The position numbers and the translations under genes are program-made. From the NCBI GenBank assembly GCA_035701665.1, contig DASSRQ010000044.1:1-58526 (forward strand): a stretch of 58,526 bases of DNA, read 5' to 3'. The notes below the pieces were generated by a model. That model saw only the letters and a list, made by a program, of their open reading frames with translations, had not been told where the DNA came from and did not search any database. This stretch comes from Vulcanimicrobiaceae bacterium (GTDB taxonomy: Bacteria; Vulcanimicrobiota; Vulcanimicrobiia; Vulcanimicrobiales; Vulcanimicrobiaceae). Below, piece after piece: positions 1-58,526 of this stretch (position 1 is the stretch's first letter; each line of letters begins with the position of its first letter).

Positions 1-2951
1 GCTACCCGGCCGCCTTTCGCAAGGTCGTCCAAGACCCGCAGGTTCTCGCGTTCGAGCGCGGCCAACGCTTCCTGGTCCGGCAGATGATGCCCGACGGCTC
101 GTTCGTCTTTGAGCACGGGAACTAAATATCTGCCCGTAAACGACGCCTTGTTGCGAGCCAGCTCTTCCGGCGTTCCGGTTCCGACGATGGTGCCGCCTTT
201 GTCGCCGCCTTCGGGACCGAGGTCGATGAGATAGTCGCCCGTCTTGATGACGTCGAGGTTGTGCTCGATAACGAGTACGGTGTTGCCGGTCTGCACCAGG
301 CGATCCAACACTTCGAGCAGCTTGTGAATATCCGCGAAATGCAGACCCGTCGTCGGCTCGTCGAGTACGTAGAACGTGCGTCCGGTCGAACGGCGCGAGA
401 GCTCGGTTGCGAGTTTGACGCGCTGCGCTTCGCCGCCCGAGAGCGTCGTTGCCGGTTGGCCCATCTTGATGTAGCCCAATCCGACGTCGCAGATCGTCTT
501 GAGTTTATTGTGAATGCGCGGAATCGCCGAGAAAAACGCCGACGCTTCGTCGACGCGCATCTCCAGCACGTCGGAGATCGTCTTGCCCTTGTACTTTACT
601 TCGAGCGTCTGCGCGTTGTAGCGCTTGCCTTTGCAGACTTCGCACGGCACGTAGACGTCGGGCAAGAAGTGCATCTCGATCTTGATGATGCCGTCGCCCT
701 GACACGATTCGCAGCGCCCGCCCTTCACGTTGAACGAGAAGCGGCCCGGCGTATAGCCGCGCATCTTCGCTTCCGGAACCATCGAGTACAGTTCGCGAAT
801 CTGATCGAATGCGCCGGTGTACGTGGCGGGATTGCTTCGCGGCGTACGGCCGATCGGCGACTGATCGATGACGACCATCTTATCGAGCTGGTCCGCGCCG
901 CGCACCGCGCCGTACGTGCCGCCCGCCGGCTGCCCGTGCAGATGCTGATTGAGCGCTTTGACCAGCACCTCGTTGACCAGCGACGATTTTCCGCTGCCGC
1001 TCACGCCCGTAACGCACGCAAAGACGCCGATCGGGAAGTCCACGTCAACGCCGGCCAAGTTGTTGGCGCGCGCATTTTTGACTTTGAGCCAGCCGCGCGC
1101 TTCGCGCCGCTGCTTCGGAATCGGAATAAACTTGCGGCCGGAGATGTACGCACCCGTCGCGGATTCGGGATGCTTCACGATCTGCTCGAGGTTTCCGACC
1201 GTGAGCACGTGGCCGCCCTCGGCGCCCGCGCCCGGACCGATGTCCACGACGACGTCGGCCGTGCGGATCGTATCCTCGTCGTGTTCGACGACGATCAGCG
1301 TGTTGCCGAGATCGCGCAGCGTGCGCAGCGTCGCCAGCAGACGATCGTTGTCGCGCTGGTGCAGACCGATCGACGGTTCGTCGAGGATGTACAGCACGCC
1401 GACCAGCGAGCTGCCGATCTGCGTTGCTAACCGGATGCGCTGCGACTCGCCGCCGGACAGCGTCGTGGCGGAACGCGAGAGCGTCAGATAGTTCAACCCG
1501 ACGTTCGTCAGAAACCCTAACCGCGCGCGAATCTCTTTGAGCACCTGATGCGAGATCTGGTGTTCGCGCTCGTTCGGAGCAAACTGCGTGAAGAACTTCT
1601 CGCAGTTTTCGATGCTCATACGCGTCAGCGCGTCGATGTTCGATCCGCCGATCGTCACCGCAAGCGCTTCGGGTTTCAGCCTTGCGCCTTTACACTGCGG
1701 ACAGGTCGAAGCCGATTGGAACTTCTCGATCTCTTCCTTGACGTAATCGCTGGACGTCTCGGCGTAGCGCCGTTCGAGGTTGTTGATCACGCCCTCGAAC
1801 GTCGAGCGGTACTCCCACACTTTGCCTGCGCGCGACTCGTACGCAAACTTTTCTTCACGGTCCGTACCGTACAAAATGATGTCGACGATCTCGTCGGACA
1901 TCTTCTCGATCGGCGTCGAGGTTTTCACGCGGTATTTGCGCAGCACGCGTTCCAGCTGCTGCAGGTAGTACGGATTCATCGACGGATAGCGGCCGCCGCC
2001 GAGCGACTTGCTCCACGGGACGATCGCACCGTCATCGATGGATTTGCTGCGGTCCGGGATAACTTTCCACGGATCGATCTCGACCTTTTCACCCAAACCG
2101 CTGCAGCCGGAACAGGCGCCGTACGGCGAGTTGAACGAGAACAGGCGCGGCGCGAGTTCTTCGAACGAGAGCCCGCAATGCACGCATGCGAACGCCTCGC
2201 TGAACGTGATCTCTTTCGTGTCCTTCGCACCCGGGTCTTGGACCAGCGCCGTCACGATACCGCTGGAAAGCCGCAGCGTCGTTTCGATGGAGTCCGTCAA
2301 GCGCTTGCGGATGTCGGGCTTGATGACCAAGCGGTCGACGATGACTTCGATCGTGTGCTTGCGCTTTTTGTCCAGCACGATCTTCTCGCGCAGCTCTTTG
2401 GTCTCACCGTCGACGCGAACGCGCGAGAAGCCCTCTTTGGCGATCTCTTCAAACAGTTTCGTATACTCGCCCTTGCGTCCGCGCACGAGCGGCGAGAGCA
2501 TCTGCAGGCGCGTGCCTTCCGGGAGCGCCATGATCGAGTCGACGATCTGTTCGCTGCTCTGCGAACTGATCTGCCGTCCGCAGTTATAGCAGTGCGGAAC
2601 GCCGATGCGCGCAAAGAGCAGACGCAGATAGTCGTAGATCTCGGTGACCGTACCGACCGTCGAGCGCGGATTGCGCGAGGTCGACTTCTGGTCGATGGAG
2701 ATTGCCGGCGAAAGGCCCTCGATGTAGTCTACATCGGGCTTCTCCATCTGGCCCAAAAACTGACGCGCGTAGGACGATAGCGACTCGACATAGCGGCGCT
2801 GTCCCTCGGCGTAGATCGTATCGAAGGCGAGTGAAGATTTCCCCGAGCCGGAAAGGCCGGTGATTACGATGAGTTTGTTGCGGGGCAGTACGAGGTCGAA
2901 GTTCTTGAGGTTATGCTCGCGCGCGCCCTTGATAACGATCGAATCAAGCAT
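1..2951 (-). CDS. uvrA: Excinuclease ABC subunit A (UvrA); 3' end lies outside the window
   Basis: Reverse-strand reading from the ATG (plus-strand cat at 2949-2951) gives [91 protein letters not shown]. This is the classic UvrA N-terminus with a Walker A motif. The frame stays open to position 1 ([13 protein letters not shown] near 130). It is missing from the ORF track because it is open-ended. Confidence 0.95.
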
Positions 2952-2996
2952 GCTTGAGCATCAACCCCTCAAGGCCTCAAATCGTTTCACCCTTGG

Positions 2997-4676
2997 TCAA
3001 GCGCCGATAACGCCGAGCGACGGCTCGGTCCGTCCGGTCAGCAGAACGTAGGCAGTGCCCGCCCGGTGGGCGAGAAGTTCGAGTGTTTCCACCTCTTCGG
3101 GCAGATAATGCGTGTGGTCGCGCTTCGGCCCGCAGACGATGAAGCCGACCAGCTGCCCGCGCGCCGTCATCGGCAATAGCAGCGAACCGCGCAGCGGATG
3201 ACCGGGCTCGTCGCATTCAAATGCTTCGTGCCAACGCCGAAGGCGGAGAACCGCAAAGTCGCTCTCGGAGAACCGCTGCGGCAAGGACCCGCATGCGGGC
3301 GTTTCGAGCGCGTAGGACGTGCCGTCGCCGGTGTACACGCCGGCAAAGTCGTTTTCCAAACGCACGCGCAGCGCTTCGTACGTTTGTCGCAGCAGATGCT
3401 GCGGATCGCCGATCAAGTCGGTTTCGAGGGCGAACCGGTGAAGAGCTTTGAGCGCCAGGGTTTGGGCGCGGAAGATCACGCCGTTGAGAAACGCTTCAAG
3501 ACGCTTGTGCAGCGTTGTAAGCAAGATACCGATGCCGACGGCTAGAGCGAGCTCGACCACGAGCGCGAAGCGCGACTCCGCCAGCCATCTTCCGAACGCC
3601 CAATCGACGAGCGCAAGAAGGCCGACGGTAAAGGACATAAGCAAGCCGTACACAAGCGCGCGGCTGACCACCAGGCGTATATCGAAAAGCCGGTGTTTGA
3701 GAATGGTATACGCAAGCGCTATCGGAGCGAGCAATAGCCACGCTTGCGCTAGATTGATCGCCGTGACGGGCGGAAAAATCGACATTGCGTTTTCGACGAA
3801 ATCGAGCGCAAGCATCGGAAGAAACGCGACGGCAAGTGCTGCGACGACCCACTGCAGCCGGCTGCGGCTGTTTTCGTCAGCGGCGGCATAACGTCCGAAC
3901 AGCACGACGACACCGAACGCATACAGCAGAACGGGAAGCGCTCGTGCCGCATTCGTCATAATAGCGGACCCGGAATCGCCGGCGAATACGAAAGCCGCAT
4001 ACTGACCGAACGTAACCGCCGTTAATGCCGGAGCCGCAACGAACACCGCGGCGCGTTCTACCCATAGCCAGCCGCCGGAGGGGACGCGATCGGGAAAGCG
4101 CAGAGCAAACACTGCAAACGCTACGGGCGCCAGCGCACCTTCAACGAAGAACGAGACCCACATCCAAAAGAGAGCGGTACCCGACACGTAGGTCACCGCG
4201 AGCGTTCCGCTGGTGCAAAAGAACGCCGAGAACACATAGAACGCCCACGTCGCCGGCATTGGGCGCAGCAGCACCAGCACGCCGGCCACCACAATGTATC
4301 CGATCAGTGCAATGACGGCGACGATGTCGGACGCGTTGTCGATGAACGAGCGCCGGTATTGATGCGCCGTCAGCGTGACCGTGCGTCCATCGCGCAGCGG
4401 CAGCCGCATGATGCTGCCTTCAGGCGCTCCGCTGAAGTACCCGACCCGTTCGCGGTCGCCGGGCGGCATGCGTTTCACGTCGATGCGATCGCCGGTATGC
4501 AGGCCGCTTCTCGTTGCCTCGGGACTCGCGGACGTTACGAGTCCGGTGCGATCCGCCGAGAATCCGAACGTGGCGAACGGGTGCCATGGCAAGAAAATAT
4601 CGCCGCCGTTAAAAGCGACGAGATAGGCCGTAAACACGACGATAAACGCCGTACGAACTGCAGCGCGGGCCGTCAT
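2997..4676 (-). CDS. Multi-pass membrane sensor-like protein with a C-terminal GAF-like domain and no recognisable output domain
   Basis: 559-aa ORF. It has an N-terminal TM helix, an extracytoplasmic segment of about 110 aa, and many hydrophobic helices. The cytoplasmic end reads [48 protein letters not shown], which is typical of the end of a GAF fold. Confidence 0.7.
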
Positions 4677-4727
4677 GGACGGATCATTCCCCGCGCTGCA
4701 GTCTGGTTCCCCATGCCAAGGGAATTT

Positions 4728-6812
4728 TTAGGTGTTGGAGCCGCCTCCAACGCGGAACACGTATTTGGCGATCACACGGTGCAGCGTCGAGCGCGACGCC
4801 GGCGTGCCGTATTCGAAGAAGAACTCGTCGCTGTTTTCAAATCGCTGGTGGAACAGCAGCGAGAGGTTCGTGCCCTGCGGCGCGTAGCCGCCCGCACCGT
4901 TAACGCCGCGCAGGCTCATCGCGAGCGTTCCGTTTCGCCCGAACGACCGGGCTACCGAGAACCGGCGCAGCCACTGCGAGTCGTGCAGGCCGTCGCCGCG
5001 TTCGACCGTTCCGTCGTACTCCCACGTAAAACTGTACGGTCCGAACGATTGGCTTGTCGAGAACGTCGCCTGCTGTAAAAACGCGCCGCCGAAGGGACCC
5101 CACGCGTATCCGACGTCGATAGGCGAAGGCGTGCTGTCTTTATAGCCGATGCCGATCTGCCGCAGATTGAACGGCACGAGCGGCGCCGACGGATCGGCGT
5201 CGAAGCGCAGCGCGCTGGTGCCGGTTCCCGCCGTGAAGCTGAGTTGGTTGTTGAACAGGACGTACAAACTGCCGTTGGCGTCGTACTCTTTCACCGCGCC
5301 GGCTGAATCGACAAAGCGGTCCACGATGCCGCCGAAGCTGTAGGTTTTTATCGCGCTCGTCTTCGGAGCAACGCCGTTATAGTTGAACGCGAAGCGCGGG
5401 CCGCGAATGTCGTCGAACGCCGTGTAGCCGTCGACCGGATTGAAGTTCGGGCTGACGTCGCGATAGTCGATTGCAGCGAACCACGCTGCGGTGTTCACGC
5501 CCTGCGAAGCGAACAGATAATGCGACTCGCCGGTGACCGTGTTGTTCTCGAGCTGCGCCTTGCCTATCGAGAACACGCCGCTGTGCGCGTTTGTCAGATT
5601 GAAACCGGCGCCGTACGCGCCGTCCTTGACGCCGTCGTGCTGCGCGAACACGCCTTCGGCACTCAAACGCAGCGTCTGCGCCGAGTTTCCGAACGAATAG
5701 CCGAGTGCGGTGTCGTTGAAGCCGGTGCCGGCGACGTTCAGTGCGCCAATCGCCGTGCTGCCGCTCGTTCCTTCCACTTTGACGCCGCGATCGAACACGC
5801 CGATCGACGGCGTATAAAATAACGATTCGGTAATGCCGTTCATCGTGATCGCCGGTAGAGCGTTGATGTAACGGGCGCCTTGCGCAAAGAACGGCCGGTA
5901 TTCTGTGTAGTTACGCGCGAACTGCTGCGGTGCGACGCTGGTTTGATCTTTTTCCACGTTTGAGAAGTCCGGATTGAGCGTCCCCACGACGTTCAGCGTT
6001 CCGCTGATCGGATACGTGAAGTCGACGCCCAGCGAGCGCGCTTTCATCTGACCGAACCGTCCGATGCCTTGTTGAAACCGGTTATGATCCGCGCCGGCCG
6101 ATCCGAGCGCGTAGACCTCCGCGTGCGGTTTGGCGCCGCCGCCTTTCGAGGTTACCGTAATGCCGTTGAGCAGCGGCCAAAACTGGGGCGAGGTCGGATC
6201 GGTCGCGTTCGCTTCGAACGCCCATACGTACAGATCGCCGGTCGCGGCGACGTAGCGGCCGACATTTGCACGCCAGTGCTGCGGCCCGTTCTGCAAGTGC
6301 ATTGCCGACAGCGGCACCACCAAGAGCACCGTATAGTTTCCGTCCGCGTCAACGTGCGCGTAGCTGCGCCAATCCGGAGCGTAACGGTTGTTCTCGGTGG
6401 ACGCTTCGTCATGCACGCCGGTGGGCGAGGATCGGAACGTGTACACGCGCGTGCCGTTACCGGACGTTTCGAGTTCGAGCGTAATATGATCGTCGGCCGC
6501 GATGCCCGCATGATCGACCTTCTGCTGCGCCGTGATCGGAATGCCGTGCTGCTCGGCCTGGACAGCCAAGTAGAGATACTTGTCGTCGTACATCAGATAG
6601 GCTGTGGTCGCATGCGCCGCCGGCGTCCGCGTCATGAAGTTTTCGAGCAGCGGTATCTTCAGCGCGTCCTTCCAGACCGCCGGATCGATCGCGGCTTGTG
6701 CGGGCGGCGGCGATGCCGCGCGCGCGGCAACGAACGACTGCGTATGATCCGCCGGCGCGGCCGTTTGTGCAAGCCCGACCACCAGCGCTCCAAGTGCAAA
6801 CATCCCGAACAT
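4728..6812 (-). CDS. Secreted CBM9-like/DUF5916-type protein (probable outer-membrane-associated)
   Basis: 694-aa ORF with a signal peptide (MFGMFALGALVVGLAQTAAPA). The N-terminal domain carries WKDAL...YLMYDDKYLYLAVQAEQ and DHITLELETSGNGTRVYTFRSSPTGVHDE, resembling CBM9/DOMON-like modules. The long C-terminal part is rich in beta-strand-like sequence. Confidence 0.65.
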   Translation of the reverse strand: MFGMFALGALVVGLAQTAAPADHTQSFVAARAASPPPAQAAIDPAVWKDALKIPLLENFMTRTPAAHATTAYLMYDDKYLYLAVQAEQHGIPITAQQKVDHAGIAADDHITLELETSGNGTRVYTFRSSPTGVHDEASTENNRYAPDWRSYAHVDADGNYTVLLVVPLSAMHLQNGPQHWRANVGRYVAATGDLYVWAFEANATDPTSPQFWPLLNGITVTSKGGGAKPHAEVYALGSAGADHNRFQQGIGRFGQMKARSLGVDFTYPISGTLNVVGTLNPDFSNVEKDQTSVAPQQFARNYTEYRPFFAQGARYINALPAITMNGITESLFYTPSIGVFDRGVKVEGTSGSTAIGALNVAGTGFNDTALGYSFGNSAQTLRLSAEGVFAQHDGVKDGAYGAGFNLTNAHSGVFSIGKAQLENNTVTGESHYLFASQGVNTAAWFAAIDYRDVSPNFNPVDGYTAFDDIRGPRFAFNYNGVAPKTSAIKTYSFGGIVDRFVDSAGAVKEYDANGSLYVLFNNQLSFTAGTGTSALRFDADPSAPLVPFNLRQIGIGYKDSTPSPIDVGYAWGPFGGAFLQQATFSTSQSFGPYSFTWEYDGTVERGDGLHDSQWLRRFSVARSFGRNGTLAMSLRGVNGAGGYAPQGTNLSLLFHQRFENSDEFFFEYGTPASRSTLHRVIAKYVFRVGGGSNT

Positions 6813-6861
6813 GTGAAAACTCCTTACCGGCTCCTCGGCCTCACCATGACGATGCCACCCC

Positions 6862-6905
6862 TCCGTCTAGCCAGCGTCTAAGCCTTGCTAGACGCTCCGT
6901 AGACG
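6862..6905. promoter_or_regulatory. Nested dyad (four CGTCTA/TAGACG cores) in a divergent promoter region
   Basis: CGTCTA occurs at 6863-6868 and 6874-6879. TAGACG occurs at 6888-6893 and 6899-6904. The inner arms extend to a perfect 8-bp inverted repeat, AGCGTCTA (6872-6879) and TAGACGCT (6888-6895). The element lies between the divergent starts at 6812 and 6927. Confidence 0.4.
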
Positions 6906-6926
6906 CGGCCGCGCTAGGATGCCGTC

Positions 6927-7337
6927 ATGGAAACGTCAGCCCGGGAACTCGCCGTCCGAACCGATATCGCGCAAATGTACCGATCGTACGCACAGGCGTT
7001 GGAGGCCCGGGACGCGCCCACGCTTGCCGCGCACTACAGCGACGACGCGGTCGTCCTCGTCCCGGGCGTCGATCTTATTGCGGGTGCGCAGGCCGTGCGC
7101 GCCTATTGCGAAGGGCTCTGCTCGCTGCCGTACCGTTTCCGGCTCAACGGATTTACGCTCGAGCATCTGCTCGTCGACGGCGTCTATGCTATCGAGGTGA
7201 GCCGCTATGCCGCGGTTACGACTCCACTGCAGCGCGAAGGCGGAACGGTGCGGCAAACCAAGAGCCTGCTGGTATGGCGCAAAGCAGGCGCAAAGTGGCT
7301 GATCGTCCGCGAGATGTACAGCGACGTCAGAGCGTAG
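6927..7337 (+). CDS. SnoaL-like / DUF4440 (NTF2-fold) family protein
   Basis: 136-aa ORF. IAQMYRSYAQALEARDAPTLAAHYSDDAVVL ... WRKAGAKWLIVREMYS is the typical DUF4440 pattern. Confidence 0.8.
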   Translation: METSARELAVRTDIAQMYRSYAQALEARDAPTLAAHYSDDAVVLVPGVDLIAGAQAVRAYCEGLCSLPYRFRLNGFTLEHLLVDGVYAIEVSRYAAVTTPLQREGGTVRQTKSLLVWRKAGAKWLIVREMYSDVRA

Positions 7338-10300
7338 GCCACAACCGGTCGCCGTGAGCGCGCAAGATCGCGCGGTTCAGCGGCATCTGTAAAAAGACTT
7401 CGCGCGCATTCGAACCTGAAAACCGCTCGCTGCGCGAAACAACGATCGAAGCGGCCGCGTTCAACAGCAGCGCGCTCCGGTCGCGTTCGCCGGTCGCGCG
7501 CGATGCTTGCGCCGCATACCACAACGGTTCTTGCGGCATGAATCCTTCGTCGGCCAACTCGTCGAGCGACCGTTCCACCTCGTCCAAGTACGAAGCGGCC
7601 TCCGCACCGCGCCCGGCTTTCACGAGTTCGAACGCGAGCGTTGCACCGATCAGCAGCGTTTGCAGATGGTACCGCCGCTCGCGATGCACCTCGTACGCGC
7701 GCTCGAGTGCCGGGATACCGCGCTCGAAGTCGCCCATCTCGCAGCGCACGTGGCCGTACGTCGTCATCAAATGATGGATGACGAAATACTCGTCGCGCAC
7801 CGCATCGAGCTCCTGGAGCACCGACTCCGCCAAAGCGGACGCTTCGTCCAAGCGATCCAGCAGGCGCAGTCCGAAGACGGCGTTTGCGGCGCCGATCGCT
7901 ATGAGTTCGTGCGATCGCGATTGGCGGGCAAGATCCAACGCCTGCAGCGATGCTTCCAAGCCGCGCTCGACCTCGCCGGCAGAGTACCAATACAATCCGA
8001 GGAAGCGCACGAGCTGCGCATACTCCATGCGCCTAGGGCTTTCTGAAAGCAGCGCCCGTGCGGCGTTGAGATGTTCGAATGCGTCGTCGGGTTCGAACCG
8101 GTACATCGCTACGGCGCCGAGATAGCTCTGCGCGACGCCGATAGACCCGCGGTCGCCGGCGCGTTCGCCTGCCTCAAGCAGACGCGTTGCCGCATGCACG
8201 CAGACCGAACGATCGACGTGCAGAAAAATCCGCGCTTCTGCCGCCGCGACAAGCGATGCCGCGTCGGGATCGTTAACGTCGCGCTCCAATGCGCGTCCGG
8301 TCTCGAGCAGATCCGCATACGGGCGCGTAAACCCGTCGCAAAACTGCAAAAGCCAGACACAGCAAAACAGTTGGCCGTACGTATAGTTCGCTGCCGCGCA
8401 GCGCTCCATCGCTTCGAGCCCGGCTTCCCAAGCGCGTTGCGGGTCGCCCCGCAGCAGCAGCGACGCCGCATCGAACAATCGTACGCGAGCGCGCCAAATC
8501 TCGCTTTCCGGAACGATCTCCGCAAACGACTGCAGGCCGGCGGTCAAAGCGGGTTCGTCGTTTTCGACGAACGCAAGCGCAAGCCGGTTGTAAGCTGCCC
8601 GTACGCGCAGCATCGGATCTCCGGTACGGAGCGCGGCCGTTTCCATACCGTCGATGGCCGCGAGTTGATCTTCCCGGCGGTCCGCGCGCCGGTGGAAGAG
8701 ATTGATGAGTACCTCGTACGCCTCCGCGTGCACCGCGGCATCGTCACCGAGTGAAAGCGCCGCGCGTGCAAAGCGCTCCGCTTCTTCATTCGCGTACGAT
8801 GCGACGGCGCGGCGCGCTGCGGCGGCGTACTCTCTCGACGCGTCGCCCGGCGCACCCGCGCGTTCGTAATGATAGGCGCGCGCAGCCGCAAACTCGGAAC
8901 CGGCGTTTTCAAACGTTTGCGCAAGGCGCGCATGCGCAGACGCAACCGCATCTTCCGACGCGAGCGCATAAAAGGCTTGGCGAACTAAATCGTGGACGAA
9001 GGCGTACGTGATGCCCGCGGGCGTCGGCTCTTCACGCAGAAACCGCGTGCGCACGAGCTCGTCCGCCGCGCGCTTCCCATCGGCGCGCAGCAACTCCGAC
9101 GCGACGCCGGGCGGCACGGATATGCCTGCGGCCGCAAAGAGCAGTGCGAGTTCCAGCGCGCTACTGCTGAGCGTCTGCGCCCGCGCACGCACGAGTGCGC
9201 GCACGCTTTCGGGAACGTTCTCCGGCGAGCCGGACGCTGCGTACTCGATGAGCTCGGTGAGAAAGAACGCATTGCCGCCGGAACGGCGGTAGAGCGAATC
9301 GACGGCAGCCGCGTCGATCGCGGCGCCCAAACGCGACCGGATCAGTTCTTCGGCCGAGGCTTTGTCGAGCGGCGCGAGCGTGATATGCGCGAAGCCGCTC
9401 CGGCTCGAAAGCGAACGGCGCATCGCCCACAGCGGATGATCCGGCGCGATAGCGTCGTCGCGGTACGTACCGGCGATCAGCACGCGATGACCGCGCAGAC
9501 GCCGCGCGAGAAACTCTAAAAGCGCGATGAAGTCGGCGCCGGCCCAGTGCAGATCTTCGACGCAAAGAAGCAGCGGGCGCTTTGCGGCGCGTGCTTCCAT
9601 GGCTGCGGCGAACGAGGCAAAAACCGTTCCGCGTTCGCTTGCCGCCGCCAGCGGGTGCGACTCCGTTCGTCCCGCGGCAAGTCCCAGCGCACGCGCGAGC
9701 GGTTCGAAAGCGGTCTGAGCCGCGCTGCCGGCATCGGCGAACACGGCATCTCCGCGCTGCGAGCGGACGTGCTGCGCGAACGATTGCAGCAGGCGCGTCT
9801 TCCCGGCACCCGCTTCTCCACCGACGAGCACGACGGCGCCTTGACCGCTTTCCGCGCGCCGCCATTGTAGCAGCAGCGCGTCGGTCTCGCTCGCCCGTCC
9901 GATCAATCCGGGATCGTTGGCCGCAGGCGCCGGTGCAGCCGGCTGCTGCTTTGCAAAAGATTCGTAGAGCGAACTCGTTTGCGCGTCGGGTTCTACATCG
10001 AGTTCCGCGCGAAGGCGTTCGCGGAAGCGCTCGTATTCCGCCAGCGCGCCGGCACGATCGCCGGCTTGCATGCGCGCACGCATGATGGCGCGCACGGCGT
10101 CCTCGCGCCACGGATCGAGGGCGATCAATGCGCGGGCGAACTGCTCGGCGGAGGCGGGATCGCGCGCGCGTTCCGCGTCGGCGCAGAGCGCGGCCAAGTT
10201 GTTGAGCTGGAGCGTACGCAGGCGGTCGCGATCGTAGAAGAGCGCCTCGTCGTCGCAGCCTGCCGCGAGATCGCCGCGATAGAGTTCGGACGCGTCCTTT

Positions 10301-10638
10301 CGCAGTTGCGCGTACTTGCTTTGCCGCTCGAACTCGGCAACGTCGAGCCGGTACGGCGCATCCGGATTCCATTGCACCGATTTGCGGTCGGCAAGCATCC
10401 ATTGTCCGGGCGGAAGCGTATTCTGCAGATAGTGCAGGTGCCGGCGCAGATTGGTCCGCGCATCTTCCTCGTCGATCTCCGGCCACAACAGGCCCGCGAG
10501 CTGCTCTCGCGAGACCGGTCCGCCCCGCCGGAGCAGCAGCAAACACAGCAGCGGCAGCGTCTTCGGCGGCGCGGAAAACGCGTGCGGCCGCCGTTCGAAG
10601 AGGAACGACGGTTCACCCAAAAGGCAGATGTCGAGCAT
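7327..10638 (-). CDS. SARP/AfsR-like regulator: winged-helix + BTAD + P-loop NTPase (STAND) + TPR
   Basis: The start is set at the ATG at 10638 (MLDICLLGEPSFLFERRPHAF...LLCLLLLRRGGPVSREQLAGLLWPEIDEEDARTNLRRHLHYLQ, an OmpR-type DNA-binding region). A BTAD-like segment follows (ELYRGDLAAGCDDEALFYDRDRL). Walker A is VLVGGEAGAGKTRLL and Walker B is LLLCVEDLHWAG. A long helical-repeat tail completes the protein. The extra 184 codons of track ORF 7327-11190 overlap the HAD gene and look non-coding. Confidence 0.85.
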   Translation of the reverse strand: MLDICLLGEPSFLFERRPHAFSAPPKTLPLLCLLLLRRGGPVSREQLAGLLWPEIDEEDARTNLRRHLHYLQNTLPPGQWMLADRKSVQWNPDAPYRLDVAEFERQSKYAQLRKDASELYRGDLAAGCDDEALFYDRDRLRTLQLNNLAALCADAERARDPASAEQFARALIALDPWREDAVRAIMRARMQAGDRAGALAEYERFRERLRAELDVEPDAQTSSLYESFAKQQPAAPAPAANDPGLIGRASETDALLLQWRRAESGQGAVVLVGGEAGAGKTRLLQSFAQHVRSQRGDAVFADAGSAAQTAFEPLARALGLAAGRTESHPLAAASERGTVFASFAAAMEARAAKRPLLLCVEDLHWAGADFIALLEFLARRLRGHRVLIAGTYRDDAIAPDHPLWAMRRSLSSRSGFAHITLAPLDKASAEELIRSRLGAAIDAAAVDSLYRRSGGNAFFLTELIEYAASGSPENVPESVRALVRARAQTLSSSALELALLFAAAGISVPPGVASELLRADGKRAADELVRTRFLREEPTPAGITYAFVHDLVRQAFYALASEDAVASAHARLAQTFENAGSEFAAARAYHYERAGAPGDASREYAAAARRAVASYANEEAERFARAALSLGDDAAVHAEAYEVLINLFHRRADRREDQLAAIDGMETAALRTGDPMLRVRAAYNRLALAFVENDEPALTAGLQSFAEIVPESEIWRARVRLFDAASLLLRGDPQRAWEAGLEAMERCAAANYTYGQLFCCVWLLQFCDGFTRPYADLLETGRALERDVNDPDAASLVAAAEARIFLHVDRSVCVHAATRLLEAGERAGDRGSIGVAQSYLGAVAMYRFEPDDAFEHLNAARALLSESPRRMEYAQLVRFLGLYWYSAGEVERGLEASLQALDLARQSRSHELIAIGAANAVFGLRLLDRLDEASALAESVLQELDAVRDEYFVIHHLMTTYGHVRCEMGDFERGIPALERAYEVHRERRYHLQTLLIGATLAFELVKAGRGAEAASYLDEVERSLDELADEGFMPQEPLWYAAQASRATGERDRSALLLNAAASIVVSRSERFSGSNAREVFLQMPLNRAILRAHGDRLWPTL

Positions 10639-10640
10639 CG

Positions 10641-11354
10641 CTAGGGGAAGAGTACGGCAGCCACCTGATCGATCCGCTCGACGTTGGCGTCGGGCGGCTT
10701 CCCGCCATCGGGAACCGGCTCGCCGCGCACGTTGACCCAGACCGTCATCAGCCCGGCTTGCTGTGCGCCGGCGATATCGCGCTCGTAGCGATCGCCGACC
10801 ATCGCACTGTGCTTGGGCGCGACGCCGAGCTCGCGGCACGCGTGCGCGAAGAGCAGCGGATCGGGCTTGACCATCCCGGTTTCGTCCGGCAAAAAGAGCG
10901 CGTCGAACAGCTCGCTGATCTGCAGGACGATCAGTTTGTCGCGGTGCGTCTCGGAGAAACCGTTCGTGACCATTCCGAGCTTGACACCGCGCGACTTCAA
11001 ATCGCGTAACAGATCCAGCGCGCCGGGAAACAGCGCAAAATATTTGTTGCGGTACGCGTGATAGTTTGCGGCGCTCGTTTGCGCGAGCATGGGATCCGTT
11101 AGTCCGACGCGCTCGAGCGCCGATGCCCAAAACGCTTCGCGCAGATGCGAGATGCGCTCGCGCACCTGATCGCGGTCGAGGCGGTGCCAAAAGCCTTCCG
11201 CTTCGGCGACGTACGCGGCTTTGAGTTCGAGGGCGTCGATGCCGTGCTCGGCGGCAACTTCGCGGGCAACCTCTTCGGCGGCGCTGGTAAACGCGAGCGT
11301 GTCGTCGTGCAGCGTATCGTCGAGATCGAACAGAACGGCGCGGATATCACGCAT
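10641..11354 (-). CDS. HAD-superfamily hydrolase (subfamily IA-like)
   Basis: 237 aa. Motif I is VLFDLDDTL. The C-terminal motif is MVGDRYERDIAGAQQAGL. Its stop lies 2 nt upstream of the regulator ATG. Confidence 0.9.
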   Translation of the reverse strand: MRDIRAVLFDLDDTLHDDTLAFTSAAEEVAREVAAEHGIDALELKAAYVAEAEGFWHRLDRDQVRERISHLREAFWASALERVGLTDPMLAQTSAANYHAYRNKYFALFPGALDLLRDLKSRGVKLGMVTNGFSETHRDKLIVLQISELFDALFLPDETGMVKPDPLLFAHACRELGVAPKHSAMVGDRYERDIAGAQQAGLMTVWVNVRGEPVPDGGKPPDANVERIDQVAAVLFP

Positions 11355-13851
11355 GAGAGAACCTTACCCGCAATCCGCGGATCTCGTACGGCTTGAGATC
11401 GAAGACCAAGTCCTCGCCTTCGATGGCAACCGAACCGTACGTTGCGCGCTCCAAGCCGTCGACGCTTGCCGCCCACGTCATACGCGCGCCGCACCGCAAT
11501 CGCACGTTCGCGGGCGCGCCGTCGCACTCGCGCACGCGCACGATCGCGCCGTCGCCGTCCTCCGCCGGCTTGCATGCAGCGACGATTGCCGACGGCGTGC
11601 CGCTGGTAAAGAGCTGCACGCGCGGCTCGTGCGCAAAGCGCCGCCACAAGCGTTCTACCGTGCTATTCGCGGCATTCGCCAGCGGTGCGAGCGCATACGC
11701 GATGCTGTGTTCGCCTTCATCCGCATGCGGATCGGGCCAGCAGGTTCCGCGCAAAAGTGAGTGCCCGAGTTTTACTCCGCCTTTCGGCAGCGCGCGAGCG
11801 CTCCAGCCGTACGTGTCGAGCGACAGCATCGCGAATCCGTCGCCGTTCGCATCGGCGGCGTATGCAAACCGCTGTCCCGGAACCTCGAATTTTGCTCGTT
11901 CTTCCGGTGTTTCGTTGCGTGCACTGCGAACGATCGTGCCGTGCGGCGCACCGTACGTTACCGCTTCCGTCTGCACGGGCAGCCAATTCTCGACGCGCAG
12001 CAGCGTGCGCCGCTCGCGCCAGTCGGCCGTTAAGCGCACGCGCAAGAACGCCTCGCCTTCGATGAGCTCGAACCGCAGCGACGCCGGCGAGGCCCCGAGC
12101 AAGAGATCGACCGTGAAGCCCGCGTCCTCGATCCGGCTGCCTTGCGGCTTTGCCGGCACGACTTTTTTGTCGTATCCGCGATCGACGTTCCAGGCCTCCC
12201 ACTGCTTGGGGCGATCGGGATACAGCGCGAGTGCGTTCGCCTGCGTGCAGACGTTTCGCCCGCCCGCAAGCTGCAGTTCGCTGACCGTGCCGTCGGCGCG
12301 GACGTGCGCGCGAATAAGGCCGTTGTCGAAGACCGCTCCGCCTGCATCCGCCTGCGGTTCGACCGGTCGCGGTGCTACGCGTGTCAGCGCGCGCGGGAGC
12401 ATCGTTTCGGCGGCAGAGATCACCGACGCCATCAGCGATTCGGCTTCGGCGTACTCGTGCGCGGCGTCGTCGTACACTTGCGCGATGGACGTGCCGGGCA
12501 GCACGTCGTGGAACTGCTGCCGCAGCACGATGTGCCACGCGTCGCGCAGGCGCCTTAGATGCTCCGACAGCATCGCTCGCGGTACGTGAACGGCGGTGCA
12601 CCACGCAAGGAGTTCTTCGGCTTCGGCAAGCGCGCGTTCGCACAGGGCGTTGTGCATCTTCATGCCGTGGTGGGTTGTGTAGACGCCGCGATGATACTCG
12701 AGGTAAAGTTCCCCCGCGTACTGCGGCAGCGAAGCGCGGCGCGCCGCGAGTTCGCCGAACCATCCGGCGAAGTCGATCCATTCGCCCTTGCTGCGCGCGA
12801 ACTCGAGCATGCTCTGCGTAACGCCGCCGCCGCCGTCGCCGTAGCCGACGGCGATCGGCTCGCTGCGTTTCGCGGCGTTCGCAATGCGCCACGGATACGC
12901 GGGGCCATCGTAGCCTTGCAGCAGCGCGCCGACGACGCTGCTTCCGTCCGGACCTTGCCAGACGAACTGCGGATACGGAAACTTCGTCGTATCGTTCCAC
13001 TGCAGCTTCGTGGTCGCAAACGATCCGATACCGGCGTGCGAGAGCAGTTGCGGCAGCGTGTTCATGAATCCGAACGTGTCGGGCAGCCACGCAACTTCGG
13101 GCGTTATACCGAAACGGTCTTTCGTGTACGCGTACCCGTACAGCATCTGCCGCAGAAGCGACTCGCCCGAAGGAATGTTGCAATCGCTTTCGACCCACAT
13201 TGCCGCGACGCGCGGGTCGAATCTGCCGGCGGCGACGTGCGCGCGCACGCGTTCGAACAACTGCGGATCGGTCTCTTCAACGAAGGCGTACAGCTGCGGC
13301 TGCGTCTGCACGAACCGGAAGTCCGGATCGCGGTCGAGCAGATCGCAGGCAATCGCAAACGTGCGCTGCGCCTTCCGGCGCGTCTGTTCGTACGACCACA
13401 GCCACGCAACGTCGAGATGACTATGCCCGAAAACGGGAACGCGGTTGCCTTTGCTGTCAGCACTAGAGTTACCGGAACTAGTGTCATGCTGAGCTTGTCG
13501 AAGCACGGCCGAGCCTGCCGAGGCCACGCCCAAACTCTTAGCCGGCTCCGCATTCGAACGCCAATTAAGATACGTCCAAATGATTCCGGGTCCCGACGGC
13601 AGTCCGTTCGTCGGCAGCGCCTGCAGCTCGACTTCCAATTGCAGCTCGCGTTCGCGATCGCTGGGCGGCAACACAACCTCGTGATGCTCGCGATCGTATG
13701 CGCCCGCGGAGATACCGTCCACGCGCAGCAGCGCGCCCAGATGCGTCTTGTACGAAAGCGACACGTCGACGTTCTGCGGCGGCAGCACCGCATGCAGATA
13801 GACCAGCGACGCATCGCGTCTCGACTCTTCCAGCTTTAAGCGCACGTCCAC
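11347..13851 (-). CDS. Glycoside hydrolase family 38 alpha-mannosidase
   Basis: VFGHSHLDVAWLWSYEQTRRKAQRTFAIACDLLDRDPDFRFVQTQPQLY is the GH38 catalytic N-domain signature. The start is uncertain. I placed it at the GTG at 13851 because the upstream part of track ORF 11347-14130 overlaps doxX and is Arg/Ala-rich. Confidence 0.85.
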   Translation of the reverse strand: MDVRLKLEESRRDASLVYLHAVLPPQNVDVSLSYKTHLGALLRVDGISAGAYDREHHEVVLPPSDRERELQLEVELQALPTNGLPSGPGIIWTYLNWRSNAEPAKSLGVASAGSAVLRQAQHDTSSGNSSADSKGNRVPVFGHSHLDVAWLWSYEQTRRKAQRTFAIACDLLDRDPDFRFVQTQPQLYAFVEETDPQLFERVRAHVAAGRFDPRVAAMWVESDCNIPSGESLLRQMLYGYAYTKDRFGITPEVAWLPDTFGFMNTLPQLLSHAGIGSFATTKLQWNDTTKFPYPQFVWQGPDGSSVVGALLQGYDGPAYPWRIANAAKRSEPIAVGYGDGGGGVTQSMLEFARSKGEWIDFAGWFGELAARRASLPQYAGELYLEYHRGVYTTHHGMKMHNALCERALAEAEELLAWCTAVHVPRAMLSEHLRRLRDAWHIVLRQQFHDVLPGTSIAQVYDDAAHEYAEAESLMASVISAAETMLPRALTRVAPRPVEPQADAGGAVFDNGLIRAHVRADGTVSELQLAGGRNVCTQANALALYPDRPKQWEAWNVDRGYDKKVVPAKPQGSRIEDAGFTVDLLLGASPASLRFELIEGEAFLRVRLTADWRERRTLLRVENWLPVQTEAVTYGAPHGTIVRSARNETPEERAKFEVPGQRFAYAADANGDGFAMLSLDTYGWSARALPKGGVKLGHSLLRGTCWPDPHADEGEHSIAYALAPLANAANSTVERLWRRFAHEPRVQLFTSGTPSAIVAACKPAEDGDGAIVRVRECDGAPANVRLRCGARMTWAASVDGLERATYGSVAIEGEDLVFDLKPYEIRGLRVRFSHA

Positions 13852-14225
13852 CAAACCCAAGCAATAAGCGCAGCCTGCAGCGGCAGCCGGATCCACAGCA
13901 ATGCAGGGCTCGCCACACGCGAAAACGCTTGCGCGTGCTGCGCCATGTACACGTTCGCTGGGAACACCGCGATCAGCAGCAGCACCAAGCCGATGCCGGC
14001 GTACAGCCGGAGTGCCGGAATCAACACCCCGATTCCACCCGCGATTTCGGCGGCACCGCTGATCTGCACGAGCAGCGCAGGCAACGGCAGCGACGGCGGG
14101 ACGATGCGTTCGTACCACTTCGGGTGCCAAAAGTGGTTTGCGCCGGCCACGATAAAAAAGAGTGCCAGCACGACGGCCGATACCGTTTTCAGCGAGCTAA
14201 TTTCCAACCAGTTCCTTAAGCGCAT
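13836..14225 (-). CDS. DoxX family membrane protein
   Basis: 129 aa with four hydrophobic helices. [18 protein letters not shown] ... [12 protein letters not shown] is the typical DoxX pattern. Confidence 0.85.
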
Positions 14226-16242
14226 GCTCGAAGATCTTCGGCGCTTTGCCCTGGAAGAGCAGCGACTCGTTGCCGCCGATCTGCTTGCGCAGTTCGATCA
14301 GCTCGTCGCGTAACGCGGCGGCCTTTTCGAACTCCAAGTTGGCGGCATAGTCGCGCATCTTCTTTTCGATATCGGCGGCCATCCGGATCGCGACCTCGCG
14401 CGGCAGTTTTTCGCGCTTGAGTTCGAGCTGCGTCTCTTCGGTCGCGCCGATCATCGCTAAGATGTCGCGGACTTCTTTGCGCACGCTGCGCGGTTCGATG
14501 CCGTGTTCTTTGTTGTAGGCGAGCTGCAGTTCGCGGCGGCGTTTCGTCTCGCCGATAGCTCGCGCCATCGACTCCGTCACGGTATCCGCGTACATGATCA
14601 CTTTGCCTTCCACGTTACGCGCGGCGCGGCCGATCGTCTGGATGAGCGACGTGCCGCTGCGCAGGTAGCCCTCTTTGTCCGCATCCAAGATGCCGACCAG
14701 CGAGACCTCGGGCAGATCCAGACCTTCGCGCAGCAGATTGATACCGACCAGCACGTCGAACACGCCCAAGCGCAAGTCGCGCAGAATCGCCACGCGTTCG
14801 AGCGTGTCTACTTCGCTGTGCAGGTACCGCACTTTGAAGTTCATCTCGATGAGAAAGTCGGTGAGATCCTCCGCCATCTTCTTTGTGAGCGTGGTGACGA
14901 GAACGCGCTCCTGCTTTTCGATGCGCTGACGGATCTCTTCCATCAAATCGTCGACCTGATTGCGTGTCGGACGCACGTCCACTTCCGGATCCACCAGACC
15001 GGTCGGCCGGATGATCATCTCCACCGTCTGCTCGCTGCGTCCCACTTCGTACGTGCCGGGCGTGGCCGAAACGTAGACGATCTGATTGACGTGCTCTTCG
15101 AACTCGTCGTACGTCAGCGGCCGGTTGTCGAGCGCGCTGGGAAGCCGGAAGCCGAATTCGACCAGTGAGAGTTTACGCGAGCGGTCGCCGCCGTACATCG
15201 CGTGCACTTGCGGCAGCGTGACGTGCGATTCGTCGATGAAGACGAGCCAATCTTTCGGGAAAAAGTCGAGCAGACACCACGGCGTCGATCCCGGTTCGCG
15301 GCCGGTAAGATGCCGCGAATAGTTCTCGATACCGTTGCAGTAGCCGACTTCGCGCAGCATATCCAGATCGTAGCGCGTGCGCATCTCCAGACGCTGCGCT
15401 TCGAGCAGTTTGCCGTTCTCTTTGAAATACTTGAGCCGCTCTTCGAGTTCGTTTTCGATCGAAACGATGGCGCGCCGCAGTTTTTCGTCCGGGGTGATGA
15501 AGTGCTTGGCGGGAAAGATCAGCAGCTCGTCTTTGCTCTCGACGTATTCTCCCGTCATGATGTTGACGACGTTGATGGCATCGATCTGGTCGCCGAAGAA
15601 CTCGATGCGGTGGATCAGTTCTTCGTCGACGCCCATAAACTCGAGCGTGTCGCCCCGCACGCGGAAGGTGCCGCGAACCATATTCAAATCATTGCGCCGG
15701 TACTGCATATCCACGAGCTTGCGCAGCAGCACGTCGCGGTCGATCTCTTCGCCCAGGCGCAGTTTGACCGACATCTCCGTATAGTCGGAGGGCGATCCTA
15801 AACCGTAGATGCACGAGATCGAAGCCACGATTAGCGTATCGCGGCGCGTGATCAGCGACTGCGTGGCCGAGTGGCGAAGCCGTTCGATCTCCTCGTTGAT
15901 CGAACTGTCCTTTTCTATGTAGGTATCCGTATGCGCGATGTACGCTTCGGGCTGGTAGTAGTCGAAGTACGAAACGAAATACTCGACGGCGTTCTCGGGG
16001 AAGAAGTCGCGGAACTCGGCGCAGAGCTGCGCACCCAGGGTTTTGTTGTGGCACAGCACGAGCGTCGGGCGCTGTACCAGCTCTACCACGCGGGCCATCG
16101 CCAAGGTCTTGCCGCTGCCCGTCACGCCTAAGAGCGTTTGCGCGCGGTCGCCGCGCAGCACCCCGGCGGCGAGGGCCTCCGTCGCCTTGGGCTGGTCGCC
16201 CGCCAGCTGATAAGGCGTAACTAACTTGAACTTCTGCGGCAT
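14197..16242 (-). CDS. uvrB: Excinuclease ABC subunit B (UvrB)
   Basis: [27 protein letters not shown] ... GVTGSGKT ... a helicase core, and the C-terminal UVR motif [17 protein letters not shown]. The start is ATG 16242, with an alternative at 16257. Confidence 0.95.
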
Positions 16243-16271
16243 GTAGGGAAGGGGCATTGGGCGGGGAAACG

Positions 16272-17330
16272 ATGACTTCCGCCTGCTTACGCCTTCGGAG
16301 TCTGCACTTGAGTCATAACCCACTGCTGTTCAGCGGCAACTCGAATCAGGCGCTGGCCGAAGAGATCGCCAAGCGCCTCAAGCTTCACGTCGGTAAGGCG
16401 CTCGTCTCCAAATTTAAAAACGAAGAGACGCGCGTGCAGATCGGCGAGAACGTTCGCGGTTCCGAAGTCTTCGTGATCCAATCGCTGTGCAAGTCGCCGA
16501 ACGGCAACGGCGTGAACGATTCGGTGATGGAACTGCTGCTGATGGTGGACGCGCTCAAGCGCGCGTCGGCCTCGCGCATCAACGCGGTCATTCCGTACTA
16601 CGGCTACGCTAAGCAGGACAAGAAGACGACCGGACGCGAGCCGATCTCGGCGAAGGTGCTGGCCGACATGCTCAAGACCGCCGGCGCGAACCGGATGGTC
16701 ACGATGGACCTGCACGCGGCACAGATCCAGGGCTTCTTCGACGGCCCCGTCGACAACCTGATGGCGATGCCGACGCTGTGCAACTATTTAAAGAAGGAAG
16801 GCCTCTGCGAGGACCGCGTGGTGGTGGTCTCGCCCGACGCCGGCGGCGTTCATCGCGCCGAGCTCTTCGCCAAGCGCCTGAACTCTTCGCTGGCTATCGT
16901 CTTCAAGCGGCGCCCGGAGCCCGACGTCTCGGAAGTGACCGATATCGTCGGCGACGTCCGCGGCAAGATCGCCGTGGTCGTGGACGACATGATCTCGACC
17001 GGCGGCACCCTGGCGAAAGCAGCCGAGGCCATCCTCGCTCGCGGCGCGTCGCAGGTTTACACGGTAGCAACTCACGGTATCTTTGCGGGCGACGCGATTC
17101 GCGTGTTAGACGAATCGGCCATCGAACGCGTAATCGTAACGAATACGATTCCGTTCGCCGGCGCCATCGAACATCCGAAGTTCGTACAGCTCTCGATAGC
17201 GCAGACGTTCGCCGACGCAATCAACCGCATTACGACGAACCGCTCCATCTCCGAACTCTTCACGGACGACGGGGAAAAAAAAATGAATGATCTGCCGCGA
17301 ACGGCGCCCGAGCCCGCCGCGGTTTCCTAA
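16272..17330 (+). CDS. prs: Ribose-phosphate pyrophosphokinase
   Basis: [19 protein letters not shown] ... [13 protein letters not shown] (the PRPP-binding loop). The start is either ATG 16272 or TTG 16308. The TTG has a GGAG 7 nt upstream. Confidence 0.95.
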
Positions 17331-17342
17331 AACGGAGAAGGC

Positions 17343-17996
17343 ATGGCCAATCAGTTATCGCTCACGATCGAGCGTCGCGACGGCGGCGGATCCGGCAAGG
17401 CCCGTGCACTGCGCGCGGAAGGCAAAGTACCCGGCGTGCTGTACGGACACGGCTCCAACGAATCGATCGCGGTCGAGCGCCGCACGCTCGAGGATCTGCT
17501 GCACAAAGGCGGCCGCACCGGGCTGATTCAACTCTCGCTCGGCGGCAAGAAATTGGACACGGCGATGGTGCGCGAAGTGCAGATCGATCCGGTCTCGCGC
17601 AAAGCGATCCACGTCGACCTGCAGCGCGTCTCCGCCAACGAAACCGTGCACGCAAAACTTCCGCTCGTCATGGTCGGTTCGCCCGACGGCGTGCGAAACT
17701 TCGGCGGCGTGATGGACGTCGTCTTGCACGAACTCGACGTTGAAGGCCCGGCGAACAAACTGCCCGACCACCTCGACGTCGACGTGGAATCGCTCGGTAT
17801 TCACGAACACGTGAGCGCGGGCCAAGTGAAGTTGCCTGCGGGCCTCAAGCTCGCCGGCGATCCGGAAGCGATCGTCGTGACGGTCGCGTCGTCGAAGACC
17901 GCGCACGCGCTCGAAGAAGCCGAAGCGGCGGCGGCGCCCGAACAGATCGAGCCCGAAGTCATCGGCGAGAAGCCCGAAGGCGAGGAAGCACCGTAA
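17343..17996 (+). CDS. rplY: 50S ribosomal protein L25 / general stress protein Ctc
   Basis: 217 aa. LRAEGKVPGVLYGHG ... IHVDLQRV, followed by an acidic C-terminal tail typical of the Ctc form. Confidence 0.95.
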   Translation: MANQLSLTIERRDGGGSGKARALRAEGKVPGVLYGHGSNESIAVERRTLEDLLHKGGRTGLIQLSLGGKKLDTAMVREVQIDPVSRKAIHVDLQRVSANETVHAKLPLVMVGSPDGVRNFGGVMDVVLHELDVEGPANKLPDHLDVDVESLGIHEHVSAGQVKLPAGLKLAGDPEAIVVTVASSKTAHALEEAEAAAAPEQIEPEVIGEKPEGEEAP

Positions 17997-18037
17997 CCCT
18001 CTTCGGCAAGTCCGGCGAGAAGTCTCAAGCCCCGCGC

Positions 18038-18604
18038 ATCGTCGCGGGGCTTGGCAATCCCGGCAAAGAGTACGCGCGCACCCGCCACAACGCGGGGTTC
18101 ATGGCCGTCGACCGGCTTGCGGAGCGTCTCTCGCTCGATTCCTGGAAAACCAAAGACGGAGCGCGTCAATTGTACGACGCGCAGCGCCGTCTCGTTCTCG
18201 TCGAACCGCAGACGTATATGAACAATAGCGGGGCACCGCTGCGCATCATCGCGTCGTGGTACCGCACGCCGCCCGAATCGGTGCTGGCGATCTACGATGA
18301 GATGGATCTGCCGTTCGGCACGATCCGCATGCGCCCGTTCGGCGGACACGGCGGACATAACGGCATGCGTTCGATCATCTCGACGATGACGGACCGGTTT
18401 CCGCGCATCCGGATCGGCGTCGGGCGGCCGGCTCGGCAGGCTCAGGATGAGGGCGCGATCGACCACGTCCTCGCGCCGTTCACGCAGCAAGAACTCAAAC
18501 AGCTGCCGGACGTCATCGACGCTGCAGCGCAAGCCGCACAGATCTGGTTCGAAGACAGCCTCGAAGCCGCGATGCAGTTCGTCAATAATCTAAAGATCGC
18601 GTAG
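18038..18604 (+). CDS. pth: Peptidyl-tRNA hydrolase
   Basis: IVAGLGNPGKEYARTRHNAGFMAVDRL ... HGGHNGMRSI. The conserved GLGNPG motif lies upstream of the first ATG (18101). The only table-11 start codon upstream in frame is ATC at 18038. Confidence 0.9.
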   Translation: MVAGLGNPGKEYARTRHNAGFMAVDRLAERLSLDSWKTKDGARQLYDAQRRLVLVEPQTYMNNSGAPLRIIASWYRTPPESVLAIYDEMDLPFGTIRMRPFGGHGGHNGMRSIISTMTDRFPRIRIGVGRPARQAQDEGAIDHVLAPFTQQELKQLPDVIDAAAQAAQIWFEDSLEAAMQFVNNLKIA

Positions 18605-19435
18605 CGCGAAACTTCGCGATGCCGCGGCATAGATCGCGGCGATCCAGCAGAGCGTCCAGACGACGAGCGCCGCCGGCGGCGGATTCGCTACGAAAAACGG
18701 GCCCGACCACACGTGCTCCCCGGACATGCGTTCGATCAGCGCGAGCGGCTCGAGTTGATACGCTGCGCAGCGCCACATCGCGTCGCTCGGTATCAGCAGT
18801 TGCGTGATCGTACCGAAGTGCGTGATGACGTCGTTTTCAAAGTACGTGCCGAGCGTCTGCGCGATGCCGCCCATCCACGCAAGTCCGAAGCAGACGACGC
18901 ACACGATGCCGGCGGCGATACCGGGCAGCTTCGATGCAGCCAGCGTCGCCAACGACAGCATCACGAGCGCAATAAGGCTTAAATAGCCGGCCGCGAGCGC
19001 GGGGTGCGGCGGAAAGTATCCCGTTGCCGCGCGCACGACCAGAAACTCTGCCATGGACGCAAGTGCGACGTACCCGCAGACGACGATGCCCAGCGCCAGC
19101 GTACGGCCGCCCAAGATGCTTGCGCGCGAAATAGGTCTGGCTGCAACGGGCAGTAACACCCCACTCTCGATATCGTTGGCAAGCGACGGCGCCGCCACGA
19201 ACACCGCGAGCATCGCAACGATGAAGCTGAACAGATATGCGAGCAGAATCACGAGGTTGGCGCTAACCACCGCAAGTTCCATACGGGTGGGCACGCTGCC
19301 GTGATGGCGCGAGTGCGCGATGTACGAAAATCCCCATCCGGTCAGCGCGATCAACACGGCTGTTGCAATCAGCGCGGTCAAAACGAATTTTCGCCGCGCG
19401 AGTTCTCGAAATGTCAGGAGAGCAAAGGCAATCAT
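18590..19435 (-). CDS. ABC-2 type transporter permease
   Basis: 281 aa with about 6 TM helices. The N-terminus is MIAFALLTFRELARRKFVL. It overlaps the upstream ATPase gene in an ATGA junction. Confidence 0.8.
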   Translation of the reverse strand: MIAFALLTFRELARRKFVLTALIATAVLIALTGWGFSYIAHSRHHGSVPTRMELAVVSANLVILLAYLFSFIVAMLAVFVAAPSLANDIESGVLLPVAARPISRASILGGRTLALGIVVCGYVALASMAEFLVVRAATGYFPPHPALAAGYLSLIALVMLSLATLAASKLPGIAAGIVCVVCFGLAWMGGIAQTLGTYFENDVITHFGTITQLLIPSDAMWRCAAYQLEPLALIERMSGEHVWSGPFFVANPPPAALVVWTLCWIAAIYAAASRSFALRDL

Positions 19436-20343
19436 TGCGTCCCGCCGCCTCCGGTGAGTTCGAAGAAGCGTTGTTCGAGCGTGGCCGCTACGGGTTCGAC
19501 CGCGAAGACTTCCGCGCCGTCGTCGACCAGCGCGCGCACGAGTGCCGGAACGCTCTTCGGGCCGGCGCCTTCGACGAGAACGGACTTGCCGTTCGGATGC
19601 ACGTTGCCGAAGCGCTGCAGCAGCTGCGCGATCGGCGATCGTCCGGCCTGCGCGCTCACGCGCACGCCGCGCTGGGCGCCGGCGATCTCTTCCAGCGTTC
19701 CTTGCGCAACGATGCGTCCTCGCGTTACAAACGCGACGCGATCGCAGACCTGCTCGACTTCGGAGAGCAGATGCGAATTGAGAAACACGGTCGTGCTGCG
19801 AGCCTTCAAATCGCGCAGCAGTTCCCGCACCTCTTGGCGCCCGAGCGGATCGAGCGCGGACGTCGGTTCGTCGAGTAATACGAACTGCGGATCGCCGATC
19901 AGCGCGACCGCAAGGCCAAGCCGCTGCTGCATGCCTTTGGAGAACGTATCGACGCGAGCGCTCCGCCGCTCGATCAAGCCGACGCGTTCGAGCAGCGCGT
20001 TCAACGTTTTGCGCTCACCGGAACATCCCGCGAGCCGCGCGTGCAGTACGAGCACTTCGTATGCGGTGAGCCACGGCTGATACCGGAAAAGCTCGGGGAG
20101 ATAGCCGAGATGCCGGCGTGCGCGGCGATCGCCGAGAGGCAAACCTAACAGCGTTCCCGTTCCGCCGCTCGGTGCGGCCAGGCCGGCGATCATTTTCACC
20201 GAGGTCGTTTTTCCGGCGCCGTTTGGCCCGAGAAAGCCGAAGATCTCGCCGCGCGAGATCTCCAGCGTCAGATCGGCGACCGCCGTAACGCTGCCGAAGC
20301 GTTTCGACAACCCGCGCGTCGAGAGCGCGCTACTTGAGTCCAT
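19432..20343 (-). CDS. ABC transporter ATP-binding protein
   Basis: Walker A is GPNGAGKTT, the signature is FSKGMQQRL, and Walker B is VLLDEPTSALD. Confidence 0.95.
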   Translation of the reverse strand: MDSSSALSTRGLSKRFGSVTAVADLTLEISRGEIFGFLGPNGAGKTTSVKMIAGLAAPSGGTGTLLGLPLGDRRARRHLGYLPELFRYQPWLTAYEVLVLHARLAGCSGERKTLNALLERVGLIERRSARVDTFSKGMQQRLGLAVALIGDPQFVLLDEPTSALDPLGRQEVRELLRDLKARSTTVFLNSHLLSEVEQVCDRVAFVTRGRIVAQGTLEEIAGAQRGVRVSAQAGRSPIAQLLQRFGNVHPNGKSVLVEGAGPKSVPALVRALVDDGAEVFAVEPVAATLEQRFFELTGGGGTQ

Positions 20344-21391
20344 TTGCGACCGAGAGTGCGTCGTCCATCGAAACGCTTCCCGCGACGAGATGCAGCAGGC
20401 CGTTTTCGCGCCACATCACGCCCGCACCGAGCCCGGTGTTGTCGCCGATGGCGAGTCCCGGCGAGCCCTGTACGGTCACTTTTTGCGCGTGCTGCTTGCG
20501 TGCATCGAATGGGATAGGCAGTGTCGTGCGCGCATTGTCTATCGCACTCAATTGCTGCACGAGTTCCGGAGAGATGCCGGGCAGTTTTACGAGATACGCT
20601 TCGAGCTGCTCGAGCGTTGCACCGGTGGATGACACGACGGGCGCCGTGGTTTGCACGACCTCGAGCATGTCGCGACTACTCCCGTACCGCGCTTCGAAGA
20701 CCGCGCCGGTGCGCACGCGTACCGTGGTTCCGTCCAACTCCGCGGGCATCGCGGGCAGTGCCCGGTGAGAACGCGCCGCGAACGCGCGCGCCTTTGCCGC
20801 GCTGAACGTGAACGTCCACTCGCCCGGCGAGCTCACGAAGTAGCTCGCCTTCGCGGCAATCCCCTGCGGCAGCGCGCGCGGAACTTCCGGTGCGAACGAA
20901 AGCCGGCTGCGGGCTTGCGCCAGCGACGCGTAGCGCGTGCGCGCTGCGGCCGTAACGATACGCTGCGTTCCGAACTGGCGCGCTTGCGGAACGAGGCGCA
21001 GATCGTGCACTTCCGACGGCGAGAGCTGAACCGGTTGAAACTGCTGCGGCTCGAAGATCGTCAGGAACGAACGCGCATACGAGCCGAGCGGCGTAAAGAG
21101 CAGCCCCACGACGAGCGCGGCTGCCGCCGCAAGTCCGGCGAAACGTTCGAATGCAAAACGGCGATCGTGCCGCTGCGCGGCGCGCGCACCGACGCGTGTA
21201 AGTGCGCGTTGCGTATCGGGCCGCGTTTCCACGGCAAGCGCGGCTCGCACCGAAGCTGCGTCGCGCTTGAGTGACTCGACCTCGCGCGCGCACTCCTCGC
21301 AGGTCTGAACGTGCGAACGAACCTGCGCGCCTGCCTCCTGCGGTTCGTCGATGAGACGCCGCAGCGTACCGGTATCCGGATGCATAGTCAT
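20330..21391 (-). CDS. Anti-sigma factor (zf-HC2), single-pass, with a large extracytoplasmic domain
   Basis: The start is ATG 21391 (MTMHPDTG), overlapping the sigma stop in an ATGA junction. It has an HxxxCxxC motif (SHVQTCEEC) and a TM helix FAGLAAAAALVVGLLF. Confidence 0.8.
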   Translation of the reverse strand: MTMHPDTGTLRRLIDEPQEAGAQVRSHVQTCEECAREVESLKRDAASVRAALAVETRPDTQRALTRVGARAAQRHDRRFAFERFAGLAAAAALVVGLLFTPLGSYARSFLTIFEPQQFQPVQLSPSEVHDLRLVPQARQFGTQRIVTAAARTRYASLAQARSRLSFAPEVPRALPQGIAAKASYFVSSPGEWTFTFSAAKARAFAARSHRALPAMPAELDGTTVRVRTGAVFEARYGSSRDMLEVVQTTAPVVSSTGATLEQLEAYLVKLPGISPELVQQLSAIDNARTTLPIPFDARKQHAQKVTVQGSPGLAIGDNTGLGAGVMWRENGLLHLVAGSVSMDDALSVANGLK

Positions 21392-21912
21392 GAAAGCTCC
21401 TTTTTGAGCGCGCGCTCGGCGCGGGCCAAGCGCGTCCCAATCTGATTGACGGCAAGTCCTAATGCGTCCGCACACTCTTGGTATGTGAGCCCGCCATAAC
21501 GAAGCGCGAGCAGCGCCGCGTCCGCCTCGCGAAGCCGCAGAAGCGCGGCGCGAACCGCAGCGCGATCGCTTTGCTGCACGGCGATGCGCTGCGGGTCGGC
21601 CTGCTCTTGCGCATCGTTTTGCGCCGCAAGGTACAAACGGAAGCTGCGCGATTCGCGCAGCGACTGCCGCGTACGGCGTCGAATCGCATTGAGCGCATGG
21701 TGCGCGCAAGCCGCATGCAGCCAGCGGGCCGCGCCGTCGTCGAACCGGCCGCGTCGCGCGAGTTGTACGAACGCCTCTTGAGCGGCATCCTCCGCTTCGG
21801 CGGCATCGCCCGTTATTCGCGCGGCGATAGCCACGGCGCGCGGATACTCGCGCGCGAACAGCGTTTCGAAAGCCTCGTGTACCGCGTGCGGCACCGCAGC
21901 TGCTGCCATCAT
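21388..21912 (-). CDS. ECF-type RNA polymerase sigma-70 factor
   Basis: The start is ATG 21912 (MMAAAAVPH). The region-2-like sequence is AEDAAQEAFVQL. The region-4 HTH is LRYGGLTYQECADALGLAVNQIGTRLARA. Confidence 0.9.
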   Translation of the reverse strand: MMAAAAVPHAVHEAFETLFAREYPRAVAIAARITGDAAEAEDAAQEAFVQLARRGRFDDGAARWLHAACAHHALNAIRRRTRQSLRESRSFRLYLAAQNDAQEQADPQRIAVQQSDRAAVRAALLRLREADAALLALRYGGLTYQECADALGLAVNQIGTRLARAERALKKELS

Positions 21913-21991
21913 ATCTTTATAGCACCGCCCGGAGACGCTTTGTAACGCGGCGGCGTTATATTTCCAAACAAACTGACGATAAGGTGTACAA

Positions 21992-22666
21992 ATGGAGGGC
22001 TTCAGCGGCAGATCGTTCGTGGTCCGCGTAGACGAAGCAACGGCTTTCGCCTCGGACTCGACGTTTTTTGAGGACCTCGGTTTCCTTGCCGGCCAAGACG
22101 TGGCGGCCATCGTCGTCGCCCCGTCGGCAAAAGCCGGCCGCGCGCTCGTGCGCACCATCAATCGCAGCGGAAACCGCGCCGTCGGCTTGTGCGGTGCGGA
22201 CGCCGGAATGCTCCCGGGAGCAAACGGCGGCATCGGCAGCGTTCAAACCGGTATTCTTCAAACGCTCACGCGCGCAGGATACATTCCGGTCATCGAGCCG
22301 ACGGCATATAGCGTCTTCGGCGAACGCGACGAACGCGTCGGCGCCGACGACGTTGCGCGCGCCGTCGCAGCCGCTACGGACGCCGTTCGCGCAATCTTCT
22401 TTCACGCGCTCGGCGGCGTGGCCGACCCGCAGACGGAAGCGCTGATCGCCGAACTGACGCCCGCGGAGGCGCTAACGATTGCCGGCGACGCGCGCATCCC
22501 GGCAGATTTGCGGACGGCAATTCGCGCCGCTGCGCTCGGCGTACGCGGGGGCGTCGGCGCTGCGCAAATCGTCGACGGCCGGATCGCTCATGCGACCGTC
22601 GTGGAGTTGCTAACCGCGCGCCATTTAGGCACGCAGGTGACGGGCGGCGTTTTTACCGGCGCGTAG
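21992..22666 (+). CDS. Amino-acid-kinase family (ArgB-like) protein with degenerate catalytic motifs
   Basis: 224 aa that align by eye to acetylglutamate kinase. AVGLCGADAGML matches AVGLFLGDGDSV. AGYIPVIEP matches NGYLPVVSS. The C-terminal ...ELLTARHLGTQV is also ArgB-like. Confidence 0.7.
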   Translation: MEGFSGRSFVVRVDEATAFASDSTFFEDLGFLAGQDVAAIVVAPSAKAGRALVRTINRSGNRAVGLCGADAGMLPGANGGIGSVQTGILQTLTRAGYIPVIEPTAYSVFGERDERVGADDVARAVAAATDAVRAIFFHALGGVADPQTEALIAELTPAEALTIAGDARIPADLRTAIRAAALGVRGGVGAAQIVDGRIAHATVVELLTARHLGTQVTGGVFTGA

Positions 22667-23861
22667 CGCAGGCGTCGGCCGCGCCCTGAAACGCAGCGAT
22701 GCGCGGACCGGGCGCCGGATGCGGCGAGAGATACCACAAATCGAGTTCGCTGGGACAAACGGGCACCAGGGCTTGATCGGCGCGCCGGATCTGCATGCGG
22801 ATCGCACTTGCCGGATCGTGCGTTATTGCCAGCGCCGCGCGATCGGCCGAGATATCGAGATTGCGCGAATAGCCGTTATAAAATGGCGCCGCGACAAGGT
22901 AGACCAGCCCGATGATCGCGCCGAGCAGCGCAAGGCGCGAGACCGGATCGTCGTCGCGGCGGAAACCGATGCGGTCGCTGATCGTAACGGCAAGCGCAGC
23001 GCCGAGAATTAAAAACGCGCCCTGTACCAATGCGAGATCGAGCGCGGTGTTCGATGATATCCAAACCATCGCCCGGGCGACGACGTAGCGCATCTCTTCT
23101 TCCGTTTGCGACGCCAGCAGCGTGTCGGTGACGACGATCCGCTGCGATGAACCCAACCCCGAAACGAACGCGGTACCTAAACGCGTGCGCGAAGCGATCC
23201 GCTGTTCTTCGATCGGCGCGGTGATGCCGGTGCGCGCACGCATCGAGGCGATATCGCCTGCGAGCGTTCGCGTCAGCGCCGGCGGCTCGAGCGCGGGAAC
23301 CGCTACGGCGGGGCCTGCGAACGCCGCCAATAATGAAACCGCCATGATGCCGGCGAGCGTGTAGAGATACCATTGATGCGTCCGGTCGGCGAGCCACAGG
23401 ACGGCGGCAGCTAAAAAACCGGCAACGAGCATCGCGACGAGCGTGCCGCCTATCCATCCGAGCAGCCACGTTCGAAACAGCTGTTCGGTCAAGCCCATGA
23501 TGCGCAGGTAGCGGTACTGCGCCGCGAGCGGAATGAACGCGACGGCTTTATCGAGCAGCGCGAGCGCCGCGCCGAAAGCAAACCGGACCCAGAATTCGGA
23601 CCCAATCTCCGCGCGTAGCCGATCGCGCAGCGCCGCGGATTGGCCCGAACGCCAGAACCACGCGAGTACGCCGATCTGCAGCGCGACGACGATAACCCAC
23701 AGCAGCAGCTGCATCTGTTCCAGATGCGTCGCTGCCGCGGCGCGAAGGGGATCGACCAGGTCAAACGGCGAGCGCGTGAGCAGATCGTGCGCGGGAATCG
23801 CGCTGACTTCGCGGTCCAGCGCGTTCGGCCGGGCGATGGCAAGCGCAACGAGTGCCGTCAT
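22653..23861 (-). CDS. M48 (Ste24/HtpX-like) family membrane protein lacking the HExxH motif
   Basis: 402 aa with multiple TM helices. SSQRIVVTDTLLASQTEEEMRYVVARAMVWI aligns to the M48 consensus ...RIVLFDTLL..L..EEIEAVLAHELGH. Confidence 0.75.
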   Translation of the reverse strand: MTALVALAIARPNALDREVSAIPAHDLLTRSPFDLVDPLRAAAATHLEQMQLLLWVIVVALQIGVLAWFWRSGQSAALRDRLRAEIGSEFWVRFAFGAALALLDKAVAFIPLAAQYRYLRIMGLTEQLFRTWLLGWIGGTLVAMLVAGFLAAAVLWLADRTHQWYLYTLAGIMAVSLLAAFAGPAVAVPALEPPALTRTLAGDIASMRARTGITAPIEEQRIASRTRLGTAFVSGLGSSQRIVVTDTLLASQTEEEMRYVVARAMVWISSNTALDLALVQGAFLILGAALAVTISDRIGFRRDDDPVSRLALLGAIIGLVYLVAAPFYNGYSRNLDISADRAALAITHDPASAIRMQIRRADQALVPVCPSELDLWYLSPHPAPGPRIAAFQGAADACATRR

Positions 23862-23875
23862 TACGGCTCTGTTCG

Positions 23876-25015
23876 CTACTCGTGAACGGCAAAGCCTCCG
23901 GCGCGGCAGAAGGAGACGCAGTCGCGCCCGGCGCGCTTGCTGTTGTACATCGCGGCATCGGCCAGTTCCAACAACGCACCGGCTTCGGATGCGTCGTAAG
24001 GAAACGCTGCGACGCCGACGCTCGCCGTCAGCGCGCCGTACCGTCCGAAGTCATGCGCGCGAACGGCCTCGCAAAAGGCTTGCGCGCGTTCGATAGCGGC
24101 GACCTTATGCACGTCGCGAACGATCGCGCAAAACTCGTCGCCGCCGTTACGCGCCGGCGTGTCGAGGCCCGCCGTCGTATGCGCGCGCAGCAGCGCCGCC
24201 ATCGTCTGCAGTACTTCGTCTCCCGCGGCGTGACCGAATCCGTCGTTCACGGCTTTGAAGCGGTCGGTATCGATAAACCACAGCGCGAAACTCGCGTTGC
24301 CGGACGCGCGCGCCGCCGCCACGTCCGCACGGAGCAGATCGCGCAACGCGCGCGGGGCGTACAATCCCGTCAGGCTGTCGAACGTCGCGCGCGCCCGATC
24401 GTCCTCCCGCTCGAGTGCCAGCGCGAACGGTCCGGCACTTTGTTCGACCAGCTGCGCGATCGTATCCGACTGCAGTTTTGCGCACGAGGATGAGACGTAC
24501 GCAACCGCACAGACGGCGTCGCCCTTACGCAGCGGTACCGCCAGTGCGTCGGCGTCTGAGGGGATCAGCCGCTCGTCTTGCGCGCGTGCCGCTGCTCGTG
24601 CTCGCGTCCGGGCGGCCCGGGCGGCCGGCGTTTCGCCGTCCCGGCGCAGGCGCACCGTGTGATAGTGGCGGGCGCGGCTTCCGAATGCGTACGCGGCGTA
24701 CAAATCGCTCGCGTCGAGCTGAAAAACGACGAAAGCATCCGCCGCGGGATCGGCCGCGCGTATCGCTTCGCCTAATGCTGCGAGCACGGCCCGCGGCGAC
24801 TCACGGCTCGCAGCGCCGAGCGCCTTCACCGCGTCGAGCATGGTACGCTCGCGCCGCACCTGACCCGACAAGCGGGTTTCGCAGGCGACGGCTCGCGCGC
24901 GCATCGCGCCCGCGTAGGCGACCGAGGATAAACAGAGAAGCGCCACCGCAAGCAATGCCAACCCCACCCCCAGGCCAGTACCCCGAGCATGCGGCCCAAT
25001 CAGCCACGCCTTCAC
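23876..25015 (-). CDS. Diguanylate cyclase (GAF-like N-domain + GGDEF)
   Basis: DSLTGLYAPRAL ... FIDTDRFKAVNDGFGHAAGDEVL ... RNGGDEFCAIV ... SVGVA. The start is uncertain. GTG 25015 includes a TM helix (GLGVGLALLAVALLCLSSVAYAG). ATG 24904 excludes it. Confidence 0.85.
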   Translation of the reverse strand: MKAWLIGPHARGTGLGVGLALLAVALLCLSSVAYAGAMRARAVACETRLSGQVRRERTMLDAVKALGAASRESPRAVLAALGEAIRAADPAADAFVVFQLDASDLYAAYAFGSRARHYHTVRLRRDGETPAARAARTRARAAARAQDERLIPSDADALAVPLRKGDAVCAVAYVSSSCAKLQSDTIAQLVEQSAGPFALALEREDDRARATFDSLTGLYAPRALRDLLRADVAAARASGNASFALWFIDTDRFKAVNDGFGHAAGDEVLQTMAALLRAHTTAGLDTPARNGGDEFCAIVRDVHKVAAIERAQAFCEAVRAHDFGRYGALTASVGVAAFPYDASEAGALLELADAAMYNSKRAGRDCVSFCRAGGFAVHE

Positions 25016-26256
25016 AAGCGGCCATCGACGCCAACCGGCTCGGAACGTCGCTGCGCGCGCAGGGACGGCTCGACGAAGCGGCCCGCGCGTTCGCACGCGG
25101 GATCGACGCGCAAGACGGCATCGCCGAACTGCACTACAACTTGGGCGTAACGTTGACGCACCTGCAGCGCTACGATCAAGCGCGCACGAGTTTCCTACGC
25201 GCGGCTGCGCTGGATGCAAACAACGCCGGCGCGCATTTTGCGCTCTACGAACTCGAACAGATGGCCGGAAACCGCGAGACGGCTCTCGAGCATCAGCGCG
25301 ATGCGCTGGCCGTTCAGACGCTGTACAGCGCTTATGCGCCGCAGGAAGAACGGCGGCTGCTCGTGCTGCTCGCGCCCGGCGACTGGCAAGCAAACGTGCC
25401 GGTGGATTATCTCGTCGATCCCGCGCGCACAACCGTTCACCGCTTGTTTCTGGCGAAGGACAGCGATGCCGGCGCCGCGCTGCCGTCCGCCGATGCGGTT
25501 TTTTGCGCGATCGCGCAGTCGCCCGAGAATCATGCGCGTCTCGAATGGGCACAGCGCGTCGTGCGGCGCAGCGGATTACCGCTCATCAACGATCCGGACG
25601 ACGTTGCACGGGCGGACCGCGCGTACGTGTACGAACGGCTCTCGCACATCGATCGCGTGCGCGTTCCGCAGACGTCGGTTGCCGATCGCGACGCCTTGCG
25701 AACCATCGCGTTTCCGGCGGTCGTGCGGCCCGTAGGGTCGCAGGCGGGACGCGACCTCGCAAAAATCGATGACGATTCCGCGTTGACGGGCTACCTGAAG
25801 ACGACGGACGCTCAATCGTTTTACGTCATGCCGTTCGTGGATTATTCGAATGCCGACGGATACTTCCGTAAATACCGCATCTTCGTCGTGGACGGCGTTC
25901 CGCTGCCGTGCCATTTGGCAATCTCGAAACATTGGATGATTCACTATTACAACGCGCCGATGCGCGAGCATCAATGGATGCGCGACGAAGAACGCACCGC
26001 CCTCGAGGACTTCGATAGCGTCTTTCCGGAGCCGTTGCGCCGCGCAATGAGTGAGATCGCTTCGGCGCTGCATCTCGACTACGTCGGACTCGACTGCTCG
26101 ATCGATCGCGACGGCAATTTGCTCGTTTTCGAGGCGGATCCGGCCATGATCGTGCACGCCGCGGACGATCCGCAGATGTTCGGTTACAAACATCGCGCCG
26201 CGCACGCCATCTTCGATGCTTTCGCCGCCTTGGTGGACCGTGCTCGATCCGTCTGA
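24955..26256 (+). CDS. TPR repeat + ATP-grasp (RimK/glutathione-synthetase-like) ligase
   Basis: TPR-like sequence is LGTSLRAQGRLDEAARAFARGI..AELHYNLGVTL. The ATP-grasp-like C-terminal half is AVVRPVGSQAGRDLAKI ... YFRKYRIFVVDGVPLPCHLAIS ... YVGLDCSIDRDGNLLVFEADPAM. Confidence 0.8.
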   Translation: MPTPPPGQYPEHAAQSATPSQAAIDANRLGTSLRAQGRLDEAARAFARGIDAQDGIAELHYNLGVTLTHLQRYDQARTSFLRAAALDANNAGAHFALYELEQMAGNRETALEHQRDALAVQTLYSAYAPQEERRLLVLLAPGDWQANVPVDYLVDPARTTVHRLFLAKDSDAGAALPSADAVFCAIAQSPENHARLEWAQRVVRRSGLPLINDPDDVARADRAYVYERLSHIDRVRVPQTSVADRDALRTIAFPAVVRPVGSQAGRDLAKIDDDSALTGYLKTTDAQSFYVMPFVDYSNADGYFRKYRIFVVDGVPLPCHLAISKHWMIHYYNAPMREHQWMRDEERTALEDFDSVFPEPLRRAMSEIASALHLDYVGLDCSIDRDGNLLVFEADPAMIVHAADDPQMFGYKHRAAHAIFDAFAALVDRARSV

Positions 26257-27682
26257 TTGGGAAGCGTTTCGCAGCGCGGCGCACCGCGCGCTGGACGATG
26301 CGATCGACTCGCTGCGCGACGTACGCGACGAGCCGGTGTGGCAGCAAGTCCCGGACGAGATCAAGGCGCGGCTGCGCGAACCGATGCCGGACCGGCCGCG
26401 TGCGTTCGAGGACGTCTACGGCGAGTATCGCGAGACGATCGCACCGTACGTCACCGGCAACATCCATCCGCGTTTTTGGGGATGGGTGCACGGCAGCGGC
26501 ACGCCGGGCGGTGCGATTGCCGATATGCTCGCGGCATTCATGAACTCGAACGTCGGCGGACGCGATCACGGCGCCGTCTACGTCGAACGCCAGGTCATCG
26601 GCTGGTTCCGCGATCTGTTCGGGATGCCGGCAGACGCGAGCGGACTGCTCGTAAGCGGCTCGTCCGCCGCTAATTTTATCGCGGTGCTGGCGGCACGCAC
26701 GCGCGCGCAGGAGAACGTTCGCGCAACCGGCGTGCACCAGCACGATGCGCCGCTAGTCGGATACGCGTCTGCGGCTACGCACGCATGCGTACGCAAGGCG
26801 TTCGAAAACGCCGGACTCGGCTCGGCCGCGCTGCGCGTGCTGCCGGTCGACGCGAATCACCGCATGGACGTGAACGCGCTTCGTACGACGATCGAATCGG
26901 ACCGCAGCACGGGAAACCGTCCGTTCTTGATCGTGGGCAACGCCGGCACAGTCGACGTCGGCGCGATCGATCCGTTAAAAGAACTAGCGGAGATCGCGCA
27001 GCGCGAGCAGATCTGGCTGCATGTCGACGGTGCGTTCGGCGCGCCCGCGTACCTTTCGCAAACGCTGCGCGGGAAACTCGCCGGCATCGAGTCCGCCGAT
27101 TCCATCGCGTTCGACTTTCACAAATGGCTGCACGTACCGTACGATGCGGGCTGCGTGCTCGTTCGCGACGGCGCGGTGCATCGCGCTACGTTTGCAAGCG
27201 AAGGACCGTACATCACGCGGATGCCGCGCGGCCTGGCCGCGGGCGAGCCGTGGTTTACGGACTACGGTCCCGAACTCTCGCGGGGATTCCGCGCGCTCAA
27301 GGTCTGGTTCACGCTCAAAGAACACGGCAGCCAAAAACTGGCGCACGCGATCGAACGAAACTGCGAACAAGCCCGGATGTTCGCATCTCTTGTGGACGCG
27401 CATCCGCTCTTCGAACGCGTAGCGCCGGTCGAGCTGCAGATCGTCGTGTTCCGGCCCGTCCTTCCGGGAATAAGCCCCGTCGAGATCGATACGATTGTGG
27501 ATGAAGCCGCTATTCGCGTTCAGGAGTCGGGCGAAGCCGTGCTCTCTTCGACGACCGTCGAAGGACGGCGCGCGCTGCGCGTTTGCATTACGAACCACCG
27601 GACGCAGGATGCCGACCTGCAGCGGCTGCCTGCGCTGCTCGAAGCCGTCATAGGAGAGATGCGATCTACGCGAGCAGGCTGA
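26216..27682 (+). CDS. Pyridoxal-dependent (group II) amino-acid decarboxylase
   Basis: 488 aa. SGSSAANFIAV ... WLHVDGAFGA ... SIAFDFHKWLHVPYDAGCVLV, which carries the PLP-lysine motif. The start is ATG 26216 or GTG 26240. Both overlap the upstream stop at 26254-26256. Confidence 0.9.
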   Translation: MLSPPWWTVLDPSDWEAFRSAAHRALDDAIDSLRDVRDEPVWQQVPDEIKARLREPMPDRPRAFEDVYGEYRETIAPYVTGNIHPRFWGWVHGSGTPGGAIADMLAAFMNSNVGGRDHGAVYVERQVIGWFRDLFGMPADASGLLVSGSSAANFIAVLAARTRAQENVRATGVHQHDAPLVGYASAATHACVRKAFENAGLGSAALRVLPVDANHRMDVNALRTTIESDRSTGNRPFLIVGNAGTVDVGAIDPLKELAEIAQREQIWLHVDGAFGAPAYLSQTLRGKLAGIESADSIAFDFHKWLHVPYDAGCVLVRDGAVHRATFASEGPYITRMPRGLAAGEPWFTDYGPELSRGFRALKVWFTLKEHGSQKLAHAIERNCEQARMFASLVDAHPLFERVAPVELQIVVFRPVLPGISPVEIDTIVDEAAIRVQESGEAVLSSTTVEGRRALRVCITNHRTQDADLQRLPALLEAVIGEMRSTRAG

Positions 27683-30240
27683 TGCGCGCGCGCATCAACG
27701 AGCGGCTGGAGCGCGCGACGCGGTATCCGGTCACGCTCATCGTTGCGCCGGCCGGTTTCGGCAAAAGTTCCGCGCTGCGCGATTATCTGCAAACCGCGCG
27801 CATCGACGCGGTCCGCTGCGACGTACGGCGGGAAGACAACTCGCTGCTCGCGTTCGTGCACCACCTGAGCGAAGCGATAGAACCCGTCGCACCCAGCGCG
27901 CTTGCCGCATTTCCGTCCATGCAGGAACGCGTGCTCGCCGCGGGCGAGCCGGTGCGCCAGATCTCCGACTGGTTCGCCGAACATTTAAAACGCACTGTCT
28001 GCACGATCGTGATCGACGATCTGCATTATGCCGCCGCCGATCCGGCATCGATCGCGCTGCTGGCCGATCTCATCGAGCGCTCCGGCGATCGCATCAAGTG
28101 GATCATCGCCGCACGCAGCGATGTCGGTCTTCCGGTCGGAACGTGGATCGCTTACGGACGCATGGATCTCCCCGTGGGCGAAGACGAGCTGCGCTTCACC
28201 ACCGACGAAGCGCTGGCGGCAGCCGATGCGAGCGCCGTCGAACTCGACGCGCACGAGATCGAGTCGCTGCGTCAGCTCACGGAAGGCTGGCCGGTAGCGC
28301 TGACGATTGCGATCCGCACGCGTACGCATTCGCGGGATCTGCGCAGCGCATCGCTCGGCACGCAGGAGATGGTGTACCGCTACTTAGCGGAACAAGTCTT
28401 TAGCGCCCTGACGCCGGAGCAGCAAACGTTTGCCCTTGCTACGTCGGTCTTCTCGTCGTTCGACGTGGCAATAGCGGAACGGTTCGGTGCGAAGACCGCG
28501 TCGCTGCAAGAGTTGCGCTCGCGCATTGCATTCCTCAACGAAACCGCTCCCGGCCAGTTTCGCTATCACGATCTCTTCCGCGACTTTCTAGAGACGGAAC
28601 TCCGCCGCTCGGGCGATCGCGAATACGCGAACGCCGTTTGTCACGCGGCAGAGATCCTCGAAGAGCGCGGGTCGTACGGCGATGCGTTGACGCTTTACGC
28701 CAAGGTTCAATCCAGCGCGAACGTTCTGCGCATCGTCGACGAACGCGGCTTCGGCCTGCTCGAACGCGGCGAAGGCGAACGGTTGTGGATGGCGCTCGAA
28801 GCGGTTCCCGAACGCGACCTGAACGCTCACGCTGCTGCGCTCGGGCTCAAAGCCGTCGTGGAATCGGCTCGAGGCCGCTTCGAGCTCGCGGAGCGGCGAT
28901 TCATCGCAGCGATCGAGGCGGCATCGGGAACGACGGATCTGCAGATTTCGCTCGTGAGCCGGTACGCGATCGAGCTCGTGCGCCACGAACGCGATTCGAT
29001 CCATTTCCTCGAACCGTATGCAGCGCGGACCGATCTGACCGACTCTCAACGGGTGCCGCTACTCGGCACCCTTGCGACCGCGTACGCGCGGGCAGGCAGA
29101 CGAAGTGAAGCGCTCGCGACGATCGACGCCGCCGTTGCTTCGAGCGAAGGTGCGTTGGACGAGACGCAGCAGGCGCGTCTGTATCAGCAAGCGGCATTCG
29201 TTTATCACGACATTCCCGACCACGAACGCACGCGGACGTACGCCGAAGCCGCCGTCGATCTTGCGCTCGCGCACGGATTGCACGATGTGGCCGCACGGGC
29301 GTATAGCGCGCTCTTCACGATCGTTTTCAACGAAGAAGACGATCCGATCTCCTCGCTTGCCATTCTCGACAAGATCGAAGAAAACGCGCTCAAAGGCGCG
29401 AGCCAGCAAGCGCACATCTTCGCGCTGATCGCGGCATACGAGATCGAAGCCGACCGCGGCGACGATGCGGCGCTCGAACGCCTTGACGGCGCGCTGCACG
29501 ACAACGAAGGACGGTTGCCGTTTGCGCGTTTCGAAGCGCTGCTTCCGGCTTCCGCATTGCGAGCTGCGGGCGACGGCGACTTCGGCCGCGCGTTCCGCCT
29601 GCTCAACGGAACGCTCGATCCGCTTTCAGCGGCCGACCGGCGTGCGCTTCGCGCGTCCGAGATCGCGCTGTACGCAGCAGCGGGCGGAGAGTCGGAGGCA
29701 GCTGCCGCGGCCGTACAACTTGCCGACGAAGCGATCGAATTGGCACACGCAAACAACCGCCGCACGATTCGAGCGCGTGTCTTTTTAGGACTTGCCGAAC
29801 TCGTGCGCGGTCACGAAGCGGCGGCGCACCGGTATCTTTCCGAAGCGGAAAAAGCCGTTTCGGGAACGATGCGCCGCATGCGCGCACTCGTAAATGCGGC
29901 GCGCACTGTTTACCGTTTGCAGCTCAAGCAAAGCGACGAGGCGGCGTATTTGAGCGCACTCGAGCGGCTGCGTTCGGAACACTTCGGCGGATTGGCGAAG
30001 TTGCTCAAAGCGCTGCCCGCATCGCAGCAAGGTCATGCATACAGCTCGCTCACGGTCGCCGAACGCGAGATATTGCAGCTCCTCGCCGGCGGAGCAAGCA
30101 CCAAGGACGTCGCGGGCAAGACCGGCCGCAGCCCCCACACGGTGGACACGCACATCCGTTCCATCTGCCGCAAACTCAACTGCAGCGGCAGGCGCGAAGC
30201 GGTGGCGTTAGCAACCACTCAGGGCTGGGTACACACCTAG
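27682..30240 (+). CDS. MalT-like STAND ATPase / LuxR-family transcriptional regulator
   Basis: ATG 27682 overlaps the decarboxylase TGA (TGATG). Walker A is VAPAGFGKSS and Walker B is TIVIDDLHYA. A long helical-repeat sensor region follows. The C-terminal GerE/LuxR HTH is LTVAEREILQLLAGGASTKDVAGKTGRSPHTVDTHIRSICRKL. Confidence 0.9.
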   Translation: MRARINERLERATRYPVTLIVAPAGFGKSSALRDYLQTARIDAVRCDVRREDNSLLAFVHHLSEAIEPVAPSALAAFPSMQERVLAAGEPVRQISDWFAEHLKRTVCTIVIDDLHYAAADPASIALLADLIERSGDRIKWIIAARSDVGLPVGTWIAYGRMDLPVGEDELRFTTDEALAAADASAVELDAHEIESLRQLTEGWPVALTIAIRTRTHSRDLRSASLGTQEMVYRYLAEQVFSALTPEQQTFALATSVFSSFDVAIAERFGAKTASLQELRSRIAFLNETAPGQFRYHDLFRDFLETELRRSGDREYANAVCHAAEILEERGSYGDALTLYAKVQSSANVLRIVDERGFGLLERGEGERLWMALEAVPERDLNAHAAALGLKAVVESARGRFELAERRFIAAIEAASGTTDLQISLVSRYAIELVRHERDSIHFLEPYAARTDLTDSQRVPLLGTLATAYARAGRRSEALATIDAAVASSEGALDETQQARLYQQAAFVYHDIPDHERTRTYAEAAVDLALAHGLHDVAARAYSALFTIVFNEEDDPISSLAILDKIEENALKGASQQAHIFALIAAYEIEADRGDDAALERLDGALHDNEGRLPFARFEALLPASALRAAGDGDFGRAFRLLNGTLDPLSAADRRALRASEIALYAAAGGESEAAAAAVQLADEAIELAHANNRRTIRARVFLGLAELVRGHEAAAHRYLSEAEKAVSGTMRRMRALVNAARTVYRLQLKQSDEAAYLSALERLRSEHFGGLAKLLKALPASQQGHAYSSLTVAEREILQLLAGGASTKDVAGKTGRSPHTVDTHIRSICRKLNCSGRREAVALATTQGWVHT

Positions 30241-30263
30241 AACTTAGGCGGTCCCGTCTGGGA

Positions 30264-31532
30264 GTGTTGACTTTGAGCCGATTGCGTACTTTAACAACCG
30301 TGGCCCTCATCTGCGCCCTCGCAGCGTGCAGCGGCTCGCCCGCGCCGTTCGTTCCGGTCCAGAGTCAGAGCTCGGCCTCGGCTAAAGCCCCCCACACGAC
30401 CGCCGACAATCCAAGTGCGCTCCCGGGCGACAACCCGAGCGCCCTGCCCGGCGACAACCCCAGCGCGCTTCCCGGTGACAATCCGAGCGCGCTGCCCGGC
30501 GACAATCCGAGCGCGCTGCCCGGTGCCCAGCTTGCCTGCGCGAACACGTTCGCCCAAGGCCAAGCCAACTGCACCGTTGCCATCAATCTGAACTCGCCGG
30601 TCGTTAAGAATGCGCAGACCCCCGCCAACCTGCTCGCGGGCCTGCATCCGGCCGATCTGCAGAGCCGGTACGGCCTGCCTTCGGCAAATGCCGGCGGGTT
30701 GGTTGCGATCGTCGATGCGTACGACGACCCGACCGCCGAAGTCGATCTGGCCGCCTATCGCGCCGCTTTCGGTCTGCCGTCATGCACCAGCGCCAACGGC
30801 TGCTTCACCAAAGTCGATCAGCGCGGCGGTACGTCCTATCCGCAAACGAACCTGGGCTGGTCGCAAGAGATCGCCCTCGACCTCGACATGGTCTCGGCCG
30901 TCTGCCCCAACTGCAGCATTCTGCTCGTCGAAGCCGACTCGGCAAGTTTCGACGACCTCGGTGCGGGAGTGGATCTCGCGGCTACGCACCATCCGGCCGC
31001 CATCAGCAACAGCTATTACGGCCCCGAGTACTCGGGTGAAACGGCCGAAGACGTACACTATAAGCACCCGGGAATTGCGATCACGGTCAGCTCCGGCGAT
31101 CAGCGCTCGCCGTTCTACCCCGCCGCCTCGCCGTACGCCACCAGCGTCGGCGGAACGTCGCTGACCAACAACAGCGGCGCGTGGAGCGAGAGCGCGTGGC
31201 CGTACGACGGCGCCGGCTGCAGCAAGTATGAAGCCAAACCGTCCTGGCAAGGCAACACGGGCTGCAAGACGCGTTCGACCGTGGACGTCGCGGCCGTCGC
31301 CGATCCGCAGACCGGTGTGACGACGTTCGATTCGACCGCCGGCGGGTGGTATGTCGTGGGCGGAACGAGCGTGGCCGCGCCCATCGTGGCAGCCGCGTAC
31401 GCGCTGTCCTCAAACCCGCAAGGACCCGCGTATTCGTACGCTCACCGGAGCGCGTTCAATGCCATCGGCGGCCAGAGCGGCTACTTCTGGACAACCGGCC
31501 TGGGATCACCGAACGGCTTGGCGGGCCTCTAG
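30264..31532 (+). CDS. Lipoprotein sedolisin (peptidase S53) catalytic domain without a pro-domain
   Basis: The lipobox is ALICALAACSG. Five DNPSALPG repeats follow. The S53 catalytic Glu/Asp motif is WSQEIALDLDMVSAVCP. The serine motif is GGTSVAAPIVAAAYA. The start is GTG 30264 or TTG 30273, after GGGAG. Confidence 0.85.
   Translation: MLTLSRLRTLTTVALICALAACSGSPAPFVPVQSQSSASAKAPHTTADNPSALPGDNPSALPGDNPSALPGDNPSALPGDNPSALPGAQLACANTFAQGQANCTVAINLNSPVVKNAQTPANLLAGLHPADLQSRYGLPSANAGGLVAIVDAYDDPTAEVDLAAYRAAFGLPSCTSANGCFTKVDQRGGTSYPQTNLGWSQEIALDLDMVSAVCPNCSILLVEADSASFDDLGAGVDLAATHHPAAISNSYYGPEYSGETAEDVHYKHPGIAITVSSGDQRSPFYPAASPYATSVGGTSLTNNSGAWSESAWPYDGAGCSKYEAKPSWQGNTGCKTRSTVDVAAVADPQTGVTTFDSTAGGWYVVGGTSVAAPIVAAAYALSSNPQGPAYSYAHRSAFNAIGGQSGYFWTTGLGSPNGLAGL
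30405..30524 (+). repeat. Five tandem 24-bp repeats encoding (DNPSALPG)x5
   Basis: The units are 30405-30428, 30429-30452, 30453-30476, 30477-30500 and 30501-30524. The copies differ only at synonymous third positions. Confidence 0.95.
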
Positions 31533-31814
31533 AGCGTCTTCGACGCTGCTGTAGATCGGGTAGACACCCTCAAGCCCCGTCAGGGTTAACAATCTGCGAA
31601 CGAAAGCCGACCGGACGGCCAATGCCGCCGGCGGCTTTTGCGTTTCCACGCGGTGCTTGTGCGCGAGCAAAAGCGCGCTGATCAGCGAACTGGTGATGTA
31701 TTTGGCGCTCGTGAGATCGAGCACGACGTCGCGCTCGGTGTACGCAGGCTCGAGCCGCTTCCGAAGTTCGGCCGCCTGATAGATATCCCACTCCCCCGCT
31801 AGCGATATAACCAT
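31506..31814 (-). CDS. STAS-domain protein (anti-sigma-factor antagonist family)
   Basis: 102 aa. VISLAGEWDIYQAAELRKRL...VVLDLTSAKYITSSLISALL...VRRLLTLTGLEGVYPIYSSVEDAL matches the SpoIIAA/RsbV pattern. Confidence 0.85.
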   Translation of the reverse strand: MVISLAGEWDIYQAAELRKRLEPAYTERDVVLDLTSAKYITSSLISALLLAHKHRVETQKPPAALAVRSAFVRRLLTLTGLEGVYPIYSSVEDALEARQAVR

Positions 31815-31921
31815 GTCTGAATGGTAACCCGTTAGCAGGCAGCCCCGCCCTACTCAAATCTAGGTATGTCGGGTGGAGTCCCTCATCTCGTACCGTGAGG
31901 TTAGGAGGGAGTCCAAACTTC

Positions 31922-33832
31922 ATGAAAAGAGCGATCGCCGCGGCGCTGGCCGCCGGCATTATAACGGCCTCGTGCTCCGGGCACGGGGGCTCGGCGCTTC
32001 CCAACGTTACCTCGGGCGGCGGTACGCCGGGCACGATGGGAATGCACGGCACCCGCGCAAGTTCGGTGGCCGTCAATCTGCCGCTGGGATGGGCCGCGAC
32101 CGGTACGCAGGCCCTCAGCCTAACGGGCGTCACCGATAACGGTGCACTGCCCGCTTCTCAAGTTCTGACCGTCCACGTCGCGCTGCAACTGCACAACGTC
32201 GACCAACTCAAACAATCCGTTGCCGCCGGGCAGATCACCCCGCGCGCAACGTTCATGAGCACGTATGCGCCGACGAACAGCGACGTCGCACAAGTAACGC
32301 AGTATCTCAGCTCGCAAGGCTTCACGAACATCAACGTGCAGGCCAATCATATTCTGGTGGATGCATCCGGTACGGCCGCTACGATCGAAAAAGCGTTCAG
32401 CACGAAACTCGAGTCGTTCAGCGGCGCATCCGGCAACGTTTTTGCAAACACGCAGCCCGCGCTCGTTCCGCAGGCCCTTTCGGGCATCGTGGTTTCGGTG
32501 CTCGGCCTCGACAACGTGCAGATGGCCAAGCCCGCGCCGAAGAGCGGCGGCAAACCGAGTGTAACGCCGACGCCGGTTCCGGCAACGCCGACGCCTGCGC
32601 CGACCGCAACGCCGACGCCCGCGCCGACCGCAACACCCACGCCGACTCCGACGCCGACGCCGGTTCCGAGCGCGGATGCGTGCACGCAAGGCGTGAACGC
32701 CGAAGGCATCTGCCCGCGCTATTACGATCCGGCAACGATTCAGCTCGCGTACGACGCGGCGAACGTTCCGACGGCTGCGAATACGCGCGTCGCGATCTTC
32801 ACCGAAGGCGACCCGTCCGGCGCAATCAGCGACTTCCGCTGGAACGAGCAGGTCTACAAGCTGCGTCAAGTGCCGGTCAATTTGATCCAAATCGGCGCGC
32901 CGAACAGCGACACGTCGGGTAACGGCGAGTGGGTGCTCGACATGACGGCCGTGCAAGGCACCGCTGCCGACGTGCAGCAGATCGATCTCTACGACATGCC
33001 GTCGATGAGCTTCGCGGACATGGCCGTTTCGTACAACAAATGGGTGATCGACAACACCGATCCGGTCGGCAACAGCTCGTTCGGCGGATGCGAAGTCTTC
33101 CCGTATCAAGACGGCTCGATGCTTGCGGCCGACGAGATCCTCGTCGAGGCCGCATCACAAGGCCAATCGATGTTCGTATCGACGGGCGATAACGGCGGCT
33201 TCTGCACCGCAGCCGTGGATACGAACGGCGCACCCGGCGGCGTTCCGATGGTCGAGTATCCGGCCGCGTCACCGTACGTCGTTGCAGTCGGCGGAACGGA
33301 TCTGTTCAGCAACGCCGACGGTTCGTATCTCGGTGAGACGTCCTGGGAAGCCGGCGGCGGCGGTCTGAGCCAATTCGAATACTCGCCGTACTGGGAATCG
33401 CCGACGCAGCCTGTCGGAACGACGCCTGCAGGCCTGACGTTCCGCGGACTTCCCGACATCGCAATGGATGCGTCGATCGAAACCGGTTATCTCGTCTACT
33501 CGTCGGCATCGGCCGTAAACGGATCGTGCACGCCGTGTGTGTCGGCCGGTACGAGTCTTGCATCGCCGCTTGCAGCAGGTGCGTACGCACGCATGCAATC
33601 CGCGCACGGCAACGCGCTCGGCTTCGCGCCATTCCGCTTCTACCACATCTACACGAGCAATCCGAACTCGAGCGAAGCCAGCGCGGGACCGCCGCCCACC
33701 TCGCTCGTCGGCGGATTCCACGACATTCTCTCAGGCGCTAACGGCGACTACACCGCGCTGCCGCGTTACGACTACACGACCGGCATGGGCAGCTTAGACG
33801 TCGCCAAGACCAACGCGATCATCGGACAATGA
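31922..33832 (+). CDS. Lipoprotein sedolisin (peptidase S53) with a pro-kumamolisin-type activation domain
   Basis: AGGAGGGA lies 10 nt upstream of ATG 31922. The lipobox is GIITASCSG. The pro-domain reads LTVHVALQLHNVDQLKQ...YLSSQGFTNI. A Pro/Thr linker follows. The catalytic motifs are GNGEWVLDMTAVQG and SAGTSLASPLAAGAYA. Confidence 0.9.
   Translation: MKRAIAAALAAGIITASCSGHGGSALPNVTSGGGTPGTMGMHGTRASSVAVNLPLGWAATGTQALSLTGVTDNGALPASQVLTVHVALQLHNVDQLKQSVAAGQITPRATFMSTYAPTNSDVAQVTQYLSSQGFTNINVQANHILVDASGTAATIEKAFSTKLESFSGASGNVFANTQPALVPQALSGIVVSVLGLDNVQMAKPAPKSGGKPSVTPTPVPATPTPAPTATPTPAPTATPTPTPTPTPVPSADACTQGVNAEGICPRYYDPATIQLAYDAANVPTAANTRVAIFTEGDPSGAISDFRWNEQVYKLRQVPVNLIQIGAPNSDTSGNGEWVLDMTAVQGTAADVQQIDLYDMPSMSFADMAVSYNKWVIDNTDPVGNSSFGGCEVFPYQDGSMLAADEILVEAASQGQSMFVSTGDNGGFCTAAVDTNGAPGGVPMVEYPAASPYVVAVGGTDLFSNADGSYLGETSWEAGGGGLSQFEYSPYWESPTQPVGTTPAGLTFRGLPDIAMDASIETGYLVYSSASAVNGSCTPCVSAGTSLASPLAAGAYARMQSAHGNALGFAPFRFYHIYTSNPNSSEASAGPPPTSLVGGFHDILSGANGDYTALPRYDYTTGMGSLDVAKTNAIIGQ
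32582..32629 (+). repeat. Two tandem 24-bp units inside a Pro/Thr linker (ATPTPAPT x2)
   Basis: gcaacgccgacgcctgcgccgacc (32582-32605) and gcaacgccgacgcccgcgccgacc (32606-32629). They sit within the linker TPTPVPATPTPAPTATPTPAPTATPTPTPTPTPVPSA. Confidence 0.85.
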
Positions 33833-33843
33833 GGAGTCACGGA

Positions 33844-35598
33844 ATGAAGAAACTGTCTGCAGTCGCGTTGGCGACCGGATTACTCGCTGCGTCGTGCTCG
33901 GGACACGGAGGGCAATCTGCACTGCCCTCCGTTCCCAGCCAAACGCAAAACGCGTCGGCGGGAGCGCGCAACGCATCGGTTGCGATCGCCGCGCCCGCCG
34001 GCTGGTCGGGTACTGCAACACAAGGCGCGACTGTCGCTAATGCAAGCGATCTCGGCGCGCTCGCTTCCACGCAAGCACTCACGGTTCGCGTGGCGCTCGG
34101 CGGACACAACCTGGACGCACTCGCAAAAGCGGTTGCATCCGGACAGCAGTTCACCGATGCGCAACTGATGGCGCAGTATGCACCGACGTCGTCTGAAGTG
34201 CAGCAAGTCGTCAGCTACTTGCAGTCGCAAGGCTTCAAGAACATCGACGTCGCGCCCAACCACTTACTCGTGAGCGCCGACGGTACGGCGGCGAACGCGC
34301 AAAGCGCATTCAATACATCGCTGCACGCCTTCTCGCTCGGCGGGAAAACACTGTACGCGAACGTTACGCCGGCCTACGTTCCGGTAGCGCTAAACGGTAT
34401 CGCGGTTGCGGTGCTCGGATTAAATAACGCCGCGCACATGTCGTCGAGTCCGACGGACTGCTTCCCGACGAATCCGCCGCCGGGCGGCGTACCGTGCGTG
34501 CGTTCGTTCGACGCGCAAACGATTCAAACGTTCTACGATGCCGGCTCGACGCCGACGGCGGCAAACACCACCATCGCCGTCATGGCCGAAGGCGACGTCT
34601 CGCAGGTCGTTACGGATCTGGCAGAGGCCGAACAGGCACAAGGCCTTGCGCAAGTGCCGGTAACGGTCAAGCAAGTCGGCCTCGCCAGCCCGGATACAGC
34701 CGGCGTCGGCGAGTGGGACCTCGATACGCAGTCCTCGACCGGCATCGCCGGCACGGTGAAAGCGCTGTATCTATATCACACGACGTCGATGACGGACTCC
34801 GATATTGCGAACGAATACAGCCATTGGGAATCCGATAATCTCGCGCAAACCGGCAACTCGTCGTTCGGCGAATGCGAATATGCGGCATACCTCGACGGCG
34901 CCATGAAAGCCGACGACAACGTGCTGTTGTTCGCGGCAGCGCACGGCCAGACGATGTTTGCATCGAGCGGCGACACCGGATCGTCGTGTCCGATCGTCGG
35001 AACCAACGGCGTTCCCGGCTCGGGGCCGCCGATGGTATCGTATCCGTCGTCGTCGCCGTGGGTTGTCACCGCCGGCGGTACGACGCTGACGTCTAATACG
35101 GACGGAACGTACGACGGCGAGATCGCGTGGAATGCGGGCGGCGGCGGATTGAGCCAGTTCGAAAACGCAGCGAGCTGGATGCAGCCGGTGCAGCTGACGA
35201 CCGGCATCGTTGCCGCAGGCAATCTGCGCGGCGTTCCGGATATTGCGATGGCTGCAGATCCGAATGCCGGCGGCTATCTCGTGTACGACGAAGGCTGCGG
35301 CATGCCGTGCGGTATCGGCGGCACCAGCGAAGCTTCGCCGCTATCGATGGGCGTGTACGCGCGCATGCTCAGCGCGCATCCCGGTCTTGGGTTCGCCGGA
35401 CCGCATCTGTATGCGAACTACCAGCAATACGAAGGCGGAGAGAACACGGTCACCGGACCGCCGCCTTATGCAACGTACGGCGGATTCCACGACATCATCA
35501 CCGGTACGAACGGTATCTACCAAGCGCTTCCAGGCTATGACTACACCACCGGCTTGGGTACGTTCGACATCAGCAATCTGAACAACACCATCCACTAA
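33844..35598 (+). CDS. Lipoprotein sedolisin (peptidase S53) with a pro-domain
   Basis: GAGGAG at 33831-33836 precedes ATG 33844. The lipobox is GLLAASCSG. The pro-domain reads LTVRVALGGHNLDALAK...YLQSQGFKNI. The catalytic motifs are GVGEWDLDTQSSTG and GIGGTSEASPLSMGVYA. Confidence 0.9.
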   Translation: MKKLSAVALATGLLAASCSGHGGQSALPSVPSQTQNASAGARNASVAIAAPAGWSGTATQGATVANASDLGALASTQALTVRVALGGHNLDALAKAVASGQQFTDAQLMAQYAPTSSEVQQVVSYLQSQGFKNIDVAPNHLLVSADGTAANAQSAFNTSLHAFSLGGKTLYANVTPAYVPVALNGIAVAVLGLNNAAHMSSSPTDCFPTNPPPGGVPCVRSFDAQTIQTFYDAGSTPTAANTTIAVMAEGDVSQVVTDLAEAEQAQGLAQVPVTVKQVGLASPDTAGVGEWDLDTQSSTGIAGTVKALYLYHTTSMTDSDIANEYSHWESDNLAQTGNSSFGECEYAAYLDGAMKADDNVLLFAAAHGQTMFASSGDTGSSCPIVGTNGVPGSGPPMVSYPSSSPWVVTAGGTTLTSNTDGTYDGEIAWNAGGGGLSQFENAASWMQPVQLTTGIVAAGNLRGVPDIAMAADPNAGGYLVYDEGCGMPCGIGGTSEASPLSMGVYARMLSAHPGLGFAGPHLYANYQQYEGGENTVTGPPPYATYGGFHDIITGTNGIYQALPGYDYTTGLGTFDISNLNNTIH

Positions 35599-35620
35599 CC
35601 AAGCCCTGTTTAGGTTGTAG

Positions 35621-35651
35621 GAGGCCGCGCGCTGCGCGGCCTCTTTCTTTT
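35621..35651 (+). terminator. Rho-independent terminator after the third sedolisin gene
   Basis: GAGGCCGCGC (35621-35630), a 3-nt loop, GCGCGGCCTC (35634-35643), then TTTCTTTT. Confidence 0.8.
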
Positions 35652-35727
35652 GTGCGCGACTACTCTGTTTTCGGTATGTTGCGGGTGCAGCACGGCGCGT
35701 TACCCTGCTCGAGAGGGAGAAACACGA

Positions 35728-37476
35728 ATGAAAAAACTCGCCGTTGCTACACTAACCGCTGCCCTGCTCGCTTCGTGCGGAGGGCACGGATCGAATGCGC
35801 TTCCCCCTGGAGCGGGCGCGGCGCAAAGCGCCGTCACCGGCGTTCGAACTGCAACTCTTGCCGTCGCACCAACGGGGTGGGCGAATACGTCGACGCAAGC
35901 GCTGAAGATCGTCAACGCGTCCGATACGGGCGCAACCAACGTCACGCAAACACTCAACATCACCGTCGGACTCGCGATGCGCAACCAGTCGCAACTCGCA
36001 TCGGCCGTCGCTTCGGGTCAGCAAGTCGACGACGGAACGTTCATGGCAACGTACGCTCCGACATCCGCACAAGTCTCCGCCGTCACGTCCTACCTGCAAA
36101 GCAAAGGGCTGACCAACATCTCCGTTTCGCAAAACAATCTGGTCGTCACCGCGAGCGGAACGGCCGCGCACGTGCAGTCGGCGTTTAATACGAACCTGCA
36201 CTCGTTCGCGGGCGGCACTACGCCGTTCTTTGCCAACGTTACGCCGGCGTACGTCCCGTCGAACCTCGGCGGGATCGTCGTTGCCGTATTGGGATTGAAC
36301 AATCTGCAGGCATTCAAACCGACGCCGCACGTAACGTCGTGCTCCGTTGAAGGACAGACCACGCCGCCGCAAGAGTGCCTGCGCTTCTACGATCCGGCGA
36401 CGTTCCAAAAAGCATACGACGCGACCGGTGCATCGAGCGCGTACGCAACGCCGATCGCGATCATGGCCGAAGGCGATCCGACGCAAGCCATCACCGATTT
36501 CCGCACCAACGAAAGCAAGTTCGGTTTACCGCAGGTACCGCTCACGCGCGTGCAAGTCGGCCTCGCCAGCACCGACACCGCGGGCAACGGCGAATGGACG
36601 CTGGATATGACGTACTCGACCGGTATCGCGCAAAACGTGAAAGCGCTGTACCTGTATACGACGACGTCGCTGACCGATCAAGACATCGCACTCGAGTACA
36701 ACAAGTGGGTGACGCAGCATTATACGAACGTCGGCAACAGCTCGTTCGGCGGCTGCGAAGTCTTCCCATATCTCGACGGGTCGATGGTCATCATGGATAA
36801 CCTGCTGCTCGAAGGCGCCTCGCACGGACAAACGATGTTCGCTTCTTCCGGCGACAACGGCGGCTACTGCAATCAATTCGTCGATACAAATGGTGCACCC
36901 GGCGGCGCTCCGTTCGTGGAATACCCGGCCGCTTCTCCGTACGTTACGGCAGTCGGCGGTACGGATCTCTTCTCTAACGCCGACGGTTCGTACAAAGGCG
37001 AAACGCCGTGGGAAGCCGGCGGCGGCGGCATCAGCCAATTCGAGTACTCGCCGTATTGGGAAACCGGCGTGCAGCCTGTCGACAAGGCCGGAAGTTTCCG
37101 CGGTGTTCCGGACGTTGCACTCGATGCTTCGTTAGAGACCGGCGCGGAACTGTGGGGCGGTCAAGCGGCAAACGGATCGTGCACGCCGTGCGTCACCGGC
37201 GGAACCAGTTTGGCAAGCCCGCTGATGGCCGGCATCTGGGCGCGTGCCGAAAGCGCGCACGGCAACTCGCTGGGCTTCGCTCCCATCCGTCTCTATAAAG
37301 ACTTCACCGGACATGCGGCCGGAGCTGTTGTTGCCGGTCCGCCCGCGTGGCAACCCGACGGCGGATTCCACGACATCCTAACGGGCACCAACGGTTTGTA
37401 CACGGCACTGCCGGGTTACGACTACACGACCGGATTGGGCTCGCCCGATATAGCCACGCTGATCAAACAAATCTGA
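35728..37476 (+). CDS. Lipoprotein sedolisin (peptidase S53) with a pro-domain
   Basis: GAGGGAGA lies upstream of ATG 35728. The lipobox is ALLASCGG. The pro-domain reads LNITVGLAMRNQSQLAS...YLQSKGLTNI. The catalytic motifs are GNGEWTLDMTYSTG and TGGTSLASPLMAGIWA. Confidence 0.9.
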   Translation: MKKLAVATLTAALLASCGGHGSNALPPGAGAAQSAVTGVRTATLAVAPTGWANTSTQALKIVNASDTGATNVTQTLNITVGLAMRNQSQLASAVASGQQVDDGTFMATYAPTSAQVSAVTSYLQSKGLTNISVSQNNLVVTASGTAAHVQSAFNTNLHSFAGGTTPFFANVTPAYVPSNLGGIVVAVLGLNNLQAFKPTPHVTSCSVEGQTTPPQECLRFYDPATFQKAYDATGASSAYATPIAIMAEGDPTQAITDFRTNESKFGLPQVPLTRVQVGLASTDTAGNGEWTLDMTYSTGIAQNVKALYLYTTTSLTDQDIALEYNKWVTQHYTNVGNSSFGGCEVFPYLDGSMVIMDNLLLEGASHGQTMFASSGDNGGYCNQFVDTNGAPGGAPFVEYPAASPYVTAVGGTDLFSNADGSYKGETPWEAGGGGISQFEYSPYWETGVQPVDKAGSFRGVPDVALDASLETGAELWGGQAANGSCTPCVTGGTSLASPLMAGIWARAESAHGNSLGFAPIRLYKDFTGHAAGAVVAGPPAWQPDGGFHDILTGTNGLYTALPGYDYTTGLGSPDIATLIKQI

Positions 37477-37504
37477 CCCGCGCAGACTCCTTGGAGACGA
37501 GCAA

Positions 37505-37536
37505 AGGGCGCCGCTTGCGGCGCCCTCTTTTTTATT
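37505..37536 (+). terminator. Rho-independent terminator after the fourth sedolisin gene
   Basis: AGGGCGCCG (37505-37513), loop CTTG, CGGCGCCCT (37518-37526), then CTTTTTTATTT. Confidence 0.8.
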
Positions 37537-38873
37537 TACAGTTGCGTCTGTTTCGCAGGCAGCGGCCTTGCGGGATTTCCTACCACGCGTCCGCCGGCGG
37601 GTACGTCTTTCGTGACGACCGCCGACGCGCCGGTCAGCGCACCGTCGCCTACTGTCACGGGCGCAACGAGCGAGGTATTCGATCCGATAAACGCATCGCG
37701 GCCGATCGTCGTTTTATTTTTGCGCACGCCGTCGTAGTTGCACGTAATCGTTCCCGCGCCGACGTTCGTGTTTTCGCCGATCTCCGCATCGCCCAAATAG
37801 GTTAAATGACCCGCCTTGACGCCCGCACCCAAGTGCGAGTTTTTGACTTCGACGAAGTTGCCGACGTGCACGCCGTCTTCCAGCACGGTTTCGTTGCGCA
37901 GATGCGCGAACGGTCCGATCGTCACGCCGCTTCCGATACTGCTGTCGAGAATGACGCTCTCGCGAATCGTCACGTGCGAACCGGTTTTTGCAGCCGACAG
38001 ACGGGCATTAGGTCCGATAACGCTCGCGTTCCCGATCTCCGAAAGACGCGAGATCGACGTGTTCGGATAGAGCACGACGTCGCGGCCGATCGTTAGCTCC
38101 GGTTCGAGATAAGTCGTCTCGGGGTCAATAATGGTCACGCCATCGCGCATGTGCTGCTCGCAGATGCGGCGGTTGAGTTCGCGGCGCGCGACGGCGAGTT
38201 CCGTGCGATCGTTAACGCCCAGCACGTGCATGTGATCGTCCACGGGAACGGGCACGACGTTCTGTCCGCCCCGTACGAGATCCGCGATCGTGTCGGTGAG
38301 ATAGTACTCCTGCTGCGCGTTGTCGTTGCGCAGCCCGGCAACCGATTCGCGAAGCTGCGCTTCGTCGTATGCGTAAATGCCGGCGTTCATCTCGTCCACG
38401 AGCAGCTCTTCCGGGGTCGCGTCGCGCACTTCGACGATGCGGTCCACGCTATCGCCATTCCGGATCACGCGTCCGAAGTTGGAAGGCAGCGGCATACGCG
38501 CGGTGACCATCGCCAGCGCGTTCCCATCGAGCTGCATCAGCACGCTCCGGTAAACATCCGTATGGACGAGCGGCATGTCGCCGTAGGCAATTAGCACTTG
38601 GCCGGACGCGCTCTCGAGCTCGTCCAACGCAACTTTGACGGCATGTCCGGTGCCGAGCTGCTCTTTCTGCACGATGCCCCGCACGCCGAACTCCGCGATT
38701 CGCGGCTGCAGTTCGTCGTTCGTGACCACGACGATCTCCTCGACGCCGGCGTCGCGCAGCGAACGCAGCACGTACCACAACATCGGGCGGCCGCACAGTT
38801 CGTGCAGCACCTTCGGTGTAGCACTCTTCATACGCGTGCCTTTACCGGCGGCCAGAACGATCGCGCGAATCAT
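37536..38873 (-). CDS. glmU: Bifunctional UDP-N-acetylglucosamine pyrophosphorylase / GlcN-1-P acetyltransferase
   Basis: MIRAIVLAAGKGTRMKS ... plus a C-terminal hexapeptide-repeat (left-handed beta-helix) region. 445 aa. Confidence 0.95.
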   Translation of the reverse strand: MIRAIVLAAGKGTRMKSATPKVLHELCGRPMLWYVLRSLRDAGVEEIVVVTNDELQPRIAEFGVRGIVQKEQLGTGHAVKVALDELESASGQVLIAYGDMPLVHTDVYRSVLMQLDGNALAMVTARMPLPSNFGRVIRNGDSVDRIVEVRDATPEELLVDEMNAGIYAYDEAQLRESVAGLRNDNAQQEYYLTDTIADLVRGGQNVVPVPVDDHMHVLGVNDRTELAVARRELNRRICEQHMRDGVTIIDPETTYLEPELTIGRDVVLYPNTSISRLSEIGNASVIGPNARLSAAKTGSHVTIRESVILDSSIGSGVTIGPFAHLRNETVLEDGVHVGNFVEVKNSHLGAGVKAGHLTYLGDAEIGENTNVGAGTITCNYDGVRKNKTTIGRDAFIGSNTSLVAPVTVGDGALTGASAVVTKDVPAGGRVVGNPARPLPAKQTQL

Positions 38874-40316
38874 CTACTGCAGAATCTCCAAAGCAAGCCG
38901 CAAGCGGCGAAGCGTTTCCGTCTTGCCCAGAATCTCGATCGCGTCGAAGAGCGGTACCGAGGCGGGGCTGCCGGTAATCGCCAGGTAGTATACCCGCGCG
39001 ACGTCTTTGAACTTTTTGCCCGTCTGCGTTGCGGCGGCCTTGAGCCGTTCGCCCACAAATGCTGCGTCCCAGGTACCATCGGTAGGCACGAGCGTCTCTT
39101 CTGCGGCCTGCAGCGCATCGCGAACCTCCGGCGGCGAGATCTTCGGCAGGTCGAAGTCGCTCTTGCTCAGATCCGGCATCTCGTCGAAAAACGCGACCAG
39201 CGGGGCGAAGTCCGTCAGTTTTTCGATGCGCGGCTGCGCGACGCGCGCGATATGTTCGCGGCGGCTTTGCGGCACCGACTCGGGCCAGCGGTACCCGAAG
39301 TCGTGCAGCACGTGCAGAAACTCGTCGACGCTCTTCGCGCGGATGTGCTGCCCGTTCAACCAATTGAGTTTCGCCAAGTCGAACACCGGACCGCCGAGCG
39401 AGATGTGCTCCAGCGCAAAACGCGCGGTCATCGCTTCGATCAATGCGTCGGTCCCGCGCGCCTTCTCGACGAGCGTGTCGTCGTTGCGCGTATCGATGAG
39501 CATGCCTAAGAAATGCAGCAGCGCTTCGGCGAGATAGCCTTGTTCGCGATAATAAAGAATCGAGGTCGGATTCTTCCGCTTGCTGAGTTTGCTCTTATCC
39601 GGGTTGCGCAGCAGCGGCAAATGACACAGCTGCGGCGCATCCCATCCGAAATACTGATACAACAAGAGATGTTTGGGCGCCGAACTGATCCACTCTTCAC
39701 CCCTAACGACATGCGTAATGCCCATCGCATGGTCGTCGACGACGTTCGCCAGATGATACGTCGGAAACCCATCCGACTTCATCAGCACCTGCATATCGAC
39801 GGTCTTCCACTCGAACTCGATACGCCCGCGCAGCACATCGTCGAATACGCAAGACCCCTCGCTGGGAACGCGCAGCCTTACGACATGCGCGACGCCGGCA
39901 TCCATGCGGTGCCGTATCTCATCTTCGGTTAAACTCAGACACAGACCATCGTACCGCGGCGGCATCTTAGCAGCCCGCTGCGCCACGCGCATCTCTTCAA
40001 GCCGCTCGGCCGAACAAAAACACCTAAACGCCCCGCCACTTTTAAGCAGCTGATCGACATGCGTCTCATAGATATGCGTGCGCTCACTCTGCCGGAACGG
40101 ATCGCCATCCCACTGCAACCCGAGCCACTGCAGCGATTTCAAAATCGCACGCTCCGACTCGATCGTACTGCGGACCCGATCCGTATCCTCAATCCTCAAC
40201 ACGAACGATCCGCCGCTCTTCTTCGCGAGGCAAAGATTGACGAGCGCGACGTAGGCTGTACCTACATGCGGATCACCGGTGGGACTGGGAGCTACACGCG
40301 TTTTTACTGCCGTCAC
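38874..40316 (-). CDS. gltX: Glutamate--tRNA ligase
   Basis: RVAPSPTGDPHVGTAYVAL (HIGH-type motif) and KLSKRK (KMSKS-type motif). GTG start at 40316. The stop directly abuts the glmU ATG (TAGATG). Confidence 0.95.
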   Translation of the reverse strand: MTAVKTRVAPSPTGDPHVGTAYVALVNLCLAKKSGGSFVLRIEDTDRVRSTIESERAILKSLQWLGLQWDGDPFRQSERTHIYETHVDQLLKSGGAFRCFCSAERLEEMRVAQRAAKMPPRYDGLCLSLTEDEIRHRMDAGVAHVVRLRVPSEGSCVFDDVLRGRIEFEWKTVDMQVLMKSDGFPTYHLANVVDDHAMGITHVVRGEEWISSAPKHLLLYQYFGWDAPQLCHLPLLRNPDKSKLSKRKNPTSILYYREQGYLAEALLHFLGMLIDTRNDDTLVEKARGTDALIEAMTARFALEHISLGGPVFDLAKLNWLNGQHIRAKSVDEFLHVLHDFGYRWPESVPQSRREHIARVAQPRIEKLTDFAPLVAFFDEMPDLSKSDFDLPKISPPEVRDALQAAEETLVPTDGTWDAAFVGERLKAAATQTGKKFKDVARVYYLAITGSPASVPLFDAIEILGKTETLRRLRLALEILQ

Positions 40317-40429
40317 ACTACTTCCAAACGAGGAGGTTAGGATTGTCGTCCGGGGTGCGGTAGGTCACTCCGGAAGTCTCTGACTTTTTCGACTTCGACA
40401 GGATGTCGATTTCAAAACTTTGTTCTTCC

Positions 40430-40466
40430 AAAAAAGGCCGCTATGTGCACATCCTGTGCTCGCGGC
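40430..40466 (-). terminator. Candidate intrinsic terminator downstream of the mutase genes
   Basis: On the minus strand the sequence is GCCGC-GA-GCACA-GGA-TGTGC-ACATA-GCGGC, followed by CTTTTTTGG. The stem is interrupted (5+5 bp). Confidence 0.45.
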
Positions 40467-40498
40467 ATGTACGGCATCGTGCCTACTACAGCGAAGCA

Positions 40499-40523
40499 GC
40501 AAATTCACACGATGTGAATTTGC
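40499..40523. repeat. Perfect 11-bp inverted repeat with a 3-nt spacer (GCAAATTCACA cga TGTGAATTTGC)
   Basis: Read directly at 40499-40509 and 40513-40523. It is AT-rich and lies in the largest non-coding stretch of the window (40317-40559). Confidence 0.9.
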
Positions 40524-40559
40524 GAGCGTCTTTCGAAGGGACTCACCCCGTCCCGAGCC

Positions 40560-40973
40560 TCAGCCGACTAATTCGCGACGTTTACCGCAGGCGTTCTCAA
40601 CAAAATTAATAATCTCCGACAACGGCGCTCCCGGCGTAAAGATCGCCGACACGCCCTTGGCGCGAAGATCGTCCGCGTCCTCAGGCGGTATCGTTCCGCC
40701 CCCGAAAAACACGATGTCGTCCGCGCCCTGCGCCTTGAGCTGTTCGACGATGAGCGGGAACAGCGTCATGTGCGCGCCGGAGAGGATGGAAAGACCGATG
40801 CCGTCGGCGTCTTCTTGAATGGCCGTCTGCACGATCTGCTCGGGCGTTTGAAAGAGGCCGGTGTAGATCACTTCCATGCCGGCGTCGCGCAGCGCGCGCG
40901 CGATGACTTTCGCGCCGCGGTCGTGCCCGTCCAAGCCGGCTTTGGCGATGATAATGCGCAGTGGTCTAGGCAT
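40560..40973 (-). CDS. Methylmalonyl-CoA mutase, B12-binding subunit/domain
   Basis: 137 aa. [34 protein letters not shown] carries the DxHxxG cobalamin-binding motif. Confidence 0.9.
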
Positions 40974-41106
40974 GTGTCCCCGTGCTGCAGGTTTCGCGCT
41001 GCGCTTCCTGTTCGCGCGCGAGTTTGAGCGCTTCTTCGAGTTTGCTCATGACTTCTTTGAGCGTCTGTTCGGCCAAAAGCCGTTCTTGTTCGGAATGAAT
41101 GCGCAT
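40966..41106 (-). CDS. Candidate 46-aa helical micro-protein between the two mutase genes
   Basis: [46 protein letters not shown]. The ATG lies 2 nt after the large-subunit TAG. The stop overlaps the B12-subunit ATG by 8 nt. This is only the 3' part of track ORF 40966-41238. Confidence 0.35.
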
Positions 41107-41108
41107 GA

Positions 41109-42821
41109 CTAGAATGCTGCTTTCTCGGTATAGCGTCCGTAAACGTCGACCATCGCTTCGACGATCTCGCCTTCGGTCGCATACGCGTTGACGGCATCGA
41201 TCAGATGCGGCATGAGGTTGTCCGAGGGATCTTTGCACGCGGCCTTGAGGCGATCGAGCGTGCCTTGCACCGCGTTGTTGTCGCGGTTGGAACGCACGCC
41301 TTGCACTTCACGCGCTTGTCCGCGCTCGACTTCTTCGGTGATCTTGAGCAGATCGATATCCGCTTCGATCGCCGTCTTCTCGAACGCGTTGACGCCGACG
41401 ATGATGCGGTCTTTCGTTTCGAGCGAACGCTGGTAACGGTACGACGCATCTGCGATCTCGCGTTGGAAGAAGCCGGCTTCGATCGCTTCGATGACGCCGC
41501 CGTACTCTTCGATCTGACGGAAATACTCTTCGGCCTGCTTTTCCATCTCGTCGGTGAGCGCTTCGACGTAATAGGAACCGCCGAGCGGGTCTACCACGTT
41601 CGTCACGTTGGTTTCGTATGCGAGCACCTGCTGCGTGCGCAGCGCGATCTCCACCGATTTTTCGGTCGGCAGTGCGAGCACTTCGTCCATGGAGTTGGTG
41701 TGCAGCGACTGCGTGCCGCCGAGCACCGCCGCCATCGCTTCGAATGCGACGCGCACGATATTGTTCTCGGGCTGCTGCGCGGTGGCGCTGCATCCGGCGG
41801 TCTGCGTGTGGAAGCGCAGCTGCCACGAACGCGGATCCTTCGCGCCGTACTTCTCGCGCATGCGGCGCGCATAGATGCGGCGCGCGGCGCGGAACTTACA
41901 GATCTCTTCGAAGAAATCGATGTGCGAGTTAAAGAAGAACGACAGGCGCGGCGCAAACGAATCCACGTCCATGCCCGCTTTTATGCCGGCCTCGACGTAC
42001 GCAAATCCGTCGGCTAGCGTGAATGCCAACTCCTGAACGGCAGTCGATCCGGCTTCGCGGATGTGATAGCCGCTGATCGAGATCGTGTTCCATTTCGGCA
42101 TCTCGTCGCGGCAGAAGCGCATCATGTCGACGATAACGCGCATGTGCGGACGCGGCGGAAAGATCCACTCTTTCTGCGCGATGTACTCTTTTAAAATGTC
42201 GGCTTGAATCGTTCCACCGAGCTTCGCGCGCGGGATGCCCTTCTTCTCGGCCGCCGCGACGTATTGCGCGAGCGCGATGCAAGCGGGACCGTTGATCGTC
42301 ATCGAGGTCGTGATGTCGCCCATGTCGATGCCGTCGAACAGCGCCTCCATGTCGGCAAGCGAGTCTATTGCCACGCCGCACTTGCCCACCTCGCCGCGCG
42401 ACTGCGGCGCGTCCGAGTCGTAGCCCATCAGCGTCGGCATATCGAAGGCGACCGAAAGGCCGTGCTGTCCCTGCGAGAGCAGGAAGTGGTAGCGCTCGTT
42501 CGTCTGTTTGGCATTCCCGAACCCGGCGAACTGGCGCATCGTCCAGAGGCGGTCACGGTACATGTTCGGATGAATGCCGCGCGTGTACGGGTATTGGCCG
42601 GGGTAACTGAGGTCGCTCGCGAGGTCCAGGTGCGAGACGTCCTCGGGTCCGTACAGCGATTTGACCGGCAGATCCGAGATCGTGCGGTCCACGGCACCGG
42701 AGCCGGGGCCATGGCGGCCCTTGCCCTTGGCGGACGCGGCTTCCCACTGTTCCTTTTGATGTACGAATTCGTTCGTCGGCTGCGCCCCAAGTCCGGAGGG
42801 CCGTTCAATCATTTTCGCCAC
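41109..42821 (-). CDS. Methylmalonyl-CoA mutase, catalytic (large) subunit
   Basis: 570 aa. [26 protein letters not shown] ... [15 protein letters not shown] ... TQTAGCS are typical MCM barrel-domain motifs. GTG start at 42821. Confidence 0.95.
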
Positions 42822-42995
42822 AGGTGTTTCCTTCGACGCGAAGTGCGCTACCCTTCACTTTCTCCCATCTGCGGTACCCAGGGCAAGCCCTTTTGCGGCA
42901 GGCGGGCAGGGTATGCCACGCCTAGCAAGAGGGCGACCCTTGCCAAATCCGGCACGGACAGCGTATGGTGGGTACTCACCCCGTTTTACGCTTGT

Positions 42996-43775
42996 TTGGT
43001 TCGCCGCTCCAGCGCAAAGCACACCCGCAATGGGAGTCTTCGATTGGAACGGTTCTTAGCGAGCCAAGGCGAGATCGCCGCTACCCTTCACAGGGCCTTC
43101 GTCCCGAAACTGCCGAGCGTGCCGCTCGTCGAACTCTCGGCGAAATATCTGCCGGCTTCCAAAGACGCGATGATCGGCGGCGACTGGTACGACGCCATCG
43201 AGATGCCCGACGGCCGCATTCTCTTTTCCATCGGCGACGTTATGGGCCACGGCGAACAGGCCGCCGTATCGATGAGCCGCGCCCGTCAGACGCTGCTCAC
43301 GCTCGCCCACTTCGAAACCTCTCCGGCTACGATTCTTGAAAAAGCCAGCCGCGTGCTGTTCGCGCAGCGGCAGCCGATGACGTCGGCCATGTGCGGATTC
43401 TTCGTTCCGGAGTCGGGCGCGATCGTGTACGCGAACGCCGGCCATCCTCCGCTCATCGCCGTGCGTCACGCGAGCGGCGTCGAGATGCTCCCAAGCAGCG
43501 GACCGCCGCTGGGCACGTTCGACGACGCGACGTACATCGACGAACTGCTCGATGCGCGTGAAGGCGACATGCTCGTCCTCTACACCGACGGCGTCACCGA
43601 AGAAGATCGCGACATCGACAGCGGCGAGCTTCGTTTGCTGGAATGCATTCGCGGCGCCGCAACCGTCGAACCGGCGTACCGCGCCGAACACATCGCTCAA
43701 AATATTTTCGGTGAGGCCTCGCCGCGCGACGACGCAGCGATTCTCGTCCTTTCGTTTTTGGCGCGTGCCGCCTGA
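42996..43775 (+). CDS. PP2C/SpoIIE-family serine phosphatase (stand-alone domain)
   Basis: EIAATLHRAFVPKLPSVP...GGDWYDAIEMPDGRILFSIGDVMGHGEQAA...YANAGHPPL...LVLYTDGVTE. The start is uncertain; TTG 42996 is the first plausible codon after the mutase gene. Confidence 0.8.
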   Translation: MVRRSSAKHTRNGSLRLERFLASQGEIAATLHRAFVPKLPSVPLVELSAKYLPASKDAMIGGDWYDAIEMPDGRILFSIGDVMGHGEQAAVSMSRARQTLLTLAHFETSPATILEKASRVLFAQRQPMTSAMCGFFVPESGAIVYANAGHPPLIAVRHASGVEMLPSSGPPLGTFDDATYIDELLDAREGDMLVLYTDGVTEEDRDIDSGELRLLECIRGAATVEPAYRAEHIAQNIFGEASPRDDAAILVLSFLARAA

Positions 43776-43779
43776 CCTA

Positions 43780-44745
43780 CTACGTCAAACCCTTAACCGA
43801 AGCGCGAATATGCGGCGGCCGGATCGGCTCGTCCGTAATCTCCGGGTGCACGCCGAACTGTTGTAAGACGCGTTCGGCAGCAGCGTAAGGATCTGCGCCG
43901 CTCGCGACCTCGTTTTGCATCTCGCGCTCGAGTTGACGTGCAAGATGCCCCATCGCGAGCTGCCGCACTTGATGCGCGAATGCTTCCTGGCGTTTCGCGC
44001 CGAGTTCTCCGCTGGTTTGCAGCCAGTCGTGATGTTTCTCGATCGCTTGCCACAGATCGTCGATGCCTTCGCCGCTCGTCGCTTGCGTCATCACGAGCTC
44101 CGGAACCCAGCCGGAGAAATCCAGCATCTCCATCATCGAGCGGATCTCGCGCTTGAGCTGATTGGCCATCGGGTGATCTTTTTTGTTGACGACAAAGATG
44201 TCGGCGACTTCCATGATGCCGGCTTTGAGCACTTGAATCGAGTCGCCGCTGCCGGGCTGCAGCGCGACCAGCGTCGTCTGCGCGAGCTCCGCGATCTCGA
44301 TCTCGGACTGGCCGACGCCCACGGTCTCGATCAAGACGACGTCGAGGCCGAACGCATCCATTAAAAGAACGGCGTCCGCCGTCGCCCCTGCGAGGCCGCC
44401 CAGGTGCCCGCGGCTGGCCATCGATCGGATGAAGACGTCTTTGTCCGTGAAGTGCTCGGTCAACCGGATGCGGTCGCCGAGCAGCGCGCCGTGTGAGAAC
44501 GGCGAGCTCGGGTCCACCGAGATGACGCCCACGCGCTTGCCGAGCGAACGCGCCTTCTTCACGAGCGCCGAGCCCAGCGTCGATTTGCCGACGCCCGGCG
44601 GACCGGTTAGCCCGATCGTCATCGCACGCCCCGTTTTTGCGTAGAGGTGGCGGATAAGGCCGGCACCCCGGCCGGACTCTGCTTGCGAGATTGCACGCGC
44701 CAGCGCGCGGATCGAGCCTTGTTCGAATTGGCGGAGGACGTCCAT
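43780..44745 (-). CDS. meaB: Methylmalonyl-CoA mutase-associated GTPase (MeaB/ArgK)
   Basis: IGLTGPPGVGKST ... VLIETVGVGQSE ... VVNKKD. The start is ATG 44745 (MDVLRQF) or 44787. Confidence 0.9.
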   Translation of the reverse strand: MDVLRQFEQGSIRALARAISQAESGRGAGLIRHLYAKTGRAMTIGLTGPPGVGKSTLGSALVKKARSLGKRVGVISVDPSSPFSHGALLGDRIRLTEHFTDKDVFIRSMASRGHLGGLAGATADAVLLMDAFGLDVVLIETVGVGQSEIEIAELAQTTLVALQPGSGDSIQVLKAGIMEVADIFVVNKKDHPMANQLKREIRSMMEMLDFSGWVPELVMTQATSGEGIDDLWQAIEKHHDWLQTSGELGAKRQEAFAHQVRQLAMGHLARQLEREMQNEVASGADPYAAAERVLQQFGVHPEITDEPIRPPHIRASVKGLT

Positions 44746-44750
44746 CGGCA

Positions 44751-45989
44751 ATGGAAGTGCGCTTCGTGCTCGCGCTGCTCCTGGCACTGATGCTTGCCGT
44801 TAGCTCGCTGCTCGACGCACCCGCCGAGTGGACGCAGTTTCGTTTGAACGCGGCTTCAAACGCCGTCATTCCCGGTACGCTCTCGGTTCGCTGGACTCGC
44901 ACGTTTCGCGGCGGCTTTTCTTCGAGCCCGACGCTTGCGGGCGGTTCGCTGTTCGTCGCCGACAACGCGGGCGAGCTCGCCGCACTCGATCCGGTCACGG
45001 GCCGGACGCGCTGGCTCTTTCGCGCGTTCAACCCGCTGATGTCGGCACCGCTCGTCTATCGCGGTCTGGTCATCGTCGGTGAAGGCAACGCCGATCCGAT
45101 GTTGGGAACGCCGGAGCATCCGGTGCGCGTCGGTAGCCACGCTTCGGAGCTCATCGCCGTCGATGCGCGGACGGGCGAACTGCGTTGGCGGCGGCCTTTA
45201 CCGGGGAGCGCGATGCCGACGCCGGCCATCGTAGGCGGTGTTCTCGTGCAGCACAGCGGCGGCGGCTTTTTGTCCGCATTCGATCCGCGCGACGGACGGC
45301 CGCTGTATCAAGTCAATTTATCGTCCATCGCATCGATGAGTGCCATCCTGCCGGTAGGTGACGGCAGTTACGTTACGTCGGGCGCGCTAACGAACGCGCT
45401 TTGGCGTCTTCACGCGCAGACGCCCGGCATTCTTTGGAAGCACGAGTTCGACGTGCGCGCGAGCGGTATGGGCGATTGTCCGGCGGCGTCAGCCGGCGGC
45501 TTGATCTTCTGCAACTATCTGCGTACGCGCAAACCCGCGTATCAAAACTTGATAGGCGATCCGGTGCGCATGCACGCATTTGCCGTCGACATGCAGACCG
45601 GCGTACTCGCGTGGGACGTCGCGCTCGAAAGCGGCACGCTCAAACCCCGAAACGAAGCGGCCATCCCGCTTGCAACGCCGGACACCGTGTTCGAAGGGTC
45701 GTCGGTCGCGCCGTATATGCACGCCTTGGATGCACGCACCGGGCGCGTACGATGGCGTATGAAAACGCGCGGTGTGGTGAAGGGCGGATCGGTGCTGAAC
45801 TCCGGCACGCTGTATTTCGGCGACCGCGCGGGTTATTTTTACGCTGTGGATGCGCGCACGGGCCGCAAGCGCTCGGAACACCGCTTTGCGACACAATTCA
45901 ATGTAGGATCGCCCATCTTGGCCGGGCGCACGATCGTCGCCGGCGGATTCAACGGCTTGCTCGTCGCGTTTCCTATCGGCGGCGCCTAG
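44751..45989 (+). CDS. PQQ-like beta-propeller repeat protein (secreted)
   Basis: The signal-like N-terminus is MEVRFVLALLLALMLAVSS. Motifs of the form LxAxDxxTGxxxW recur (AALDPVTGRTRW, IAVDARTGELRW, HALDARTGRVRW, YAVDARTGRK). Confidence 0.85.
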   Translation: MEVRFVLALLLALMLAVSSLLDAPAEWTQFRLNAASNAVIPGTLSVRWTRTFRGGFSSSPTLAGGSLFVADNAGELAALDPVTGRTRWLFRAFNPLMSAPLVYRGLVIVGEGNADPMLGTPEHPVRVGSHASELIAVDARTGELRWRRPLPGSAMPTPAIVGGVLVQHSGGGFLSAFDPRDGRPLYQVNLSSIASMSAILPVGDGSYVTSGALTNALWRLHAQTPGILWKHEFDVRASGMGDCPAASAGGLIFCNYLRTRKPAYQNLIGDPVRMHAFAVDMQTGVLAWDVALESGTLKPRNEAAIPLATPDTVFEGSSVAPYMHALDARTGRVRWRMKTRGVVKGGSVLNSGTLYFGDRAGYFYAVDARTGRKRSEHRFATQFNVGSPILAGRTIVAGGFNGLLVAFPIGGA

Positions 45990-46657
45990 GCGCCGAACCG
46001 CCGCTGCCGGCCGCCGAACTGCGCGACGGCTTGCGCTAGATGCTCTTCTTCAAAATCGGGCCACAGCACGGGCAGCGTAACGAACTCGCTGTACGCGCAC
46101 TGATAGATCAGAAAGTTCGAGAGGCGCTGCTCGCCGCCGGTACGGATCACGATCTCGGGATCGCCGACGTCCGGCAGATCGAGATGGCTGCGGAACACGT
46201 CTTCGGTAATCGCATCGTGCGCAACGCGATCGCGTGCGATCGAACGGACCGCGCGCAAAATCTCGTCGCGTCCGCCGTAGTTGATTGCGAGGACGAGCGT
46301 TAGACGGCTGTTGCCCGAACTCGCACGTTCGAGCGCGCGCAGTGCCGCTCGCGCCGCAAACGGCAGTCTGGCGAGATCGCCGCGAACGCGCACGCGGATG
46401 CCGGCGGCAAGCAGCTCGTCTTTACGGATCGAGGCGAACGAGGCGATCAGACGCATCAGCGCGCCGACCTCGTCGGAGCCGCGCGACCAATTCTCGGTGG
46501 AAAACCCGAAGACGGTCAGCGTGCGCACACCGAGACGCGGAGCGGCCATGACGATCCGGCGCAGCGCCGCTTCGCCGGCCGCGTGTCCGTCGGCCGGAGC
46601 CAATCCGCGCAGGCGCGCCCAGCGCCGGTTGCCGTCCATCACGATTGCCGCATGCAT
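45986..46657 (-). CDS. uppS: Isoprenyl transferase (undecaprenyl-diphosphate synthase)
   Basis: HAAIVMDGNRRWA ... TVFGFSTENWSR ... RTGGEQRLSNFLIYQCAYSEF. Confidence 0.95.
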   Translation of the reverse strand: MHAAIVMDGNRRWARLRGLAPADGHAAGEAALRRIVMAAPRLGVRTLTVFGFSTENWSRGSDEVGALMRLIASFASIRKDELLAAGIRVRVRGDLARLPFAARAALRALERASSGNSRLTLVLAINYGGRDEILRAVRSIARDRVAHDAITEDVFRSHLDLPDVGDPEIVIRTGGEQRLSNFLIYQCAYSEFVTLPVLWPDFEEEHLAQAVAQFGGRQRRFGA

Positions 46658-46734
46658 ATTAACTTTGTATCACAAAGCAATGGCGGCCGCAAGCCCGGCG
46701 GGACGCCCGCAATTGCACGCCCAACCCTGCGCGA

Positions 46735-49700
46735 ATGAATCAGGGGTACTTGCGTCAACCGGCACTCGCGGGCGACCGCGTCATCTTCGTTTGCGAGGAC
46801 GACCTGTGGTCGGCGCCGCTCGCCGGCGGTACGGCGATGCGCCTGACGACCTCGCAAGGAGCCTGTTCGCTCCCGCGCGTCTCGCCCGACGCGCAGACGA
46901 TCGCGTTTGTCGCTACCGACGAAGGCCACCCCGAACTTTATACGATGCCCGCCCGCGGCGGCCGCGCGCAGCGGCTGACGTACCTCGGCGGTACCGCGAC
47001 GATGACGAGCGCGTGGAGCCCGGACGGAAGCGAGATCTACTTCGTGGGCAACCCCAGCGCATGGTATATGCGCGAGACTCGCGGCTTCGCGATCGCGGCA
47101 AACGGCGGAGAGCCGCGCGAGCTGCAACTCGGTCACATGAAGTCGCTTTCGCCGGGTCCGCACGGACGTTTCGCGATCGGGCGTAACGAAACGGACGCGG
47201 CGCGCTGGAAGCGGTATCGCGGCGGCACCTCGGGCGAAGTGTGGGCCGACGTACGCGAACCGGGAGAGTTCGACAAACTGCCGCTTCCCGACGGCAATCC
47301 GACGTGGCCGATGTGGATCGGCGAGCGGATCTATTTTCTCTCCGATCACGAAGGCATCGGAAATCTGTACTCGTGCGATCTTGCCGGCGGCGACGTGCAG
47401 CGGCATACGCATCACAACGATTACTATGCGCGCTTCCCGTCAACCGACGGAATGCGCATCGTGTATAGCGCAGGCGCAGTGCTGTATTGTTACGACATCG
47501 CGTCCGGCGAAACGCGCGAACTCGCGATCGACGTACCTTCGGCGGCACCGCAGACCGCGCGCCGGTTTGCAGCCGGCAGCGAAGAGTTCACCGAGTTCGC
47601 GCCCTCGCCCGACGGAACGCGCATCGCGCTGATCGCGCGCGGCCGCCCGTTCACGATGCCGCTGTGGGAGGACGCGCCGCTCAACCACGGCGACAAACCC
47701 GGCGTGCGTTATCGCAACATTGCCTGGATGCACGACGGAAAGCGAATCGCACTCACGACCGATGAGAACGGCTACGAGCAGATTGCAATTGCCGGTGCGG
47801 AAGCCGGCGGTACGATGCGGATCGTTACCAGCGGCGATATCGGCCGCGTCACCGAGCTCGTGTGTTCGCCGTCAAACGATCGCATCGCATTTGCAAATCA
47901 CCGCTACGAACTCGTGCTCGTCGACAACGACGGCTCGCTGCGCGTGCTGGACAAGAGTCTTGGCAATCGCGTTACCGATCTCGCGTTTTCCCCCGACGGC
48001 CGGTGGCTCGCGTACGTGTGGTGGCCCGGCGGCGACAACCGCGCGATCATCCGCATCGTAAAGTGCAAATCGGGCGACGCTTTCGACGTAACGCCGACGC
48101 TCCGCGTCGATCAAGCGCCCGCGTGGGATCCGGAAGGGAAGTATCTGTACTTCATCTCGACGCGCGACTTCGATCCGGTCTACGATGCGCTGCAGTTCAA
48201 TCTCAGCTTCCCGCAAGCACAGCGGCCGTTTTTGGTGACGCTGCGCAAAGACGTGCCGAATCCGTTCTCGCCCAAGCCCAAACCGGTTCACCGCGAGCAC
48301 GAACACGAACGCGAAGACGCGCAAGAGGAACGCAAACGCGCCGACAAGCCGCCGCGCATCGATATCGACAAAGACGGCATCACCGGCCGCATCCTCAGCT
48401 TCCCGGTCGACGAAGGCGACTACGGCGACGTAGCGGCCGTACGCGGGCGCGTGTATTTCACGCGATTCGAAGTTCGCGGCATCAAGCCGGGCGATCGCGG
48501 CTGGGACGACGATGCGCCGGGCGGCACACTCGTCGCGTACGATTTCGAACAGCAGCGCAGTGCGACCGTGGCGCAAGACGTCTCGGATATCGCGCTTGCA
48601 AGCGACAATCACACGCTGGCCTATACGTCGCACGACCGCCTGCGCATCATCGATGCGCTTGCCGATCTGCCCGACGACGGCGACGATGCGAAACCGCCTT
48701 CAGAACCCGGCCGCAAGAGCGGCTGGATCGACCTCGATCGCATCAACGTCGAGATCGATCCGCCGGCCGAGTGGCGTCAGATGTATATGGAAGCATGGCG
48801 CATGCAGACCGAGCAGTTTTGGGTCGAGGATATGTCCGACATCGACTGGGACCGCGTTAAGGACCGGTACGCGGAACTGCTGCCGCTCGTGCGAACGCGC
48901 AGCGAGTTATCGGACGTCATCTGGGAGATGCACGGCGAGCTCGGAACCTCGCACGCGTACGAGATCGGCGGCGACTTGCGCCGGCCGCCCGACTACAACA
49001 GCGGATTTTTGGGAGCCGATCTCAAGCGAGCCGGGAACGGCTGGCAAGTCGAACGCCTGTACCGCGGCGACTCGTGGAACCGCGAGGTAGATTCGCCGCT
49101 TGCCGAGCCCGGTTTGAACGTCGAACCCGGCGACGTCATCGTGGCGATCGGCGGACGCCGGCTTAGCGACGATCTCACGCCGCAGCAGGCGCTGGTCAAC
49201 ATGGCCGGGCGCGACGTCGCGGTCACGCTGCTGCGCGGCGGACAAGAGCGGACTATCGCTGTCCGCGCGTTGGCAAGCGAGCAGCCCCTGCGCTATCGCG
49301 CGTGGGTCGACGCCAACCGCGCGTACGTGCACGAAAAAACGAACGGAACGATCGGCTACGTGCACGTTCCGGATATGGGTCCGTGGGGATTCTCGGAGTT
49401 TCACCGCGGCTATCTCTCGGAGTTCGATCGCGACGGCTTGCTCGTCGACGTGCGTTACAACCGGGGCGGCCACGTCTCGCCGCTGCTGCTCGAGAAACTC
49501 GTGCGTAAACGCGTCGGGTACGACGTGTCCCGCCACAGCAACAAACCGATGCCGTATCCGCCCGAATCGGTCGCCGGGCCGATCGTTGCGCTAACGAATC
49601 AGTTTGCGGGATCCGACGGCGATATCTTCAGCCACTGCTTCAAGCTGTACAAGATCGGTCCGCTCGTCGGAAAGCGCACGTGGGGCGGCGTGATCGGCAT

Positions 49701-49965
49701 CAATCCGTATCACGCACTCGTTGACGGCACGGTCACCACGCAGCCGGAGTTTTCGTTCTGGTTCAAAGACGTCGGCTGGAACGTCGAAAACTACGGCACC
49801 GATCCGGATTACGACATCGATATCGCGCCGCACGATTACCGCGCCGGTAAAGATCCGCAGCTGGACTTTGCGATCAACCTCGTCTCGCAAGCGGCAACGA
49901 AGCACGTCGAACCGTATCCGGATCTCTCCGCGCGTCCCTCGCTGCCGCTTCCGAGTCTGCCGTAG
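46735..49965 (+). CDS. Tricorn-type protease (S41 family: beta-propellers + PDZ + peptidase)
   Basis: 1076 aa. The N-terminus is GYLRQPALAGDRVIFVCEDDLWSAPLAGG ... PRVSPDAQTIAF. The C-terminal S41-like core reads IGYVHVPDMG...DVRYNRGGH...TNQFAGSDGDIF...GKRTWGG. Confidence 0.9.
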   Translation: MNQGYLRQPALAGDRVIFVCEDDLWSAPLAGGTAMRLTTSQGACSLPRVSPDAQTIAFVATDEGHPELYTMPARGGRAQRLTYLGGTATMTSAWSPDGSEIYFVGNPSAWYMRETRGFAIAANGGEPRELQLGHMKSLSPGPHGRFAIGRNETDAARWKRYRGGTSGEVWADVREPGEFDKLPLPDGNPTWPMWIGERIYFLSDHEGIGNLYSCDLAGGDVQRHTHHNDYYARFPSTDGMRIVYSAGAVLYCYDIASGETRELAIDVPSAAPQTARRFAAGSEEFTEFAPSPDGTRIALIARGRPFTMPLWEDAPLNHGDKPGVRYRNIAWMHDGKRIALTTDENGYEQIAIAGAEAGGTMRIVTSGDIGRVTELVCSPSNDRIAFANHRYELVLVDNDGSLRVLDKSLGNRVTDLAFSPDGRWLAYVWWPGGDNRAIIRIVKCKSGDAFDVTPTLRVDQAPAWDPEGKYLYFISTRDFDPVYDALQFNLSFPQAQRPFLVTLRKDVPNPFSPKPKPVHREHEHEREDAQEERKRADKPPRIDIDKDGITGRILSFPVDEGDYGDVAAVRGRVYFTRFEVRGIKPGDRGWDDDAPGGTLVAYDFEQQRSATVAQDVSDIALASDNHTLAYTSHDRLRIIDALADLPDDGDDAKPPSEPGRKSGWIDLDRINVEIDPPAEWRQMYMEAWRMQTEQFWVEDMSDIDWDRVKDRYAELLPLVRTRSELSDVIWEMHGELGTSHAYEIGGDLRRPPDYNSGFLGADLKRAGNGWQVERLYRGDSWNREVDSPLAEPGLNVEPGDVIVAIGGRRLSDDLTPQQALVNMAGRDVAVTLLRGGQERTIAVRALASEQPLRYRAWVDANRAYVHEKTNGTIGYVHVPDMGPWGFSEFHRGYLSEFDRDGLLVDVRYNRGGHVSPLLLEKLVRKRVGYDVSRHSNKPMPYPPESVAGPIVALTNQFAGSDGDIFSHCFKLYKIGPLVGKRTWGGVIGINPYHALVDGTVTTQPEFSFWFKDVGWNVENYGTDPDYDIDIAPHDYRAGKDPQLDFAINLVSQAATKHVEPYPDLSARPSLPLPSLP

Positions 49966-49966
49966 G

Positions 49967-50830
49967 TTAGTGCACCTTCATCGTCGAGACGGGGATGAAG
50001 TGCAGCTGCGAAAGCAGCGTCGTGTCGGTCGTGACGAAGTTGATGAAATCGGCTACGTTCGCGGCCGGCTGGCCGTTGGTGAACATGTGCTCGTACGACC
50101 AGAACGGATACTTGCCGCTCTGCACGTTCGCATCGTTCGGCGCTACGCCGTTAATTGCAACGGCGACCTGCTGTCCCGGTTTGACGTAGCCCATCGCAAC
50201 GTAGGAAACCGCTCCCGCGGTCTGCGAGACCATCGTAGCAACGGTTCCCGACGAATCTTGCGTCAAGCCCGCGTCGCTCGGCTGCGCGCCGCCCATAACC
50301 TTGTCGACGAACACGGCGCGCGTTCCGGAGCTGCGCGGACGGTTGATGATCGTAATCGCCTGATTGGCGCCGCCGGCCGCTTTCCAATTGGTGATTTTGC
50401 CGCTGAAGATATCGCGAATCTGCTGCGTCGTTAGATTCTTCACGCCGGCCTGCGGGTTGACCGCAACGCCGAACGCGACGACCGCAACTTTATGATCGAC
50501 GAGCGCCGGCTGTCCCGTTGCGGGAATATCTGAGTCGCCGATGTCCGCGCCCTTTTGCGCGACTTGCGTGATGCCGGTCACGGAGCCGCCGCCCGAAACA
50601 CCGATTTTTACATCGGCGTGCTTGGTTTGATAATCGGTTGCTGCCTGTTTGACCAGCGGCAGCAGCGCCGTCGATCCGACGGCCGTGATCGTTGCACCCG
50701 CCTGCGCGTTCGATTGGGTCGTTGTCGTCGACGTCTGCGACGATTGCGAGCCCGAGTTTCCGCTGCACGCACCGAGCGTTACTGTTAAAGCGGCCGCAAG
50801 CGCCGCTGCACTGAAGTTTCGCAATTGCAT
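49967..50830 (-). CDS. pstS: Phosphate ABC transporter substrate-binding lipoprotein (PstS family)
   Basis: The lipobox is TVTLGACSG. GSTALLPLVKQAATDY ... NRPRSSGTR ... YPFWSYEHM. Confidence 0.85.
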   Translation of the reverse strand: MQLRNFSAAALAAALTVTLGACSGNSGSQSSQTSTTTTQSNAQAGATITAVGSTALLPLVKQAATDYQTKHADVKIGVSGGGSVTGITQVAQKGADIGDSDIPATGQPALVDHKVAVVAFGVAVNPQAGVKNLTTQQIRDIFSGKITNWKAAGGANQAITIINRPRSSGTRAVFVDKVMGGAQPSDAGLTQDSSGTVATMVSQTAGAVSYVAMGYVKPGQQVAVAINGVAPNDANVQSGKYPFWSYEHMFTNGQPAANVADFINFVTTDTTLLSQLHFIPVSTMKVH

Positions 50831-50839
50831 GCCCGAGGG

Positions 50840-51730
50840 TTACTCGATGCCGGTGCGCCCGTCCTCGAACAAGAGTGAGAGCAACCGGGGATAGACCGCA
50901 TCCGTGCGCGCCTTGGGGTTGTCCGGTTCTACGATGTCGTGGTTGCGCGGCAGGCCCGGGATCGCAATCGTGCGCGCGTCGGAACCGGCGCGGCGCCAGC
51001 GTGCGACGACTTCTTCCGTTACGGCATTGTTCACCGCGGGATCGGCCGGGTTGACGACCGCCCGGACGGGCGAGCGCAGCGGTGCGCCCGCTTCCAGGTC
51101 GCCCGCAATGCGCAGCGTCTGCGCTAATGCGCGCGTCGAAAAACGCGGATAGGCCGTGAGCGGATGCATCCCGTTCTTCACGCGCGGATCCCACCAGAGC
51201 ATCATATTCGGAAGAACGCGCATCGCGAGCGCTGCGGCGTGCGTTGCGGCGAGCGAGAGATCGAGGATCGCAAACTCCGGCGCGATGGCGATCGCTTGCG
51301 CAAGATCGCCGCGGAACTGCGCGAGATAACACGCAATGAGTCCGCTCGACGAGATTCCCAGTACGGCGACGCGTTCGCCCAAGCCGCATGCGGCGTCGAC
51401 CGCATCGACCGCGCGTTCGATCAGCATCTCCGCTTTGAGCCGCTTTAGGCGTTTCGTCATCCGGTCGCGGTCGCCGTGTTCGGGCAGACGCGGAATCAGC
51501 ACGTTCGCGCCGCGTTCGAAGACGAGCGGCGCGAACGCGCGGTACTGCCCGGGATGGTTCGTGAAGCCGTGAAGCAGCACGACCGCGAGCGGCGCGCGTG
51601 CACCGTGATGCAGCAGCGTGGTATGCGCTTGCGGTAGGATCTCCGGACCATCCAAGCTCTGCAGCGCGCGAACGCGCGCTACCGCCGCGTCGAACGACGC
51701 AGCCGGATCTATCCGCGCCGCCGAAAGCAC
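50840..51730 (-). CDS. Alpha/beta hydrolase (paralogue 1)
   Basis: 296 aa. VVLLHGFTNHP ... LPEHGDRDR ... the nucleophile elbow GISSS ... WWDP ... HDIVEP. Confidence 0.8.
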   Translation of the reverse strand: MLSAARIDPAASFDAAVARVRALQSLDGPEILPQAHTTLLHHGARAPLAVVLLHGFTNHPGQYRAFAPLVFERGANVLIPRLPEHGDRDRMTKRLKRLKAEMLIERAVDAVDAACGLGERVAVLGISSSGLIACYLAQFRGDLAQAIAIAPEFAILDLSLAATHAAALAMRVLPNMMLWWDPRVKNGMHPLTAYPRFSTRALAQTLRIAGDLEAGAPLRSPVRAVVNPADPAVNNAVTEEVVARWRRAGSDARTIAIPGLPRNHDIVEPDNPKARTDAVYPRLLSLLFEDGRTGIE

Positions 51731-52260
51731 GCGGTTTCGTGATCGTCGACTAAGCCGACGGCCTGCATGTACGAATAACAGATGGTCGATCCGACAAAAC
51801 GGAATCCGCGTTTGCGCAGATCTTTACTGAGCGCGTCGGACAGCGGCGTGGTTGCCGGCAGCGGTTCGCCGGCTTTGCGCCGGCTTTTTACCGTCTTTCC
51901 GCCCACGAAGTTCCACACGTAGGCATCGAACGAGCCGAACTCGCGCTGGACACGCAGAAACGCCTTTGCATTCGTAACAGCCGAAGCGACTTTGAGCCGG
52001 TTGCGCACGATGCCCTCGTCTTCGAGCAGCGCGGCGATCTTCTTTTCGCTGAAACGTGCCACCCGGACCGGATCGAACTGTGCGAACACCGCGCGGTAGC
52101 GATCCCGCTTACGTAGAATGACTTCCCAGCTCAGCCCGGCTTGCGCGCCTTCGAGAATCAAGAACTCGAAGTGTACGCGATCGTCGTGAACCGGTGCTCC
52201 CCACTCTTCGTCGTGATACGCAACGGCCAGGTCGCTGCGCGCCCACGAACAGCGCTTCAC
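51709..52260 (-). CDS. tag: DNA-3-methyladenine glycosylase I
   Basis: RCSWARSDLAVAYHDEEWGAPVHDDRVHFEFLILEGAQAGLSWEVILRKR ... FVGSTICYSYMQAVGLVDDH. The GTG start at 52260 overlaps the upstream stop (GTGA). Confidence 0.9.
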   Translation of the reverse strand: MKRCSWARSDLAVAYHDEEWGAPVHDDRVHFEFLILEGAQAGLSWEVILRKRDRYRAVFAQFDPVRVARFSEKKIAALLEDEGIVRNRLKVASAVTNAKAFLRVQREFGSFDAYVWNFVGGKTVKSRRKAGEPLPATTPLSDALSKDLRKRGFRFVGSTICYSYMQAVGLVDDHETACFRRRG

Positions 52261-53117
52261 CGGTCGATCATCTCGACGAGCTGTGCGTTCACGCGCTGCG
52301 CGAGTGCAGGATACCGTTTCGGCTCGACGATGTCGTGCACCATCGGTACGCCGCGGAGTTTCACGATCTCGAGCGATCCCGGTTTCGACGCGGCCCACAA
52401 ACGCGCGAGTTTATGGATCGCGCGATTGTTCACCGCCGGCTCCCACCGGTGCGTAACGAGCGTAAGACGTTCCGCCGCCGGCGCTTCGGTTCGTGCGCGC
52501 GCAAACAACTCGTCGGCGAGGCTGAGTCCGTGCGCGATGGCATGCGTCGAATACTGCGGGTAGCCGTGATCGGGCTGCTGGCGCTCGCGCAAAATCGGAT
52601 CCCACCAATAGAACTGGTTCGGCAGCGCCAATGCGAGCCGCGCGGCCAGCGCGCGAAGTGAAGCCGGCAAAAACTTGACGCCCAGGAACGGCGAGAGCGC
52701 AAGGGCGCTGTGCACCGGCGCGATCTGGCCGGCGTAGCAGCTCAAGAGACCGCCGAGCGAAAATCCCGCGACGTGCACGCGCTCGCCGAAGCCATGCGCG
52801 ATCTCCAGCGCATCCGCGGCACAGGCCTTGAGCTGCCGCGAATCCAGCGTTTCGAGCGCGCGGCTGTGCCGGTCGCGATACCCATGGCGCGGCAGGCGCG
52901 GAACGAACACGTTGTGACCGCGGGCGTGCAGGCCTTCGGCGATAGCGACGAGTTGGCGCGGACTGGCGGACAGCCCGTGAAAAAGGACCGTCGCGTGTTC
53001 CGTGCGCCGGCCGTGATCGAAAGCAAGCGTCCGCGTAGAAACGCCGATGCGGTCGCCGTCGCGTTCTAAAAAGCGCTGTAAACGTTCGCGCGCGCGTGCG
53101 TACGCGGCATCAGGCAT
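52257..53117 (-). CDS. Alpha/beta hydrolase (paralogue 2)
   Basis: The start is ATG 53117 (MPDAAYARARE). VLFHGLSASP ... LPRHGYRDR ... GFSLGG ... WWDP ... HDIVEP. The upstream two-thirds of track ORF 52257-54092 is antisense to rocD. Confidence 0.8.
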   Translation of the reverse strand: MPDAAYARARERLQRFLERDGDRIGVSTRTLAFDHGRRTEHATVLFHGLSASPRQLVAIAEGLHARGHNVFVPRLPRHGYRDRHSRALETLDSRQLKACAADALEIAHGFGERVHVAGFSLGGLLSCYAGQIAPVHSALALSPFLGVKFLPASLRALAARLALALPNQFYWWDPILRERQQPDHGYPQYSTHAIAHGLSLADELFARARTEAPAAERLTLVTHRWEPAVNNRAIHKLARLWAASKPGSLEIVKLRGVPMVHDIVEPKRYPALAQRVNAQLVEMIDR

Positions 53118-53147
53118 AAAAGAGGTTGGTATCCTGCTGGTCCTTAA

Positions 53148-54380
53148 GTGCTGGTTATGATGGCGGACGTTCGCGCAGACAGCCACGAATTCATAGCATT
53201 GGAAGACCGGTACGGAGCACACAACTATCATCCGTTGGATGTCGTCGTCCACCGTGCCGAGGACGTCTGGCTGTACGACGTCGAGGGAAACCGGTACCTG
53301 GACTGCGTGAGCGCGTACTCCGCGGTCAACCAAGGCCACTGCCACCCCAAGATCCGCGAGGCGCTCGTGGAACAAGCGGCGCGCGTTACGCTGACGTCGC
53401 GGGCGATGCGCAACGATCGCATGGGCGAGTTTCTGCGCAAACTGACCTCGCTCTGCGGGTTCGAGATGGCGCTTCCCATGAACACCGGCGTCGAGGCGGT
53501 GGAAACCGCGATCAAACTGGCACGCCGGTACGGGTACGACACGAAGGGCATTCCCGACGGGAAAGCCGAGATCGTCGTTTTCAACAACAATTTTCACGGG
53601 CGGACGACGGCTGCGATCAGCGCCAGTTCGACACCCGAGTACCGCCGCAGCTTCGGCCCGTTTACGCCGGGCTTCGTGTTTGTCGAATACGGCGACTTTG
53701 CCGCACTCGAACGGGCAATCACGCCGGACACGTGCGCGATCCTCATCGAGCCGATTCAAGGCGAGGGCGGCGTTATCGTGCCGCCCGAGGGATTCTTGAA
53801 GCGGGCTTGGGCGCTGTGCCGCGAGCATCGCGTGCTGTTTATCGCCGACGAGATTCAAACCGGACTCGGCCGCACGGGCGATCTGTTTGCGTGCGATCAT
53901 GACGGTATCAAACCCGACGTGCTGATCGTCGGTAAAGCGCTCGGCGGCGGCTTCTATCCCGTCTCGGCGGTGCTCGCGTCCAGCGAACTGCTGCTGCTGT
54001 TCAAAGCGGGCGATCACGGCAGCACGTTCGGCGGAAATCCGCTGGGCGCAGCCGTTGCCATCGCCGCGATGGACGTCATCGTCGAAGAGCATTTACCGGC
54101 GCGCGCGCGCCGCGCCGGCGGGGAGATCGTAAAGGCGCTCCAGGCGATGCAGTCGCCGATCGTGCGCGAGATCCGCGGCCGCGGATTGCTCATCGGCCTC
54201 GAACTTACGGTAAAAGCGCGTCCGCTGTGCGAACGGCTGCTGAAGCTGGGCGTCGTCGCGAAAGATACGCACGACAACGTCTTGCGCATTGCGCCGCCGC
54301 TCACGATAGACGCGGCCGCAATCGACCTTCTGGTGGAAGCATTTAAGAACGTTCTGTGTACGCCGCCGTCGACCGACTAG
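53148..54380 (+). CDS. rocD: Ornithine--oxo-acid aminotransferase
   Basis: YGAHNYHPLDVVV ... YLDCVSAYSAVNQGHCHPKI ... LFIADEIQTGLGRTG ... GKALGGGFYPVSA. Confidence 0.9.
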   Translation: MLVMMADVRADSHEFIALEDRYGAHNYHPLDVVVHRAEDVWLYDVEGNRYLDCVSAYSAVNQGHCHPKIREALVEQAARVTLTSRAMRNDRMGEFLRKLTSLCGFEMALPMNTGVEAVETAIKLARRYGYDTKGIPDGKAEIVVFNNNFHGRTTAAISASSTPEYRRSFGPFTPGFVFVEYGDFAALERAITPDTCAILIEPIQGEGGVIVPPEGFLKRAWALCREHRVLFIADEIQTGLGRTGDLFACDHDGIKPDVLIVGKALGGGFYPVSAVLASSELLLLFKAGDHGSTFGGNPLGAAVAIAAMDVIVEEHLPARARRAGGEIVKALQAMQSPIVREIRGRGLLIGLELTVKARPLCERLLKLGVVAKDTHDNVLRIAPPLTIDAAAIDLLVEAFKNVLCTPPSTD

Positions 54381-55207
54381 CGGCCTCGACCCGCACCGCA
54401 ATCGTCTTCATCGACCACTACGGTCACCGGCGCGACTATTCGTATACCGAAGTCGCGGATTGGACTGCGCGGTACGCATCGGTCCTGCGCGCGCTCGGCA
54501 TTCGCGAAGGCGACCGCGTCGCATTGTGCAACGCGAACACGCAGCGCTGCCTCTTCCTCATGCTCGGCCTGGAGCGTTTGGGCGCAAAGGACGTGGAGTG
54601 TCCGGAAGAGCCGGGCGGCGACGATCTGCTCGACCTGCTCACCCATCCGCCCGTCGCGGCGCTCGTAACCAATAGGCGGCGCCGCCCGGCTGTCGAGTGG
54701 CTGCAGGAACGGCTGCCGGAGCACACGCTGTACATGCTCGTCGGTGAAGAGCGCGACGGGTGGGCGCGCATGGACACGCTCGTGCTTGCCGCCAAGAATT
54801 ACCGCGACGTTTACGATCCCGATACGGCCGCGCCCGAAGATATCGTGCGCGTCGCGATGGATGTGTTGGAACTGCGCGCCAGCGATCGCGTCTGGAGCAC
54901 GCTCGCTTTCGCCGCAGCGTCCTGGCGCGCGTACGCGCTCGCACCTTTTTACGCGGGCGCCTGCTCGATCGTGCGCGAGCGCGAGTTCGATGTGCGCGAA
55001 TGCGCCGACATTTTATATGAAGCGGACGCCACGGTGCTGTGCGGCCCCGCAGAACACTTCGAAGCGCTGCTCGCGGCCGGCTTAGGCGATCGCTTTCAGC
55101 GCTTGCCGCACTTGCGGCGCTGTGTTGCTCTGGAAGCGAGCGAGGATCTGTGCGCGCGATGGCTCTCGGAAACCGGCAAGGCGCTGCACCGGGCTGGGTA
55201 CACGTAG
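54356..55207 (+). CDS. ANL (AMP-binding) superfamily-like protein, truncated and lacking the phosphate-binding loop
   Basis: 283 aa. YSYTEVADWTARYASVLRALGIREGDRVALCNANTQRCLFLMLGLERLGA is a typical ANL N-terminal pattern. I found no TSGTTGxPKG-type motif and no C-terminal subdomain. Confidence 0.55.
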   Translation: MYAAVDRLAASTRTAIVFIDHYGHRRDYSYTEVADWTARYASVLRALGIREGDRVALCNANTQRCLFLMLGLERLGAKDVECPEEPGGDDLLDLLTHPPVAALVTNRRRRPAVEWLQERLPEHTLYMLVGEERDGWARMDTLVLAAKNYRDVYDPDTAAPEDIVRVAMDVLELRASDRVWSTLAFAAASWRAYALAPFYAGACSIVREREFDVRECADILYEADATVLCGPAEHFEALLAAGLGDRFQRLPHLRRCVALEASEDLCARWLSETGKALHRAGYT

Positions 55208-55210
55208 GCT

Positions 55211-55525
55211 ATGAACGCCGCGTCCTTTCCCGAACTGCCGGCCTATCCGGTCAAGCAGAAGCTGAGCGTTGAAGGCGTCGAGGTCGTGCTGCTTGCGGTA
55301 CCCCCCGAGGAGCACTTCCCGCAGAACATCTACGGCCTGACCGAAAAGGGCGACGTGCTGTGGCAGATCGAGCCGCGGCCGTCCCAGACCCCGAATAACC
55401 GCTATACCTCTATACGGGACGAGATCGGCCTCGTCGTAGCCGTCGCCGAGGACACCGTCCAGCGCAAAATCGACCCCCGCACCGGGCGGGTGCTTCAAGA
55501 AGACCCGCCCACCGGAAGTCCTTGA
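55211..55525 (+). CDS. Hypothetical 104-aa protein
   Basis: The ORF starts 4 nt after the previous stop. I recognise no motif. Confidence 0.45.
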   Translation: MNAASFPELPAYPVKQKLSVEGVEVVLLAVPPEEHFPQNIYGLTEKGDVLWQIEPRPSQTPNNRYTSIRDEIGLVVAVAEDTVQRKIDPRTGRVLQEDPPTGSP

Positions 55526-55552
55526 CGTCCGGCCCCCATCCTGTGGTAAACT
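55522..55552 (+). promoter_or_regulatory. Candidate sigma-70 promoter of the infC operon
   Basis: TTGACG (55522-55527), a 19-nt spacer, then an extended -10: TG-G-TAAACT (55544-55552). Confidence 0.4.
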
Positions 55553-55697
55553 CCTTGAGCCGAAGTAGTCCGAGCTTGTCGAGGACTCACCGGATGCCTA
55601 CGGGCGATCCGGTCGCTTCCGAGGAACCGCCGGTAGGTTCCGCGTGCAGCGTTGTCGTCTTCGGCAACGTCTTTTGTTTTTTAAGGAGTAATCGCTC
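55553..55697 (+). promoter_or_regulatory. Structured 5' leader of infC-rpmI-rplT (ribosomal-protein-leader-like attenuator)
   Basis: Hairpin CCGGAT/ATCCGG (55590-55612). Hairpin GGAACC/GGTTCC (55623-55641). A terminator hairpin plus T-tract lies immediately before the AAGGAG SD (55683-55688). Confidence 0.55.
55650..55682 (+). terminator. Intrinsic terminator inside the infC leader
   Basis: CGTTGTCG-TCTT-CGGCAACG forms an 8-bp stem including one G-U pair (55650-55669). It is followed by TCTTTTGTTTTTT (55670-55682). Confidence 0.65.
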
Positions 55698-56339
55698 ATA
55701 GCAAGACCGCTCAGAGTAAACGACCAGATCCGCATCCGCCAAGTGCGCGTGATTGACGACGACGGCAGTCAGCTCGGAATCATGCTTACGGAAGATGCGC
55801 TGCAGCGCGCGCGCACGGCAGGTCTCGATCTGATCGAAGTGTCGCCAACCGCTCAGCCGCCGGTTTGCAAGATCGGCGATTACGGACGCCTCAAGTACGA
55901 GCAGTCGAAGAAAGACAAAGACGCGCGTAAGAAGCAGAAAAACTTCGAATTAAAAGAAGTGAAGCTGCGCCCGAAGATCGAGACGCACGATTACGAGACC
56001 AAGGCCCGCATGGCCGAACGTCTGCTGCTCGACGGCAGCAAGATCAAAGTCACGATCATGTTCCGGGGACGCGAGATTACGTATACGAGCTTCGGGCGCA
56101 AGCTGCTCGACCGCATGGCCGCCGATATGACGCCCATCGCGACGATCGAACGCGATCCGAAACTCGAAGGAAAAAACATGTTCATGATCCTCGCGCCGCG
56201 TGCGACGCCGACGGGTCCGCCGAAATTCTTGTCCGCTCACGAGCACGAGAAAGAACGCGACCAGAAGCCTGCCGAGCCTGCCGAGCCCGCCGAGCCCGCC
56301 GAGCCCGAGGACAAAACGAAGGAGCCTACCAGTGCCTAA
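55698..56339 (+). CDS. infC: Translation initiation factor IF-3 (ATA start codon; C-terminal extension)
   Basis: An in-frame TAA lies at 55689-55691. ATA 55698 is 9 nt after AAGGAG. The conserved N-terminus (M)ARPLRVNDQIRIRQVRVIDDDGSQLG begins upstream of the first GTG (55743). The core ends at KNMFMILAPR and is followed by about 40 extra residues. Confidence 0.9.
   Translation: MARPLRVNDQIRIRQVRVIDDDGSQLGIMLTEDALQRARTAGLDLIEVSPTAQPPVCKIGDYGRLKYEQSKKDKDARKKQKNFELKEVKLRPKIETHDYETKARMAERLLLDGSKIKVTIMFRGREITYTSFGRKLLDRMAADMTPIATIERDPKLEGKNMFMILAPRATPTGPPKFLSAHEHEKERDQKPAEPAEPAEPAEPEDKTKEPTSA
56268..56303 (+). repeat. Four tandem 9-bp repeats encoding (PAE)x4 in the IF-3 tail
   Basis: cctgccgag, cctgccgag, cccgccgag, cccgccgag. 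Confidence 0.9.
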
Positions 56340-56538
56340 GATCCGTACCCACCGTGGTACCGCAAAGCGTGTGAAGGTGAGTGCGAACGGCGTCGTTCAG
56401 CACCGTCACCAGTTCAGCGGCTGCGGCCACATCATGAGCAAGCGCACGCGCAAGCGCAAACGTAAATTCCGTAAAGATCAACCCGTATTCAAGGGCGATC
56501 TGAAGCGCTTGGCGCCGACGATTCCGTACCTGGTGTAG
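56332..56538 (+). CDS. rpmI: 50S ribosomal protein L35
   Basis: GTG 56332 follows GGAG (56321-56324). (M)PKIRTHRGTAKRVKVSANG ... KRTRKRKRKFRK. It overlaps the infC 3' end by 8 nt. Confidence 0.9.
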   Translation: MPKIRTHRGTAKRVKVSANGVVQHRHQFSGCGHIMSKRTRKRKRKFRKDQPVFKGDLKRLAPTIPYLV

Positions 56539-56552
56539 GAGACGCATCTTAG

Positions 56553-56912
56553 ATGGCACGTATTAAACGCGGTCTTCACGGACTCAAACACCGCCGCAAA
56601 GTGATGAAGCTCGTCAAGGGCTTCCGCGCCGCGCGCCGCCGCAACTATCGCGTTGCGAACGAAGCGCTGCTGCACTCGCTTGCCTACGCTTATCGCGACC
56701 GTCGCGTCCGCAAGCGCGACTTCCGCGCATTGTGGATCAGCCGCATCAACGCGGCCGTTCGCAAAGAGGGCCTGACGTACTCGGTCTTCATGAGCGGTCT
56801 GAAAAAGAGCGGCGTTACGCTCAACCGCAAAGCACTCGCCGAACTCGCCGTATCCGACGGCGCGGCGTTCAAAAGCTTGGCGCAAACCGCAAAGCAAGCT
56901 GTTAAAAAATAG
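56553..56912 (+). CDS. rplT: 50S ribosomal protein L20
   Basis: MARIKRGLHGLKHRRKVMKLVKGFRAARRRNYRVANEALLHSLAYAYRDRRVRKRDFRALWISRINAA. Confidence 0.95.
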   Translation: MARIKRGLHGLKHRRKVMKLVKGFRAARRRNYRVANEALLHSLAYAYRDRRVRKRDFRALWISRINAAVRKEGLTYSVFMSGLKKSGVTLNRKALAELAVSDGAAFKSLAQTAKQAVKK

Positions 56913-56932
56913 AGTATTCCGGGTTTTAAAAA

Positions 56933-56960
56933 AGAGATCGCCGCCGGCGGTCTCTTTTTT
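56933..56960 (+). terminator. Rho-independent terminator after rplT
   Basis: GAGATCGCC / GGCGGTCTC form a 9-bp stem with one G-U pair and a 3-nt loop. The hairpin is followed by T7 and preceded by A6. Confidence 0.85.
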
Positions 56961-57064
56961 TATTTACCCGGCAATTTCGACTCTTAAAGTAATTGGATCA
57001 AGGCGATGGTAAATCGCGCACGCGCTTTCTTGATGGTGCTGCCAAGCGAGGCGTAGTGTTGATG

Positions 57065-57100
57065 CACGCCTGCCCGGACAATACAGGCGTGGCTTTTGTG
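57065..57100 (+). promoter_or_regulatory. Hairpin plus short T-tract in the leader of the glycine-rich protein gene
   Basis: CACGCCTG (57065-57072) pairs with CAGGCGTG (57084-57091), leaving an 11-nt loop. GCTTTTGTG follows. The element ends about 10 nt before ATG 57111. Confidence 0.35.
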
Positions 57101-57110
57101 GGGTATCGTT

Positions 57111-58526
57111 ATGGTGTACGCCAAATCGCTGCTTGCTTTTGCGTTTATCACCGCCGCGGCATTCGTATTTTCTCCGGCGAACGCGCGCGCGACGACCAAT
57201 CCCTGTTCGGTAACGCCGAACGGATTGGGCGGATGGAACTTAAACTGCGCGGCAAATCCGCCCACGCTTATCAACCCGCTCAACGACATCTTCAACGGCA
57301 GCCCCGATCCCGCATCGGGCGGATCGACGGGCGCCGTGGTGGTCTCTCCGGGCGACGGCGATAACGGTAATCCGGGCCAAAATCAGACGCTCGATCTGTT
57401 TCCGGCCGCGAACGGCGTGCAGGCCATTGAAGATTTCGGCAGCGCGAGTTACGGCATGTTCGTGCAGTCGAAAGGCGCGAACGGCGGCGGCGGCGGCGAT
57501 GCCGATGCATGCGTTTGCGGCGGCGGTAACGGCGGCAGCGGCGGAGCCGGCGGCAATCTCACGATCACCATCGAGCCAACGCTGACTGTTTTTACCTCAG
57601 CGTTTAACGAGCCGGGCGTCTTCGTGCAAAGCGCGGGCGGCAACGGCGGAAACGGCGGCGACGGCAACGGCGCGCTCTCCGCGGGCGACGGCGGCGTCGG
57701 CGGTGTCGGCGGAAGCGTCTCGCTTACGATCTTCAGCGACGTCACGACGGTCGGCGATGCATCCGACGGCGTCATCGCGCAAAGCATCGGCGGCGGCGGC
57801 GGAAGCGGCGGCGGCGGCCTCAACTTCAGCGGCGGCAGCGGCGGCCCGAGCGAAAACGGCGGCAGCGTTACCGTCAATTTGGGCGACACCGGCGGCGGCA
57901 AACCGGGCTCGATCGAAACGTTCGGCAACGGATCGATCGGATTGCTCGCGCAGAGCATCGGCGGTTACGGCGGCGTCGGCGGCAGCAGCTTCGGACTCGT
58001 CTCCGTTTCCGGCGGCGGCGGCAACGGCGGTAACGGCGGCGACGTCAGCGTTACGACGAGCTTCGATTCGTTGATAACCACATTCGGCGCGGGCTCCACC
58101 GGGCTTATCGCGCAGAGCATCGGCGGCGCGGGCGGAAGCGGCGGCGACGGCGGCGCGCTCTTTTTCGGTGCCGGCGGCAGCGGTTCGGTCGGCGGAAACG
58201 GCGGCGGCGTAACGGTACGCAATGGTGCGGCGATTACGACCTACGGCGGCGGAGCGAAAGGGTTGCTCGCGCAAAGCATCGGCGGCGGCGGCGGTAACGG
58301 CGGCGCAGGCGTCGGCATCGTGGGCTTGGGCGGCAGCGGAAGTTCGACCAGCCCCGGCGGCAACGTTGCGGTGTTCAACACCGGAACGATCGCGACGAAC
58401 TCGACGAGCTCCAGCAGCGGCGGCAGCAACCCGACCTTCGGTAACGATGCGATCTTCGCGCAAAGCATCGGCGGCGGCGGCGGCAACGGCGGAACGGGCG
58501 TCGGATTGTTCTCCGTCGGCGGAAGC
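57111..58526 (+). CDS. Secreted glycine-rich repeat protein (beta-helix/adhesin-like); 3' end outside the window
   Basis: I translated this by hand. MVYAKSLLAFAFITAAAFVFSPANARA is a signal peptide. All 472 codons to the window end lack a stop. The motif (I/L/F)AQSIGG(G/Y/A)GGxGG starts at 57777, 57948, 58110, 58269 and 58458. It is absent from the ORF track because it is open-ended. Confidence 0.8.
   Translation, partial: MVYAKSLLAFAFITAAAFVFSPANARATTNPCSVTPNGLGGWNLNCAANPPTLINPLNDIFNGSPDPASGGSTGAVVVSPGDGDNGNPGQNQTLDLFPAANGVQAIEDFGSASYGMFVQSKGANGGGGGDADACVCGGGNGGSGGAGGNLTITIEPTLTVFTSAFNEPGVFVQSAGGNGGNGGDGNGALSAGDGGVGGVGGSVSLTIFSDVTTVGDASDGVIAQSIGGGGGSGGGGLNFSGGSGGPSENGGSVTVNLGDTGGGKPGSIETFGNGSIGLLAQSIGGYGGVGGSSFGLVSVSGGGGNGGNGGDVSVTTSFDSLITTFGAGSTGLIAQSIGGAGGSGGDGGALFFGAGGSGSVGGNGGGVTVRNGAAITTYGGGAKGLLAQSIGGGGGNGGAGVGIVGLGGSGSSTSPGGNVAVFNTGTIATNSTSSSSGGSNPTFGNDAIFAQSIGGGGGNGGTGVGLFSVGGS

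Follow-up and report, generated by a model that had tools for sequence, protein, structure and literature searches.

The question raised by this locus is whether a 12.5-kb block of the window (the whole 58.5-kb stretch of DNA analysed), in which genes for a ligase, a decarboxylase, a MalT-like regulator, four sedolisin lipoproteins and a STAS protein lie side by side, forms one functional circuit. An earlier note had read it in that way, as a self-contained system of signal synthesis, sensing and secreted-protease output. The window is part of a Baltobacteraceae-like chromosome within Eremiobacterota. When set against 164 related loci, the block falls into two independent modules, the first comprising a TPR/ATP-grasp ligase and an aromatic-amino-acid-decarboxylase-like enzyme, and the second having as its core a MalT-like STAND/LuxR regulator and a prodomain-less sedolisin lipoprotein, with a STAS gene and pro-sedolisin paralogs as accessories. 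The best explanation of the whole, which we hold to be reasonably probable, is that one Eremiobacterota lineage carries two separable modules next to each other. In module 2, a cassette of soil bacteria, secreted acid proteases are paired with a MalT-like regulator.

Gene content of the block

All of the genes described earlier (nine by the count given) were found where they had been placed, give or take a few bases, and their predicted domains and intact catalytic residues were borne out by profile matches and alignments. The profile-HMM check returned Pyridoxal_deC, GerE, Pro-kuma_activ and STAS, while the ATP-grasp assignment came through weak NCBIfam matches and through structure matches.

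Module 1 opens with a 433-aa TPR and RimK/LysX-like ATP-grasp ligase (24955–26256, + strand). TPR repeats at residues ~28–120 are its sole Pfam matches; its C-terminal 300 residues give weak RimK/LysX-type ATP-grasp matches (NCBIfam, E 2e-6 to 6e-4), and its AlphaFold model (pLDDT 89) resembles LysX/ArgX (5k2m), RimK and Ddl (Foldseek E 2e-11). The family is kept in Eremiobacterota, with the motifs PGDWQAN and WMIHYYN. Overlapping it by 41 nt is the second gene (26216–27682, + strand), which encodes a 488-aa group II PLP decarboxylase of the aromatic-amino-acid-decarboxylase-like kind, identified by Pyridoxal_deC (Pfam, E 5e-65), by the PLP-lysine motif FHKW and by DOPA and tryptophan decarboxylases as nearest solved structures (E 6e-66). 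The two genes adjoin in 31 related loci.

The regulator (27682–30240, + strand; 852 aa) combines a MalT-like STAND NTPase with a LuxR-type HTH, matching GerE at E 5e-13 as well as AAA_16/AAA_22 in Pfam; WHD_MalT is on record for a near-identical protein. Residues 1–404 match the MalT model NF003420 at E 3e-41, with 141 bits against a cut-off of 537, and since the match covers these N-terminal residues only, the sensor domain and ligand differ from those of MalT. The P-loop APAGFGKS and the Walker B motif VIDDLH are invariant among orthologs, and identity is at least 56% among the top 120 matches. The gene junctions agree with the earlier description of three coupled genes followed closely by a sedolisin: besides the 41-nt overlap, the decarboxylase stop and regulator start share TGATG, and 23 nt separate the regulator stop codon from the GTG start of sedolisin 1.

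Sedolisin 1 (30264–31532, + strand; 422 aa) is a prodomain-less S53 lipoprotein with the lipobox LAAC, and a TTG at 30273, behind a GGGAG Shine-Dalgarno motif, may be its true start. As had been noted, it lacks a prodomain: the Pfam search returned no Pro-kuma_activ domain, and the top Foldseek matches of its model are pro-kumamolisin/kumamolisin and sedolisin (E 1e-14). Residues E202, D206, D279 and S369 and eight cysteines are invariant across 24 orthologs, and identity is at least 55% across the orthologs among the top matches listed. A 24-nt tandem repeat of 5.2 copies (30400–30523, + strand; Tandem Repeats Finder score 171) encodes (PGDNPSAL)n and forms the linker from the lipid anchor to the catalytic domain, within a stretch that the model leaves disordered (residues 19–84); nearly all orthologs have octapeptide repeats, variable in copy number and ending in LPG. 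The N-terminal extension of the protein, 40 residues long, is Cys-bridged.

Convergent with sedolisin 1, and overlapping its 3' end by 27 nt, lies the gene of a 102-aa single-domain STAS (SpoIIAA/RsbV-like) protein (31506–31814, − strand; PF01740, E 5e-10; TIGR00377, E 2e-11), which keeps a serine at the SpoIIAA/TM1442 phospho-site. The gene had been regarded as an orphan wedged between sedolisins 1 and 2, and its position and strand stand, as does the want of a partner, no anti-sigma kinase or PP2C phosphatase being seen within about 10 kb. It is no stray gene: in the regulator tree its position is conserved across one cassette clade, the same clade that shows module linkage.

Three further lipoproteins, all on the + strand, complete the block: sedolisin 2 (31922–33832; 636 aa, with a Pro/Thr-rich linker), sedolisin 3 (33844–35598; 584 aa) and sedolisin 4 (35728–37476; 582 aa). 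The starts of sedolisins 2 and 4 are refined ones, and that of sedolisin 3 is probably 33844. Their description as prodomain-bearing proteins with intact catalytic motifs proved correct, Pro-kuma_activ being matched at E 7e-24, 4e-23 and 2e-23, respectively. Over its whole catalytic domain sedolisin 2 aligns with Pseudomonas sedolisin 1ga1 (E 4e-45), including E80, D84, D170 and S287, and the E-x-x-L-D, SGD and GTS catalytic residues are kept in all four sedolisins of the block.

Sedolisins 2 and 3 are separated by 11 nt from stop to start, with neither the 20-nt element described below (matrix scan) nor a terminator (hairpin search) between them, and are probably co-transcribed. Sedolisin 4 forms its own transcription unit, bracketed by two terminator-like hairpins on the + strand, one after sedolisin 3 (35619–35645; 12-bp stem with 9 G-C pairs, then a T tract) and one closing the block before the convergent glmU (37505–37526; 9-bp stem with 8 G-C pairs, then a T tract). 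From the ligase to sedolisin 1, the + strand holds no hairpin of comparable strength, only weak matches with 5–8-bp stems at 25482, 26654, 27362 and 27568.

Independent inheritance of the two modules

Ligase–decarboxylase loci with room downstream are evenly divided, 14 of the 28 carrying the regulator cassette and 14 lacking it. In 6 of the 14 regulator-free loci the decarboxylase sits toward glmU in the same M48-GGDEF...glmU frame, with a convergent glmU following after 0–40 nt in L024, L027, L035, L053 and L064 and after 1.6 kb in L017; an upstream GGDEF gene is present in all six (L017 included), and M48 in L024 and L027. Within that frame L082 and L088 have the regulator cassette by itself, L085 has it with an MFS/HlyD pair inserted, and L110 keeps a decayed fragment of the regulator. 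Moreover, the whole cassette (regulator, sedolisin 1, STAS and two pro-sedolisins) stands elsewhere in L083, beside a tricorn protease gene and without the ligase–decarboxylase pair, and one assembly has both modules on a single contig with 570 kb between them (L013 and L082).

Cassettes anchored on the regulator give the same picture: 12 of 14 metagenome loci and 3 of 3 genome loci have no adjacent ligase–decarboxylase pair, which lies near the regulator in only 2 of the 14. In the regulator tree, module linkage is confined to one clade and interleaved with unlinked loci, the regulators of the unlinked L082 and L083 (63% and 67% identical to that of the window) being as close as those of linked loci or closer. 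Where the modules are linked, the gap between decarboxylase and regulator is 0–66 nt in 13 of 14 loci and 3 kb in L011.

The core of module 2 holds together. Sedolisin 1 is the regulator's neighbour in 37 of the 38 loci that are informative, made up of 14/14 ligase-anchored genome loci that carry the regulator, 3/3 regulator-anchored genome loci and 20/21 informative metagenome loci. The proposed tie between the regulator and secreted-protease genes is thus upheld by this adjacency and by an element before every pro-sedolisin unit, while membership of the ligase and decarboxylase in the same circuit is not; in the gene-neighbourhood comparison of the trio, set beforehand as the refuting test, conserved synteny fails for the ligase–decarboxylase half.

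A conserved element upstream of the pro-sedolisin units

A 20-nt element with the consensus CTACYCRRWTTYCGGTATGT occurs exactly twice in the window, once before each pro-sedolisin transcription unit: as CTACTCAAATCTAGGTATGT in the divergent STAS/sedolisin 2 intergenic region (31850–31869, + strand; 32.5 bits) and as CTACTCTGTTTTCGGTATGT upstream of sedolisin 4 (35660–35679, + strand; 29.2 bits), the latter copy having been left out when the scoring matrix was built. The maximum in 20 shuffles of the window was ≤10.5 bits. The element is conserved in 16 of 16 cassettes compared, and its 36 matches in 2.3 Mb of related loci all fall within cassettes, where each precedes a pro-sedolisin unit or the relic of one. 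The matrix scan of the window placed no copy upstream of the regulator or of sedolisin 1.

The geometry around the element is equally fixed. In the window and in related loci, a TAnnnT box follows at ~21 nt, then a Shine-Dalgarno motif and ATG: TACCGT at 31891–31896, 21 nt on, then GGAGG and the ATG at 31922 before sedolisin 2, and TACCCT at 35701–35706, spaced alike and followed by a Shine-Dalgarno motif and the start codon ATG at 35728, before sedolisin 4. Because the box is well placed, the element comes to lie at about −35 to −54, a position that suits an activator and not a −10 element. Its dyad symmetry is weak, with TACC-N8-GGTA as the only reliable part, and it could instead be a promoter element for another factor. 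The regulator is the sole transcription factor consistently linked to it, and the element is a candidate operator of the regulator.

Proposed mechanism and alternatives

Module 1 would act as a two-gene metabolic pair, the decarboxylase supplying a proposed aromatic amine that the ligase would join to an amino acid or to a peptide or protein C-terminus. In module 2, regulator and sedolisin 1 would share a transcript here; in other lineages the two are transcribed divergently. Together with its ligand, the ATP-dependent STAND regulator would bind the 20-nt element through its LuxR-type HTH, and the element, with its centre some 44 nt before the predicted start sites, would occupy a class-II-activator position. 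Binding would switch on two units, sedolisins 2–3 and sedolisin 4, whose predicted products, lipoproteins with acid-protease activity, would break down protein outside the cell. The first of these control regions is shared by the divergent STAS gene.

The earlier view, in which an amide or amine made by the ligase and decarboxylase is the regulator's ligand and the block one synthesis–sensing–protease circuit, draws on the co-directional order of ligase, decarboxylase, regulator and sedolisin 1 in the window and 14 related loci, on the tight spacing of their frames (L011 apart), on the lack of a comparably strong hairpin between ligase and sedolisin 1, and on the ligand gating established for MalT-type regulators. 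The decarboxylase stop overlaps the regulator start, and the modules may be co-transcribed here and thereby functionally coupled to some extent. Synteny nevertheless lends a module 1-made ligand no support, because each module so often occurs apart from the other and unlinked regulators interleave with linked ones; furthermore, a sister subfamily of the ligase is partnered by an FAD/NAD(P)-binding protein and never by the regulator. That view is therefore improbable. Less credible still is the idea that the regulator–sedolisin adjacency reflects inherited gene order without any functional link. All loci come from one phylum, Eremiobacterota, and shared ancestry therefore inflates the co-occurrence counts, but the pair survives in three arrangements (co-directional, divergent, and with sedolisins upstream of the regulator) and through its move elsewhere in the chromosome in L083, among changed flanking genes. 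In L119, L121 and L122, moreover, a paralogous regulator, 30–32% identical, is followed after about 1.5 kb by a sedolisin 1 paralog.

A rather unlikely alternative concerns the element itself, which might be a promoter element or the site of another factor, such as an alternative sigma factor governed through STAS, in which case the regulator would govern nothing beyond its own operon or distant targets. Weak symmetry would fit, as would the sequence GGTAT within the element, which may resemble the −10 motifs known from promoters of the SigB/SigF type. The control region that holds the element also serves the STAS gene, a typical anti-anti-sigma component, and the regulator and sedolisin 1 have no upstream copy. 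However, the element is present in ten cassettes without a STAS gene (L089, L092, L093, L097, L101, L102, L104, L105, L109 and L125), and the activator-like placement, the consistent link to the regulator and the empty 10-kb surroundings as regards kinase and phosphatase partners argue for the regulator as the predicted binder.

Comparison with known systems

Like MalT of Escherichia coli and the LAL family, the regulator has an N-terminal P-loop STAND NTPase, a MalT-type winged helix, a long helical sensor region and a C-terminal GerE/LuxR HTH, its APAGFGKS resembling the MalT P-loop motif APAGYGKT. By analogy it is expected to activate adjoining genes in a ligand- and ATP-dependent manner. 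It differs in that the linked genes are sedolisin proteases and not a sugar regulon or antibiotic cluster, and in that the candidate operator bears no known likeness to the MalT box. The implicit analogy of the earlier note was to LuxI/LuxR, where the likeness lies in enzyme genes adjoining a regulator with a LuxR-type HTH and in a candidate operator centred near −44, the lux box being centred near −42.5. The regulator here, in contrast, has a STAND NTPase and no autoinducer-binding domain, and the enzyme pair is not co-inherited with it.

The four proteases share with sedolisin and kumamolisin (MEROPS S53) the subtilisin-like fold, the Ser-Glu-Asp residues and the oxyanion Asp, and sedolisins 2–4 also the pro-kumamolisin activation domain. 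Unlike these enzymes, all four are predicted lipoproteins, and sedolisin 1, with its octapeptide-repeat linker and Cys-bridged extension in the prodomain's place, is without an intramolecular chaperone.

For module 1, methanofuran biosynthesis, in which MfnA is a tyrosine decarboxylase and MfnD an ATP-grasp tyramine–glutamate ligase, offers a precedent for pairing a group II PLP decarboxylase with an ATP-grasp ligase, an arrangement that yields first an amine and then an amide. The present ligase differs in its TPR domain and in being nearest to LysX/ArgX/RimK, modifiers of protein C-termini, and the decarboxylase in being distant from MfnA (E 4e-14); no other mfn genes lie near the block. Finally, the STAS protein resembles SpoIIAA/RsbV as a single domain about 100 residues long that has serine where the phospho-site lies, yet it departs from them in the absence of nearby partners (within about 10 kb), in the replacement of the Asp before and the Gly after that serine (TSSL versus DSxG), and in the tie of its gene to a protease cassette.

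Modular inheritance of the block

In a single genome, the tight spacing and translational coupling of the block at 24955-37476 suggested one circuit, in which a ligand made by the ligase and decarboxylase would act on the regulator to drive secreted-protease output, as the earlier note proposed; comparative synteny instead points to two independent histories. The observation itself is confirmed, since profile searches, structure models and translations recovered every gene described with its stated properties, and the close junctions are borne out: ligase (24955-26256) and decarboxylase (26216-27682) overlap by 41 nt, decarboxylase and regulator (27682-30240) share TGATG, and 23 nt separate the regulator from sedolisin 1 (30264-31532). 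The single-circuit interpretation, however, is only partly supported, with the regulator-sedolisin link holding in synteny and the link from ligase and decarboxylase to the regulator failing.

A ligase-anchored scan of one genome per species yielded 80 loci, in which the ligase is followed by the decarboxylase (31 loci), by an FAD/NAD(P)-binding protein (37) or by neither (12). Among the 28 ligase-decarboxylase loci with downstream sequence, 14 continue into the regulator and sedolisin 1 and 14 do not. The STAS gene is present in 13 of the 14 linked loci, these being the ones where the sequence reaches it, together with up to about three pro-sedolisins. In six of the 14 loci without the regulator, the decarboxylase is followed by a convergent glmU, at a gap of 0-40 nt in five and of 1.6 kb in L017, and all six carry a GGDEF gene upstream of the pair, as in the window, with an M48 gene also present in L024 and L027. 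Conversely, locus L082 holds M48, GGDEF, regulator, sedolisin 1, STAS and glmU genes, and its ligase and decarboxylase lie outside this frame, in another locus of that contig (L013) at a distance of 570 kb. One chromosomal frame is thus found with the ligase-decarboxylase pair alone, with the regulator-sedolisin cassette alone, or with both.

Loci anchored on the regulator agree with this picture. All three such loci from genomes are without the ligase-decarboxylase pair nearby: L082, L083, in which the whole cassette adjoins a tricorn protease gene, and L084, in which sedolisin 1 is divergent from the regulator and is accompanied by a second sedolisin 1 paralog, with neither STAS nor pro-sedolisins. 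A metagenome scan added 27 regulator orthologs, 20 of them adjacent to sedolisin 1; six of the remaining seven lie on contig ends or very short contigs, and the seventh is L110. Where at least 4 kb of upstream sequence was available (n = 14), the pair is near the regulator in only two cases and missing in 12. Given these counts, the proposed co-inheritance of ligase and decarboxylase with the regulator does not hold at the neighbourhood level.

In the regulator tree, both ligase-decarboxylase linkage and the STAS gene are confined to one clade, within which linked and unlinked loci interleave, and the deeper clades retain only the regulator and sedolisin 1, with pro-sedolisins variable. Gene order and phylogeny together indicate that the regulator and the prodomain-less sedolisin form an ancient, nearly invariant unit, that the pro-sedolisins and STAS are its accessories, and that ligase and decarboxylase form a pair of independent history, placed upstream of that unit in a single lineage.

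Locus L110 carries a regulator remnant (L110:6064-6888; residues 1-275 only) between GGDEF and glmU, without sedolisin genes, and looks like a cassette in decay. An MFS transporter gene and a gene for an HlyD-like membrane-fusion protein lie on the opposite strand directly upstream of the regulator in three loci (L011:12762-15670, L085:5537-8508, L086:7015-9988); this 3-kb insert, between decarboxylase or GGDEF gene and regulator, was considered as a cassette component and rejected as not general.

Transcription units and promoter elements

Sedolisins 3 and 4 are each followed by a terminator-like hairpin (35619-35645 and 37505-37526, respectively), and between ligase and sedolisin 1 the plus strand has none comparably strong, only weak matches with 5-8-bp stems. 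On the strength of these positions, in a scan whose total hairpin count was at chance level, four transcription units are likely: ligase-decarboxylase-regulator-sedolisin 1, STAS on the other strand, sedolisins 2-3, and sedolisin 4. A sigma-70 promoter scan of the block returned one match against 2.3 expected.

Alignment of the divergent STAS/pro-sedolisin intergenic regions of 16 cassettes revealed a conserved 20-nt stretch, CTACYCRRWTTYCGGTATGT, and a matrix built from the sites of those cassettes finds exactly two matches in the window: 31850-31869 (32.5 bits), which is a training site, and 35660-35679 (29.2 bits), which is an independent one, with the sedolisin 3 terminator immediately 5' and the sedolisin 4 start codon 49 nt 3' of it. 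Twenty shuffled versions of the window scored no higher than 10.5 bits. In the fetched loci, 2.3 Mb in all, the 36 matches all fall inside regulator-sedolisin cassettes, each preceding a pro-sedolisin transcription unit or the relic left after pro-sedolisin loss (L067, L082, L084).

The layout 3' of the element is fixed, with about 21 nt, a TAnnnT box (usually CGTACGCT), GGAGG and ATG-AAR, so that the element would be centred near -44 if TAnnnT is the -10 element. Class II activators, LuxR-type proteins included, bind near -44, and the TACYC half-site of the element presumably resembles sites of NarL/GerE-type HTH proteins, a lead on its possible reader. The element is best regarded as a candidate operator of the regulator, of weak dyad symmetry. 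The matrix search found no copy upstream of ligase, regulator or sedolisin 1 in the window, and hence the element does not tie the ligase-decarboxylase pair to the cassette.

Loci with sedolisin 1 divergent from the regulator carry another conserved element, resembling TATACCC-N6-8-GGGGGAT, in the intergenic region between the two genes. Its spacing to the regulator start is fixed (-69/-70 in L084, L089, L096, L097 and L105; -41 in L125; -105 in L011), and its TACCC half-site also occurs in the 20-nt element of the pro-sedolisins. A role as general operator was rejected: the element is missing from the window block, with one chance-level match at 38989, and is thus specific to the divergent-type lineage.

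The regulator

The regulator carries Walker A and B motifs within AAA_16 and AAA_22 matches (G25, F26, G27, K28, D112 and D113 invariant in 12 orthologs) and a C-terminal GerE/LuxR HTH at residues 788-844 (E 4.8e-13). Furthermore, database records assign PF25873 (WHD_MalT) to the 852-aa regulator of L081, whose contig is near-identical to the window, and to every ortholog listed. Residues 1-404 match the MalT NCBIfam model (E 3e-41), yet the protein is not MalT itself, scoring 141 bits where the cut-off is 537, and nothing is matched beyond residue 404, and the surrounding gene calls contain no mal genes. The family comprises 599 matches, and the best 120 of the 599 are all at least 56% identical.

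In one long-read assembly, the gene calls fuse regulator and sedolisin 1 into one in-frame protein of 1293 aa (L082:10001-13882); no second instance was seen among the other loci, and the fusion may stem from loss of the stop codon or from an error in sequencing. Loci L119, L121 and L122 encode paralogous MalT-like regulators, 30-32% identical to that of the window, each with a sedolisin 1 paralog (41-54% identical) about 1.5 kb 3', so that the pairing of such a regulator with a sedolisin may include a second gene pair of older origin.

Sedolisins and the STAS protein

A lipoprotein signal peptide and invariant E-x-x-L-D, SGD and GTS motifs are common to all four S53 proteins. The catalytic Glu, Asp and Ser, whose intactness had been proposed, and the oxyanion Asp are invariant in the four window proteins (E336, D340, D423 and S545 in sedolisin 2 numbering), align to E80, D84, D170 and S287 of sedolisin, and recur without exception in 24 sedolisin 1 orthologs (E202, D206, D279, S369). 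By structure, the top 14 Foldseek matches of the sedolisin 1 model are all kumamolisin or sedolisin (E 1e-14 to 1e-11); by sequence, sedolisin 2 matches sedolisin at E 4e-45.

The expected difference in prodomains was likewise recovered: sedolisins 2-4 have a pro-kumamolisin activation domain (E ~1e-23), whereas sedolisin 1 gives no PF09286 match, its residues 19-84 being disordered repeats. Because S53 enzymes are generally considered dependent on their prodomain, a large prodomain-less family with invariant catalytic residues and four likely disulfides poses a folding question.

A 24-nt tandem repeat in sedolisin 1 (30400-30523; 5.2 copies) encodes PGDNPSAL, and octapeptide repeats ending in LPG, in 2-8 copies, occur between lipobox and catalytic domain in nearly all sedolisin 1 orthologs of the loci L001-L125, among them DNPSALPG, ENPSGLPG, ENATGLPG and TPHALPG; possible roles are those of linker, processing site or binding site. 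In sedolisin 2, prodomain and catalytic domain are joined by a low-complexity linker rich in Pro and Thr (32582-32662; 6-nt and 24-nt repeats), which sedolisins 3 and 4 do not share.

The STAS gene (31506-31814, minus strand) shares 27 nt with the 3' end of sedolisin 1 and encodes a single domain (PF01740, E 5e-10; TIGR00377, E 2e-11, under its cut-off), in which the position of the TM1442 DS*AG serine is likewise a serine. Gene calls within about 10 kb and the subset of window ORFs scanned include no partner anti-sigma kinase or PP2C phosphatase.

The ligase-decarboxylase pair

Pfam matches in the ligase are confined to TPR repeats, with no ATP-grasp model at E < 0.01, and its C-terminal 300 residues match LysX, RimK, MptN and CofF of NCBIfam only weakly, at best 27 bits against cut-offs of 143-350. 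An alignment profile run against PDB sequences was dominated by the TPR repeats and returned nothing on the ATP-grasp half. The AlphaFold model (pLDDT 89), however, leads Foldseek to LysX/ArgX (5k2m, E 2e-11), with RimK, Ddl and PsnB also matched. By its modelled fold the protein is a real ATP-grasp enzyme, and the scores below all named-family cut-offs, together with the lack of a Pfam ATP-grasp match, place it in a distinct, unnamed subfamily.

The decarboxylase is a group II PLP enzyme (PF00282 Pyridoxal_deC, E 5e-65) with the PLP-binding lysine motif DFHKW in its translation; it aligns full-length to DOPA decarboxylase (7xin, E 6e-66), with DOPA and tryptophan decarboxylases nearest. All NCBIfam equivalogs for particular substrates (DABA, Asp, Tyr, His, Glu) score far below cut-off, the best equivalog being RhbB at 186 bits against 900. 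Taken together, a putative aromatic-amine-forming decarboxylase and a LysX/RimK-like ligase suggest formation of an amide on an amine or on a peptide or protein C-terminus, and MfnA/MfnD provide a precedent for pairing a decarboxylase with an ATP-grasp ligase.

A sister subfamily of the ligase has a 455-aa FAD/NAD(P)-binding protein (PF13454) as its partner, replacing the decarboxylase, in 37 loci within L018-L074 (e.g., L031:8122-9486), with a conserved 175-aa protein of no assigned family upstream. It constitutes a second, uncharacterised ligase-partner pair of the phylum.

Proposed mechanism and significance

The domain identities, the catalytic residues, the modular inheritance and the element with its geometry are shown by the comparisons above; beyond them, we propose that an ATP- and ligand-gated STAND regulator would activate lipoprotein acid-protease genes through the 20-nt element. 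MalT senses maltotriose released from maltodextrins, a breakdown product of the substrate of its own regulon, and by analogy the always-linked sedolisin 1 could, speculatively, act as a sentinel protease by releasing the peptide that serves as inducer. Lipid-anchored sedolisin 1, present at a basal level, would clip extracellular protein; the regulator would sense the resulting peptide and bind the element, switching on the pro-sedolisin genes and bulk proteolysis; and in the Baltobacteraceae lineage the probably co-transcribed ligase and decarboxylase and the STAS protein might further tune the response. That all these steps hold together as a phylum-specific nutrient-sensing circuit is, on balance, rather improbable.

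Acidic soils and peat harbour abundant Eremiobacterota, of which almost none are cultured and whose ways of acquiring nutrients are largely deduced; a conserved cassette of regulator and predicted acid proteases with its recognisable promoter element would offer a concrete handle on regulated extracellular proteolysis in the phylum. The parts of the cassette are well known, and their combination appears new; the literature searched, of limited coverage and hence weak evidence of novelty, held no description of a STAND/LuxR-sedolisin cassette.

Origin and flanking genes

The window has a G+C content of 59-66%, and its protein homologs are named Candidatus Baltobacteraceae, Vulcanimicrobiaceae, Elarobacter or Eremiobacteraeota, names that assign it, by homology, to the chromosome of an uncultured Eremiobacterota (Vulcanimicrobiota) bacterium. 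Housekeeping genes flank the block, with uvrA, uvrB, prs, the L25 ribosomal protein gene, pth and genes for an ECF sigma factor, an M48 peptidase and a GGDEF protein upstream, and glmU, gltX, methylmalonyl-CoA mutase with MeaB, uppS, the tricorn protease gene and infC downstream.

The tricorn-type protease gene (46663-49965, plus strand) lies 9 kb 3' of the block; in L083 the cassette sits directly 3' of the orthologous gene (L083:6542-9856), and has thus held two sites within one conserved neighbourhood. Elsewhere in the window, a second large STAND-type regulator (BTAD and AAA_16, an ORF of ~1,300 aa) adjoins a GH38 alpha-mannosidase gene (7327-11346 and 11347-14196, both on the minus strand), and may represent another regulator-hydrolase pairing.
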